Source: Minisyncoccota bacterium (GTDB taxonomy: Bacteria; Patescibacteriota; Minisyncoccia; Minisyncoccales; UBA10102). Taken from it: 43,596 nt of DNA. Positions 1 to 43,596 of the stretch are shown piece after piece. The notes below the pieces were generated by a model, which ran no database searches, was not told the origin of the DNA, and was given only the letters and a program-made list of their open reading frames with translations. The position numbers were made by a program, and so were the translations under genes. Positions within the stretch are counted from its first letter, which is position 1. Each line of letters begins with the position of its first letter. The DNA is taken from contig DASRUP010000076.1 of assembly GCA_035655395.1 (NCBI GenBank), positions 1 to 43,596 of the forward strand, given 5' to 3'.

Positions 1-594
1 CTGAAAGTTCCCTGTTTGCCACGACCCAGGTGCCGGCCCGGTAATGGTTACGTCTGGCGGAGGCGGAGGTGCTATGCAAACAGAACCAAAGTTGCCGACC
101 CCGTCGACCGCCTGCCCCGTGCCGGCAAGAACTTCTGTGCCATTATAATACAAGGAATAGTTTATACTATGAACTGGGCGAATATTTGATGGATTTGTAG
201 AAGCGCATGGGCTTAAGGTTCCCCAACATGCCCGATTAGCAGGGTTCGCTTCAAGTCCAAGACCTGACCCAGGATCGCCGTTTATGTGAATCCAGCGTAT
301 GGCTGAACCGGGCGTACCCTCAAGCACTCCCTTAAGCCCGCTATCAGTAACCACATCTCCAACATGAGCGCTTGCGGCGCATAAAGCGTCTGCGTTTACG
401 AAAGGAACGGCTCCATTACAACCATGTACTTCCGCCCCGTTTGGAAGTGTTCCTAGGAATTGCTCTGTGGTGCCGTCGGCGCAGCCGCTGGCCGGCTGGG
501 CGTGGACTTCTGCTGGCTGAATAGAAACAAAAATCTGCAGGGCGAGCAAAGATACACTGCATACGACAATACCTGCAACCAGAAATCGAAACAT
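1..594 (-). CDS. Glycine-rich surface protein paralog, first 198 codons only (gene continues past the left window edge)
   Basis: Hand translation of the minus strand from ATG 594..592 to position 1 gives an uninterrupted frame: MFRFLVAGIVVCSVSLLALQIFVSIQPAEVHAQPASGCADGTTEQFLGTLPNGAEVHGCNG...CIAPPPPPDVTITGPAPGSWQTGNFQ. It aligns block for block with the N-terminus of the 609..3803 protein. It is absent from the ORF track because it is truncated. Confidence 0.8.
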   Translation of the reverse strand, partial: MFRFLVAGIVVCSVSLLALQIFVSIQPAEVHAQPASGCADGTTEQFLGTLPNGAEVHGCNGAVPFVNADALCAASAHVGDVVTDSGLKGVLEGTPGSAIRWIHINGDPGSGLGLEANPANRACWGTLSPCASTNPSNIRPVHSINYSLYYNGTEVLAGTGQAVDGVGNFGSVCIAPPPPPDVTITGPAPGSWQTGNFQ

Positions 595-608
595 TATACT
601 ATTATAAT

Positions 609-3600
609 TTATCCGCATTGAATCTGCCACCAGGAACTGGTGCCGGTCCATATAGTAACGCCAAGAAGGTCGAGCGCAAAGTCAACGGCAACCCAAGCCC
701 CGTAAATAATAAGCAATGCAATAACCGTGGTAAAAATAATTCCTCTGCCCCTGTTTAAAAGAGCGGGGTTGCCCAGGTTTCCTATAATTATACTAAATCC
801 ACCCACCACGATCATAAGCGCGCCCAAAAGCATCACAATAGCAAAACCATTATTGAAACTCGAGGGGAAGAGCAAAAAAGTAATAATGTTGTGTACGAGC
901 GCAAATCCGTGGCACAGGGTGCATGGCTGGCTTTCGTCGAGTCCTGTGGTGAGGGGGTCGTCTGAATCCCTGCCGCACGGCACCAGCCCGCCCGTAAACG
1001 CGCTGTTGTAGCGCAGTATGGCCTCGCTAAAGTTGCCGGCCAGGTCTGTAGCTTGCGCGCGAATAAAGCATTTGCTTCCCGGCGAGCACCAGCCGGGAAT
1101 TAGTCCCATGTCGGTTAGCCCTGTGCCGCAAGCAGAAGGCCCTGTGTTATGGTCGGTCCACGTTCCTCCTCCGTCGTTTGAGCTGGAAAGGCTGCACGTG
1201 TCTATAAACGCGTCTGTGGCGTTGTACTTAATAGGAAAGTCTGCCGCCAGGTCTGATCCATCTGCGGGCGTCGGCGGTACGTCAAAACTTGCCACGGGTT
1301 TGGTATAGTCTATGGAAAAATCCCGTTCGTCTTGAACAGACGGCACTGTTGATTCTACCCAGCGAATAATAACTTGTCCGTTTCCAGAACGTACGCCCTG
1401 TTGGTGAGTGGTAGATCCTGTGATTTCATAGGCTGGGTCTACATAGCTGGAACCTCCGCCCCCGCCAGCACCACCGACAGCAGCATTGGTAGGAGTACCG
1501 CCACCCTGGCCTCCTCCTCCTCCGTAATACCCACCGCCTCCGCTGCCGCCAGAAAATGAGTCACCCTGTCCTCCCGTGCCAAAACTTCCGCTTGTTGCAG
1601 ATCCTCCTCCTGCGCTGCCTCCCTGATTATTTATAGTATCTCCGCCCCCGCCTCCGATCGAAGGCGAGGGAGCGGGTCTACTTCTAGCTTGATACCAACC
1701 AACATTATAGTCTACCGAACCGTTGCCTCCTTTACCGCCCATAAGTCCACCTCCGCTGCCGCCACTTCCTCCGCTGGCTAAATGAACGTCGTCAAATTCA
1801 ACAAACCCGTTGCCTCCTTCTCCTCCTCCGCCCGCGACAGCAATACGGCTTGCCCCTATTCTTATATCAGAAGCGCCTCCGCCTCCTCCTGGTCCGCCTC
1901 CGTTAAAACCTGAAGTTCCGTTTCCCCCCACGAAGATTTGAAGCACCTGTCCTGGCGTAAGGTTTTGTAAACGAGTGATAACATATCCTCCTCGACCTCC
2001 GCTTCCTCCGCTTGCTGGTAGGCCCGAGTAAAACTTATCAATACCCCTTTCCCCCTGGGCGCCCCACAGCTCAACTTCTATTTCTGAAACTCCTGGTGGC
2101 ACAGGCCAGGTTTGTACACCTCCTGTATAGGCAAAGGTTTGCGAAATTGGAGTGCTGGGCGGCTTTCCCACAATCCTTACATTGCAGGCGTTTTGCCCTT
2201 CCTGGATGCACCAGCCGGAAGCGCCGACCTGAACTGTTGCCGATTGATTAGCTCCGCAAGAGACTGTGCCTCGGTTTTGCCAGCCAACACCACCGTCGTT
2301 TGTTTCGATTTCACATACACCAGAAACAGTTGGCTGCCACGTAATGACTACCTGGCCGTTATCTGTTTGGTATCCTTGGGTATGTGTTGGGTTAAGACAC
2401 TTTGGTGGTTCGCAGTAGCTTGAGCCTCCCCCTCCTCCACTTCCTCCTTTGTCGTCAGAACTTCCGTCTTCATTGGTACCTCCTCCACCGCCTCCACCGC
2501 CGTACCAGCCTCCTCCTCCGCTGCCGCCATGGTAAAACCGAAATCCAGCATTGAATCTGCCACCCCCGCCACCTTGCCCAAACGAACCAGGGGTGCCCGC
2601 GAAGCCATTAGGCCAACCTAAACCTCCCCCACTTAGTTGGGTGCCGCCTTCTCCGCCAGTACCGCCCCATGTGCCAACACCAAAACCGCCACTACCAGGA
2701 AGGCCATTGGCACCCACAAGATCGCCGCCGGCACCACCACCCCCGCCCACGGAAGAACCAGGGCCGCTACCCCGACCACCTCCGCCTCCTGCTACCACAA
2801 GCCGACTGTTAAGCCCGGCAGGATCATCCCATGGTCCAGAAACGGTGCGTATGTCAGAGGCACCTCCACCTCCTTGACCCGGATTGGATGCACCTCCGAA
2901 CCCTCCGCCGTTAAAGCCTCCAGTTGGTCCTGCTCCAGCGCCTCCTACATAGATATTTAAGGTCTGCCCGCTCGGCACGGGAATGGTTGCCTGCACTCGG
3001 CCGCCAAGCCCACCTGTTGAGCTGCCGCCTTGCGCCCCTCGCACATCCACCGTAATTTCCGTAACGCCGGAGGGAACAGTCCAAGGTTGAGAATCTCCGG
3101 TATAGTCGAATGTTTGGCTTTGAGGAGGAGAAGTAGGAAAGGTGGCGTCGTACTGCACCTGAAAATCCCCGTTTTGCCATGAACTAGGCGCCGGCCCGGT
3201 AATGGTTACAGACGGCGGGGGTGGAGGTGTAATACAAATAGCGCCGTCGAGTGGAGAGCCTGAAGGGTAAGCATTGCCCCTGTTTCCAAGGACATTTGTT
3301 CCGTTGTAATAGAGAGAGTAGAGGGAACTAAGAATACCGTGCGCGGGACGAAAGGTCGCAATTGGTCCAAATGCCGAAGAACTCAACATAGTACAAGGAG
3401 CTTGTGTCCCCCAGCACAAGCCGACTGCTGGTTCTGGACCCCCCAACAAGGGCCCAGGGTCACCGTTCATATGAATCCAACGGCGTTCTGAACCGGTCGT
3501 ACTCTCGAGTGCGCTTTTAAGTCCGTTGTCTAAAACCACGTCGCCCACAGTCGCGCTTGGGGCGCAAAGAGAGTCTGCGTTTGCAAAAGTTACACTTCCG

Positions 3601-3803
3601 TTACATCCATGAACTGTTCTGCCGTCGGGGAGTGTGCTAAAATTCTGCTCGGTGGTGCCGTCGGCACAGCCGCTGGCGGGTTGGGCGTGGACTTCTGCTG
3701 GCTGGAGCGAAACAAAAACTTGCAGCGAGAGAAGAGTTACGCCGCATAATACCGTTGCTAAAACGAGAAATTGAAACCCTGTGTTTATCGCGGGGCGATG
3801 CAT
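609..3803 (-). CDS. 1064-aa secreted/anchored glycine-rich protein: signal peptide, Cys-containing N-domain, PPPPP linker, two Gly_rich-type modules, C-terminal LVPCG pilin-like two-TM module
   Basis: Single long ORF. N-terminal hydrophobic leader (FQFLVLATVLCGVTLLSLQVFV). Two copies of F[DA]YTG..Q.W.VP.GV.EI.V...GAQG followed by long G-runs and GGGGASDIR, matching the Pfam Gly_rich pattern as I recall it. The C-terminus reads GGLVPCG...CTLCHGF... plus two hydrophobic helices. Confidence 0.9.
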   Translation of the reverse strand: MHRPAINTGFQFLVLATVLCGVTLLSLQVFVSLQPAEVHAQPASGCADGTTEQNFSTLPDGRTVHGCNGSVTFANADSLCAPSATVGDVVLDNGLKSALESTTGSERRWIHMNGDPGPLLGGPEPAVGLCWGTQAPCTMLSSSAFGPIATFRPAHGILSSLYSLYYNGTNVLGNRGNAYPSGSPLDGAICITPPPPPSVTITGPAPSSWQNGDFQVQYDATFPTSPPQSQTFDYTGDSQPWTVPSGVTEITVDVRGAQGGSSTGGLGGRVQATIPVPSGQTLNIYVGGAGAGPTGGFNGGGFGGASNPGQGGGGASDIRTVSGPWDDPAGLNSRLVVAGGGGGRGSGPGSSVGGGGGAGGDLVGANGLPGSGGFGVGTWGGTGGEGGTQLSGGGLGWPNGFAGTPGSFGQGGGGGRFNAGFRFYHGGSGGGGWYGGGGGGGGTNEDGSSDDKGGSGGGGGSSYCEPPKCLNPTHTQGYQTDNGQVVITWQPTVSGVCEIETNDGGVGWQNRGTVSCGANQSATVQVGASGWCIQEGQNACNVRIVGKPPSTPISQTFAYTGGVQTWPVPPGVSEIEVELWGAQGERGIDKFYSGLPASGGSGGRGGYVITRLQNLTPGQVLQIFVGGNGTSGFNGGGPGGGGGASDIRIGASRIAVAGGGGEGGNGFVEFDDVHLASGGSGGSGGGLMGGKGGNGSVDYNVGWYQARSRPAPSPSIGGGGGDTINNQGGSAGGGSATSGSFGTGGQGDSFSGGSGGGGYYGGGGGQGGGTPTNAAVGGAGGGGGSSYVDPAYEITGSTTHQQGVRSGNGQVIIRWVESTVPSVQDERDFSIDYTKPVASFDVPPTPADGSDLAADFPIKYNATDAFIDTCSLSSSNDGGGTWTDHNTGPSACGTGLTDMGLIPGWCSPGSKCFIRAQATDLAGNFSEAILRYNSAFTGGLVPCGRDSDDPLTTGLDESQPCTLCHGFALVHNIITFLLFPSSFNNGFAIVMLLGALMIVVGGFSIIIGNLGNPALLNRGRGIIFTTVIALLIIYGAWVAVDFALDLLGVTIWTGTSSWWQIQCG
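3186..3803 (-). repeat. About 0.6 kb paralogous segment shared with 1..594 (5' coding regions of the two glycine-rich genes)
   Basis: Shared DNA strings, e.g. ccggcccggtaatggttac (33..51 and about 3190..3208) and ggcgtggacttctgctggctg (about 499..519 and about 3685..3705). Protein blocks QPAEVHAQPASGCADGTTEQ and TITGPAP are conserved. Confidence 0.7.
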
Positions 3804-3810
3804 TACTATA

Positions 3811-4620
3811 TTATAAATCGTTTGCGAGGTTTATCCAATCCTGCACAGACAATGTTTCCGCGCGGCGGGCGGGGTCAATGCTGTTTTTTCGCAAGATAGT
3901 TTCCATGTGTTCCCTTGGACGTTTCAGGCCGGCAGACAGGTTGCCTAACAGCTGTTTTCTGGGGTGGGTGAACCCCGCTTTTACCACGGAGAAAAACTTT
4001 TGCGCGTCAATATCCGGTTTTTCTTTGCGCGGGACAATATGGATAATGGCAGAATCCACATGGGGCTGGGGCCAAAACGATGTTTTCTTAATATATGAAA
4101 TAATTTTGGGCGTGGCGTAAAATTGCACCGAAACCGCCAATATGCTCATGTCCGGGGGTTTCGCGCAAATTCGTTGCGCAACCTCTTTTTGGATTATAAG
4201 CGTTATGGACTGCGGCCGGTTTTCCGCCTCGAGGAATTTTCTGATGGTCGGAGCACTAATATAGTATGGCAAGTTAGCAACTACCTTGTATGTTTGCTTT
4301 GGAACCTGAGTTTTGAGAGCGTCCCCATGAATGACTTCCACGTTTTTGAACTCTGCCAGTGTCCCCTTGAGGATTTCCACCATTTTCGCGTCTTTTTCAA
4401 CGGCCACCACTTTTTTTGCGTGCTTTGCCAATTCCTGGGTAAGGGTGCCAATGCCCGGCCCCACTTCCAAAACCGTGTCTTGCGGCTGAATGCTGGCGGC
4501 AACAACCATTTTTTGGACTATGTGGTCCTCGACAAGGAAATTCTGGCCCAAGCCGCGGCTTGGCTTTATGGTATGTTTCTGCAGCACGGTTTTTATAGTT
4601 TTGGAGGAAGCAAAATTCAT
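3811..4620 (-). CDS. rsmA: 16S rRNA (adenine1518/1519-N6)-dimethyltransferase RsmA/KsgA
   Basis: MNFASSKTIKTVLQKHTIKPSRGLGQNFLVEDHIV...VLEVGPGIGTLT is the KsgA signature. I start at the ATG at 4620 because the 121-codon upstream extension in the track overlaps the divergent M23 gene and looks non-coding. Confidence 0.9.
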   Translation of the reverse strand: MNFASSKTIKTVLQKHTIKPSRGLGQNFLVEDHIVQKMVVAASIQPQDTVLEVGPGIGTLTQELAKHAKKVVAVEKDAKMVEILKGTLAEFKNVEVIHGDALKTQVPKQTYKVVANLPYYISAPTIRKFLEAENRPQSITLIIQKEVAQRICAKPPDMSILAVSVQFYATPKIISYIKKTSFWPQPHVDSAIIHIVPRKEKPDIDAQKFFSVVKAGFTHPRKQLLGNLSAGLKRPREHMETILRKNSIDPARRAETLSVQDWINLANDL

Positions 4621-4656
4621 TGGTATTTGGTATATTGTACCCTGTGGATACAACGC

Positions 4657-4685
4657 TTGACCAGGGCCTTTGAGAAGAGTATAAA
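4657..4685 (+). promoter_or_regulatory. Sigma70-like promoter, TTGACC-17-TATAAA, for the LysM/M23 gene
   Basis: TTGACC at 4657..4662, a 17-nt spacer, TATAAA at 4680..4685. The start codon lies 5-11 nt downstream. Confidence 0.5.
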
Positions 4686-4696
4686 GGATAGTGCCT

Positions 4697-5743
4697 ATGA
4701 GAAAAGAGCGAGAAGAGCCTTCAAGTTCGATTAATCGTAGAGCGCGCAAACCCTTTTTCACCGTAGCTCTTGGAGCTATTTTTTTGTTGGCTCTGGCAGG
4801 TTTGGGAGCCACGGTATTCTCTGATTCTTCTGGGGTGGGAGCGCGTTTTTCGGCTCCCTTGCCCTCAACGTCTGCAATGCACCTGTATGCGAACCAGGCA
4901 GACGTAGCAGAAACCCCGGAATTCGTAACAGTAGGAGAAACAGGAGTTTTAGCTACCGCTCCGCCTGTTGCGGTAAGCCCCAAGGTTCTGGGAGCTATTA
5001 TTGGCGAAGCGAATTTCGCCCAGCAAAACAGAAGGGAGCTTCTTCATTATGCCGTGGAAGAGGGCGATACGATAAAAAGCCTTTCAGAACGGTTCGGCAT
5101 TTCGCAAAACACTATTCTTTGGGTAAACGAGCTTTCGAGCGTTTCTCCGCTTACTCTGGGCCAGGAACTGGTTATTTTGCCGGTATCTGGCGCTCTGCAC
5201 TTAGTGCGGCCAGCAGACACGTTAAGCGAGATTGCCTTATGGTACCAGGGAGATGCCGAGCAAATCATGGAGGCAAACGGGATAGCTTCCGCCAAAGATA
5301 TCTTTGTGGGGGACTTCTTGATAATTCCCGGGGGGATTATGCCAAAAAGCCTGCCCGTAGGGCGTTTAACTCCTTTGGCAAATTCCTACTTTATTTATCC
5401 GGTATCTCGCTCGCACAAATTAAGCCAGGGGCTGCATGCCTTTAACGCAGTTGACCTAAGCAACGGCCAGTGCAACGAACCTGTGTATTCTGCCGCGGGC
5501 GGAACCGTGCAGAAAGTGGGCTATCACAGCGTGGCGGGAAACCATGTGCGGGTTTTGCACCCCAACGGAGTGGTAACCTTTTACGGCCATCTTTCGGGCC
5601 AAACAGTGGAGGTAGGACAAAAAGTTTCCCAGGGCGCAATAGTGGGCTATACCGGCCACACAGGCTATACTATTCCTGCCGGTCCTGACGGATGCCACCT
5701 GCACTTTGAGGTGCGCGGCGCATCAAATCCCTTTGTGAAATAA
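4697..5743 (+). CDS. Membrane-anchored LysM-LysM-M23 (LytM-type) peptidoglycan endopeptidase
   Basis: TM segment FFTVALGAIFLLALAGL. Two LysM-like repeats (YAVEEGDTIKSLSERFGISQNTILWVN and HLVRPADTLSEIALWYQGDAEQIMEANG). M23 core HVRVLHPNGVVTFYGHLS...GYTGHTG...HLHFEV. The start may be GTG 4691 or ATG 4697 (AAGGA sits 8 nt upstream of the ATG). Confidence 0.9.
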   Translation: MRKEREEPSSSINRRARKPFFTVALGAIFLLALAGLGATVFSDSSGVGARFSAPLPSTSAMHLYANQADVAETPEFVTVGETGVLATAPPVAVSPKVLGAIIGEANFAQQNRRELLHYAVEEGDTIKSLSERFGISQNTILWVNELSSVSPLTLGQELVILPVSGALHLVRPADTLSEIALWYQGDAEQIMEANGIASAKDIFVGDFLIIPGGIMPKSLPVGRLTPLANSYFIYPVSRSHKLSQGLHAFNAVDLSNGQCNEPVYSAAGGTVQKVGYHSVAGNHVRVLHPNGVVTFYGHLSGQTVEVGQKVSQGAIVGYTGHTGYTIPAGPDGCHLHFEVRGASNPFVK

Positions 5744-5772
5744 AAAAACGGGGCAGAGGCCCTGTTTTTTTA
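5742..5772. terminator. Bidirectional intrinsic terminator between convergent genes
   Basis: A-run, then an 8-bp stem (aacggggc / gccctgtt) with an AGAG loop, then a T-run (aaaaaaacggggcagaggccctgttttttt). Confidence 0.6.
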
Positions 5773-5781
5773 TGTGCTTAC

Positions 5782-6135
5782 TTATTTGCACTTGCCGCAG
5801 GTGGCAGCTTCCGGAGAAATTTGGAGGCGTTCTGTTGCAATAGGGTTGCCGCAGTTTTGGCAAGTGCCCCAAGTGCCCTTTTCTATACGGTCTAAGGCGT
5901 CGTTTATGTCTTTGAGCTTGGTTTCCAAGCTGTGTTCCAAGTGTAGCCGGGTGGAATATTCTTCTACTTCATCTGCTGCTTCCTCGAGGTTGCTTCCGGG
6001 TATTCTGGGATATTTGGAGTCCCAGTCGCCTTTTACGTTGGGGTCTTTGGTTGCAAAAGAAGCGAGCTCCGATTCTAAGCGTTCCTTTTCTTTTTCAAGG
6101 CGGGTCTTTAGTTCCCCGATATCTGTTGTTTCCAT
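5782..6135 (-). CDS. DksA/TraR-family C4 zinc-finger protein
   Basis: Coiled-coil N-terminal part and a C-terminal CQNCGNPI...ATCGKC four-Cys motif. Confidence 0.85.
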   Translation of the reverse strand: METTDIGELKTRLEKEKERLESELASFATKDPNVKGDWDSKYPRIPGSNLEEAADEVEEYSTRLHLEHSLETKLKDINDALDRIEKGTWGTCQNCGNPIATERLQISPEAATCGKCK

Positions 6136-6144
6136 AAAGTTTTC

Positions 6145-8520
6145 CTATTTATTTTGTGAAAGATGATTGAATTGCAGAGGTTCTTCTGAAGGGAAGAAAA
6201 ACTTTTTCTTGAGGTCGAGTACGCGGTTTGCAGAAGCCTCAATTTGTTTGCGCAGTGTTTCGTCGGTTGCAGCCTGTTGCAAAAGCAGTTTGTGCGCCTG
6301 GGTGGCCTCTGGGGTCTCTGCAAACATTAGTATATTCATTCCTGCACGTAAAGGCAAGAAAACGATTTCTTCAAAGGAATAGTTGTCAAGAAGGGCGGGC
6401 TGTGCAAGGTCGTCAGAAAGGATAATGCCTTGAAACCCGAGCTCTTCTCGAATGAGAGACATGCCTTCTATAGAGAAGCTAAATGGGTAGTTTTTGTCCA
6501 CGGTAGAGTAAATAACGTTGGAAGTAAGAAGAAATTCCGGTTCAGAGGAAAGCGCAAATGCGAAAGGAGAAATGTCGGGAAACTCCTGTACGGTAGCAAG
6601 TTTCTTCTCTGGGTTAAAAGAAATGCTGCCGTATCCCGGGAAATGCTTGAGCGTAGAGAGGATATTCTCTGATTTTTGGCCCGCTAAAAGCGCGCGAGCC
6701 AAACGCCCGGCTTCCAAACCCTCGGTTTGAAAGGTGCGCTCAAACAAAAAATCATGTGGCCCCGTGGTGTCCAGCACAGGAGCAAGGTTGAGGTTCACGC
6801 CAAGACTTTTGAGTTCGCGAGCGCGTTCCTTGCCCACCGCGTAGGCTTGAGCAGGGGTTTCAATAGTAGATTGGGCGGTTTTTTCCTTTCCAAACTGAAT
6901 TCTTGAGATAAGTCCTCCTTCTTGATCTACCGCGACAAGCAGAGGAAGAGAGCTGTATTCGAGAGATAACGCCTGCAGCTCTTGCGTAAGTTTTTGGAGT
7001 TGTTGGGAGTCTGTAATGTTTCTTGCTAAAAGGAGAACGCCCCCTGGTCGGAGACGTTTCATGAGTTCTTCAAGTTCTGGGGTAAGGTACGTGCCTTCGA
7101 ATCCTATGAGTAATACCTGGCCTATTGCTTGCTCCAAAGAAAGGTTTTGAGGAGGTTTAAAAAGGCCTGGACTGTTTTCTACTGCGAGTATCTGATTTTG
7201 CAATAAGGCACCCGGAGAATTTTGCAGCTCGTCAATAGCTTCTTTTATCGCCTCAAAAGAAGAAGCGAGAATAAAGCGGTTGTTCACTATTGTGTACACA
7301 ATGCCTACGTCCTGCGTGGAGAACGTCTGAAAACGAACCTCTACCCCGTTATACGACGTGCTGCGGAAAGATTTTGTATATCCGTTTCCCGGATTTCCCC
7401 AAAAGTCGCGTAAGGGGACGAAAGCTTGTTCCATTTGAGGCTCCCATGCGCGCAAACTTTGCCAGAGCGCCGTAGGGTCTGCAACTTCCGAGACTATGCC
7501 AAAGCGGTTACCTCTTTCATAAGAGTAGAGGAAGAAAAACGAGGTTTGTTGAAGTTGGTTGCTTACTGCTTCGGGAACCGGAACTTCAAAAATTCCAAAG
7601 AAAGAGTTCGCGCTCTCCAGTGATGTATTGTCTTGTCTGTTGCGAAAGACGAGCTTGGTAAAACCCTCCTGTTGATCTGCCTCCAACGATTGTTTGAGGG
7701 TACTGGTAAGGTCTGCCTTTTCTGAAAACAGAAGGGTAGAAGTATGGGCAACACCAAGAGGATCAGAAGGAGTGGGCGCGGGTTGCGCTTGAGGAGGGGG
7801 TTGAGGGGAAGGGCCGCTGGCTGGCGGAGGTGTGGGCGTTGGGGTGGTTTGCTCTTGAGAGAAAAACTGGGAAAGGAAAGGAATTTCCACCGATTGATTT
7901 TGGAAAACAAACCAGTAGAGAAATAGGCCGATATTGAGAACGATGAACGCAAAAATAATGACTATGATAGCCCGAACCAAAACTCTTTTACTTCGGGAAG
8001 GGGGCGTGGGAAGAGCTTCAAACCTGTTTTCCTCGCCAGGAGGCAAAATGGAGCTTTGGATGTTGCGCATTCGTTCTTCCTTTCTTGTTTCTTCCCGCTG
8101 CTTTGCCGCCAAAGCTGCCGATCTGATTTTCGCCACGGCGTCTTTCTCTCGCTGGGCGTTTTGTTGCGCTTTCAGTTGCGCGATGCGCTGTTGTTCTTTT
8201 TTTGCCTCTTCCTCGCGAAGCCGGGCAATGTCTTTTGCCATGGTGCGTACTTCGCCGCGTTCCAGATATTCGCGTTTTTGTTCCGGCCGGAAGGGCTCTT
8301 GTTGCCTGGGCGGCATTGGTTTTTCTGGAGGCTGAATCGGTGGTGCAGGGCTGCCAGATGGCGTAGGAGTTGGCCGTTCTGGCTGCGATGGCCGGGGAAA
8401 AGGAGGGGGAGAAACTGGCCTCGATGGTGGTGCCGGAGTTGGCCTGGGGGATTCTGGAGAAGGCTCTATTGGGATATTGGGGGGAGGAGGTTGCTTGCGA
8501 ACAAAATTGTCTTCTTGCAT
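6145..8520 (-). CDS. 791-aa membrane-anchored protein with a proline-rich N-terminus, an unknown middle domain and a C-terminal glycoside hydrolase family 3 (NagZ-like) domain
   Basis: GH3 motifs LLIGFEG, VAVDQEGG and KHFPGYG. TM helix AIIVIIFAFIVLNIGLFLYWFVF. PxP-rich first ~75 residues. Confidence 0.85.
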   Translation of the reverse strand: MQEDNFVRKQPPPPNIPIEPSPESPRPTPAPPSRPVSPPPFPRPSQPERPTPTPSGSPAPPIQPPEKPMPPRQQEPFRPEQKREYLERGEVRTMAKDIARLREEEAKKEQQRIAQLKAQQNAQREKDAVAKIRSAALAAKQREETRKEERMRNIQSSILPPGEENRFEALPTPPSRSKRVLVRAIIVIIFAFIVLNIGLFLYWFVFQNQSVEIPFLSQFFSQEQTTPTPTPPPASGPSPQPPPQAQPAPTPSDPLGVAHTSTLLFSEKADLTSTLKQSLEADQQEGFTKLVFRNRQDNTSLESANSFFGIFEVPVPEAVSNQLQQTSFFFLYSYERGNRFGIVSEVADPTALWQSLRAWEPQMEQAFVPLRDFWGNPGNGYTKSFRSTSYNGVEVRFQTFSTQDVGIVYTIVNNRFILASSFEAIKEAIDELQNSPGALLQNQILAVENSPGLFKPPQNLSLEQAIGQVLLIGFEGTYLTPELEELMKRLRPGGVLLLARNITDSQQLQKLTQELQALSLEYSSLPLLVAVDQEGGLISRIQFGKEKTAQSTIETPAQAYAVGKERARELKSLGVNLNLAPVLDTTGPHDFLFERTFQTEGLEAGRLARALLAGQKSENILSTLKHFPGYGSISFNPEKKLATVQEFPDISPFAFALSSEPEFLLTSNVIYSTVDKNYPFSFSIEGMSLIREELGFQGIILSDDLAQPALLDNYSFEEIVFLPLRAGMNILMFAETPEATQAHKLLLQQAATDETLRKQIEASANRVLDLKKKFFFPSEEPLQFNHLSQNK

Positions 8521-8577
8521 TCTGGTATTTTCTCATTTCCAAGAAACATTTACCAGCAATGCACCTGTGGAAAACTT

Positions 8578-10683
8578 TTACTGCTCCTTTGCCTCCTTGA
8601 GAGAAAGGTTAATCCTTCCCTGTGCGTCGATTTCGATTACTTTTACGGGAATGATGTCGCCGAGCTTTACAATATCCTGTACCTTGTTTACGCGGTAGGG
8701 AGCTAACTGTGAAATATGCACAAGTCCTTCTTGGCCTCCTCCAACCTCCACAAACGCGCCGAATTCCATAATCCTCTTTACCTTGCCCTGAAAAATTTCT
8801 CCTACTTGCACTTCCCGGGTAAGGTTTCTCACGGTTTCCAGGGCCTGTTCCAGTTGTGCCGCATCCTGCCCCGTTACAAAAACAAGGCCGGTTTCTTCAA
8901 TGTCGATTTGCACGTCGAATTCATCGATAATTTTGTTAATCGTTTTGCCCCCAGGGCCGATAAGAAGCCCTATTTTTTCTGGGTTGATTTGCAAAGTGGC
9001 AATCTTGGGAGCCCAGGGAGAAAGCTCTTTTCTGGGTTCGGCAAGTATTTTGGCAATAACTTCGTCTAAAATATGGGAATGGGCTTTCTTGGCTTTGGCT
9101 AATGTTTCTTTGAATATGTGTTCGGTAATTCCCCGGACTTTTACGTCCAGCTGAATTGCGGTAACACCTTGTTTGGAACCCGCCACTTTAAAATCCATGT
9201 CGCCGTGATGATCTTCCGGGCCCTGAATGTCGGTTAACAGTTTATATTCCCCGTTTTGTCCTAGCATGAGCCCCATGGAAATTCCTGCCACGGGCCGTTT
9301 AATGGGAACTCCGGCATCCATTAAGGCAAGCGTGGAAGAGCATACGGAAGCCATAGAGGTAGAGCCGTTGGAAGATACCACTTCTGTTACAATACGAATG
9401 GTGTAAGGAAATTCTTCCGGGGTTGGGATAACGGGAAACAAGCCTTTTTCTGCGAGCATGCCATGTCCTATCTCTCGTCGGCCAGGGCCTCGGAGCATTT
9501 TTACCTCTCCTGGCGCATAAGGGGGAAAGTTGTAGTGGTGCATAAAACGCTTTTTGCCAATGAACTCCATGCCTTCCAAAAGGCGTTGGTCGCCGGGTGC
9601 GCCAAGCGTCAAAATAGAAAGGGTTCTGGTTTGCCCCCGTTCAAAAAGACCAGAACCATGCGTTCTGGGAAGGAACCCGGCCAAAGCAGATAATGGTCTG
9701 ATCTCGTCGAGTTTCCGGTCGTCCACGCGCTGATTTCTTTCCAGGGCTCCCTTGTGGACAATGCGATCGGTTTCTTCGTCGAAAAAGGAATCAACATGCG
9801 AAAGAACTTCGGCGTTTTCGTACTTTTCTTTGGTAAAAGCCGTAAACTCTTTTTTTACTTCGTCCACCGCTGCCATTCTGGCCTGCTTATCTCCCTGAAA
9901 AAGAGCGTGTTCGAGTTTGGGTTCGAGCCAATTTTGGAGTTCCTTGCGCACTGTTTCTTCTATAGGCGAGCGTTCCTCGTGCGCGATTTTTTCTTTGCCA
10001 AGCTTCCCGATAAGGTCTTCTTGAAACGCAATAAGGGCTTCCAAATGCGGCTTGGCAAATGCAAGCGCCTGCTCATATACTTCTTCTGACACTTCATCGG
10101 ACTCGGCCTCGATCATGTTGAACAGGAGTTCCTGCCCTTCTTTTACTGCGGCCAGCACGAAATCAAGGTCGCTTTGTCCGCGCTCTTCGTAAGTGGGGTT
10201 TACCACAAACTGGCCGTTTATTCTTCCTACGCGCATCCCAGCCAAAGGCCCTTTCCAGGGAATGTCGGAAAGGGAAAGCGCAATAGAGGCGCCCAAAAGC
10301 CCTGCGACATCAGGATCGTTTTGTGCGTCCCAGGAAAGGCAGGTGGTAATTATCTGTACTTCTCGTTTGAAGTTTTTGGGGAACAAGGGGCGAATCGCGC
10401 GGTCAATAAGTCGGGCGCAAATTATGGCTTCGTCGGAAGGGCGTCCCTCGCGGCGAATAAAGCGAGAACCCAAGATTCTGCCTGCGGCATAAAACCGTTC
10501 TTCGTAGTCAACAATAAGAGGAAAAAATCCCTGGTTGGAAGTTTCAGAGCGCGACATAACGGCAGTAACGTAGGTGAGCGTTTCTCCCGTCCGGATAAGT
10601 ACGTTCCCGTTTGCCTGCTCCGCCCAGTTGGGGAATTCAATGGTAATTTCTTTCTCTCCAAGCTTTACGGTGTATTTGTTCAT
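8578..10683 (-). CDS. pnp: Polyribonucleotide nucleotidyltransferase (PNPase)
   Basis: 701 aa with two RNase PH domains, a KH domain and an S1 domain (e.g. GPGGKTINKI, GEIFQGKVKRIMEFGAFVE). Confidence 0.97.
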   Translation of the reverse strand: MNKYTVKLGEKEITIEFPNWAEQANGNVLIRTGETLTYVTAVMSRSETSNQGFFPLIVDYEERFYAAGRILGSRFIRREGRPSDEAIICARLIDRAIRPLFPKNFKREVQIITTCLSWDAQNDPDVAGLLGASIALSLSDIPWKGPLAGMRVGRINGQFVVNPTYEERGQSDLDFVLAAVKEGQELLFNMIEAESDEVSEEVYEQALAFAKPHLEALIAFQEDLIGKLGKEKIAHEERSPIEETVRKELQNWLEPKLEHALFQGDKQARMAAVDEVKKEFTAFTKEKYENAEVLSHVDSFFDEETDRIVHKGALERNQRVDDRKLDEIRPLSALAGFLPRTHGSGLFERGQTRTLSILTLGAPGDQRLLEGMEFIGKKRFMHHYNFPPYAPGEVKMLRGPGRREIGHGMLAEKGLFPVIPTPEEFPYTIRIVTEVVSSNGSTSMASVCSSTLALMDAGVPIKRPVAGISMGLMLGQNGEYKLLTDIQGPEDHHGDMDFKVAGSKQGVTAIQLDVKVRGITEHIFKETLAKAKKAHSHILDEVIAKILAEPRKELSPWAPKIATLQINPEKIGLLIGPGGKTINKIIDEFDVQIDIEETGLVFVTGQDAAQLEQALETVRNLTREVQVGEIFQGKVKRIMEFGAFVEVGGGQEGLVHISQLAPYRVNKVQDIVKLGDIIPVKVIEIDAQGRINLSLKEAKEQ

Positions 10684-11210
10684 CGTGTAATTTTAAGAGG
10701 CCAACGAGACTTTTTTAACAGATATTTATCTTCCTCTTCTTCCAAGTCAACGAATTCATCGGCCACCTCCCGAAGCCTTGAAGAAGTTGATTTTCCAAAT
10801 GCCATAACTTCCACGCGTTTTCCGTGGTTTTTGAGGTATTCTACAAGAGGCACATAGTCGCCGTCGCCCGATACCAGCACTACCGCGTCTGCGCTGTCTG
10901 CGGTTTTAATGGCGTCGACAGCAATGCCAACGTCCCAGTCCGCCTTTTTGAGGCCTCCGTAATACTCCTGAAGATCTTTTACGCGAGTTTCAATGCCTAC
11001 GCTCGTGAGGGCGTCGAAAAACGGCTTTTCTTCTCCGGTTTTCGTGCGCACTACATAAGCAAACGCACGGATAAGTTTTCTGCCTGCAACCGCGTTTTTT
11101 ACGATTTCGCGGAAGTTTACGCGGGCCTGGTGAAGGTTTTTTGCCGAGTGGTACAGGTTTTGAACATCGATAAAAACAGTAACCCGCTGATCTTTATTTT
11201 TGAGGCTCAT
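10680..11210 (-). CDS. NYN/LabA-like (PIN-fold) predicted RNase domain protein
   Basis: VFIDVQNLYHSAKNL...VVLVSGDGDYVPLVEYLK pattern typical of NYN/DUF88. Its stop overlaps the pnp start (ATGA). Confidence 0.8.
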   Translation of the reverse strand: MSLKNKDQRVTVFIDVQNLYHSAKNLHQARVNFREIVKNAVAGRKLIRAFAYVVRTKTGEEKPFFDALTSVGIETRVKDLQEYYGGLKKADWDVGIAVDAIKTADSADAVVLVSGDGDYVPLVEYLKNHGKRVEVMAFGKSTSSRLREVADEFVDLEEEEDKYLLKKSRWPLKITR

Positions 11211-11222
11211 GTCGAAATGGCC

Positions 11223-11489
11223 TTATTTTTTTAGGCCGGTTTTTTTCAAAAGAGATTTATATCGTTTTTCGTCCTCCCGTTTGAGGTGCGCTAAAAGAGT
11301 GCGGCGCCTGGCCACCATCTTTAAAAGACCTCGTTTGGAGTGAAAATCCTTGGCGTGCTTTTTTAAATGGGAAAGCAACTTCCGGATTTCTTCAGACAAA
11401 ATCCCAACTTGCACTTCAGGAGAGCCTGAATCGATAGCGTGAGTTTTGTATTTCTCTATGATTTTTTGCTTGTCTTTGGTTTGAAGCAT
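11223..11489 (-). CDS. rpsO: 30S ribosomal protein S15
   Basis: 88 aa. GSPEVQVGILSEEIRKLLSHLKKHAKDFHSKRGLLKMVARRRTLL is the canonical S15 sequence. Confidence 0.95.
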   Translation of the reverse strand: MLQTKDKQKIIEKYKTHAIDSGSPEVQVGILSEEIRKLLSHLKKHAKDFHSKRGLLKMVARRRTLLAHLKREDEKRYKSLLKKTGLKK

Positions 11490-11496
11490 TAGGCGT

Positions 11497-11524
11497 ATTA
11501 TAGCAGAAAAGCAAAAATTTGCAA
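11497..11524 (-). promoter_or_regulatory. Promoter TTGCAA-16-TATAAT giving a (near) leaderless rpsO mRNA
   Basis: On the minus strand: TTGCAA 11524..11519 and TATAAT 11502..11497. Only 7 nt separate the -10 from ATG 11489, and there is no SD. Confidence 0.55.
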
Positions 11525-11529
11525 GTGGG

Positions 11530-11600
11530 TGCCCCCAGAAGGAATCGAACCCTCATCAACGGATTAAGAGTCCGCAGCTTTACCATTAAGCTATGGGGGC
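11530..11600 (-). tRNA. tRNA-Lys (anticodon CTT)
   Basis: Hand-folded cloverleaf: GCCCCCA/TGGGGGC acceptor, anticodon loop CTCTTAA, T-loop TTCGATT. No clean encoded CCA. Confidence 0.9.
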
Positions 11601-11649
11601 TTTTGGCGAGGTTTATTATATAAGGAAAATCGCTACTTTGCAACCTTTT

Positions 11650-12192
11650 CTATGGTTCTCTTGCAGCTTTTAATGCCTTGGCGTACCACAGGAGTTCCCC
11701 AAAGAATTTTTGGAGGCGTTCGGGGTAAGAGGGGTCGGTTATGTTGTCCTGTTCGTCGAACAGGGTTTTTACGTTGGAGAAATATACCGCGGTTCGAATG
11801 GGCACCATTTGCAGCTCTATAGCCACAAGCCGCAGCTTTTCTACCATGCGCACTCCGCCCATGCCGCCACTCGCCACGCCGCAAACGCCTAGGGGCTTTC
11901 GGTTATACTCTTCATAGAGCATATCGAGCATCATTTTGAGTTCGCCTGGATACCCGTGATTATACTCTGGAGCTACAATAATAAGGCCGTCGGCCCTGCT
12001 CACTTTTTCTGAAAACCTTTTTGCAGGCTCCTGCTCTTCGGTGTCGTCGGTAGCTGCAATTCTGTAGTCTCGAACGTCAATAAGCTCGGTTTCCACGCCT
12101 TCCTGCTTTTGGAATTCTCGCAACACAAAATTCGCCGCCTTCTCTGATCTTCGACCTTCTCTCGCTGTGCCTAGGATTATGGGAATATACAT
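11650..12192 (-). CDS. NAD(P)H-dependent FMN reductase family protein
   Basis: MYIPIILGTAREGRRSEK...IIVAPEYNHGYPGELK matches the flavodoxin-like FMN_red pattern. Confidence 0.85.
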   Translation of the reverse strand: MYIPIILGTAREGRRSEKAANFVLREFQKQEGVETELIDVRDYRIAATDDTEEQEPAKRFSEKVSRADGLIIVAPEYNHGYPGELKMMLDMLYEEYNRKPLGVCGVASGGMGGVRMVEKLRLVAIELQMVPIRTAVYFSNVKTLFDEQDNITDPSYPERLQKFFGELLWYAKALKAAREP

Positions 12193-12207
12193 ATGATTAT
12201 TACAATT

Positions 12208-12759
12208 TTATAAGTTCAGATTCTTTTCATCTTTGCTACTCAACGAACCCAGGACAGCCGTAAGCGTTGCGACCTCATTTTTTGTAATATCCCAAGGGAC
12301 CTCGATCACAAATTTTTGTGAGTTGCCCCTAAGAGGAAGGTCAATCCGGACTATGGCTTGAGCATTTGCTATTTCGTGGTCTTCAATACTTCCTTTGCCT
12401 TTCTGAACTGCGTTGGGGATTGATCGTTTTGTTCGCTGCACCACCCTAGGTGTCCAGCTCGCCATTTTGGTTGGGTCGATGCCGTATGTTTTATAATCCT
12501 TAAGGACCTTTTGGACGCGGGATTTGTAGGTAGCCAAAGAAGTATCGGTGAAGTCCTTTCCTCCATGCTTTGAGCAAACACTTTTGTATATTTGTTCAAT
12601 ATTTTCTTCGAACTTATCGACAGAATTGAGCTCGTCTTCGTTGAGCTCTTCCTGGAAAAGCTGCAAGGCTCGTTTTATGCCGTGGCCTGTGTTTTTGGGA
12701 TATTTTCGGTTTCGGACCGCTTTATCTACGAAGGCGATCAAATCTTTAAAATTATTCAT
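12208..12759 (-). CDS. Hypothetical protein (183 aa), AT-rich orphan
   Basis: ORF with GGAG 9 nt upstream of ATG 12759. The TTG at 12852 used by the track abuts the SD and follows a terminator, so I disfavour it. No family recognised. Confidence 0.55.
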   Translation of the reverse strand: MNNFKDLIAFVDKAVRNRKYPKNTGHGIKRALQLFQEELNEDELNSVDKFEENIEQIYKSVCSKHGGKDFTDTSLATYKSRVQKVLKDYKTYGIDPTKMASWTPRVVQRTKRSIPNAVQKGKGSIEDHEIANAQAIVRIDLPLRGNSQKFVIEVPWDITKNEVATLTAVLGSLSSKDEKNLNL

Positions 12760-12869
12760 GCGAGATTGCTCCAAAATAAACTTTTTAGATGACCTTGATG
12801 GGATGTACTCAATATACCGTATCAACCCTATCTTTTCAAATGGATACCCCAATCTCCTCTCTCTAGATA

Positions 12870-12895
12870 GAAAAAAACACGCGTTGAAACGTGTA
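12870..12895 (-). terminator. Intrinsic terminator downstream of tRNA-Ala
   Basis: The minus strand reads ACACG-loop-CGTGT followed by TTTTTTT. Confidence 0.6.
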
Positions 12896-13004
12896 TCTTC
12901 ATTTTGACGAAAATCCTAGCAGTTTGGTTTCTCCACACTTTCTCCACACCTATAAACCTCTTAGGGGTATTCTTCAGCATAAGACTTGCCTCGTTAGACA
13001 TTTG

Positions 13005-13075
13005 TGGACCTGGGGAGAATCGAACTCCCGACTCGGCAATGCGAATGCCGCGTAATACCACTTTACTACAGGCCC
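13005..13075 (-). tRNA. tRNA-Ala (anticodon CGC)
   Basis: GGGCCTG/CAGGTCC acceptor with G3:U70, anticodon loop TTCGCAT, T-loop TTCGATT. CCA is not encoded. Confidence 0.9.
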
Positions 13076-13076
13076 T

Positions 13077-13742
13077 TTATTTAATTTTTCGCCATTCACC
13101 GGGTTTTAGATTTTCAAGCTTAATGTCGCCTATGCGCGTGCGAATTAAATGAGCTATCTCATAATGGCATGCTTCTGCCATGCGGCGCAACTGGCGGTTC
13201 CAGCCTTGGTGTATGATAACCTCCAGCTCGTTCTTGTCGATTTGGGTTACTTTGTCTGCTTTTGCAATGCCTTCGGTTAAGCGAATACCTTTTAGAAAGG
13301 CGTTTATAAGCTCTTTGCTTACAGCCTTTTTAAAAACCAGGCGATATTCTTTTTGCTTTTCGTATTTGGGGTGGGTAAGTTTGTAAATTAAGTCGCCCTT
13401 GTTGCTCAAAACAAGCAGGCCCTCTGATTCGTAGTCTAATCTTCCGGCCGGCTTTAAGTCTTGAAACTCTCTGGGCAGGAGGCTCATTACGATTTTTCTT
13501 TTCTTGGGGTCAGATCGGGTGGTTATGTACCCTTTGGGTTTATAAAGCGCAACGGTAATGGATTCTTTCTGTTTGCTTTGGAGAGTTTTCCCATTTGCAG
13601 AGACGCGATCTTTTGCAGGGTCTACAAGCTGGCCAAGTTTTGCCAGGCTTCCATTAACTTGCACTTTCTTGTCTGCAATTAATTTGTCTGCTGCGCGGCG
13701 GGAAATCCCAAGCTGCTGCGCAAGAAATACGTTAATTCTCAT
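13077..13742 (-). CDS. RsuA/RluB-family pseudouridine synthase with an S4 domain
   Basis: MRINVFLAQQLGISRRAADKLI (S4 domain) and the catalytic motif AGRLDYESEGLLVLSN. The track's first 11 codons overlap tRNA-Pro, so I start at ATG 13742. Confidence 0.9.
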   Translation of the reverse strand: MRINVFLAQQLGISRRAADKLIADKKVQVNGSLAKLGQLVDPAKDRVSANGKTLQSKQKESITVALYKPKGYITTRSDPKKRKIVMSLLPREFQDLKPAGRLDYESEGLLVLSNKGDLIYKLTHPKYEKQKEYRLVFKKAVSKELINAFLKGIRLTEGIAKADKVTQIDKNELEVIIHQGWNRQLRRMAEACHYEIAHLIRTRIGDIKLENLKPGEWRKIK

Positions 13743-13747
13743 AAGTG

Positions 13748-13819
13748 TCGGGGATGTGGGGGTTGAACCCACCATCTCATCGTCCCGAACGATGCGTGTT
13801 GCCGCTACACTAATCCCCG
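13748..13819 (-). tRNA. tRNA-Pro (anticodon CGG)
   Basis: CGGGGAT/ATCCCCG acceptor (C1:G72), anticodon loop TTCGGGA, T arm GTGGG-TTCAACC-CCCAC. CCA is not encoded. Confidence 0.9.
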
Positions 13820-13820
13820 T

Positions 13821-15269
13821 TTACTTTACCCAATATTTTTGTTTGGTTGTTTCGTCGCGTTGGGTTTCGACCTGGTCGCGTTCTTGGCGCGCTTTTTTCG
13901 CAAGCTCTTGCAGCTCTTTTTCTGGTAACGAAAGGAACTCTTTTACCCGTTGTTCCAAATAATCTTTCTCGTTCTTTTTGGGGTCTTCAAGCACTTCGCC
14001 CAATAGGACATCGAGAACTTGTCCTATCTTTGGCCCTGGCTCTATGTTGCCTAACTTCATGATATCGTTGCCGTTCACAGCAAGCATGCCGGGCGAAATA
14101 GGGTCTTGCGATACCTTTTCAATCATATACTGCCAGTGGCGAAGGCGGTAGGGTTGGGCTTTCGGAACGCCCGATCCAATGCGGTCTGCCATGCGGAGGT
14201 AGAGCAGGTCTTGCATATGTTCTGCGCCCACTTTGCGGATAAGACGGCGCACCGACGACTCGGTTACTTCATCTACATTATAGTAAAACATGTGGTAACG
14301 AATAAGGTCGGAAATGAGCTCTATTTGTTTGCGCGGAAACTTGAGGCGGGCCATCAGGTCCCGCGCCATGCGAGATCCCAGCGCTTCGTGGTTATAAAAT
14401 GTGGAGTCGGGTCCATCCCCTTGCTTTACTCTTGGTTTTGCCACATCGTGCAGCAACGCAGCCAAACGAACTTCCAGGCTCCAGTTCTGTTCTGTCGCAT
14501 ATTGGAGCGAGCGAAGGTTGTGTTCCCACACGGTGTACTTATGGTGTTTGTTTTGCGAAACTTCATATCCTTCCTCGAGCTCGGGTGCAATAAAGGAAAG
14601 CAACTTGAGTTCCCGCAAAAGCTCAATGCCGGCCATGGCTTGTTTTGCCATAACAATTTTGCAGAATTCGTCTCTGATGCGCTCTTTGGAAATTTCCTGC
14701 AGGAGGGCGGCGTTTTTTTGTATTGCTTCTTTTGTTTTGGGTTCTATGAAAAACCCGAGCTGCGTTGCCAGTCTGGCAGCGCGCATCATGCGCAGAGCAT
14801 CTTCCTGAAAGCGGGCTTCGGGCTCTCCTACGGCTCGAATAATTTTTGCTTTCAAGTCCTCTTGTCCGCCAAAAGGGTCGATAATTTCTTTTCCCCGAAG
14901 CGCAATGGCGTTTACCGTAAAATCGCGCCGCGAAAGATCCTCTTGGAGCGTTTGGGCGTATTTCACTTCTTCTGGCCTTCTGCGATCGGTATACTTGTGA
15001 TCTGATCGATACGTGGTAATTTCGATTTCCTTGAGTTTAGGATTTTGGCTTTGTGTAAGAACAGTTACCGTGAAAAACTTGTTTTCGTAAAAGCTTTCGG
15101 GGAAAATCTTCTGTAATTCTTCGGGGCGGGCTTGTGTGGTAACATCCCAATCTTCGGGTTCTCGGCCCAAAAGCAAATCTCGTACGCACCCGCCTACCAC
15201 ATAGGCTTCAAACCCTTGTTTTTCCAGCGTTTCCCCAATCTCTTGTACTTCTTTCGGGATTGCCTTCAT
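13821..15269 (-). CDS. cca: CCA-adding tRNA nucleotidyltransferase (PolyA_pol head plus HD domain)
   Basis: AYVVGGCVRDLLLGREPEDWDVTT and RRDFTVNA motifs. HD region LLHDVAKP. Confidence 0.9.
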   Translation of the reverse strand: MKAIPKEVQEIGETLEKQGFEAYVVGGCVRDLLLGREPEDWDVTTQARPEELQKIFPESFYENKFFTVTVLTQSQNPKLKEIEITTYRSDHKYTDRRRPEEVKYAQTLQEDLSRRDFTVNAIALRGKEIIDPFGGQEDLKAKIIRAVGEPEARFQEDALRMMRAARLATQLGFFIEPKTKEAIQKNAALLQEISKERIRDEFCKIVMAKQAMAGIELLRELKLLSFIAPELEEGYEVSQNKHHKYTVWEHNLRSLQYATEQNWSLEVRLAALLHDVAKPRVKQGDGPDSTFYNHEALGSRMARDLMARLKFPRKQIELISDLIRYHMFYYNVDEVTESSVRRLIRKVGAEHMQDLLYLRMADRIGSGVPKAQPYRLRHWQYMIEKVSQDPISPGMLAVNGNDIMKLGNIEPGPKIGQVLDVLLGEVLEDPKKNEKDYLEQRVKEFLSLPEKELQELAKKARQERDQVETQRDETTKQKYWVK

Positions 15270-15292
15270 GGAGTGTATCCTAGCTTATTTTC

Positions 15293-15321
15293 TTGAATTT
15301 TTCAATTCAAAATGCTAGAAT
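15293..15321 (+). promoter_or_regulatory. Promoter TTGAAT-17-TAGAAT upstream of tRNA-Arg
   Basis: Hexamers at 15293..15298 and 15316..15321. The tRNA starts 16 nt downstream. Confidence 0.5.
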
Positions 15322-15336
15322 AAGGGTAATTTGAGA

Positions 15337-15411
15337 GCGCCCGTAGCTTAACGGACAGAGTGCTGGGCTTCGGACCCAGTGATGAGGGTTCGATTCCTTC
15401 CGGGCGCACCA
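15337..15411 (+). tRNA. tRNA-Arg (anticodon TCG)
   Basis: GCGCCCG/CGGGCGC acceptor, anticodon stem CTGGG/CCCAG with loop CTTCGGA. CCA is encoded. Confidence 0.9.
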
Positions 15412-15447
15412 GAAAGGATTCGCATTTAATAATTAACTAATAAACAT

Positions 15448-15810
15448 ATGAGTATTGAAAACCCATTCAGCAATCCAACACCTCCGCAAGAGGAAGCTGC
15501 AAAACCAGAAAAAAGAGAAAGCGGCGAAGACCTGAAAGAAAACGACCTAATAATTGCGGATGATCAGCTCGAACTTGCTAAAGACATTCTTGAGGAAAGT
15601 CATATCCCGCATGAAGACAAGGAGCATAAAAAGAGAGAGGAAGTACGCGGCGAGGTAGACTACGACGTTCCCGGAGAATTCGTAGTAAGCATCAATAATC
15701 CCGAGCGCCCCGACGAGCCCGCAGATTTTGAATTCACAAAGCAAGTTTTCCAACTTTTCAAGGATTCGGAAATAGCTGTACGTTATGGAAAAAATCCAGA
15801 ACGCGGATGA
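15448..15810 (+). CDS. Hypothetical acidic protein (120 aa)
   Basis: ORF only. E/D-rich, no recognised motif, no obvious SD. Confidence 0.5.
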   Translation: MSIENPFSNPTPPQEEAAKPEKRESGEDLKENDLIIADDQLELAKDILEESHIPHEDKEHKKREEVRGEVDYDVPGEFVVSINNPERPDEPADFEFTKQVFQLFKDSEIAVRYGKNPERG

Positions 15811-15870
15811 TGTAAACCATAAATTAATTTTTGATCTTGCCGTCAAGCTACTCCATGCTTCCGCACCAGC

Positions 15871-15899
15871 TTGACATGCCAAAGAGCTTGTGATACAAT
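15871..15899 (+). promoter_or_regulatory. Promoter TTGACA-17-TACAAT for nusA
   Basis: Consensus -35 at 15871..15876 and TACAAT at 15894..15899. Confidence 0.6.
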
Positions 15900-15920
15900 A
15901 GCACTATTGAAATGAGAATG

Positions 15921-15946
15921 GTGTCCGCTTGGCGGGCATTGTTTTG
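15921..15946 (+). promoter_or_regulatory. Terminator-like hairpin plus U-tract in the nusA leader (possible attenuator)
   Basis: gtgtccgc-ttg-gcgggcat gives an 8-bp stem (with G:U pairs), followed by tgttttg. It lies 10 nt before ATG 15956. Confidence 0.35.
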
Positions 15947-15955
15947 TAAACAACC

Positions 15956-17188
15956 ATGATAGACTTTAAAAATTTCGCATTGCTTTTGGAAAGTATCGCC
16001 GAAGAAAAAGGGCTTTCCAAAGACCGCGTTATTGAAACTGTAGAGCAGGCCATTGCTGCCGCGTACAAAAAAGAATTCGGCAAGCGAGGCCAGAATATCA
16101 AGGCATCTCTTAATATCCAAACGGGCAATATTGAGTTTTGGCAACTCAAAGAAGTGGTTGACCAAGACATGATTTATTCAGAAGAGGAATTAGAGGCAAT
16201 GAAAAGCGGCGAGGAAGACGCGTCTTCGGAAGCTCCCGCAAAAGAGGAAGAGGCCGAAGGAGAAAAGAAAGTCAGGTTTAACCCAGAGCGCCATATTATG
16301 TTGGACGAAGCCAAGAAAATACAAAAGGGAGCGAAAGTTGGCGACGAAATTGAACTCGCGTTGGAAACAAAAACCGAATACGGAAGAATCGCCGCGCAAA
16401 CGGCAAAACAGGTAATTCTGCAGAAAATCCGCGAAGCAGAGCGAGACTCGGTGCTCGAAGAATTCCAGTCGAAAGAAGAAGAGCTGGTTTCGGGCATTGT
16501 GCAGCGCGTAGAAGGAAGAATCGTGTTCGTGGATTTGGGAAAAACGCTCGGCGTTCTCCCTGCAGAAGAGCAGGTGCCGGGAGAATTTTATCGCCTGGGC
16601 CAGCGTTTAAAGTTTTACCTTTTGCGTGTAGAAGATTCTCCAAAAGGGCCCATGATTTTTCTTTCGCGGGCGTACCCCAAGTTTATCTCCAAGCTTTTCG
16701 AACTCGAAGTACCTGAAATTGCGGCAGGAACCGTGGAAATTAAAGGCATTACAAGAGAGGCTGGTTCTCGCAGCAAGATAGCGGTAGCTTCCCATGAAGA
16801 CGGTGTGGATCCGGTAGGTTCCATGGTAGGGCAACGGGGGACAAGGGTTTCCGCGGTGATCAACGAATTGGGAGGCGAGAAAATCGACATTATCGAATGG
16901 GCCGAAGACCCCGAGTTTTACATTGCCAATGCGCTTTCTCCCGCAAAGGTGTTGGAGGTGGAAGTTCAGCCCAAAAACCGTGCCATTGCCATTGTTGCAG
17001 AAGACCAGCTTTCTTTGGCCATTGGCCGCGACGGACAGAACGTACGCCTGGCTGCAAAACTTACCGGCTGGAAAATCGATGTGCGCACGCCAGAAGGAAG
17101 ACAAACGGGTGCGAGTGAAGAAGCAGACGAGGAAGAAAGCGATGCCAAAGAGGAGGTGTCCTCTGAAACCCCGGCGAAGGAGGAATAA
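15956..17188 (+). CDS. nusA: Transcription termination/antitermination factor NusA (with an acidic insertion and an acidic tail)
   Basis: N-terminal domain, S1 domain (GIVQRVEGRIVFVDLG) and KH1/KH2 domains (GSMVGQRGTRV, AIGRDGQNVRLAAKLTGWKIDV). Confidence 0.95.
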   Translation: MIDFKNFALLLESIAEEKGLSKDRVIETVEQAIAAAYKKEFGKRGQNIKASLNIQTGNIEFWQLKEVVDQDMIYSEEELEAMKSGEEDASSEAPAKEEEAEGEKKVRFNPERHIMLDEAKKIQKGAKVGDEIELALETKTEYGRIAAQTAKQVILQKIREAERDSVLEEFQSKEEELVSGIVQRVEGRIVFVDLGKTLGVLPAEEQVPGEFYRLGQRLKFYLLRVEDSPKGPMIFLSRAYPKFISKLFELEVPEIAAGTVEIKGITREAGSRSKIAVASHEDGVDPVGSMVGQRGTRVSAVINELGGEKIDIIEWAEDPEFYIANALSPAKVLEVEVQPKNRAIAIVAEDQLSLAIGRDGQNVRLAAKLTGWKIDVRTPEGRQTGASEEADEEESDAKEEVSSETPAKEE

Positions 17189-17191
17189 TCT

Positions 17192-18217
17192 ATGAAGTAC
17201 TCGCAGAAAGATCTTGGAAAATCGCAAATCGAGATTGACGTGGAACTTGCAACAGAGGAGTTCGAAGCCTACCGGCCAAAAGCAGTGGCAGAACTCGCGC
17301 AAAGCCTTCGGGTAGAAGGGTTTCGCCCGGGGCATGTGCCTGCAGCAATTGCCGCAAGAGAGCTCGCGGAAACCAACGTGCTCGAAGAAATGGCCAGACA
17401 GGCGATTTCTGAAACCTATCGCACTATTGTGCAAGAACAGAATCTGCCTGTTATTGGAGATCCAACAGTGGAAATTCGAAAGATTGCTGCAAACAACCCG
17501 TTTGAATTTCGCGTGAAGGTTGCAGTGGTGCCCGAGGTGCAGCTCCCTGATTACAAGGAATCCGCAGGCCAGGTTGCGAGAAAGCAGGTGCAGGTGGAAG
17601 AAAAGGAAATAGACGAAGCGCTCACCTGGTTGCAGCAAAGCAGAAAAGCGCAAGACAGCTCCACTCTCGAGCTTTCCGATGAGTTTGCGCAGTCTCTGGG
17701 TAACTTTGCTAATCTGGCCGCGTTGCGGGAAGGCGTAAAAGAAGGTTTGCAGCAGGAAAAGGAAATGAAAGAGACAGAGCGGTTAAGGCAGGAAATTGTT
17801 GAGAAGATCGCCGAAAAGTCACAGGTCGCCGTGCCGGAAGTTCTCGTGGAGCGGGAAAAGGCAGTGTTGCTCGACAACGTGAAGCGCGGGGTTGCCGAAG
17901 TCATGCAAATGGAGTTTGCAGAATACCTGCAAAAATCCGGCAAATCAGAGCAAGAGCTGCTCGACTCTTTCGCCAAAGAGGCGGAACAGCGGGTAAAGCG
18001 ATTTCTCGTACTGCGCGAGGTGGCAAAGAAAGAAGGTATCGAGCCAACCAAAGAAGAGGTTGAGCAAGAGGCCAATCAAATTCTTAACCATTATGCTTCT
18101 GCGAAAAAAGCGCAAAAAGAGATTGACCCCGTCAGATTAAAGGAATATACGGAAGGCGTGATACGCCACGAAAAAACATTACAATTTTTAGAACAGTTTG
18201 CGTCACCAAACGTATGA
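17192..18217 (+). CDS. tig: Trigger factor, short form lacking the FKBP PPIase domain
   Basis: The ribosome-binding signature GFRPGHVP is present. The N-domain runs directly into C-domain-like sequence. It is 341 aa, against roughly 430 aa for canonical trigger factor. Confidence 0.85.
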
Positions 18218-18795
18218 ACTTGATCCCTACAGTAATAGAAAAAAGCCAATACGGAGAGCGAGCCTACGATATTTACTCCAGGCTTCTGAAAGAGCGCATC
18301 ATTTTCCTGGGTGCCCCCATTAACGACATGGTTGCAAACTCGGTAATCGCGCAAATGCTGTTTTTGGCTTCCAAAGATCCCAAAAAAGACATTCAGTTGT
18401 ATATTAATACGCCAGGCGGCCTGGTTACTTCAGGCCTTGCCATTTACGATACCATGCAGTTTGTAAAATGCCCCATTTCCACGGTGTGCGTGGGCATGGC
18501 AGCTTCCATGGGGGCGGTGCTTTTGGCTGCAGGCGAGAAAGGCAAGCGCTTTGCCCTGCCGAATGCCCAAATCATGATGCATCAGCCCTTGGGCGGAGCT
18601 ACGGGCCAGGCAGTGGAAATTGAAATTACCGCAAAGCAGATCGTAAAAATTAAGGAGCGCTTAAACAAAATTTTGGCTTCACACACAGGGCAGTCCTACG
18701 AAAAAGTGGAGAAAGACACCGACCGCGACTTTTACCTCACCGCAGACGAAGCCACCGAATACGGCCTTATCGACAAGGTCATCAGGGAAAAATAA
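18214..18795 (+). CDS. clpP: ATP-dependent Clp protease proteolytic subunit
   Basis: [19 protein letters not shown]...[14 protein letters not shown]...MMHQPLGG. Overlaps tig by 4 nt. Confidence 0.97.
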
Positions 18796-18804
18796 GAGTG
18801 GTTT

Positions 18805-18833
18805 TTGACAGGCGGAACGAAATCTGGTATTCT
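18805..18833 (+). promoter_or_regulatory. Promoter TTGACA-17-TATTCT for rny
   Basis: Hexamers at 18805..18810 and 18828..18833. Confidence 0.5.
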
Positions 18834-18874
18834 CTATACTAGAGAAATGACAAGTCAACTGATAAATCGAATAT

Positions 18875-20407
18875 ATGACAGAGCAATTAATCCTGCTTGT
18901 GGCAGGCGTGATTTCGCTTGCGACAGGCGTTATTGTTGGGTACTATGCCCGACAGTCCATTGCCAAGAGAAGAGCGGGGACGGTAGAGCAAAAGCTCCAG
19001 CAAAAAGTTAACGAAGCAAAGGAACAGGCGGATCAGATTATAGTCGCCGCCGAACAAAAAGCAAAAGAAGTCGCCGAGGGGGCGAAATCAGAAGAAGAAC
19101 AGCGCAGGCGCGGATTTCTCAAAACAGAACAAGTGTTTTTACAAAGAGAAGAAACGCTCACCAAGCGTATTTCTGACTTTGAGGAAAAAGAAGACACATT
19201 CCGTAAAAAAGTAGAAAAGCTCCAGAGCGTCGAAAAGGACCTCGAAACGGCGCAAGAAGAGGTAAGCAAGAAACTGGAAAGCGTTGCCGGGCTCTCGAGA
19301 GAAGACGCAAAAAAGCAGATTTTCGATCGCGTCGAAAAAGAATACGAACAAGACATTGTGGGGCGGATACGCAAGTTGGAATCGGAAGGCCAGGAGCGTT
19401 TTGAGCGCAGGGCCAAAGAAATTGTGGCTTACGCCATTCAAAAAACCGCCGTGTCTCAAACCCAGGAAATTACCACCACCACCGTGGTACTGCCTTCAGA
19501 AGACCTGAAAGGCAAGATTATTGGAAAAGAAGGAAGGAACATTCGTTCGTTGGAAAGGCTGGCTGGCGTGGAAATCGTGGTAGACGAAACGCCCGAAGCC
19601 GTGGTGATTTCGGGGTTCGACCCGTTGCGCCGCCACATTGCCAAGGTGGCTTTGGAGCGTTTAATCAAAGACGGCAGAATTCATCCTGCCCGCGTGGAAG
19701 AAGAAGTGGCAAAAGTGCAGGCTGAAATCGACGGGCAAGTGAAGGAAGCCGGAGAAGCTGCGGCCTACGACCTTGGGATTGTGGGGTTAGACCCCAAACT
19801 TATTCAGCTGTTGGGCCGCCTTAAGTTTCGCACCAGCTACGGGCAAAATGTGCTGCTTCACTCCATTGAAGTGGCGTATTTGGCCAGCGCTCTGGCTGCC
19901 GAAGTAGGGGCTGATGTAACCGTTGCCAAAAAAGCCGGCCTTTTCCACGACATTGGAAAAGCCTTAGACCACCAGGTAGAAGGCTCGCACGTGGAAATTG
20001 GCATGCGGGTGCTGGAAAAATTCGGTGCGGAAAAAGAGGTAATCACGGCAATGAAGTCGCACCACGAAGATTACCCGTATGAATCTATCGAGTCCATTTT
20101 GGTGCAGGCAGCCGACGCCATTTCAGCCTCGAGGCCGGGCGCCAGAAAAGATACGCTCGAAAACTACTTAAAGCGCATTGGCGAGTTGGAAAGCCTGGCA
20201 AACAGTTTTGAAGGAGTGGAAAAGGTATATGCCATTCAGGCGGGAAGAGAAATTCGCGTATTTGTGCATCCAGAGGATATCGACGACACAGGCGCTCAAA
20301 AACTCGCCCGCGACATTGCAAACCGCATTGAAGAAGAGCTTCACTACCCCGGCGAAATTAAGGTAACCCTTGTGCGCGAAAACCGTTTCGTTGAGTATGC
20401 GAGGTAG
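18875..20407 (+). CDS. rny: Ribonuclease Y
   Basis: N-terminal TM segment, coiled coil, KH domain (GKIIGKEGRNIRSLE) and HD domain (LFHDIGKA). Confidence 0.95.
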   Translation: MTEQLILLVAGVISLATGVIVGYYARQSIAKRRAGTVEQKLQQKVNEAKEQADQIIVAAEQKAKEVAEGAKSEEEQRRRGFLKTEQVFLQREETLTKRISDFEEKEDTFRKKVEKLQSVEKDLETAQEEVSKKLESVAGLSREDAKKQIFDRVEKEYEQDIVGRIRKLESEGQERFERRAKEIVAYAIQKTAVSQTQEITTTTVVLPSEDLKGKIIGKEGRNIRSLERLAGVEIVVDETPEAVVISGFDPLRRHIAKVALERLIKDGRIHPARVEEEVAKVQAEIDGQVKEAGEAAAYDLGIVGLDPKLIQLLGRLKFRTSYGQNVLLHSIEVAYLASALAAEVGADVTVAKKAGLFHDIGKALDHQVEGSHVEIGMRVLEKFGAEKEVITAMKSHHEDYPYESIESILVQAADAISASRPGARKDTLENYLKRIGELESLANSFEGVEKVYAIQAGREIRVFVHPEDIDDTGAQKLARDIANRIEEELHYPGEIKVTLVRENRFVEYAR

Positions 20408-20424
20408 CGGTCGATAGTCTGTGC

Positions 20425-20453
20425 AAAAAGCGCCTGTTGCAAGGCGTTTTTTG
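20425..20453 (+). terminator. Intrinsic terminator after rny
   Basis: aaagcgcc-tgttgcaa-ggcgtttttt. Confidence 0.65.
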
Positions 20454-20465
20454 TTGTGGTAGAAT
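20437..20465 (+). promoter_or_regulatory. Promoter TTGCAA-17-(TGg)TAGAAT for the antiporter gene
   Basis: An extended -10 TGgTAGAAT at 20457..20465. ATG 20476 is 10 nt downstream and there is no SD. Confidence 0.5.
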
Positions 20466-20475
20466 TTTTTTCGAC

Positions 20476-21696
20476 ATGGAAGAAGCAATACAACATGGAG
20501 CAGGCGTTACCACCTTTCTGTGGATTGCCGTTATCTTGCTTGCCGCGAAACTTGCAAGTTTAGTAGAAAAATTCGGCCAGCCTTCGGTATTGGGCGAGCT
20601 GGTAATGGGTGTTATCCTTGGAAACCTGGTTCTCTTGGGCATCAATGTGTTTGAGCCCATAAAGCACGACTCCATTATTGCGTTTCTGGCAGAGCTTGGC
20701 GTGGTCATATTGCTATTCCAAATTGGTTTGGAGTCAAATATTGCAAAAATGCGCAAAGTGGGCGTGCGGGCGTTTCTGGTGGCAACCATTGGCGTAGTAG
20801 TTCCCTTTGTTTTGGGAACCTATGTGGTAGGGCCATGGCTTTTGCCCGGCCTCGAACAAAACGCCTATCTTTTCTTGGGAGCGGCGCTTACCGCAACCTC
20901 GGTGGGGATCACGGCCCGCGTATTCCAGGACCTAGGCAAGCTGCATATTTCCTCGGCCCAAATTGTTCTTGGAGCCGCCGTCATCGACGACGTCATAGGC
21001 CTCATCATTTTGGCCGTGGTTTCAGCCTTAGTAACGGCAGGCGCCGTAAGCCTTGGCGTGATAAGCTTGATTGTGGCAAAAGCAATTTTCTTTTTGGTGG
21101 GCGCCATTGTGGTGGGGCATTTTGCAGCTCCTTTCCTTGGCAAAATGCTTTCCAAAATTAATACGGGTGTTGGCATGAAATTTGCCCTTGCCTTGAGCTT
21201 TGGCCTGGTGTTTGCTTACTTGGCGCAAGCCCAGTTTGGTTTGGCCCCTATTGTAGGAGCTTTTGCCGCCGGCCTGGTACTGGATCCCGTGCATTTCCGG
21301 TTTTTTAAAGAAGAGCGAAGCGTAGAGGACTTAATTGAACCAGTGGCGTTTTTCCTTGTGCCTGTTTTCTTTATTGTTACAGGAATGTCGGTAGATTTAA
21401 CAACGCTGTTTAAACCTCAAATTTTACTGGTGGCATTGGGAATTACCGCAGTAGCCTTTGTGGGAAAAATTGTTTCAGGACTTGCAGCAGGCCGGGGCGA
21501 CCGCCTGCTGGTAGGTTTTGGCATGATTCCCCGGGGAGAAGTGGGCTTAATCTTTGCCACCATTGGAGCTTCCCTTGGTGTAGTTTCCCCAGACGTGTTT
21601 TCGGTTATAGTTATCATGGTAATTCTTACCACGCTTCTTACTCCACCCATTTTGACCTTCTTGCTTAAACGCCAGCCTGCCGCGGCTGTCGCATGA
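20476..21696 (+). CDS. Cation:proton antiporter (CPA2/Kef-type Na+/H+ exchanger family)
   Basis: About 12 predicted TM helices and typical GELVMGVILG and PRGEVGLIFA motifs. I start at MEEAIQH because the upstream 13 codons overlap the rny terminator. Confidence 0.85.
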   Translation: MEEAIQHGAGVTTFLWIAVILLAAKLASLVEKFGQPSVLGELVMGVILGNLVLLGINVFEPIKHDSIIAFLAELGVVILLFQIGLESNIAKMRKVGVRAFLVATIGVVVPFVLGTYVVGPWLLPGLEQNAYLFLGAALTATSVGITARVFQDLGKLHISSAQIVLGAAVIDDVIGLIILAVVSALVTAGAVSLGVISLIVAKAIFFLVGAIVVGHFAAPFLGKMLSKINTGVGMKFALALSFGLVFAYLAQAQFGLAPIVGAFAAGLVLDPVHFRFFKEERSVEDLIEPVAFFLVPVFFIVTGMSVDLTTLFKPQILLVALGITAVAFVGKIVSGLAAGRGDRLLVGFGMIPRGEVGLIFATIGASLGVVSPDVFSVIVIMVILTTLLTPPILTFLLKRQPAAAVA

Positions 21697-21702
21697 GTGT
21701 CT

Positions 21703-21736
21703 CAAATAAAACAGCCCGCGATGAAAGTTGCGGGCT
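21703..21736 (-). terminator. Second (distal) intrinsic terminator of the orphan minus-strand transcript
   Basis: On the minus strand: AGCCCGC-10 nt-GCGGGCT followed by GTTTTATTT. Confidence 0.5.
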
Positions 21737-21742
21737 TAAGCG

Positions 21743-21790
21743 AAAAAAAAGTGCTAGGCAGCCTCGTGTGGTGCAAGGCACGAGGCTGCC
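21743..21790 (-). terminator. First intrinsic terminator: perfect 12-bp stem plus T8
   Basis: GGCAGCCTCGTG (21790..21779 on the minus strand) pairs with CACGAGGCTGCC across a 10-nt loop, then TAGCAC and TTTTTTTT. Confidence 0.6.
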
Positions 21791-21953
21791 CGACGAGAGG
21801 TGCAACTCCGGAGTTCAGGGCCCCCGGAGAGAGAAATTCGTAGTCATGCCAGGAGAATTCCGTACAAGCTCTGTGCGCTTAAAGCAAAAACGGAATCCTC
21901 CCGGCAACTTCTTTGTAGCAGAGCTCGGTAAAATGTCAATAAAAACAGCGGGT

Positions 21954-22235
21954 TCAAAAATGATAGCCCGCTCCTTTTCTCCTCGGCCACCATGCTCTGG
22001 GGTGTGGTGGGTGAAGTCTCATGATCTCGATAGTGCTGAATGGGGGGTCGAATCCAAGATAGAAGGTCCCCGAAATTAAAGACTTTTCTGTTTTCTGGTC
22101 GAAAACATTCGTCGCAGATACGTTTCGGTTTTCATCTACGCCTTGCAGGGTAGCGATGTAGGCGTCGGCTATTTCTCCCTCGATTCGCCGTATAATAGCA
22201 ACAGAACTTCCTACTAATGTTTGCAATCCAGCCAT
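21954..22235 (-). CDS. Hypothetical 93-aa protein; the coding status of this transcript is uncertain
   Basis: AGGTGA lies 5 nt upstream of ATG 22235 and a consensus promoter lies upstream. The product is MAGLQTLVGSSVAIIRRIEGEIADAYIATLQGVDENRNV.... The C-terminal third (HPPHPRAWWPRRKGAGYHF) looks like low-quality coding sequence. Confidence 0.45.
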   Translation of the reverse strand: MAGLQTLVGSSVAIIRRIEGEIADAYIATLQGVDENRNVSATNVFDQKTEKSLISGTFYLGFDPPFSTIEIMRLHPPHPRAWWPRRKGAGYHF

Positions 22236-22263
22236 GGCGTTCACCTAAAGGTACGAATACACT

Positions 22264-22292
22264 ATAGTACGCGCACCCAAGGTTAATGTCAA
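22264..22292 (-). promoter_or_regulatory. Near-consensus promoter TTGACA-17-TACTAT
   Basis: On the minus strand: TTGACA 22292..22287 and TACTAT 22269..22264. Confidence 0.6.
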
Positions 22293-22302
22293 TGGGAAAC
22301 CA

Positions 22303-22327
22303 CTGTTTGAAGTTAAGCTTCAAACAG
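22303..22327 (-). terminator. Hairpin after the 4-TM gene (10-bp perfect stem, weak U-tract)
   Basis: ctgtttgaag-ttaag-cttcaaacag. The minus-strand tail is GUGGUUUCCC. Confidence 0.4.
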
Positions 22328-22345
22328 CACAGGCTTTGGAGAATT

Positions 22346-22777
22346 CTATTTCCTATTTGCGAGGAGTTTTGCAACGCCGAGATGGAGGACAAAAAGAGGT
22401 AGTGGCAACAGTAAAAGAAATGGTGCCGCCTTAACGTTCCCAATGGTGATTACTAGCTCAGGAGTCGAATAAACATATAAGAAAGCTAAGGCTGCTAGAA
22501 GGACAGGTAGGAATGCGGCAAGAATAAAGAGTGCAATTCTTCTGGGATGATATTTCGAAGGGGTTAATCCTTTTGTCTTTGAATAGATAAACCGAAGTAT
22601 AAGGTAAGATGTGACATTTAGTATAAAAATTTGTACAAAGGTAATTCCAACGAAAAGTACCGTATCACCGCTCTCGTTTAACGCAGGGATTGCCCAGTTG
22701 GCCGCAATAAAATACGAAACGAACCATAAAACTGCAAGTTCGACAATAAGAATAAAGAACGGATTCGTATATCTCAT
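22346..22777 (-). CDS. Hypothetical 143-aa integral membrane protein (about 4 TM helices)
   Basis: Four hydrophobic stretches: FFILIVELAVLWFVSYFIAA, VLFVGITFVQIFILNVTSYLIL, IALFILAAFLPVLLAALAFLYV and APFLLLLPLPLFVLHLGV. I start at ATG 22777 because the longer track ORF overlaps the upstream gene. Confidence 0.65.
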   Translation of the reverse strand: MRYTNPFFILIVELAVLWFVSYFIAANWAIPALNESGDTVLFVGITFVQIFILNVTSYLILRFIYSKTKGLTPSKYHPRRIALFILAAFLPVLLAALAFLYVYSTPELVITIGNVKAAPFLLLLPLPLFVLHLGVAKLLANRK

Positions 22778-22793
22778 ATTCCTATAGTTTATC

Positions 22794-24821
22794 TTACTTA
22801 TCCTTACTGTCAATTGAATCTGTGCCAACAAAGATGTTACCAGAGAAAGTTTTACCAAAGAGGGTGGCTTCCGTTGATTCACAAGTGAGGGTCGTTTCAT
22901 TTTGGCGGAAATGAGACACCAAATCAACATCGCCATCTTTGTCCACGTCTTCTTCATGCCGCGTCATTGCCTTGTTCTTCCCACTTTTGTGCGTTTCACT
23001 CGCGCCCTCAAAAAGTACAGTGGTATGGTCTACGGTTGTAGCGTCGAAAGCATCTGTAGTTAAGATGGCTACAGGGATTACACCATTCCCTTTAGCTTCG
23101 CAGTTCATAGGATTGGTGTCGGAACCAGGCTTAATATCAATTTGTACTTCGTGTACAGAGAATATATCTCCTGCTTGAACTATTGTAGATTTACCGTTGA
23201 TTACAAGAGGAATTTCCCCTTCACCAGAGGTTTCTATAACAAGTTGATCATCAACAACGTCATATTTCAAAATTTGTCCAGCGCTTACTGTTCCTACAAC
23301 CTCGAGAGTTCCTACCGTTATTTGGAGCTCGGCGCTTCCCTCTTCTGCTGCAACTTCCATACTCCCACAGGTAGTTGTTCCGATGAATGGAACGAATTTT
23401 GGTATAGAAAGGAAGGGCCCAATAACCGGGAGAGTTCCTAAGGTGATACATTTAAGTGTATCGAATTTGATGGTTGCGCGTTCGCTGCCGAAATCCGCAG
23501 TAATATGTGCGCCTCCAACTGCAGCATCTCTAATTTTAATGTCGCGATCCCCTCTATTTGTAATGGTACCAGAGGTATTTCTGCCGAGTGGTCCGGGAGC
23601 ATCAAAGTCATTGGAAGGATCATTTGGTTGTGTATCGACGTTGTTCCAAATTCCATCAAAGTCCCCATCACAGCTATCGTTATAGAAGTCGTCCCAAGTT
23701 ATTGTGTTTAAGTTAGTCCAAGAAATAGGGGTAGGCCATCTTTCTGGTTGTTGAAGTGGTCCTCTTGGACTTTCTTTTACGAACGGAACATCATCTTCGC
23801 CCCATCTTCCACCGAACAAAAGCCATTTCTGTGGCGTTGTGCTGATCGAAGGTCCTCCAAGAATGCTATCGATAACGATTCTGAGGTCAAGGGTTCCTAG
23901 TTTCTTGGCAGAAGTTCCGCGATCGCTCCCAATTCCTGTCGGAATAGTTACATCACATACGCCTCGTTGGAAATGATTTGCATGAGATCCCTCTGCAACA
24001 TAAACTACTGGTCTGTCGTTTTCTTTTTCTACATTGTCCCAATTACTTCGATAGCCACCAAGGTGGGCAGAGTAAGCCGATCTTTCAGGCCAAATACTTT
24101 GTTTAACGACCTCTTCGATAGATTTATTCTGTTCGAATATTAACTGGATAAATTCCCAGTCTCCTTCGTGATCAGGGCCTCCTTCCCAACTATTGTAGTA
24201 GTAGAAAAACCAATATTGCAGGACAATGTGGCCTTCATCTTCAAGAATGTGAGCATAAGCAGTGTTTTTATAAGGGATATCAGTAAACGGAATGTGTTCG
24301 ATAAACGTGTTACCGTCCAGATTGAGTTTGTAGTGGCTTTCGGTACGAGAGCTTAAGTCGGTAGGGGCAAGTGGGCTCGTCTCTTCGACTATGTGATTTT
24401 CTGTATTAACAATATCTGCCGTGTCCAAGACGACTTGGATTTCCTGGGGGCGGAAGCGCTCTTCTTCGTGAAAATACAAAATTGGTTTGAACTTTTCAGC
24501 GAGGAGTTCTTCGAAGTTTACGGCAGGAGGAAAAATGGGCGGTGCGGTAGTAGCCTGAAGCGTCGCATCGGCATTTCCCCAGGAAACATTGTCGTTTTCC
24601 CGGGGAGAGATTGTGGGCTGTATGAGGAGTGACTGTACGCCAATGCCATTGCCAAAAGATGCAAATACGCTTTCGACAGGGCTAATAGAGGCCGCGAGAA
24701 CCGAAGTTTCAACAGATGCGTCTGCATCTTCAAAAACAGCAACAGCCTGGGCGTTTGTTAGGCTCGAAGGGAAAATTACAAGACTAACCGCAGCCGAGAA
24801 TAAAACGAAAAACAAGCGCAT
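22794..24821 (-). CDS. Secreted 675-aa protein with a Vps62/DUF946-like domain and a C-terminal Ca-binding (DxDxDGD) beta-sandwich-like region
   Basis: Signal peptide MRLFFVLFSAAVSLVIFPSSLTNAQA. PILYFHEEERFRP and YWFFYYYNSWEGGPDHEGDWEFIQL (24141..24215) match the Vps62 hallmark as I recall it. HEEDVDKDGDVDLVSHF near the C-terminus. Confidence 0.8.
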   Translation of the reverse strand: MRLFFVLFSAAVSLVIFPSSLTNAQAVAVFEDADASVETSVLAASISPVESVFASFGNGIGVQSLLIQPTISPRENDNVSWGNADATLQATTAPPIFPPAVNFEELLAEKFKPILYFHEEERFRPQEIQVVLDTADIVNTENHIVEETSPLAPTDLSSRTESHYKLNLDGNTFIEHIPFTDIPYKNTAYAHILEDEGHIVLQYWFFYYYNSWEGGPDHEGDWEFIQLIFEQNKSIEEVVKQSIWPERSAYSAHLGGYRSNWDNVEKENDRPVVYVAEGSHANHFQRGVCDVTIPTGIGSDRGTSAKKLGTLDLRIVIDSILGGPSISTTPQKWLLFGGRWGEDDVPFVKESPRGPLQQPERWPTPISWTNLNTITWDDFYNDSCDGDFDGIWNNVDTQPNDPSNDFDAPGPLGRNTSGTITNRGDRDIKIRDAAVGGAHITADFGSERATIKFDTLKCITLGTLPVIGPFLSIPKFVPFIGTTTCGSMEVAAEEGSAELQITVGTLEVVGTVSAGQILKYDVVDDQLVIETSGEGEIPLVINGKSTIVQAGDIFSVHEVQIDIKPGSDTNPMNCEAKGNGVIPVAILTTDAFDATTVDHTTVLFEGASETHKSGKNKAMTRHEEDVDKDGDVDLVSHFRQNETTLTCESTEATLFGKTFSGNIFVGTDSIDSKDK

Positions 24822-24833
24822 TGGACTTGCAAG

Positions 24834-33393: not shown

Positions 33394-34669
33394 AGGATTT
33401 GTAGGGTTATACATTACGATTATTGTGTTAATGGTAACGCTTGCCGTTTTGGTAAGCATGGGATTTAGTGTGGTTGTACAACAGCGCATTGCGCAAAATA
33501 CCGTGCAGTCTGCCCAGGCGTATTACGGCGCGGAAGCCGGTGTCGAAGACGCTCTGATTAGATTGAAATCAGGGAAAAACGTATGCAACCCACCAGGATC
33601 TCCCCCTTGTTCCAACTCCATTTCCTTGTGGAGCGGGCCAGCAATCGTAATAACCGTTTCCGACGTTGTAGGAGGCGCGAGAACGGTTACCGCAGAAGGA
33701 GATGCTACAAACCGTTTCCGCACCGTGCAAACGGTGTTTGAGATTTCTTCTACAGGGGTAGGTTTTAACTATGGAGCGCAGATAGGCGAGGGCGGCCTTC
33801 AAATGGATAATAACGCTATTGTGAACGGCAATGTGTTTTCCAATGGAAATGTTATAGGGGAAAACGGAAGCCGAATTACCGGCACCGTACAGATAGCTGG
33901 ACCAGGGAAAATACTGGATAATGTAGATATCGGAACCGTTGGCATTGGAGGTGATGCATATGTGGATATTTGTCAAAATAGCGGTAGCGGCACGAGAATT
34001 GAGGGAGATCTTCATACAAATAGCGCTGGCCCATGTGTGGTAGTCGGCTCGACGACAAGTTCGGGACTACCAATTGCCCCAATTCCTTTGCCTATTCTCG
34101 ATAGCCAAATTGATGCATGGAAGTTAGATGCAGATGATGGTTTTCCCTTGGTAAACATTACGGTTACCGATACGTTACCAGGAGTTGACCTTTCGCTTGG
34201 CCCCAAAAAAATAACAGGGGAGCTGATCGTGGACAACAATGCCACCCTCGAGGTTACAGGCACCCTTTGGGTCGTTGGCAAAGTAACCATAAAAAATGGC
34301 GCCGTCGTGCAACTTAATCCTGGCTATGGTACTTCAAGCGGCATGATTATTTCAAATGATATTGTTTTGCTGGACAACAACAGCGTCTCGAAAGGCTCGG
34401 GCCAGGCTGGGAGTTATTTAATGTATATTTCCACTTCTACCTCGAGTCAGGCAATTGAGTCCAAAAACAATGCGAAAGCAGACATTCTGTATACGAACAC
34501 AGGTACCATTAAAGTAGACAATAACGCAGGTCTTCGGGAGGTCGTGGGATATCGTATGCACCTATTGAATAATGCGGTGATTACTTATGAGAGCGGATTG
34601 GCAAACTCGGCGTTTACGTCGGGGCCGGGGGGCGGCTGGGTGGTAACAAGTTGGAAAGAAATTGAATAA
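33386..34669 (+). CDS. PilX/GspK-like large minor pilin (427 aa) with a predicted beta-helical C-terminal region
   Basis: N-terminal hydrophobic helix GFVGLYITIIVLMVTLAVLVSMG without a Glu5, QAYYGAEAGVEDAL (PilX_N-like), and repeats NNAIVNGNVFSNGNVIGENGSRITGTV. ATG 33386 overlaps the upstream stop. Confidence 0.7.
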   Translation: MNKGFVGLYITIIVLMVTLAVLVSMGFSVVVQQRIAQNTVQSAQAYYGAEAGVEDALIRLKSGKNVCNPPGSPPCSNSISLWSGPAIVITVSDVVGGARTVTAEGDATNRFRTVQTVFEISSTGVGFNYGAQIGEGGLQMDNNAIVNGNVFSNGNVIGENGSRITGTVQIAGPGKILDNVDIGTVGIGGDAYVDICQNSGSGTRIEGDLHTNSAGPCVVVGSTTSSGLPIAPIPLPILDSQIDAWKLDADDGFPLVNITVTDTLPGVDLSLGPKKITGELIVDNNATLEVTGTLWVVGKVTIKNGAVVQLNPGYGTSSGMIISNDIVLLDNNSVSKGSGQAGSYLMYISTSTSSQAIESKNNAKADILYTNTGTIKVDNNAGLREVVGYRMHLLNNAVITYESGLANSAFTSGPGGGWVVTSWKEIE

Positions 34670-34688
34670 CAAGATACAATAAGTACTA

Positions 34689-35798
34689 ATGGCAGGACTT
34701 CTTACGCTTCATCCCAAAGCATTTGGTTTAGATCTGTCTGATTTGTCGCTCAAGATTGTGAGTCTTGAGGAGCGCGGCAAAGGGTTTAGGCTTTCTTCGT
34801 TTGGCGAGGCAAGCATTCCCGAAGGAGTTATCGAGGGGGGAGAAATTAGAAAAGAAGAGAAACTTGTCCAGGTCATTCGAAAAGCGGTTGCCGAGGTAAA
34901 AGGGAAGAAAATCCAAACAAACTACATGGTAGCTTCCCTTCCCGAAGAAAAAGGGTTTGTTCAGGTGGTGCAATTTCCCCCTATGGGCAAAGAAGAACTT
35001 GGTAACGCTATACGCCTGCAGGCAGAAAACTACATACCCTATCCGGTGGACACTGTGTACCTCGATTTTACGGTTATTCCCCCTTCGCACAATCATGTCG
35101 ACCATTTAGACGTGCTTATTGCTTCTCTTCCGCGCACCATAGTTGATTCTTACATTTCGGCATTTGAGAAGGCGGGGTTTACTCCCCGGGCGCTTGAGAT
35201 AGACGCCCTTGCCTTGAGCAGGGCAGTCATAGAAAAGGGGGTTGCGCCCGTGCCTGTATTGCTTGTGGACGTGGGAAACGCAAGAACGAAGTTCAGCATT
35301 TTTTCAGGGTACAGTTTGCGTTTCACCACTTCCGTCCCGGTTTCTGCCAATACGTTTACCCAGGCCGTGGCAACCAGGCTGGGAGTAGAAGAAGAACGTG
35401 CAGAAGAGCTCAAAAGAATGTACGGTTTGGATTCCATTGAAGAAAAACTGGGCGACGAAGTTTTTCAGGCCATGGCGCCCTCGGCCACAGAGTTTGTAAA
35501 ACAAATTCAAAAATACTTAACGTACTACGAAACCCATATTCCCCACCAGCATTTAGACCGCCCCCAAAAGAAGATTAAAAAAGTCGTGCTCTGCGGAGGC
35601 GGAGCCAACCTGCGGGGGCTGCCCGAATTTCTTATGCGTTTCTTAAAAGTGGAAGTCGCGGTGGGAAACCCCTGGGTGAATATTCTTTCCGCTTCTTTAA
35701 AAGAGTTGCCGGCTCTCCCGTTCCAGGATTCCCTGCGCTATAGCACGGCTTTGGGCCTGGGCCTGCGGGGCGTGAAGAGAGAAGTTTCCGATGATTAA
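34689..35798 (+). CDS. pilM: Type IV pilus assembly protein PilM (actin-like ATPase fold)
   Basis: 369 aa. FGLDLSDLSLKIV...LVDVGNARTKFSIF...VLCGGGANLRGL. Confidence 0.9.
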   Translation: MAGLLTLHPKAFGLDLSDLSLKIVSLEERGKGFRLSSFGEASIPEGVIEGGEIRKEEKLVQVIRKAVAEVKGKKIQTNYMVASLPEEKGFVQVVQFPPMGKEELGNAIRLQAENYIPYPVDTVYLDFTVIPPSHNHVDHLDVLIASLPRTIVDSYISAFEKAGFTPRALEIDALALSRAVIEKGVAPVPVLLVDVGNARTKFSIFSGYSLRFTTSVPVSANTFTQAVATRLGVEEERAEELKRMYGLDSIEEKLGDEVFQAMAPSATEFVKQIQKYLTYYETHIPHQHLDRPQKKIKKVVLCGGGANLRGLPEFLMRFLKVEVAVGNPWVNILSASLKELPALPFQDSLRYSTALGLGLRGVKREVSDD

Positions 35799-36318
35799 CC
35801 TTCTTCCTCCAGAATACAGACAGCGGCTCAAAGACGAGGAATATTTTCGCCTCGTTCTTATCTTGGGTGCGCTCCTTTTGCTGTTTTTCGTATCGTTGTC
35901 TTTGATGCTCCTGTCGATTCGCATTTATCTTTCGGGCGAGATCGACGCCCAAAAAATTTTGGTAGAACGCCAGCAGGAAGAATACAATCGCGAGAATCCC
36001 TTGGAACTGAACGTAAAAGATCTTAATCGGAGCGTAGCCCAACTGGCGGCATTTTACAAAGAGCAAATTCTGCTTTCTGAAACCCTACAGGAAGTTACGG
36101 CCGCTCTGCCCCCTCAAGCCTATCTTACTTCTTTTGTGTATAACGCCGGCGCTCCCGGCAAAATTTCATTGGCAGGTTTTGCCCCGACAAGCGAAGACTT
36201 GCAGGCGTTCAGAGGGACCTTGGAGCAGAATCCCCGATTTTCGAACTTTTTCTTTCCGCTTTCAAACTCGACAAGCGAGCGCGATATTACGTTTTCCTTT
36301 ACGTTTACGGTGCAATGA
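35791..36318 (+). CDS. pilN: PilN
   Basis: MINLLPPEYRQR followed by a single TM helix. Overlaps pilM by 8 nt. Confidence 0.8.
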   Translation: MINLLPPEYRQRLKDEEYFRLVLILGALLLLFFVSLSLMLLSIRIYLSGEIDAQKILVERQQEEYNRENPLELNVKDLNRSVAQLAAFYKEQILLSETLQEVTAALPPQAYLTSFVYNAGAPGKISLAGFAPTSEDLQAFRGTLEQNPRFSNFFFPLSNSTSERDITFSFTFTVQ

Positions 36319-36848
36319 AAATGAATACCAAGCGAAATTTATTGTTGGCAGCAGCGCTTTTCCTGGGAGCGGCTTTCGTGTTCGTTTCCTTTGTGGTGTA
36401 TCCGGTATTCCGGGGAGTAGTGCACGACCACGAAAGGGCGTTAGAGCAAAGGAGGGAGTTCGTCCAGCTTGGAGAAGATAGAGAACACCTCGCAGAATTC
36501 GAGAGGCTGTTTATGCGAGAGCAAAGCGCATTCGACCAGTTAGAACGAGTCTTCCTTGATTTGCGCTCGCCTATTGAGTTTTTCCGTTTTCTCGACCGGA
36601 GCGCCGAAGAGTTTGGCATAACCCTCGAAAAAACGCCGGGGCTCCCCCAAACCACACCAGAAGAACCCTGGACATACGTGGATGTGCATCTCGAGGGAGA
36701 AGGAACATATCCTGGCGCCCTTGCGTTTATAGAAAAGATCGAAAGTTCCCCATACTTGCTCGAGCTAAAAGGCCTTAACTTTTCAAAGGCAGAAGGCCAG
36801 TTGTTGGTGCGATTTTCCATTAATACAAGAATATATGCGAAAGATTAG
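36315..36848 (+). CDS. pilO: PilO-like protein
   Basis: Position after pilN, a single N-terminal TM helix, a coiled coil and an alpha/beta C-domain. 4-nt overlap with pilN. Confidence 0.6.
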   Translation: MKMNTKRNLLLAAALFLGAAFVFVSFVVYPVFRGVVHDHERALEQRREFVQLGEDREHLAEFERLFMREQSAFDQLERVFLDLRSPIEFFRFLDRSAEEFGITLEKTPGLPQTTPEEPWTYVDVHLEGEGTYPGALAFIEKIESSPYLLELKGLNFSKAEGQLLVRFSINTRIYAKD

Positions 36849-37170
36849 TTTTCCCAAACGTTTTAACAGCAAGAAAATTTTAGCTTTTCTTCGGTGGATG
36901 GGGGAGAACGCTTTTCTTGGGTTTTTAGTACTGCTTGTTATCGCCTTGTGTATATCTTCTTTGGTGTTTTACCGTTATGTGTTCCTTTTAGAGAGCGCCC
37001 AGTTGGAGTTCCGGCCCTCACAAAATACCTTTCAAACCAAACCTTTTGAGGATATTGTGCGAGTGTGGCAAGAAAGGGGGCAGGCTTTTGAGCAGGCAAG
37101 TCCTGAAAACTACCGGGATGCGTTTGCACCTGCTCCCTTGCCTCCAGAGGCGGAAGAATCAGACAATTGA
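36835..37170 (+). CDS. Hypothetical single-pass membrane protein (111 aa), last gene of the pilus operon
   Basis: TM helix AFLGFLVLLVIALCISSLVFY. Overlaps pilO by 14 nt. Confidence 0.55.
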   Translation: MRKISFPKRFNSKKILAFLRWMGENAFLGFLVLLVIALCISSLVFYRYVFLLESAQLEFRPSQNTFQTKPFEDIVRVWQERGQAFEQASPENYRDAFAPAPLPPEAEESDN

Positions 37171-37195
37171 CCGGAAGGATTTTTTTCTCTATAAT
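37167..37195 (+). promoter_or_regulatory. Promoter TTGACC-17-TATAAT for tRNA-Arg and tRNA-His
   Basis: Hexamers at 37167..37172 and 37190..37195. The tRNA starts 12 nt downstream. Confidence 0.6.
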
Positions 37196-37206
37196 ATCTA
37201 TGCTTT

Positions 37207-37278
37207 GTCCCTATAGCTCAATGGATCGAGCACGGGCCTTCTAAGCCTGGGATCGAGGTTCGACTCCTCGTAGGGACA
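37207..37278 (+). tRNA. tRNA-Arg (anticodon TCT)
   Basis: GTCCCTA/TAGGGAC acceptor, anticodon loop CTTCTAA, T-loop TTCGACT. Confidence 0.9.
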
Positions 37279-37293
37279 CAAGAGAGAATACAT

Positions 37294-37368
37294 GGTGGGC
37301 GTAGCTTAGTGGCTTAAAGCGTCGCTCTGTGGCAGCGAAGATCGCCGGTTCAAATCCGGTCGTCCACC
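37294..37368 (+). tRNA. tRNA-His (anticodon GTG) with an encoded G-1
   Basis: An extra 5' G pairs with discriminator C. Anticodon loop CTGTGGC, T-loop TTCAAAT. Confidence 0.9.
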
Positions 37369-37442
37369 CACAAAACCAAAATACGGCAGCTGTGGATAAA
37401 TACATTATGCCGGAAGGGAAATACGTTGCATAATAAATTAAG

Positions 37443-40340
37443 ATGTTGTCTCTCCTCGGTATTCTTATTTTTGTTTTCATTGCCGTGTGGCTCCATAGGC
37501 GTATTAGTAGGATCGAAGAATTGTTGGAATCAAAAAGCGCGCCCTTACTTTCACCTGCTCCGCAACAGGCTTTGTCTCCTTTGGTGCCAACACAGCAAAC
37601 GCAAACGCCTATCTCCGGGAATGAAGAACTTGCCGTAATCGATAAATTCGTTGTTTGGGCAAAAGAAGACTGGTTGTTAAAGCTCGGGGCTTTTCTGTTG
37701 CTTATTGGTTTTGGCTGGCTTGCAACGTATGCATTTGCGAATAACTGGATTGGCCCTATGGGGCGCATTACCCTTGGCTTGGTTGCAGGCGTCCTTATCT
37801 TGCTTCTGGGATGGTGGCGGATTAAAACCTATGTATATCAGGGGAGTACATTCCTCGTGTTAGGCTCCTCGGTCATTTTGCTTACCACGTTCGCCGCAAG
37901 GATAGTCTACGACTTCTTTACTCCTTTAGCGGCACTCGGCATAATGTTTATGAGCGCCGCTTTTGTTGCTTTTGCAAGCGTTATCTACCGCCACCTTCCC
38001 CTTGCTTTGGCAAGCTTACTATCCGCGGGAGTCGCCCCTCTTCTTACGAGTCCTTTGAGCTTTGCAGTTTCTTTAAGTACGGACTTCGTAACTCTGTTCT
38101 CGTATCTGCTTGTCGTAACAATTGGCACGGTATGGGTTGTCGCTCTCACCGGATGGCGCATTCTTACGACAGTCGCACTTATCATAGTGGCTTTGTATAG
38201 TCTCCCCCATCTCTTTATTGGCAGATCTTTAGGCGTTGAAATAGTTCTCGCTTTTACATTTGCCTTTACCGCTGTGTTCTTTATAACCAGCATACTCGGC
38301 ATTTTGAAACTGGCAAAGGAGAAGATTGTTCCCGACCTCATCACAGCAGGCGGCACCGGGTTATTCCTTCTCGTGTGGATTCTCATGGCAGCTCCCGAAG
38401 AGTGGAAAAGCATTCTCATGGTGGCCTGGATTTTGGTATTCGCCTTTGGCGGATTTCTCGCTTTTCGCCTCACGCAACGCATTGAACCTTTCTACGTATA
38501 TTTGGGGGTAAGCATTGCCATGCTTGCTGGCGCAACCGCGGTTGAGTTGCAAGGAGCTGCTCTTGTTATTGCCTACAGCATAGAGAGTGGGGTTATTGCA
38601 CTTGTTGCTTATGCGATTTTGAGGGATTTACGGATCGCTCAAATGTTGAGTCTGCTGTTACTTGGCCCGGCCTATCTGTCTGTGGGAAGCGTAATTTCCC
38701 GATCGTGGAATATCGGTGTAGTCCATAAAGACTTCTTTGTACTGTTCGTACTGGCGGTAATATTCTTCGGATTGGGGCTTTTCTTCTTATGGGCGCAAAA
38801 ACAAAAAATAAGCAACGAAAAAAAAGAATCCGCGTACTTTACGGCCGGACTCCTTATTGTTGGCTCTGCATATATGCATTTGCTTTTATGGCTCTCTCTC
38901 CATGCGACAAAATTAAGCGATGACGTTGCCACGATGTTTTCTTTGGTCGCCTACACCGTTATAGGGCTAGCCACGTATTTCTACGGAAAAACAAAAGAAA
39001 AGAGAATAATGCGTTTGTACGGTGCCGTACTGCTAACCCTTGTGGTTGGCCGCCTTCTGGTTATCGACGTTTGGAGCATGGCTTTAGCGGGGCGCGTTGT
39101 CACATTTTTCCTTGTTGGCATACTCTTAACAACCACTGCGTTTGTCGGCCGAAGCAAGAAAGCATTGCCCATGCTTGTTCTAGCTACAGCAGGAGCCATG
39201 ACGTTCTATGCGAGCAGTGCCGAGGCTTTATCGACCGCCTCACAGGAAACGATAAGCGCATATCGACAACTCAAAGAGTTGCAGCCTGTAGCGATTTTAG
39301 TGCCAACGGTGGTAGAAATACCGTTCGAAAGCCAAGAGCTGGAACGTTTTAGTTTTGCGGTGTTAGACGAAGCTACCGATACTTTTCAGCCTGTCTTTTT
39401 TAAGCAGGAAACATCGGTAAATGAAATACCTATAACAACCATTAATGCGACAAACCAGTCGGCTCTCAATGCGGGAAGAATGGTTGACGGAAATGTGCAA
39501 ACCTATACTGCTTTTGCTCTGCCCGAAGAAGCGCAGGGAAGCACTCAACTCATTCTGCAGAGTACCAGGCCCATTACATCTTCCTCGCTCACTCTTTTAC
39601 TCGACAACCACGTTGCCTTGCCTACTTCAATAGAAATACGCGCGCAGGTAAGCGGGACAAATACCATCGTTCTTGCAAAAATACCGATGAGGCAGGCCAC
39701 TATCCAGTTCCCCAGAACAACCTCTGCGACATGGACAATCGCGCTCACCTATGCACAACCTCTTCGCATATCTGAACTTAAACTTGCGCAAGAAAATGCT
39801 ACAAGATCCAGTTCGCACGCACTGCGATTTCTTGCACAACCTGGGCGTGCGTATCAAGTATACTTTAACCCGGACCGATATGTGTCGCCGCCTGTGGGGG
39901 AAGCAGGCAACCTGGCAGATAACCAGGGCGTGCTTCGTTTGCCTTCACCTCTTTCGCAAACGAATGTGTATTATAAACAAGCGGATGTCGATCTCGACAA
40001 TATACCAGATATTCTTGATAACTGCGTATCGGTGAGGAATACAGACCAGGCCGATGTTAATAGAAATGGAAGGGGTGACGCCTGCGACGACTTCGACAGG
40101 GACGGAATTGTAAATAGCCAAGACAACTGTCCAAATGACCCTAATCGAGGGCAAGCCGATGTAGATGCAGACGGCATTGGAGATGTTTGCGATACTGAAG
40201 AAAGCAGATTTACCGAACGCTACAAATGGATTCCGTGGCTGGGAATTGCCTTTGCAGCTTTGACGCTTATTGTACTTTTTGCGCTAACCGCCCGATCGAC
40301 ACTCCAAAAACGAAATCAGGACAAACCGCCCACGGTATAG
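37443..40340 (+). CDS. 965-aa polytopic membrane protein: DUF2339-like multi-TM region, discoidin-like domain, thrombospondin type-3 Ca-binding repeats and a C-terminal TM anchor
   Basis: WLLKLGAFLLLIGFGWLATYAFANNWIGPMGRITLGLVAG is the DUF2339 hallmark as I recall it. About 18 hydrophobic helices. MVDGNVQTYTAF...LRISELKL is jelly-roll-like. DNCVSVRNTDQADVNRNGRGDACDDFDRDGIVNSQDNCPNDPNRGQADVDADGIGDVCD is the TSP3 region. Confidence 0.85.
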   Translation: MLSLLGILIFVFIAVWLHRRISRIEELLESKSAPLLSPAPQQALSPLVPTQQTQTPISGNEELAVIDKFVVWAKEDWLLKLGAFLLLIGFGWLATYAFANNWIGPMGRITLGLVAGVLILLLGWWRIKTYVYQGSTFLVLGSSVILLTTFAARIVYDFFTPLAALGIMFMSAAFVAFASVIYRHLPLALASLLSAGVAPLLTSPLSFAVSLSTDFVTLFSYLLVVTIGTVWVVALTGWRILTTVALIIVALYSLPHLFIGRSLGVEIVLAFTFAFTAVFFITSILGILKLAKEKIVPDLITAGGTGLFLLVWILMAAPEEWKSILMVAWILVFAFGGFLAFRLTQRIEPFYVYLGVSIAMLAGATAVELQGAALVIAYSIESGVIALVAYAILRDLRIAQMLSLLLLGPAYLSVGSVISRSWNIGVVHKDFFVLFVLAVIFFGLGLFFLWAQKQKISNEKKESAYFTAGLLIVGSAYMHLLLWLSLHATKLSDDVATMFSLVAYTVIGLATYFYGKTKEKRIMRLYGAVLLTLVVGRLLVIDVWSMALAGRVVTFFLVGILLTTTAFVGRSKKALPMLVLATAGAMTFYASSAEALSTASQETISAYRQLKELQPVAILVPTVVEIPFESQELERFSFAVLDEATDTFQPVFFKQETSVNEIPITTINATNQSALNAGRMVDGNVQTYTAFALPEEAQGSTQLILQSTRPITSSSLTLLLDNHVALPTSIEIRAQVSGTNTIVLAKIPMRQATIQFPRTTSATWTIALTYAQPLRISELKLAQENATRSSSHALRFLAQPGRAYQVYFNPDRYVSPPVGEAGNLADNQGVLRLPSPLSQTNVYYKQADVDLDNIPDILDNCVSVRNTDQADVNRNGRGDACDDFDRDGIVNSQDNCPNDPNRGQADVDADGIGDVCDTEESRFTERYKWIPWLGIAFAALTLIVLFALTARSTLQKRNQDKPPTV

Positions 40341-40362
40341 TCTCAAGCTACAAACAATAAAC

Positions 40363-40398
40363 AACAACACCTGCCTTGAGGGCAGGGTTGTTTTGTTT
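40363..40398. terminator. Bidirectional intrinsic terminator
   Basis: aacaacacctgcc-ttgag-ggcagggttgtt, with T-rich tails on both strands. Confidence 0.6.
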
Positions 40399-40419
40399 AG
40401 AAAACGGAGTTTCTCAATC

Positions 40420-40557
40420 CTATTCGTCTTCCTCCTCTTCTACATCCGTGTCGTCGTCTGTATCTTCTTCTGTGTTATCGTCCATCATACCGTCGTCGTC
40501 AGTCATCCCGTCGTCGTCGAGAATGGAGACCAATGGTGAGAGAATATCAAAAATCAT
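40420..40557 (-). CDS. 45-aa hyper-acidic miniprotein (below the ORF-track length cutoff)
   Basis: Hand translated as MIFDILSPLVSILDDDGMTDDDGMMDDNTEEDTDDDTDVEEEEDE*. AAAGGT lies 6 nt upstream of the ATG, a consensus promoter lies upstream and a terminator lies downstream. Confidence 0.55.
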   Translation of the reverse strand: MIFDILSPLVSILDDDGMTDDDGMMDDNTEEDTDDDTDVEEEEDE

Positions 40558-40589
40558 AGTTTGACCTTTAATGTTTTGTTACAAAACTC

Positions 40590-40617
40590 ATTATAGAAAG
40601 TAAAGAGGTCTTGTCAA
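40590..40617 (-). promoter_or_regulatory. Consensus promoter TTGACA-16-TATAAT
   Basis: On the minus strand: TTGACA 40617..40612 and TATAAT 40595..40590. Confidence 0.65.
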
Positions 40618-40645
40618 CTCCCCGTTTTCGCAGTTATTCACAAGG

Positions 40646-40674
40646 TTGCGGAAAGGCACGTTTTATGGTAGAAT
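40646..40674 (+). promoter_or_regulatory. Promoter TTGCGG-17-(TGg)TAGAAT for the tRNA cluster and infB operon
   Basis: An extended -10 at 40666..40674. The first tRNA starts 24 nt downstream. Confidence 0.55.
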
Positions 40675-40697
40675 TTCTCATAATGTTTGCCTTGCGA

Positions 40698-40769
40698 GCC
40701 CCCGTAGTTCAACGGACAGAACAGGAAACTCCTAAGTTCTCGATAGAGGTTCAATTCCTCTCGGGGGCA
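40698..40769 (+). tRNA. tRNA-Arg (anticodon CCT)
   Basis: GCCCCCG/CGGGGGC acceptor, anticodon loop CTCCTAA (with one A:G mismatch at 31:39), T-loop TTCAATT. Confidence 0.8.
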
Positions 40770-40798
40770 CACTTTGCAGGCTCAGTGTAGACAAACAG

Positions 40799-40869
40799 GG
40801 GCCTATAGTAAATCGGCATTACGCCTCCATGGCATGGAGGAGGGCGGGGTTCAATTCCCCGTAGGTCCA
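40799..40869 (+). tRNA. tRNA-Ala (anticodon GGC)
   Basis: GGGCCTA/TAGGTCC acceptor with G3:U70. Anticodon stem CCTCC/GGAGG with loop ATGGCAT. Confidence 0.9.
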
Positions 40870-40873
40870 CAAA

Positions 40874-40958
40874 GGAGATGTGCCGGAGCGGTTGAACGGG
40901 GCGGTCTCGAAAACCGCTATACCGAAAGGTATCGGAGGTTCGAATCCTCCCATCTCCG
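40874..40958 (+). tRNA. tRNA-Ser (anticodon CGA), class II long variable arm
   Basis: GGAGATG/CATCTCC acceptor, anticodon loop CTCGAAA, variable arm TATACCGAAAGGTATC. Confidence 0.9.
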
Positions 40959-40966
40959 CAAAGCCT

Positions 40967-41359
40967 ATGGCTTTATTCAAAAAACAACAACCAGAAGAGC
41001 AAACGCCGCAGGCTTTGCGCAAGAAAGTTCAGGCGCTTGAGAAAAGGCTGGAACAAACAGCGAAAGAACTGGAACAGTTAAAGCAGCAAACGCGCCAGGC
41101 AGTTACCAGGGTGGGTATTGTACGGTTTAATCCCTTTGCGGAGATGGGGGGCGATCAAAGTTTCGCCGTTGCATTGCTCAACGAAGAACACACAGGGTTT
41201 GTGCTCACCAGTTACTATGGAAAAGACTTAAACAGGGTATTTGCAAAGCCGGTGCAAAAAGGCAGTTCGCGTTATGAACTTTCAGATGAAGAAAGAGAGG
41301 CGCTTGAGAAAGCCATGGGTGTTGAAAAGCCAAAGAGCAAGAGGAGAAAGAAAAAATAG
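40967..41359 (+). CDS. DUF4446-family protein
   Basis: A coiled-coil N-terminal part followed by VGIVRFNPFAEMGGDQSFAVALLNEEHTGFVLTSYYG. The track's longer ORF overlaps tRNA-Ser. Confidence 0.75.
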   Translation: MALFKKQQPEEQTPQALRKKVQALEKRLEQTAKELEQLKQQTRQAVTRVGIVRFNPFAEMGGDQSFAVALLNEEHTGFVLTSYYGKDLNRVFAKPVQKGSSRYELSDEEREALEKAMGVEKPKSKRRKKK

Positions 41360-41363
41360 TATT

Positions 41364-42875
41364 ATGATTACACAAAACGCCGAAAATCGTATAGCCAAAG
41401 AGCATACAGGAGCAAGAGCGCCGGTTGTGGTGGTGTTGGGGCATGTGGATCATGGAAAGTCTTCTTTGCTTGAGGCGATCCGCGAGGATTTTCGCATTAC
41501 TGCCAAGGAGTCGGGCGGCATTACCCAGCACATGGGGGCTTACCAGGCGCAATATCAGGGCAAGAACATTACGTTTATAGACACGCCGGGCCACGAACTC
41601 TTTTCTGCAATGCGTTCCCGGGGGGCAAAAGTAGCCGATATTGCCGTATTGGTGGTGGCAGCAGACGAAAGCGTGAAGCCTCAAACCGTGGAAGCAATCG
41701 AGCAGGTCAAGAAGGCCGGCATACCAATGGTGGTGGCTATTAATAAGATTGACAAGCTTCAAGCCAACTCCCAACGAGTAAAACAGGAGTTGGCGCAGCA
41801 CGAAGTAATAGTGGAGTCTTATGGCGGAAATGTTCCTTCGGTGGAAACTTCTGCCACGACCAAGCAGGGAATTTCAGAGTTGCTCGAAATGCTTTTGTTG
41901 GTGGCAGATCTCGAAAGCCTGAAGGCAAACCCCGAACAACCGGCAGAGGGCGTAGTAATTGAGTCGTCTCTTGACCCCAAAAGAGGGCCTCTGGCAAGCC
42001 TTTTGGTACTCAACGGCACTTTGCGCCTTGGCGATTGGCTCTCAACTCCTTCCTCGTCAGGGAAAGCGCGCATGATAGAGGATTTTCAGCGCCAGCAGAT
42101 TGCAGAGGCGGGCCCTGCAACGCCAGCCGTAGTATTGGGGTTTTTAATCCCCCCGCGCGTAGGAGATGTATTTCGGGCGTTCGAAAGCGAAACCGCAGTA
42201 CAAGAGTTTGTGTGGGAGAATGAGCTTAAGGAAGTGGCAAAGGGCGCCAGCGAGGTGAATCCGGAAGCAAAACTTTACAACATTATACTGAAAGCAGATG
42301 TAGCAGGCTCTCTCGAGGCCTTGGAAGATGTGTTGCACAATCTTCCCCAGGGCGAGGTTCAGCTTCGCCTCGTGGAGGCAGGCGTGGGAGAAATTACCGA
42401 GAACGACGTGAAACTGGCGCGTTCGACTACTGCTGTAGTCTTTGGATTTCGTACCAAAGTAAGCGTCCAGGCGGCTGATCTTGCAGAAAAGGAGCAAATC
42501 TCTATTGAAACGTTCCAGATAATCTATGAGCTTATCCAGCGCGTGAGAGAAGCTATGGAGCAGTCGCTGAAAGACGAGGGAGGCCGCCAGGAGTTGGGCA
42601 CGCTCAACGTACTGGCGATATTCCTGGTAGATAAGACTAGGCAGGTTATTGGCGGCAAGGTGGTTGAAGGAGAAGTAAGGAAAGGCGTGCGGGCCGAAAT
42701 TATCCGCGCAGGCGAGGTGGTAGGCCAGGGCAAGGTAACTAATGTGCAGCACGACAAAAAAGACGTGCCTTCTGTGGCCAAAGGAAAAGAATGCGGGCTG
42801 TCTTTTGAAGCAGCAGAGAAAGTGCAAGCAGGAGATCAGCTGCAATTTTTTGTCGTAAGAGCTCCCAAAAAGTAG
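41364..42875 (+). CDS. infB: Translation initiation factor IF-2, minimal form beginning at the G domain
   Basis: [29 protein letters not shown] and NKID motifs. 503 aa. ATG 41364 follows the DUF4446 stop by 4 nt. Confidence 0.95.
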
Positions 42876-42876
42876 T

Positions 42877-43218
42877 ATGAAGAATCGCATTGCGCAGGTA
42901 GAAGAACTCATGCGCCATGAGCTGGCAAACATCATTTTGCGGGAGGTTGAAATGCCAGAAGGCGCGGTGGTTACCTTAACTCGCGTGGTGGCTGCGGGCA
43001 ACTTGCAGCAAGCTCGCGTATATATGAGTGTGGTACCAGATGAGAAGGGCGGGGAAGCGCTAAAAGTCCTTTCGCAAAATATCTACGAAATTCAGCAGAT
43101 ACTCAATGGGCGACTCAAAATGAGGCCGGTGCCCAAAATTCAGTGGGTGCTTGAAACAGCAACCGCCGAGGCCCAGCACATCGAAGAACTCTTAGATAAA
43201 ATTAAAAAACAGGGGTAA
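42877..43218 (+). CDS. rbfA: Ribosome-binding factor A
   Basis: 113 aa. RIAQVEELMRHELANIIL...VTLTRV...ARVYMSV. Confidence 0.9.
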   Translation: MKNRIAQVEELMRHELANIILREVEMPEGAVVTLTRVVAAGNLQQARVYMSVVPDEKGGEALKVLSQNIYEIQQILNGRLKMRPVPKIQWVLETATAEAQHIEELLDKIKKQG

Positions 43219-43229
43219 AATATAGATAT

Positions 43230-43304
43230 GGCGCGATAGGCAAGTGGTAAGCCAAGGGTCTGCAAAACCCTTATGCGTGGGTTCGATTCCCACTCGCGCC
43301 TCCA
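43230..43304 (+). tRNA. tRNA-Cys (anticodon GCA)
   Basis: GGCGCGA/TCGCGCC acceptor, anticodon loop CTGCAAA. CCA is encoded. Confidence 0.9.
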
Positions 43305-43306
43305 AT

Positions 43307-43388
43307 GCCCGGGTGGCGGAATTGGTTTACGCAGAGGACTTAAAATCCTTGACCGAAAGGTTTGTGGGTTCGAGCCCCACCCCGGGCA
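43307..43388 (+). tRNA. tRNA-Leu (anticodon TAA), class II
   Basis: GCCCGGG/CCCGGGC acceptor, anticodon loop CTTAAAA, long variable arm GACCGAAAGGTTT. Confidence 0.9.
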
Positions 43389-43391
43389 CAG

Positions 43392-43430
43392 AAAACAAAA
43401 CAGCTTCCGAAACGGAGCTGTTTTGTTTCT
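43392..43430. terminator. Bidirectional intrinsic terminator (stem of about 15 bp)
   Basis: aaacaaaacagcttccg-aaa-cggagctgttttgttt. Confidence 0.7.
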
Positions 43431-43596
43431 TTACCCTTCCAAAACGACGATTGAGGCGCGCTTGATGCCAAAGTTTTTGGCGTCCCAATACTCGGCAAAC
43501 CAGATATCTACATGGTTTTGCAATCTGGTATTCATGCGGTCTTCCACCACAAATACTTTGTTGCCGTAGAGCTCGGGAATTTTAATCTTCGTTCCC
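43431..43596 (-). CDS. C-terminal 54 codons of a 3D-domain (MltA/YabE-like) cell-wall protein; the gene starts beyond the right edge
   Basis: Hand translation of the minus strand gives GTKIKIPELYGNKVFVVEDRMNTRLQNHVDIWFAEYWDAKNFGIKRASIVVLEG*. This fits the GT.I.I.....F.V.D.......IDI......A..FG pattern of 3D domains. Confidence 0.65.
   Translation of the reverse strand, partial: GTKIKIPELYGNKVFVVEDRMNTRLQNHVDIWFAEYWDAKNFGIKRASIVVLEG

Follow-up and report, generated by a model that had tools for sequence, protein, structure and literature searches.

Gene organization of the locus

The DNA analyzed here (the window, 43,596 nt from a Minisyncoccota bacterium) opens with two minus-strand genes, designated A and B, and with rsmA (ksgA) ahead of them on the same strand (Table 1). 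The initial annotation had described A and B as lying 14 nt apart, and this spacing held. For rsmA, a longer ORF reaching position 4983 was rejected in favor of the one listed. The gap between rsmA and gene A is 7 nt, no terminator was predicted between the two, and from the sequence co-transcription of gene A with rsmA is plausible; no Shine-Dalgarno sequence is visible ahead of gene A. Both A and B have a TATAAT hexamer immediately before the start codon, and the same TATAAT-ATG geometry is found ahead of pilin-fusion genes at five other loci (L012, L026, L031, L033, and L035). Two further independent assemblies, at least 99.5% identical to the window over the aligned locus, also contain gene A, and the A protein differs by 3 aa between the window and one related contig, L001.

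Table 1. Features of genes A and B and of their surroundings in the window.
Feature	Position (nt)	Strand	Remarks
Gene A	609..3803	minus	ATG..TAA ORF, 1064 aa, pilin-fusion protein
Leader / Sec-type signal peptide, residues 1-40	3684..3803	minus	Hydropathy
Cys-rich head domain, residues 41-193	3225..3683	minus	Six Cys; common to gene B
PPPPP linker and first part of M1, residues 194-228	3120..3224	minus	TITGPAPSSWQNGDFQVQYDAT; alignment
GRD1, residues 229-492	2328..3119	minus	Inserted within module M1; PF12810 E = 1.1e-13 alone
Second part of M1, residues 493-553	2145..2327	minus	Asp-box-like TNDGGVGW, four Cys; alignment
GRD2, residues 554-818	1350..2144	minus	ALK/LTK TG-like fold; PF12810 best stretch 576-811
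Ig-like / Asp-box module M2, residues 819-932	1008..1349	minus	SSSNDGGGTW; aligns with M1 and P0002 modules
VirB2-like T4SS pilin domain, residues 933-1064	612..1007	minus	Profile search, hhalign, hydropathy
A-B intergenic spacer	595..608	minus	14 nt
TATAAT before gene B	606..601	minus	Ends 6 nt ahead of B ATG, in A-B spacer
Gene B, first 198 codons	1..594	minus	ATG at 594; window edge at base 1 cuts ORF; leader, Cys-rich head, PPPPP, and beginning of Ig-like module visible
Strain-variable junction of gene B	1..61	minus	From PPPP linker onward encodes DVTITGPAPGSWQTGNFQ
TATAAT before gene A	3815..3810	minus	Ends 6 nt ahead of A ATG; overlaps rsmA stop codon
Segment between rsmA end region and gene A	3804..3815	minus	Contains TATAAT
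rsmA/ksgA	3811..4620	minus	TIGR00755 E = 7.5e-75; called 269 aa on L001

Past the left edge of the window, VirB6-, VirB3-, TraC-, and VirB4-like genes come after A and B. This continuation was read from L001, which is 99.6% identical to the window and carries, in order, ksgA, A, B, a 182-aa ORF, TrbL/VirB6 (E = 2.7e-8), a PrgI/TcpE-like gene, a TraC-like gene, and VirB4 (DUF87/TraG P-loop). Apart from A and B, no ORF in the window or on L001 has a pilin domain, and ~53 kb around the locus yielded no small stand-alone pilin. Other metagenomic contigs show this arrangement again, with ksgA (rsmA) before the pilin fusion and then VirB6 and VirB4: T4SS synteny is repeated in L023, L026/27, L031, and L035, and ksgA lies directly upstream of pilin-fusion genes in L029, L031, L033, and L035. 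KsgA is frequent near virB4 in Patescibacteria (PMC12102498), and the rsmA neighborhood, already recognized as marking T4SS loci in these bacteria (PMC12102498), does not point to a functional link between rRNA methylation and a surface protein.

Domain architecture of the gene A protein

The gene A protein, 23% of which is glycine, consists of a leader, a Cys-rich head, an Ig-like module (M1) with one glycine-rich domain (GRD1) nested inside it, a second glycine-rich domain (GRD2), a second Ig-like module (M2), and a VirB2-like pilin domain. Local HMMs matched residues 41-198 (Cys-rich head), 229-492 and 554-818 (glycine-rich domains), and 933-1063 (pilin). The hydrophobic core of the leader spans about residues 6-36 by hydropathy, and cleavage likely follows the predicted VHA site; in a related L035 protein the same leader stands immediately before the pilin domain (MFRFCVV...YAQAQYGLVPCG). 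The Cys-rich head belongs to a very rare family (26 proteins at E <= 0.001 among 1.84 billion representatives), several members of which also have a pilin domain, in either order; in P0243, P0245, P0249, and P0260 the head comes after the pilin domain. The AlphaFold (AF2) model of the head was of low confidence (pLDDT 56) and gave no significant Foldseek match.

Two modules that share the start F[DA]YTG..Q.W.VP.GV.EI and the motif GGGGASDIR had been recognized from the sequence and tentatively assigned to PF12810, and both the modules and the assignment withstood closer analysis. The whole protein scored 63.8 bits against PF12810 (curated cut-off, 24.5 bits), with both modules matching; GRD1 scanned alone scored 52.2 bits, GRD2 also matched PF21722 (E = 4e-8), and the two domains are 43% identical to each other. 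GRD2 is predicted to be ordered rather than disordered (pLDDT 85.5, pTM 0.87), and the top 15 Foldseek matches of its model in the PDB were all ALK/LTK TG/GRD structures (E = 5e-7 to 5e-5), followed by the Pam3 fibre and the Bxb1 tail tip, although TM-scores to ALK/LTK were modest (0.41-0.44). Viral matches to GRD2 numbered 166 at E <= 1e-3. These results support the assignment of both modules as ALK/LTK-type glycine-rich domains of PF12810. When GRD1 is removed, residues 198-228 and 493-553 align colinearly with intact modules of P0002, P0010, B (on L001), and L008, and GRD1 is therefore nested inside M1. A module near-identical to M2 was found in L011.

The C-terminal domain had been overlooked in the initial annotation. 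It contains a GGLVPCG..C..C motif, ends in ...WWQIQCG, and by hydropathy has two transmembrane helices (about residues 981-1012 and 1019-1051) with NRGRG in the joining loop. A profile search with the domain retrieved 123 proteins, mostly stand-alone pilins of 120-230 aa with PF18895 and some with PF04956; identity to annotated stand-alone Patescibacteria pilins (PF18895 or PF04956) was 40-49% over about 95% of the domain, and hhalign against 24 pilins, all PF18895-matching, gave a probability of 100% (E = 2.9e-41). By profile comparison, the last ~130 residues of both A and B are thus a Patescibacteria VirB2-like T4SS pilin domain. The Pfam PF18895 model itself scored the gene A protein below threshold (11.8 versus 26.6 bits, E = 0.27), so surveys built on that HMM would not count A and B.

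Divergence of A and B, strain variation, and related pilin fusions

The N-termini of A and B, whose first ~200 residues had been reported as alignable, are indeed 61% identical over 207 columns (E = 2e-80; 74-78% at the DNA level) and have in common the leader, QPAEVHAQPASGCADGTTEQ, six head-domain Cys, the PPPPP linker, and TITGPAP. The remainder of gene B, which the initial annotation had proposed to seek leftward, was recovered on L001, L002, and L034; it encodes two or more glycine-rich domains, one Ig-like and one FN3-like module, and a pilin domain of B type. The description of the two genes as paralogous stands for the head (59-61% identical) and, at 37-44% identity between A and B, for the glycine-rich domains; identity falls to 28% in the C-terminal domains, and the modules preceding these are unrelated. 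The genes are duplicated and mosaic, in line with the diversification that had been suspected, and export of both proteins is likewise supported.

Strains differ through module swaps. In the outermost 61 nt at the left edge of the window, the sequence parts from that of the two other assemblies, and does so precisely at the PPPP linker of gene B, where those assemblies, at least 99.5% identical otherwise, encode ALPCDGVWNTPGQHDC followed by a glycine-rich domain. With only 78% identity to the corresponding stretch of A, the window's variant is not a copy of that gene. In P0241, an A-type leader is joined to a B-type glycine-rich domain. This mosaic protein and the gene B divergence support the recombination between copies that had been envisaged from their shared 5' segment.

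Fusions are encoded in about 20 of the 25 metagenomic loci with this pilin subtype. Passengers N-terminal to the pilin domain reach ~756 aa, those C-terminal to it measure 188-452 aa, and the passenger domains, which occur at either end, include SLT, NHL propeller, lectin-like (Laminin_G_3), and PKD domains.

Discussion

On the basis of the C-terminal pilin domains, the adjacent T4SS genes on L001, and the recurrent gene order, we consider A and B to be probably VirB2-like pilin genes that form a two-gene pilin array of a chromosomal Patescibacteria-type T4SS. T4SS loci of Patescibacteria contain essential, divergent VirB2-like pilin arrays (PMC12102498, PMC10633639, PMC12857230), and those of Southlakia epibionticum ML1 (SEML1_0006-0019 region; PMC12102498) have the same PF18895/PF04956-type hairpin with a GLVPCG motif. 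As here, the arrays are tandem divergent genes (28% identity between the A and B pilin domains versus a reported array mean of 25%; PMC12102498) at a chromosomal locus with MPF-FATA-like VirB4, VirB3, and VirB6 genes and ksgA nearby. The affiliation also agrees with the likely episymbiont first proposed, since the source is an ultrasmall patescibacterium and the closest homologue is from a Candidatus Paceibacterota MAG. What is unusual is the large passenger on each pilin, which comprises the rare, lineage-specific Cys-rich head, Ig-like modules with Asp boxes, and a pair of glycine-rich domains: the arrays described consist of small stand-alone pilins, whereas A and B are about 1000 aa in length, and ~900 residues separate the leader peptide from the two-helix membrane hairpin in each.

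The size of these passengers raises the question of whether the hairpin has been recruited solely to anchor the proteins in the membrane, with A and B acting as T4SS-independent surface adhesins or envelope-coat proteins. Tight helical packing is difficult to square with passengers that reach about 1000 aa and can sit on either side of the pilin domain, and P0002, the closest A-type relative, is encoded where no T4SS gene occurs within 10 kb, so the fusion can occur apart from the machine. The usual Gram-positive sortase/LPXTG adhesins are likewise lacking in these Patescibacteria loci, with no PrgB-type adhesin found (PMC12102498). Against this, the position beside ksgA, VirB6, and VirB4 is kept in several independent contigs, A and B are the sole pilin-domain genes at this T4SS locus, pilin arrays are essential along with the T4SS in Southlakia (PMC10633639), and the fusion of a lytic transglycosylase (VirB1-like activity) to a pilin domain indicates a functional tie to the secretion machine. 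We regard a pure anchor as possible but rather unlikely.

It is improbable that the passenger acts as an effector that is delivered by the T4SS or released, such as a factor that binds or lyses the host envelope, with the pilin domain as a removable export or targeting tag. Effector delivery has been proposed for the Patescibacteria T4SS (PMC11665869) and some related fusions include enzymes (SLT); Pfam, however, detected no catalytic domain in A or B, no processing site is evident, and a Sec-type leader with modules rich in disulfide-forming Cys is typical of stably displayed extracellular proteins. Still slimmer are the prospects of the initial view that A and B are free-standing duplicated glycine-rich adhesins in an rsmA operon. 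The close spacing to rsmA and the wide occurrence of PF12810 in other bacterial surface proteins, such as T9SS-sorted Bacteroidota proteins, would suit it, but a form without secretion-system context is contradicted by the pilin domain and the neighboring T4SS genes; in addition, adjacency to ksgA is a reported landmark of Patescibacteria T4SS loci (PMC12102498), and promoter-like hexamers lie directly ahead of both start codons. That the region is an assembly artefact or pseudogene of low-complexity GGN repeats, to which the glycine content, an N gap within gene B on one related scaffold, and the end of the window inside gene B might point, can be dismissed, since the 3.2-kb gene A ORF is intact and near-identical in three independent assemblies, its DNA has no tandem repeats except a single 24-nt stretch, the Pfam matches are significant, and the fold prediction is confident.

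For a two-gene pilin array with passengers, the following route can be envisaged. The leader would drive Sec export, and the C-terminal hairpin would insert with both ends outside and the arginine-rich loop inside, as in VirB2/TraA pilins. The T4SS ATPase and VirB6 platform would then pull the pilin domain into a short pilus or stalk, or retain it at the machine, such that the head and the rigid glycine-rich modules, each predicted as a TNF-like beta-sandwich with a glycine-rich polyglycine-II (PGII) part, could project outward and touch the host cell surface. Two divergent copies, together with module swaps between copies and strains, would vary the displayed surface. The VirB2-like proteins of Patescibacteria are not known to form a pilus. 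A 1064-aa subunit may be too bulky for major-pilin packing, and with no small stand-alone pilin nearby a pilus of A and B alone is sterically doubtful.

Several known systems resemble parts of this design. The extracellular TG domain of ALK/LTK (PDB 7NX1, 7LRZ, 7N00) is of the same family and predicted fold, a beta-sandwich plus a long glycine-rich part that is ordered but has neither alpha nor beta structure, at about 20% sequence identity to the gene A glycine-rich domain; unlike ALK/LTK, A and B have no kinase, EGF-like module, or ALKAL cytokine partner, and carry two domain copies per protein, one nested in an Ig-like module. FimH combines a lectin domain with a pilin domain, and bimodular type IV pilins such as Streptococcus sanguinis PilB are also known. 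These share the fusion of a functional or receptor-binding module to a filament-plugging pilin module, but employ chaperone-usher or type IV pilus machinery and another pilin fold in place of the T4SS VirB2-like one, and A and B carry much larger passengers made of several domains. In Bartonella Trw and in Anaplasma/Rickettsia T4SS, tandem divergent VirB2/TrwL paralogues have been discussed as a means of changing the exposed surface, either to adhere to particular hosts or to evade immunity (PMC12102498); there the small pilin itself varies, whereas in A and B whole passenger modules do. In Bacteroidota and Actinomycetota, surface proteins with PF12810 (T9SS-sorted, HYR/Ig-rich) are also large, secreted, and multi-domain with repeated glycine-rich domains, and have a T9SS C-terminal domain or no sorting device instead of the VirB2-like hairpin.

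In PGII phage proteins (Salmonella phage S16 gp38, cyanophage Pam3 fibre 7YPX/7YFW, and mycobacteriophage Bxb1 tail tip 9D93), a PGII-type glycine-rich module sits at the tip of an extracellular filament that has to recognize a bacterial surface, as would be the case for A and B, which are borne on a cellular T4SS pilin and not on a virion; no phage genes lie near the A/B locus. PMC13243192, citing Dunne 2018, describes PGII domains as acting in host recognition by phage fibres. With surface modules of ~900 residues on T4SS pilins, A and B are therefore candidate host-contact parts of the secretion system. That system is essential in cultured relatives.

Gene pair and coding status

A tandem pair of minus-strand genes with alike N-termini and two glycine-rich modules in the complete copy, as described in the initial annotation, was borne out by the open reading frames and their identities. 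Gene A is complete, while its neighbor B is cut by the left edge of the window. The visible residues of B are 61% identical to A (E = 2e-80; 74 to 78% at the DNA level), and the part common to the two comprises a leader, QPAEVHAQPASGCADGTTEQ, a six-Cys domain, PPPPP and TITGPAP. Glycine accounts for 23% of A, whose two modules (residues 229-492 and 554-818) share 43% identity. The end of rsmA lies 7 nt from A. Its start was placed at the ATG at 4620 on the basis of a 269-aa gene call on L001, an ENA scaffold that covers the same locus; the mechanically called rsmA ORF (3811-4983, minus strand, 390 aa, TTG start) is over-extended, with homology beginning at residue ~140.

An assembly artifact of GGN repeats, raised initially as a refuting outcome, or a simple repeat was ruled out: Tandem Repeats Finder reported one 24-nt stretch in the region and nothing more, and gene A was present in two further independent assemblies in which the aligned locus was >=99.5% identical to the window. 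The open reading frame, the scarcity of DNA repeats and the recurrence of gene A in independent assemblies therefore establish the region as real coding sequence. A phage origin of the locus was likewise ruled out, since the flanks consist of housekeeping and T4SS genes with no phage genes nearby.

Coordinates of window features and of the domains of protein A
Feature	Position	Strand	Remarks
Gene A	609..3803	minus	ATG-to-TAA ORF, 1064 aa
Gene B	ATG at 594, off window at base 1	minus	198 residues visible
A-B spacer			14 nt
rsmA	3811..4620	minus	TIGR00755, E 7.5e-75, and gene call on L001
PilB-like ATPase	28454-30214	+	
PilC	30222-31448	+	
PilX_N protein	33308-34669	+	among unannotated ORFs
PilM	34689-35798	+	
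PilN	35791-36318	+	
A leader	residues 1-40		
A Cys-rich head	residues 41-193		followed by PPPPP
A Ig-like Asp-box module M1	residues 199-228 and 493-553		glycine-rich domain 1 nested within
A glycine-rich domain 2	between M1 and M2		
A module M2	residues 819-932		
A pilin domain	residues 933-1064		

Several other features were recorded in the window. A LysM-LysM-M23 peptidase (4691-5743, plus strand) is divergent from rsmA, and a GH3 (NagZ-like) protein whose N-terminus is extended by a long proline-rich stretch is encoded at 6145-8520 (minus strand); such cell-wall enzymes are reported near Patescibacteria T4SS loci (PMC12102498). At 22794-25718 (minus strand), two neighboring ORFs encoding 675 and 294 aa had no Pfam match at E <= 1e-5, and a 965-aa protein (37443-40340, plus strand) has both a DUF2339 membrane domain and a thrombospondin type 3 repeat. 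The 43.6 kb contain thirteen dispersed tRNA genes, with small clusters at 40698-40959 and 43230-43389. A type IV pilus cluster spans 28454-36318 (plus strand), so that in this genome about 25 kb separate the type IV pilus genes from the T4SS pilin fusions.

The glycine-rich modules

The assignment of the modules to Gly_rich (PF12810, now ALK_LTK_GRD) proved correct. The whole of A scored 63.8 bits against a cut-off of 24.5, in two stretches corresponding to both modules, and module 1 scanned alone scored 52.2 bits (E = 1.1e-13); PF21722 also matched A in Pfam. Structure prediction, proposed initially as a check against a purely disordered chain, gave a folded module 2: the AlphaFold2 model, built from an alignment of 34 sequences excised from database homologues, had a mean pLDDT of 85.5 and a pTM of 0.87. 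Beta-strands were placed at each end of the model, and the long glycine stretches were confident without being assigned to helix or strand, as at residues ~181-220 and ~231-250, where pLDDT was about 90 or more. When the model was compared with the PDB by Foldseek, the top 15 matches were all ALK/LTK TG/GRD structures (probability 1.00, E 5e-7 to 5e-5, TM 0.41-0.44), followed by the cyanophage Pam3 fiber and the mycobacteriophage Bxb1 tail tip; a comparison with predicted viral structures gave 166 matches at E <= 1e-3 (best TM 0.69, rmsd 3.5 Å). The confident glycine stretches outside helix and strand, together with the ALK/LTK matches, point indirectly to a possible hexagonal polyglycine-II lattice. 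When gene A was searched by sequence against PDB chains, low-complexity noise alone was returned. Thus, the Pfam score, the AlphaFold2 model and the Foldseek matches together indicate that the domain assignment is right and that the domain is predicted to be folded, with module 2 modeled, like the solved ALK/LTK TG domains, as a TNF-like beta-sandwich plus an ordered glycine-rich part.

Although the glycine-rich domain is common to A and the ALK/LTK receptor tyrosine kinases, A lies outside the receptor family; Pfam detected no kinase, EGF-like, MAM or LDLa domain in it. Bacterial surface proteins with this domain are common (2591 matches), many of them T9SS-sorted Bacteroidota proteins, and the literature searched, which covered few subscription journals, held nothing specific on the function of bacterial PF12810. 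PMC13243192, citing Dunne 2018, ties polyglycine-II bundles of phage fibers, such as S16 gp38, to host recognition.

A VirB2-like pilin domain at the C-terminus

The initial interpretation of these proteins stood as to the Gly_rich domain and its predicted fold, but overlooked a C-terminal T4SS pilin domain in both A and B. The last ~130 residues of A carry GGLVPCG...C..C and then two hydrophobic helices (981-1012 and 1019-1051) separated by a short, basic loop, NLGNPALLNRGRG; together with 6-36 these are the hydrophobic segments of the protein. The resulting layout, a signal peptide plus a two-helix hairpin, fits VirB2/TrbC-type pilins, the topology being a predicted one. The best direct Pfam match of the last 132 residues, PF18895 (T4SS_pilin), fell below threshold (11.8 bits versus 26.6, E = 0.27) and NCBIfam gave no match to the A C-terminus, so the identity of the domain was settled through profile searches.

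A profile built from this domain in A, B and two related database proteins (P0002 and P0010) retrieved 123 proteins, nearly all of them stand-alone and 120-230 aa long, at E values down to about 1e-33 and with 40-49% identity over about 95% of the domain. The retrieved proteins bear the source name 'pilin' and come from Patescibacteria, Paceibacterota and Kaiserbacteria; PF18895 was pre-annotated in most and PF04956 (TrbC/VirB2) in some. In hhalign, the profile of this domain matched that of 24 retrieved pilins with a probability of 100% (E = 2.9e-41, 120 columns), all 24 of these having a PF18895 match and 12 a PF04956 match. By profile similarity, the C-terminal domain of A is a VirB2-like T4SS pilin of the Patescibacteria type. 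Because this subtype scores below the Pfam threshold, HMM-based surveys undercount pilins.

Both proteins are far larger than the usual small pilin precursor (about 100-200 aa), A at 1064 aa and B at no less than ~885 aa (539 + 346 residues flanking a scaffold gap). A differs from the Gram-positive PrgB-type T4SS adhesins in that both their adhesin domains and their LPXTG anchor are absent: Pfam detected no PrgB/antigen I/II-type domain, and the C-terminus is a pilin hairpin ending in ...WWQIQCG. Nor was a type IV pilus class III signal peptide evident, there being no N_methyl/pilin Pfam match in A and no G/FTLIE motif on reading the leader.

Genomic setting of the pair

Extension beyond the left edge of the window, suggested at the outset as a way to recover the second paralog, yielded a complete B on L001, a scaffold with 99.6% identity to the window and 3 aa differences in A. 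This B likewise ends in GGLVPCG and a hairpin. It is followed by a 182-aa ORF, a 1244-aa TrbL/VirB6 protein (E = 2.7e-8), small membrane proteins (one of them PrgI/TcpE-like), a TraC-like protein and a VirB4-like ATPase. The distance from A/B to the TrbL/VirB6, PrgI-like, TraC-like and VirB4 genes, which are downstream on the same strand, is 3-10 kb, the pair being about 9.6 kb upstream of virB4, and no pilin-domain ORFs other than A and B were found in the window and L001. In L034, a JGI contig of the same organism, a second glycine-rich domain of B is seen where L001 has an N gap; the gap, at about 14830-14930, is covered by L034 1-1041, and on L001 the gene caller broke B into several small ORFs. 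The order ksgA, pilin fusion, VirB6, o200, PrgI-like, TraC-like, VirB4 is wholly or partly kept in related metagenomic loci (L023, L026/27, L029, L031, L033 and L035).

Patescibacteria have chromosomal MPF-FATA-like T4SSs with tandem arrays of two to eleven divergent VirB2-like pilin genes near virB4, a mean mutual identity of 25% and KsgA often close by; no PrgB-like adhesin was detected in that survey (PMC12102498), whose supplementary table does not list pilin lengths. A and B are likewise in tandem near virB4, and their pilin domains are 28% identical, compared with the array mean of 25%. The description that fits the pair best is a two-gene array in which giant VirB2-like pilins of the Patescibacteria T4SS carry passengers.

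Passengers and the Cys-rich head

Similarity between A and B is uneven along their length: the heads are 59% identical, the glycine-rich domains 37-44% and the pilin domains only 28%, and the modules preceding the pilin are unrelated. Nearer pilin relatives exist outside the locus (A with P0002, 70%; B with P0010, 62%). On these identities, A and B are mosaics. Their relatives retain the leader and the pilin domain with other passengers, namely one glycine-rich domain in P0002, a DUF642/PKD-type region in P0010, and Ig/PKD repeats with no glycine-rich domain in a 1159-aa protein of L008.

Locus scans with the pilin profile returned 7 loci in the genome collection, a low number owing to the narrow patterns derived from the profile, and 25 in metagenomes. 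Fusions were present in about 20 of the 25 metagenomic loci, a fraction that does not extend to all Patescibacteria pilins because both samples are skewed to the GGLVPCG subtype. The passenger can lie on either side of the pilin domain and includes SLT lytic transglycosylase, NHL propeller, Laminin_G_3 and PKD types, and several such fusions pass the PF18895 threshold directly. At L018 3671-4636 and L010 1366-2418, a VirB2-like pilin domain has an SLT lytic transglycosylase fused at its C-terminus (Pfam E = 4e-18 for L018); such fusions equip the pilin with an activity of the VirB1 type.

With 26 proteins among 1.84 billion representatives in an exhaustive search, and 4 extra matches in a word-indexed database, the Cys-rich head is a very rare domain. 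Head and pilin domain are combined in both orders, as evidenced by pilin-PPPPP-head in P0243 (293 aa) and by the head after the pilin in P0245, P0249 and P0260. The matches were too few for a better head model than that from a 7-sequence alignment (pLDDT 56), for which Foldseek gave no match below E 4. The sole long alignments of this low-confidence model were to C-type lectin-like domains (thrombomodulin, EMS16 and CD93; E 5-8, probability 0.03-0.04), so that a lectin-like fold may be considered as a lead only.

Both component families and the pilin arrays are already known. The literature searched, which covered few subscription journals, held nothing specific on pilin-passenger fusions, and pilins fused to large modular ectodomains with ALK-type glycine-rich domains are undescribed in the literature searchable.

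Strain-level variation

The window is 99.5-99.6% identical to L001 and L002 throughout the aligned part of the locus, which takes in ~530 nt at the start of B. From the PPPP linker on (window 1..61, minus strand), B diverges completely from L001 (13743+) and L002, giving two variants at base 61/62, PPPPPDVTITGPAP... and PPPALPCDGVW.... The window variant was not copied from A, since it is only 78% identical to A at that stretch. The divergence may be either a strain-level cassette swap or the cause of the contig ending there. In the pilin domain of A (948..972, minus strand), 10 substitutions in 25 nt relative to L001 (S947T and L951A) form a cluster that looks like a short gene-conversion tract; the L001 version agrees at 34 of 35 positions with a third family member, L011. 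In a database protein, P0241, the leader is of the A type and the glycine-rich domain of the B type. The B junction, P0241 and the 948..972 stretch are consistent with an exchange of modules, and with short conversion tracts, between members of the family.

Expression

The initial annotation had the pair co-transcribed with rsmA, and no terminator-like sites were found in either the rsmA-A or the A-B interval. TATAAT (window 3804-3815 and 595-606, minus strand) ends exactly 6 nt before the ATG of A and of B, no Shine-Dalgarno sequence is visible before either gene, and a TATAAT or TAAAAT-like hexamer with the same 6-nt spacing precedes the pilin-fusion genes in L012, L026, L031, L033 and L035. 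This suggests leaderless mRNAs for A and B; given the hexamers and the lack of a Shine-Dalgarno sequence, leaderless transcription from their own promoters is as plausible as read-through from rsmA.

Function and implications

The two termini of VirB2/TraA pilins point outward, both in the membrane and at the surface of the pilus. Passengers attached to either terminus would therefore be displayed, which fits the two-sided fusions found. A and B would be exported by Sec via the leader, the VirB4/VirB6 machine would extract or dock the pilin domain, and the rigid glycine-rich modules and the head would be displayed outward, touching the host surface. The main rival explanation holds that the hairpin of A and B is a membrane anchor only. 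The large size of the passengers and the encoding of P0002 away from any T4SS gene speak for an anchor, and the kept order of pilin fusion and T4SS genes is to be set beside them; regarding polymerization of any Patescibacteria pilin into a pilus, the literature yielded only the statement of a 'potential to elaborate conjugative pili' (PMC12857230).

Tentatively, and as a possibility rather than a probability, we propose that the T4SS pilin of Paceibacteria-like Patescibacteria acts as an all-purpose scaffold for display, with swappable heads on each VirB2-like subunit or on a tip or minor subunit. The heads seen here include glycine-rich, putatively PGII, domains, the rare Cys-rich domain (which may be lectin-like), ConA-like lectins, beta-propellers and lytic transglycosylase. 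The T4SS would then resemble a cell-borne phage tail fiber whose fusions set host recognition and host range, and A and B would be adhesins missed by surveys.

Epibiotic growth of Southlakia, the sole genetically tractable Patescibacterium, requires the T4SS and its pilin array, in a role left unexplained (PMC10633639, PMC12857230, PMC11665869), and the genome-wide survey found no adhesin for the system. The pair moves the ALK/LTK glycine-rich fold from anonymous surface proteins into the setting of a defined bacterial machine, which gives a context for functional study. Large, modular and strain-variable pilin ectodomains are a concrete candidate for how ultrasmall bacteria recognize and hold their hosts, and the pilin fusions also suggest where determinants of host range may lie.

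What the first reader, a model, noticed from the sequence alone, without database searches (positions are those of the whole stretch)
612..992. A complete LVPCG...CxxC two-TM pilin-like module fused to the C-terminus of a ~940-aa passenger
Seen in the sequence: the last 127 residues read GGLVPCGRDSDDPLTTGLDESQPCTLCHGFALVHNIITFLLF...AIVMLLGALMIVVGGFSIIIGNLGNPALL...IIFTTVIALLIIYGAWVAVDF.

From memory, this matches the small (~120 aa) LVPCG-motif proteins abundant in CPR genomes and classified as T4SS_pilin (VirB2/TrbC-like, PF18895). Those are normally stand-alone pilins.

Inference: here the module sits behind a giant glycine-rich passenger. Either the passenger is displayed on, or caps, a conjugative-type pilus-like polymer, or the module has been repurposed as a membrane anchor. 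No VirB4, VirB6 or VirD4 gene lies in this window.
Basis: partly seen in the sequence, partly recalled or inferred. Interest (0 to 1): 0.65.

Follow-up and report, generated by a model that had tools for sequence, protein, structure and literature searches.

The report
Conjugative-type pilin module carrying a giant passenger
An ultrasmall (CPR/Paceibacterota) bacterium encodes a 1064-residue surface protein that ends in a complete type IV secretion pilin-like membrane hairpin, and a near-identical contig shows a type IV secretion gene cluster just past the window edge, so this may be the host-contact part of that machine.

Summary
Window 609..3803 (-) is one 1064-aa ORF, and its last 127 residues (612..992) form the LVPCG...CxxC two-helix module.

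The module misses Pfam PF18895 on its own (11.9 bits; cut-off 26.6). It does belong to that family by chaining: phmmer finds 1433 cluster representatives. Its closest relatives (47-53% identical) pass the PF18895 cut-off, and some also hit TrbC/VirB2.

- These modules are not normally stand-alone. Of the 150 nearest representatives, 89 carry extra extracellular domains (PKD, LamG, VWA, GRD, SLT, M23) at either end.
- The lack of T4SS genes is a window-edge effect. A contig 99.6% identical over 13.7 kb continues with a second passenger-plus-module gene, then VirB6/TrbL, PrgI/VirB3-like, TraC-like and VirB4-like genes on the same strand.

The passenger holds two ALK-type glycine-rich domains, a fold also seen in phage fibres.

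Best reading: a modular VirB2-like pilin that displays a binding head at the T4SS. Whether it polymerises, caps a fibre or only anchors the passenger is unresolved. I found no paper describing such fusions.

The parts
609..3803 (-). Whole gene (1064 aa plus stop): leader, N-terminal domain, glycine-rich domain 1 (GRD1), small beta domain, glycine-rich domain 2 (GRD2), small beta domain, pilin-like module
   Evidence: ORF list. The identical protein P0159 lies on two other contigs.
3681..3803 (-). About 41-aa N-terminal leader (MHRPAINTGFQFLVLATVLCGVTLLSLQVFVSLQPAEVHA|QP). It is a hydrophobic Sec-type signal with a VHA site. The cleavage site is inferred, not tested.
   Evidence: Hydropathy peak at residues 4-36. 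AF2 helix 8-32. The same leader is conserved in the paralog, P0002, P0003 and P0007; in P0007 it directly precedes LVPCG.
3123..3680 (-). N-terminal Cys-containing domain of unknown fold (residues about 42-227) with a PPPPP linker. It is shared with the downstream paralog.
   Evidence: BLASTP of target against paralog: residues 10-290 are 50% identical. No Pfam hit. AF2 confidence is low.
2334..3122 (-). Glycine-rich domain 1 (GRD1; ALK/LTK-type GRD, residues about 228-490)
   Evidence: PF12810 hit of 63.8 bits in two stretches. AF2 pLDDT 75-97. Foldseek to human ALK GRD 7lrz, E=3.4e-7.
2154..2333 (-). Small Cys-rich beta domain with an Asp-box-like motif TNDGGVGW (residues about 491-550)
   Evidence: Motif search. 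AF2 strands 495-516.
1356..2153 (-). Glycine-rich domain 2 (GRD2; residues about 551-816)
   Evidence: PF12810 best stretch 576-811; PF21722 stretch 561-815. AF2 is confident here.
993..1355 (-). Pre-module domain with the Asp-box-like motif SNDGGGTW (residues 817-937). It runs into the module with no hydrophobic stretch or recognisable cleavage motif (...ILRYNSAFT|GGLVPCG).
   Evidence: Conserved in P0001 and P0002 (69% identity over the last 245 aa). AF2 confidence is low.
612..992 (-). LVPCG...CxxC pilin-like module (residues 938-1064). Its parts are an acidic Cys-bearing N-segment, amphipathic helix 963-978, TM1 989-1008, a basic loop (NLGNPALLNRGR), TM2 1013-1046, and a Trp-rich tail ending in C1063.
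   Evidence: phmmer gave 1433 relatives. Relatives hit PF18895/TrbC. AF2 pLDDT 87.2, pTM 0.72. Charges are -4 / +2 / -2.
780..839 (-). TM helix 1 of the hairpin (residues 989-1008; contains the invariant G1002)
666..767 (-). Helix 2 of the hairpin (residues 1013-1046; a basic start, then the hydrophobic core IIFTTVIALLIIYGAWVAV)
1..594 (-). Start of a tandem paralog, 14 nt after the target's stop, with the same leader and N-terminal domain. It runs off the window. On L007 it is 831 aa and also ends in an LVPCG module.
   Evidence: Translation. L007 ORF and its C-terminus. hhalign of that C-terminus against the module family: probability 99.4%, E=3.8e-21.

Best explanation
The gene encodes a modular VirB2-like (T4SS_pilin family) protein that works with the type IV secretion machine encoded next to it.

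Inferred steps:
- The roughly 41-aa leader drives Sec export.
- The roughly 900-aa passenger folds outside the cell. It contains an N-terminal domain, two ALK-type glycine-rich domains and two small Asp-box beta domains.
- The C-terminal module inserts as an N-out/C-out helical hairpin with its basic loop in the cytoplasm.
- Its four conserved cysteines all lie outside and probably form disulfides that tie the N-segment to the C-tail.
- In that form it enters the same membrane pool as ordinary small CPR pilins.
- The VirB6/VirB3/VirB4 apparatus engages it, and the passenger is presented at the T4SS as the binding head towards the host cell.

Shown here:
- Family membership of the module by chaining.
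- The hairpin fold and its charge pattern.
- The GRD fold of the passenger.
- The tandem pair of such genes directly upstream of the T4SS genes on a 99.6%-identical contig.
- The frequent occurrence of such fusions among the module's nearest relatives.

Not shown:
- Export and disulfide formation.
- Any interaction with the T4SS.
- Whether the protein polymerises, caps or decorates a fibre of small pilins encoded elsewhere, or stays membrane-bound at the machine.
For: Module family:
- phmmer finds 1433 relatives.
- The closest stand-alone relatives exceed the PF18895 cut-off: P0012 32.0, P0014 32.0, P0016 34.4 and P0025 27.7 bits. So does the VWA fusion P0008, at 28.2 bits.
- 58 of 63 stand-alone and 59 of 87 multi-domain relatives hit PF18895; 12 and 9 hit TrbC/VirB2, best E=1.2e-6.
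- The window module keeps every invariant or near-invariant residue of the family. That argues for the same constraints as in small pilins.

Fold and topology:
- AF2 gives pLDDT 87.2 with helices at 32-47, 58-77 and 82-115 plus a C-terminal beta hairpin.
- Segment charges are -4, +2 and -2.

Genomic context:
- L007 is 99.6% identical to window 76..13810.
- On the same strand it continues with the paralog (also ending in a module), a 182-aa protein and a 1261-aa TrbL/VirB6 (PF04610, 34.1 bits against a cut-off of 25.9).
- Next come a 138-aa PrgI/VirB3-like protein (weak hit), a 223-aa TraC-like protein and a 625-aa protein with DUF87 and P-loop_TraG hits, i.e. VirB4-like.
- Two JGI contigs reproduce the stretch from the paralog's end through VirB6 to the PrgI-like gene at 100% identity.
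- No small stand-alone module gene lies in about 53 kb around the pair.

Passenger:
- PF12810 hit of 63.8 bits.
- Foldseek to ALK/LTK GRD structures, E=3.4e-7, and to the cyanophage Pam3 fibre, E=4.7e-3.
- The same domain sits in many Bacteroidota surface proteins that carry T9SS sorting domains.

Literature:
- CPR T4SS clusters carry VirB2-like pilin arrays, essential in Southlakia, and no PrgB-type adhesin was detected in them (PMC12102498, PMC10633639, PMC12857230).
Against: - The module itself fails the PF18895 cut-off.
- Foldseek of the module model against the PDB found no VirB2/TraA pilin (best E=1.5). A family profile found no pilin among PDB sequences.
- No CPR T4SS pilus has ever been seen, so 'pilin' is itself an inference for the whole family (PMC12857230).
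- Close relatives P0001 and P0002 have no T4SS gene within about 10 kb. The pilin arrays in L005, L009 and L010 have none in the sequence held around them either.
- The T4SS neighbourhood is seen on a 99.6%-identical contig, not in the window. Window bases 1-75 diverge from that contig.
- If every subunit carried the 100-kDa passenger, the fibre would have to be a brush about 25 nm wide. This is my own rough estimate, assuming F-pilus-like geometry.
Confidence: 0.55

Rival explanations
1. Generic membrane anchor. In CPR bacteria the two-helix module has been co-opted as a T4SS-independent way to hold extracellular proteins on the cell membrane. It would be a lineage-specific counterpart of LPXTG/sortase anchoring or the T9SS C-terminal sorting domain. 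The T4SS neighbourhood would then be coincidental.
For: - The module is fused at either end to very diverse extracellular domains, including enzymes: PKD, LamG, VWA, He_PIG, SLT, M23 and CBM60.
- Homologous GRD passengers elsewhere carry other C-terminal sorting domains, such as PF18962.
- Several relatives, including the closest fusions P0001 and P0002, have no T4SS gene within about 10 kb or within the sequence held around them.
Against: - Here two such genes lie in tandem on the same strand directly upstream of VirB6, VirB3-like and VirB4-like genes.
- Fused modules keep all the residues conserved in small pilins, including four cysteines and the glycine of the GG motif in TM1. A plain anchor would not need these.
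- The published survey reports pilin genes near virB4 in 1135 of 1948 CPR assemblies (PMC12102498).
Confidence: 0.27
2. Cleaved precursor. The protein is cut at or near the ...SAFT|GGLVPCG junction. That would yield an ordinary small pilin plus a released or separately attached passenger, which acts as a giant pro-region or a secreted partner.
For: - In stand-alone relatives the mature N-terminus is predicted to begin right at GLVPCG, directly after the signal-peptidase AxA site.
- In P0007 the lineage-specific leader is followed directly by LVPCG.
- From established knowledge, VirB2/TrbC/TraA pilins are extensively processed.
Against: - No hydrophobic segment or conserved cleavage motif precedes the module in fused relatives. 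The junctions read SAFTGG, CPKAGG, PEQYG, ASVEGG and MPTIGG.
- Many relatives carry the extra domains after the module instead (47 of 150). N-terminal cleavage cannot explain those.
Confidence: 0.1
3. Artefact. The fusion would come from a frameshift, a misassembly across glycine-rich repeats, or a chance hydrophobic tail.
For: - The region is repeat-rich, and assemblies break nearby. Window bases 1-75 diverge from L007 and L008, and L007 has a gap of N bases inside the paralog.
Against: - The identical 1064-aa ORF occurs in three assemblies.
- Homologous fusions exist in other genomes.
- The module similarity is highly significant, down to E=3.9e-59.
Confidence: 0.02

Closest known systems
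CPR/Patescibacteria VirB2-like pilins (Pfam PF18895 T4SS_pilin), e.g. the essential six-gene pilin array in the T4SS locus of Southlakia epibionticum
   Same: - Same sequence family by chaining.
- Same signal-then-LVPCG layout, with two hydrophobic helices and a basic loop.
- Same kind of location next to VirB6, VirB3 and VirB4 genes.
- Also occurs as tandem, sequence-divergent copies: the two modules here are 28% identical.
   Different: - The described pilins are small (about 110-190 aa), and the papers discuss them as such.
- Here roughly 900 aa of folded extracellular domains sit between the leader and the pilin module.
- The module itself falls below the Pfam cut-off.
- No small pilin gene is visible in the surrounding 53 kb.
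TrbC/VirB2/TraA conjugative pilins of diderm T4SS (PF04956; F, T and RP4 pili)
   Same: - Helix-loop-helix hairpin with a basic loop and both ends outside.
- A long leader peptide.
- 21 relatives of the module hit PF04956 directly.
   Different: - No direct sequence or Foldseek match for this module.
- It has four conserved extracellular cysteines and a C-terminal beta hairpin instead of cyclisation or acetylation.
- The host is a monoderm with no outer-membrane core complex.
- It carries a giant passenger.
Modular type IV pilins of Streptococcus sanguinis (PilB with a vWA module, PilC with a lectin module; PMC8179133, PMC9934059)
   Same: The design principle is the same: a pilin module fused to a bulky adhesive module, so that the filament machine displays an adhesin. 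The organism is likewise a monoderm.
   Different: It is an unrelated pilin superfamily, built on a class III signal and a single N-terminal helix, and assembled by a type IV pilus (T4P) machine. In the S. sanguinis pilins described in those papers the extra module follows the pilin module; here it precedes it. This is an analogy only.
Glycine-rich-domain surface proteins of Bacteroidota with T9SS sorting domains, and the ALK/LTK receptor GRD
   Same: Same passenger domain: PF12810 at 63.8 bits; Foldseek to 7lrz at E=3.4e-7; many homologues listed.
   Different: Those proteins end in PF18962 T9SS sorting domains, or in a receptor kinase. None of the 120 listed homologues except P0002 shares the pilin module.
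T4SS adhesins PrgB (Gram-positive) and VirB5 (pilus tip)
   Same: The proposed role is the same: target-cell contact for a T4SS.
   Different: There is no sequence relationship. PrgB is sortase-anchored, and VirB5 is a separate soluble tip subunit. The published CPR survey reports that no PrgB-type adhesin was found in CPR (PMC12102498).

Membership tests
PF18895 T4SS_pilin (CPR VirB2-like pilins) | The protein's own score against the Pfam model reaches the gathering cut-off (26.6 bits) | tested here: not met
   11.9 bits, E=0.25. Module residues 50-104 align to profile positions 17-69 of 71.
PF18895 T4SS_pilin (CPR VirB2-like pilins) | Significant homology to proteins that are themselves members (chained membership) | tested here: met
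   - phmmer E-values from the module: 1.0e-34 to P0008, 4.3e-29 to P0012, 5.8e-28 to P0014, 1.2e-26 to P0016 and 3.2e-23 to P0025.
- Those proteins score 27.7-34.4 bits on PF18895.
- 58 of 63 stand-alone and 59 of 87 multi-domain relatives hit the family.
- 9 of 14 database relatives carry a precomputed PF18895 annotation.
PF18895 / VirB2 superfamily | Two hydrophobic helices joined by a short basic loop, with both ends extracytoplasmic | tested here: met
   Hydropathy peaks at 981-1016 and 1019-1051. AF2 helices 989-1008 and 1013-1046, pLDDT 87. Charges are -4 outside, +2 in the loop and -2 in the tail. The topology itself is inferred.
PF18895 / VirB2 superfamily | Structural match to solved conjugative pilins | tested here: inconclusive
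   Foldseek against the PDB: best E=1.5, and no pilin among the hits. Short helical hairpins are weak Foldseek queries. A profile search of PDB sequences returned only signal-peptide noise.
PF18895 / VirB2 superfamily | Encoded with T4SS machinery (VirB4, VirB6, VirB3) | tested here: met
   Not in the window. On the 99.6%-identical contig L007, TrbL/VirB6 (34.1 bits), PrgI-like, TraC-like and VirB4-like genes follow within 3.3-9.6 kb on the same strand. JGI contigs confirm part of this stretch.
PF18895 / VirB2 superfamily | Small mature protein that begins right after a cleaved leader | tested here: not met
   About 896 residues lie between the predicted leader and the module. This is the feature that makes it a variant.
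PF18895 / VirB2 superfamily | Polymerises into a pilus or channel with phospholipid | not testable with these tools
   No multimer modelling was available, and no CPR T4SS pilus has been observed (PMC12857230).
PF12810 ALK_LTK_GRD (passenger) | Pfam score above cut-off, and the TNF-like/polyglycine fold | tested here: met
   63.8 bits against a cut-off of 24.5, in two stretches; PF21722 at 33.9 bits. Foldseek hits 7lrz, 7nx0 and 7nx1 at E around 1e-7, probability 1.00.
Type IV (T4P) pilins | Class III signal / N-terminal methylation motif followed by a single hydrophobic helix | tested here: not met
   No N_methyl hit in this protein. True T4P pilins with that motif are encoded elsewhere in the window, at 31453-33393.
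Sortase (LPXTG) or T9SS C-terminal sorting signals | LPXTG plus a TM segment and basic tail, or a PF18962 domain at the C-terminus | tested here: not met
   There is no LPXTG near the C-terminus. The only near-matches are LPGSG at residue 368 and LPASG at 595, both inside the GRDs. There is no PF18962 hit.

The most novel reading that the evidence does not exclude
CPR type IV secretion systems display their missing adhesins by fusing them to the VirB2-like pilin itself. Under this reading, modular conjugative-type pilins like this one are polymerised, or cap a short fibre, at the VirB6 platform. The fibre would then be studded or tipped with host-recognition heads: GRD, lectin, PKD, VWA and even peptidoglycan hydrolases. 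Tandem, recombining paralogs would supply host-range variation. This would be a second, independent invention of the modular-pilin principle, in a different filament superfamily.
Probability: 0.3. Interest if true: 0.8.

Novelty: new variant of a known kind. Interest (0 to 1): 0.6.

Why it matters
CPR/Patescibacteria make up a large share of bacterial diversity, and all cultivated members live attached to host cells. Their T4SS and its pilin array are essential in the one genetically tested species (Southlakia). What the system does, and how it contacts the host, is unknown, and no adhesin has been found for it.

Pilin modules covalently joined to large binding or lytic domains, encoded at the head of a T4SS cluster, give a concrete and testable candidate for that contact element.

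They also show that PF18895 should not be searched for only among small proteins. In the nearest 150 representatives the fused forms outnumber the stand-alone ones. Surveys restricted to small proteins, and arguments about pilin copy number based on them, would then be incomplete.

The practical lesson for this scan is that the apparent absence of T4SS genes was a window-edge effect.

Tried and rejected
- **Word-index homology search with the module alone:** no hits. The exhaustive phmmer search was needed.
- **NCBIfam scan of the protein, the module and relatives:** no pilin model matched.
- **Family profile against PDB sequences:** it matched only PsaF signal peptides through 'GLVPC', which is noise.
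- **Foldseek of the module model against the PDB:** nothing significant. I treat this as uninformative, not as evidence against.
- **The search for related loci with family alignments A1 and A2:** The single-protein scan gave one locus, L006.
- **First look-up of the window protein by exact sequence:** reported not on record. The cluster representative P0159 then located it.
- **Cysteine co-variation to infer disulfide pairing:** 139 of 152 modules have all four Cys, which is too little variation to decide. The paralog lacks both C964 and C1063, which only hints that those two pair.
- **Metagenome scan with the VirB6 protein:** it returned short identical contigs only. L014 shares just 163 bp, so nothing beyond VirB4 could be seen.
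- **T4P pilin, sortase signal and T9SS signal:** considered and rejected (see the membership rows).
- **Promoter and terminator scans:** consensus matches only; not used as evidence.
Full report
**1. The observation**

Window 609..3803 on the minus strand is a single 1064-codon ORF with an ATG start. The protein is 23% glycine. It has one N-terminal hydrophobic segment (residues 4-36) and a C-terminal block with two strong hydrophobic segments (981-1016 and 1019-1051), preceded by a weaker one at 961-979. The coordinates and the description are therefore right. It is the only LVPCG module in the window.

**2. What the module is**

PF18895 T4SS_pilin scores only 11.9 bits (E=0.25) against a cut-off of 26.6, although the aligned part is the right one: the two helices, profile positions 17-69 of 71. 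NCBIfam has nothing, and the word-index search found nothing.

An exhaustive phmmer search of 1.84 billion cluster representatives found 1433 relatives at E<=1e-3, 292 at E<=1e-10 and 10 at E<=1e-30.

An alignment with 63 stand-alone relatives (A1) shows the family layout:
- A signal peptide comes first, and GLVPCG follows directly after the AxA site.
- An acidic stretch leads to CxxCH.
- An amphipathic helix, two hydrophobic helices around a G-x-P...K/R loop, and a Trp-rich tail ending in Cys complete it.

The window module keeps every invariant or nearly invariant position.

Scanning the relatives one by one gave these results:
- 58 of 63 stand-alone relatives hit PF18895 (best E=4.7e-11), and 12 hit PF04956 TrbC/VirB2.
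- 59 of 87 multi-domain relatives hit PF18895, and 9 hit TrbC (best E=1.2e-6).
- The relatives closest to the window module pass the curated cut-off: P0012 32.0, P0014 32.0, P0016 34.4, P0025 27.7 and P0008 28.2 bits.

So the module is a diverged member of the T4SS_pilin/VirB2-like superfamily by chained homology. It is not a member by its own score.

AlphaFold2 with A1 gives a confident model (pLDDT 87.2, pTM 0.72). It has helices at 963-978, 989-1008 and 1013-1046 (protein numbering) and a small C-terminal beta hairpin.

Net charges are -4 before the helices, +2 in the loop and -2 in the tail. By the positive-inside rule this gives an N-out/C-out hairpin, which fits a Sec-exported passenger. 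It also places all four conserved cysteines outside the cell. Those cysteines are present in 139 of 152 modules.

Foldseek against the PDB found nothing significant and no pilin, and a profile search of PDB sequences gave only noise. I count the structural-match test as inconclusive.

**3. 'Normally stand-alone' is wrong**

Among the 150 best representatives, the architectures are:

| Architecture | Count |
|---|---|
| Stand-alone | 61 |
| Module at the N-terminus, followed by an extension | 47 |
| Module at the C-terminus, after a passenger | 30 |
| Module internal | 12 |

Some of the shorter proteins may be gene fragments. The sample is also biased towards relatives of a fused query.

The added domains are typical extracellular binding or lytic modules: PKD, Laminin_G_3, He_PIG, VWA, beta-propellers, GRD, fn3, CBM60, SLT and M23. 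Fused modules conserve the same residues as small ones. Because both ends of the hairpin face outwards, fusions at either end are topologically sensible.

**4. The passenger**

Pfam finds PF12810 ALK_LTK_GRD (63.8 bits, two stretches) and PF21722. A full-length AF2 model is confident only for the two GRDs, at about 228-490 and 551-816. Foldseek matches human ALK/LTK GRD structures (7lrz E=3.4e-7, probability 1.00) and, more weakly, the cyanophage Pam3 fibre (E=4.7e-3).

Each GRD is followed by a small Cys-rich domain with an Asp-box-like motif: TNDGGVGW at residue 501 and SNDGGGTW at 875.

GRD homologues are abundant in surface proteins of Bacteroidota, where they end in T9SS sorting domains. 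The GRD is therefore a common displayed domain that takes lineage-specific C-terminal devices.

The leader (M.R.LV...LLALQ.FVSL.P.EV.A) is conserved in the target, its paralog, P0002 and P0003. It is also conserved in P0007, where it directly precedes LVPCG. It looks as if the passenger was inserted between a pilin's leader and its mature part.

**5. The surroundings**

Inside the window the neighbours are housekeeping genes: KsgA, a LysM-M23 peptidase, a DksA-type zinc finger, GH3, PNPase, NusA, Tig, ClpP and RNase Y. There is also a complete type IV pilus locus at 28454-37170. No T4SS family is present.

The window is cut inside a tandem paralog that starts 14 nt after the target's stop.

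The identical protein (P0159) lies on ENA scaffold ANAN16-1_SAMN03842431-S001_METAG-scaffold_4014, fetched as L007. L007 matches window 76..13810 at 99.6% identity. Beyond the window edge, on the same strand, L007 continues as follows:

| L007 position | Size | Identification |
|---|---|---|
| 13210-15705 | 831 aa | Paralog; also ends in an LVPCG module (hhalign probability 99.4%, E=3.8e-21) but lacks two of the four Cys |
| 15889-16437 | 182 aa | Has an N-terminal hydrophobic segment ending in Cys (lipoprotein-like; my reading of the sequence) |
| 16466-20251 | 1261 aa | TrbL/VirB6 (PF04610, 34.1 bits; cut-off 25.9) |
| 21706-22122 | 138 aa | PrgI/VirB3-like (weak, E=0.004) |
| 22141-22812 | 223 aa | 'TraC-like' (PF26593) |
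| from 22816 | 625 aa | DUF87 plus P-loop_TraG hits, i.e. VirB4-like |

Two JGI contigs reproduce the stretch from the paralog's end through VirB6 to the PrgI-like gene at 100% identity. A family HMM finds no small pilin gene in the roughly 53 kb covered by the window plus L007. The two fusions therefore occupy the place where CPR T4SS loci usually carry their pilin array (PMC12102498, PMC10633639).

Three cautions apply:
- This is a near-identical contig, not the window itself.
- Window bases 1-75 diverge from it. Bases 15-51 resemble the target's own Ig-like segment at 89% identity. That suggests recombination between the paralogs, or an assembly break.
- Other relatives have no T4SS gene within reach: P0001 and P0002, and the gyrA-SBP-pilin arrays in L005, L009 and L010.

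**6. Mechanism**

Best reading (0.55): a modular VirB2-like pilin.
- It is exported by Sec.
- It is held by an N-out/C-out hairpin that is a true T4SS_pilin-family module.
- The adjacent VirB6/VirB3/VirB4 machine engages it.
- It presents two GRD heads to the host cell.

The homology, fold, topology logic, passenger fold and synteny rest on tool results. The export, disulfides, interaction with the T4SS and any polymerisation are inferred.

My rough geometric estimate, assuming F-pilus-like parameters, is that a fibre built only of such subunits would be a brush about 25 nm wide. That is conceivable in a monoderm, which has no outer-membrane ring. Sparse incorporation, capping, or a membrane-bound role at the machine are equally open.

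Rivals:
- A T4SS-independent anchor (0.27). The promiscuous fusions and the T4SS-free contexts of relatives favour it.
- A cleaved precursor (0.10). The fact that small relatives begin at LVPCG favours it. The absence of a junction motif and the many C-terminal extensions disfavour it.
- An artefact (0.02). Three assemblies and the orthologous fusions contradict it.

**7. Comparison with what is known, and novelty**

The module belongs with the CPR VirB2-like pilins. It differs in carrying a passenger of about 900 aa.

The nearest design analogue is the modular type IV pilins of Streptococcus sanguinis (PMC8179133), which belong to an unrelated filament superfamily.

The CPR T4SS survey and the 2025 T4SS review treat the pilins as small proteins, and the survey states that no PrgB-type adhesin was found. 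I found no paper describing pilin-passenger fusions. That absence covers only the searchable library, and domain-architecture databases very likely already list such architectures.

I rate it a new variant of a known kind, with interest 0.6.

Noticed in passing
window 28454-37170 (+): A complete type IV pilus (T4P, not T4SS) locus. It holds PilB (T2SSE plus MshEN), PilC (T2SSF), two proteins with N_methyl prepilin motifs, a PilX_N protein, PilM and PilN. A histidine kinase and response regulator pair precedes it at 26953-28442.
   Followed up: partly
window 1-75 versus L007/L008: The window stops matching the 99.6%-identical contigs at base 76. In the window the paralog continues with PPPPPDVTITGPAPGSWQTGNFQ, and bases 15-51 are 89% identical to the target's own 3173-3209. 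On L007 it continues differently. This points to recombination between the tandem paralogs, or an assembly break in repeats.
   Followed up: partly
L005 10001-11221; L009 6717-9610; L010 7093-9680: In three other Paceibacterota-type contigs, arrays of 3-6 PF18895 genes sit directly downstream of gyrA and an SBP_bac_1 solute-binding protein gene. No VirB4 is in reach. In L009 the array members are 289-341-aa fusions, one of them with PG_binding_1. The relatives P0001 and P0002 have an SBP_bac_5 gene just downstream. The recurrent link between solute-binding proteins and pilin genes is unexplained.
   Followed up: partly
window 3681-3803 (-) and relatives P0002, P0003, P0007: An unusually long leader (about 33-41 aa) is conserved in sequence (LLALQ.FVSL.P.EV.A). 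It is shared by fused and unfused module proteins of this lineage. This recalls the long leaders of conjugative pilins and may mark a dedicated insertion or processing route.
   Followed up: partly
L007 15330-15705 (paralog module): The paralog's module has lost two of the four family cysteines together: the second Cys of CxxC and the C-terminal Cys. This hints that those two pair with each other. The two modules are only 28% identical even though the N-terminal domains are 50% identical.
   Followed up: partly
window 22346-26894 (-): Four consecutive ORFs of 203, 675, 294 and 266 aa have no Pfam family at E<=0.001. The three longest also lack any credible hit at E<=0.1 (best: Vps62, E=0.019, for the 675-aa ORF). 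The 203- and 675-aa ORFs overlap by 164 nt, so a start or a frame may be miscalled.
   Followed up: no
window 37443-40340 (+): A 965-aa protein combines a DUF2339 polytopic membrane domain with C-terminal thrombospondin type 3 (calcium-binding) repeats. It lies directly after the T4P locus.
   Followed up: no
window 4691-5743 (+): A LysM-LysM-M23 peptidoglycan peptidase is encoded two genes upstream of the target on the opposite strand. It could serve as the cell-wall-opening (VirB1-like) function for the neighbouring machine. Some module relatives carry M23 or SLT domains fused directly to the module.
   Followed up: no
L007 16466-20251: The VirB6/TrbL-like protein is an 'extended' form. About 350 aa form the membrane domain, followed by roughly 900 hydrophilic residues that include a Gly/Asn/Pro-rich low-complexity stretch. 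L014, an unrelated 30-kb contig, shares exactly 163 bp with that stretch.
   Followed up: no
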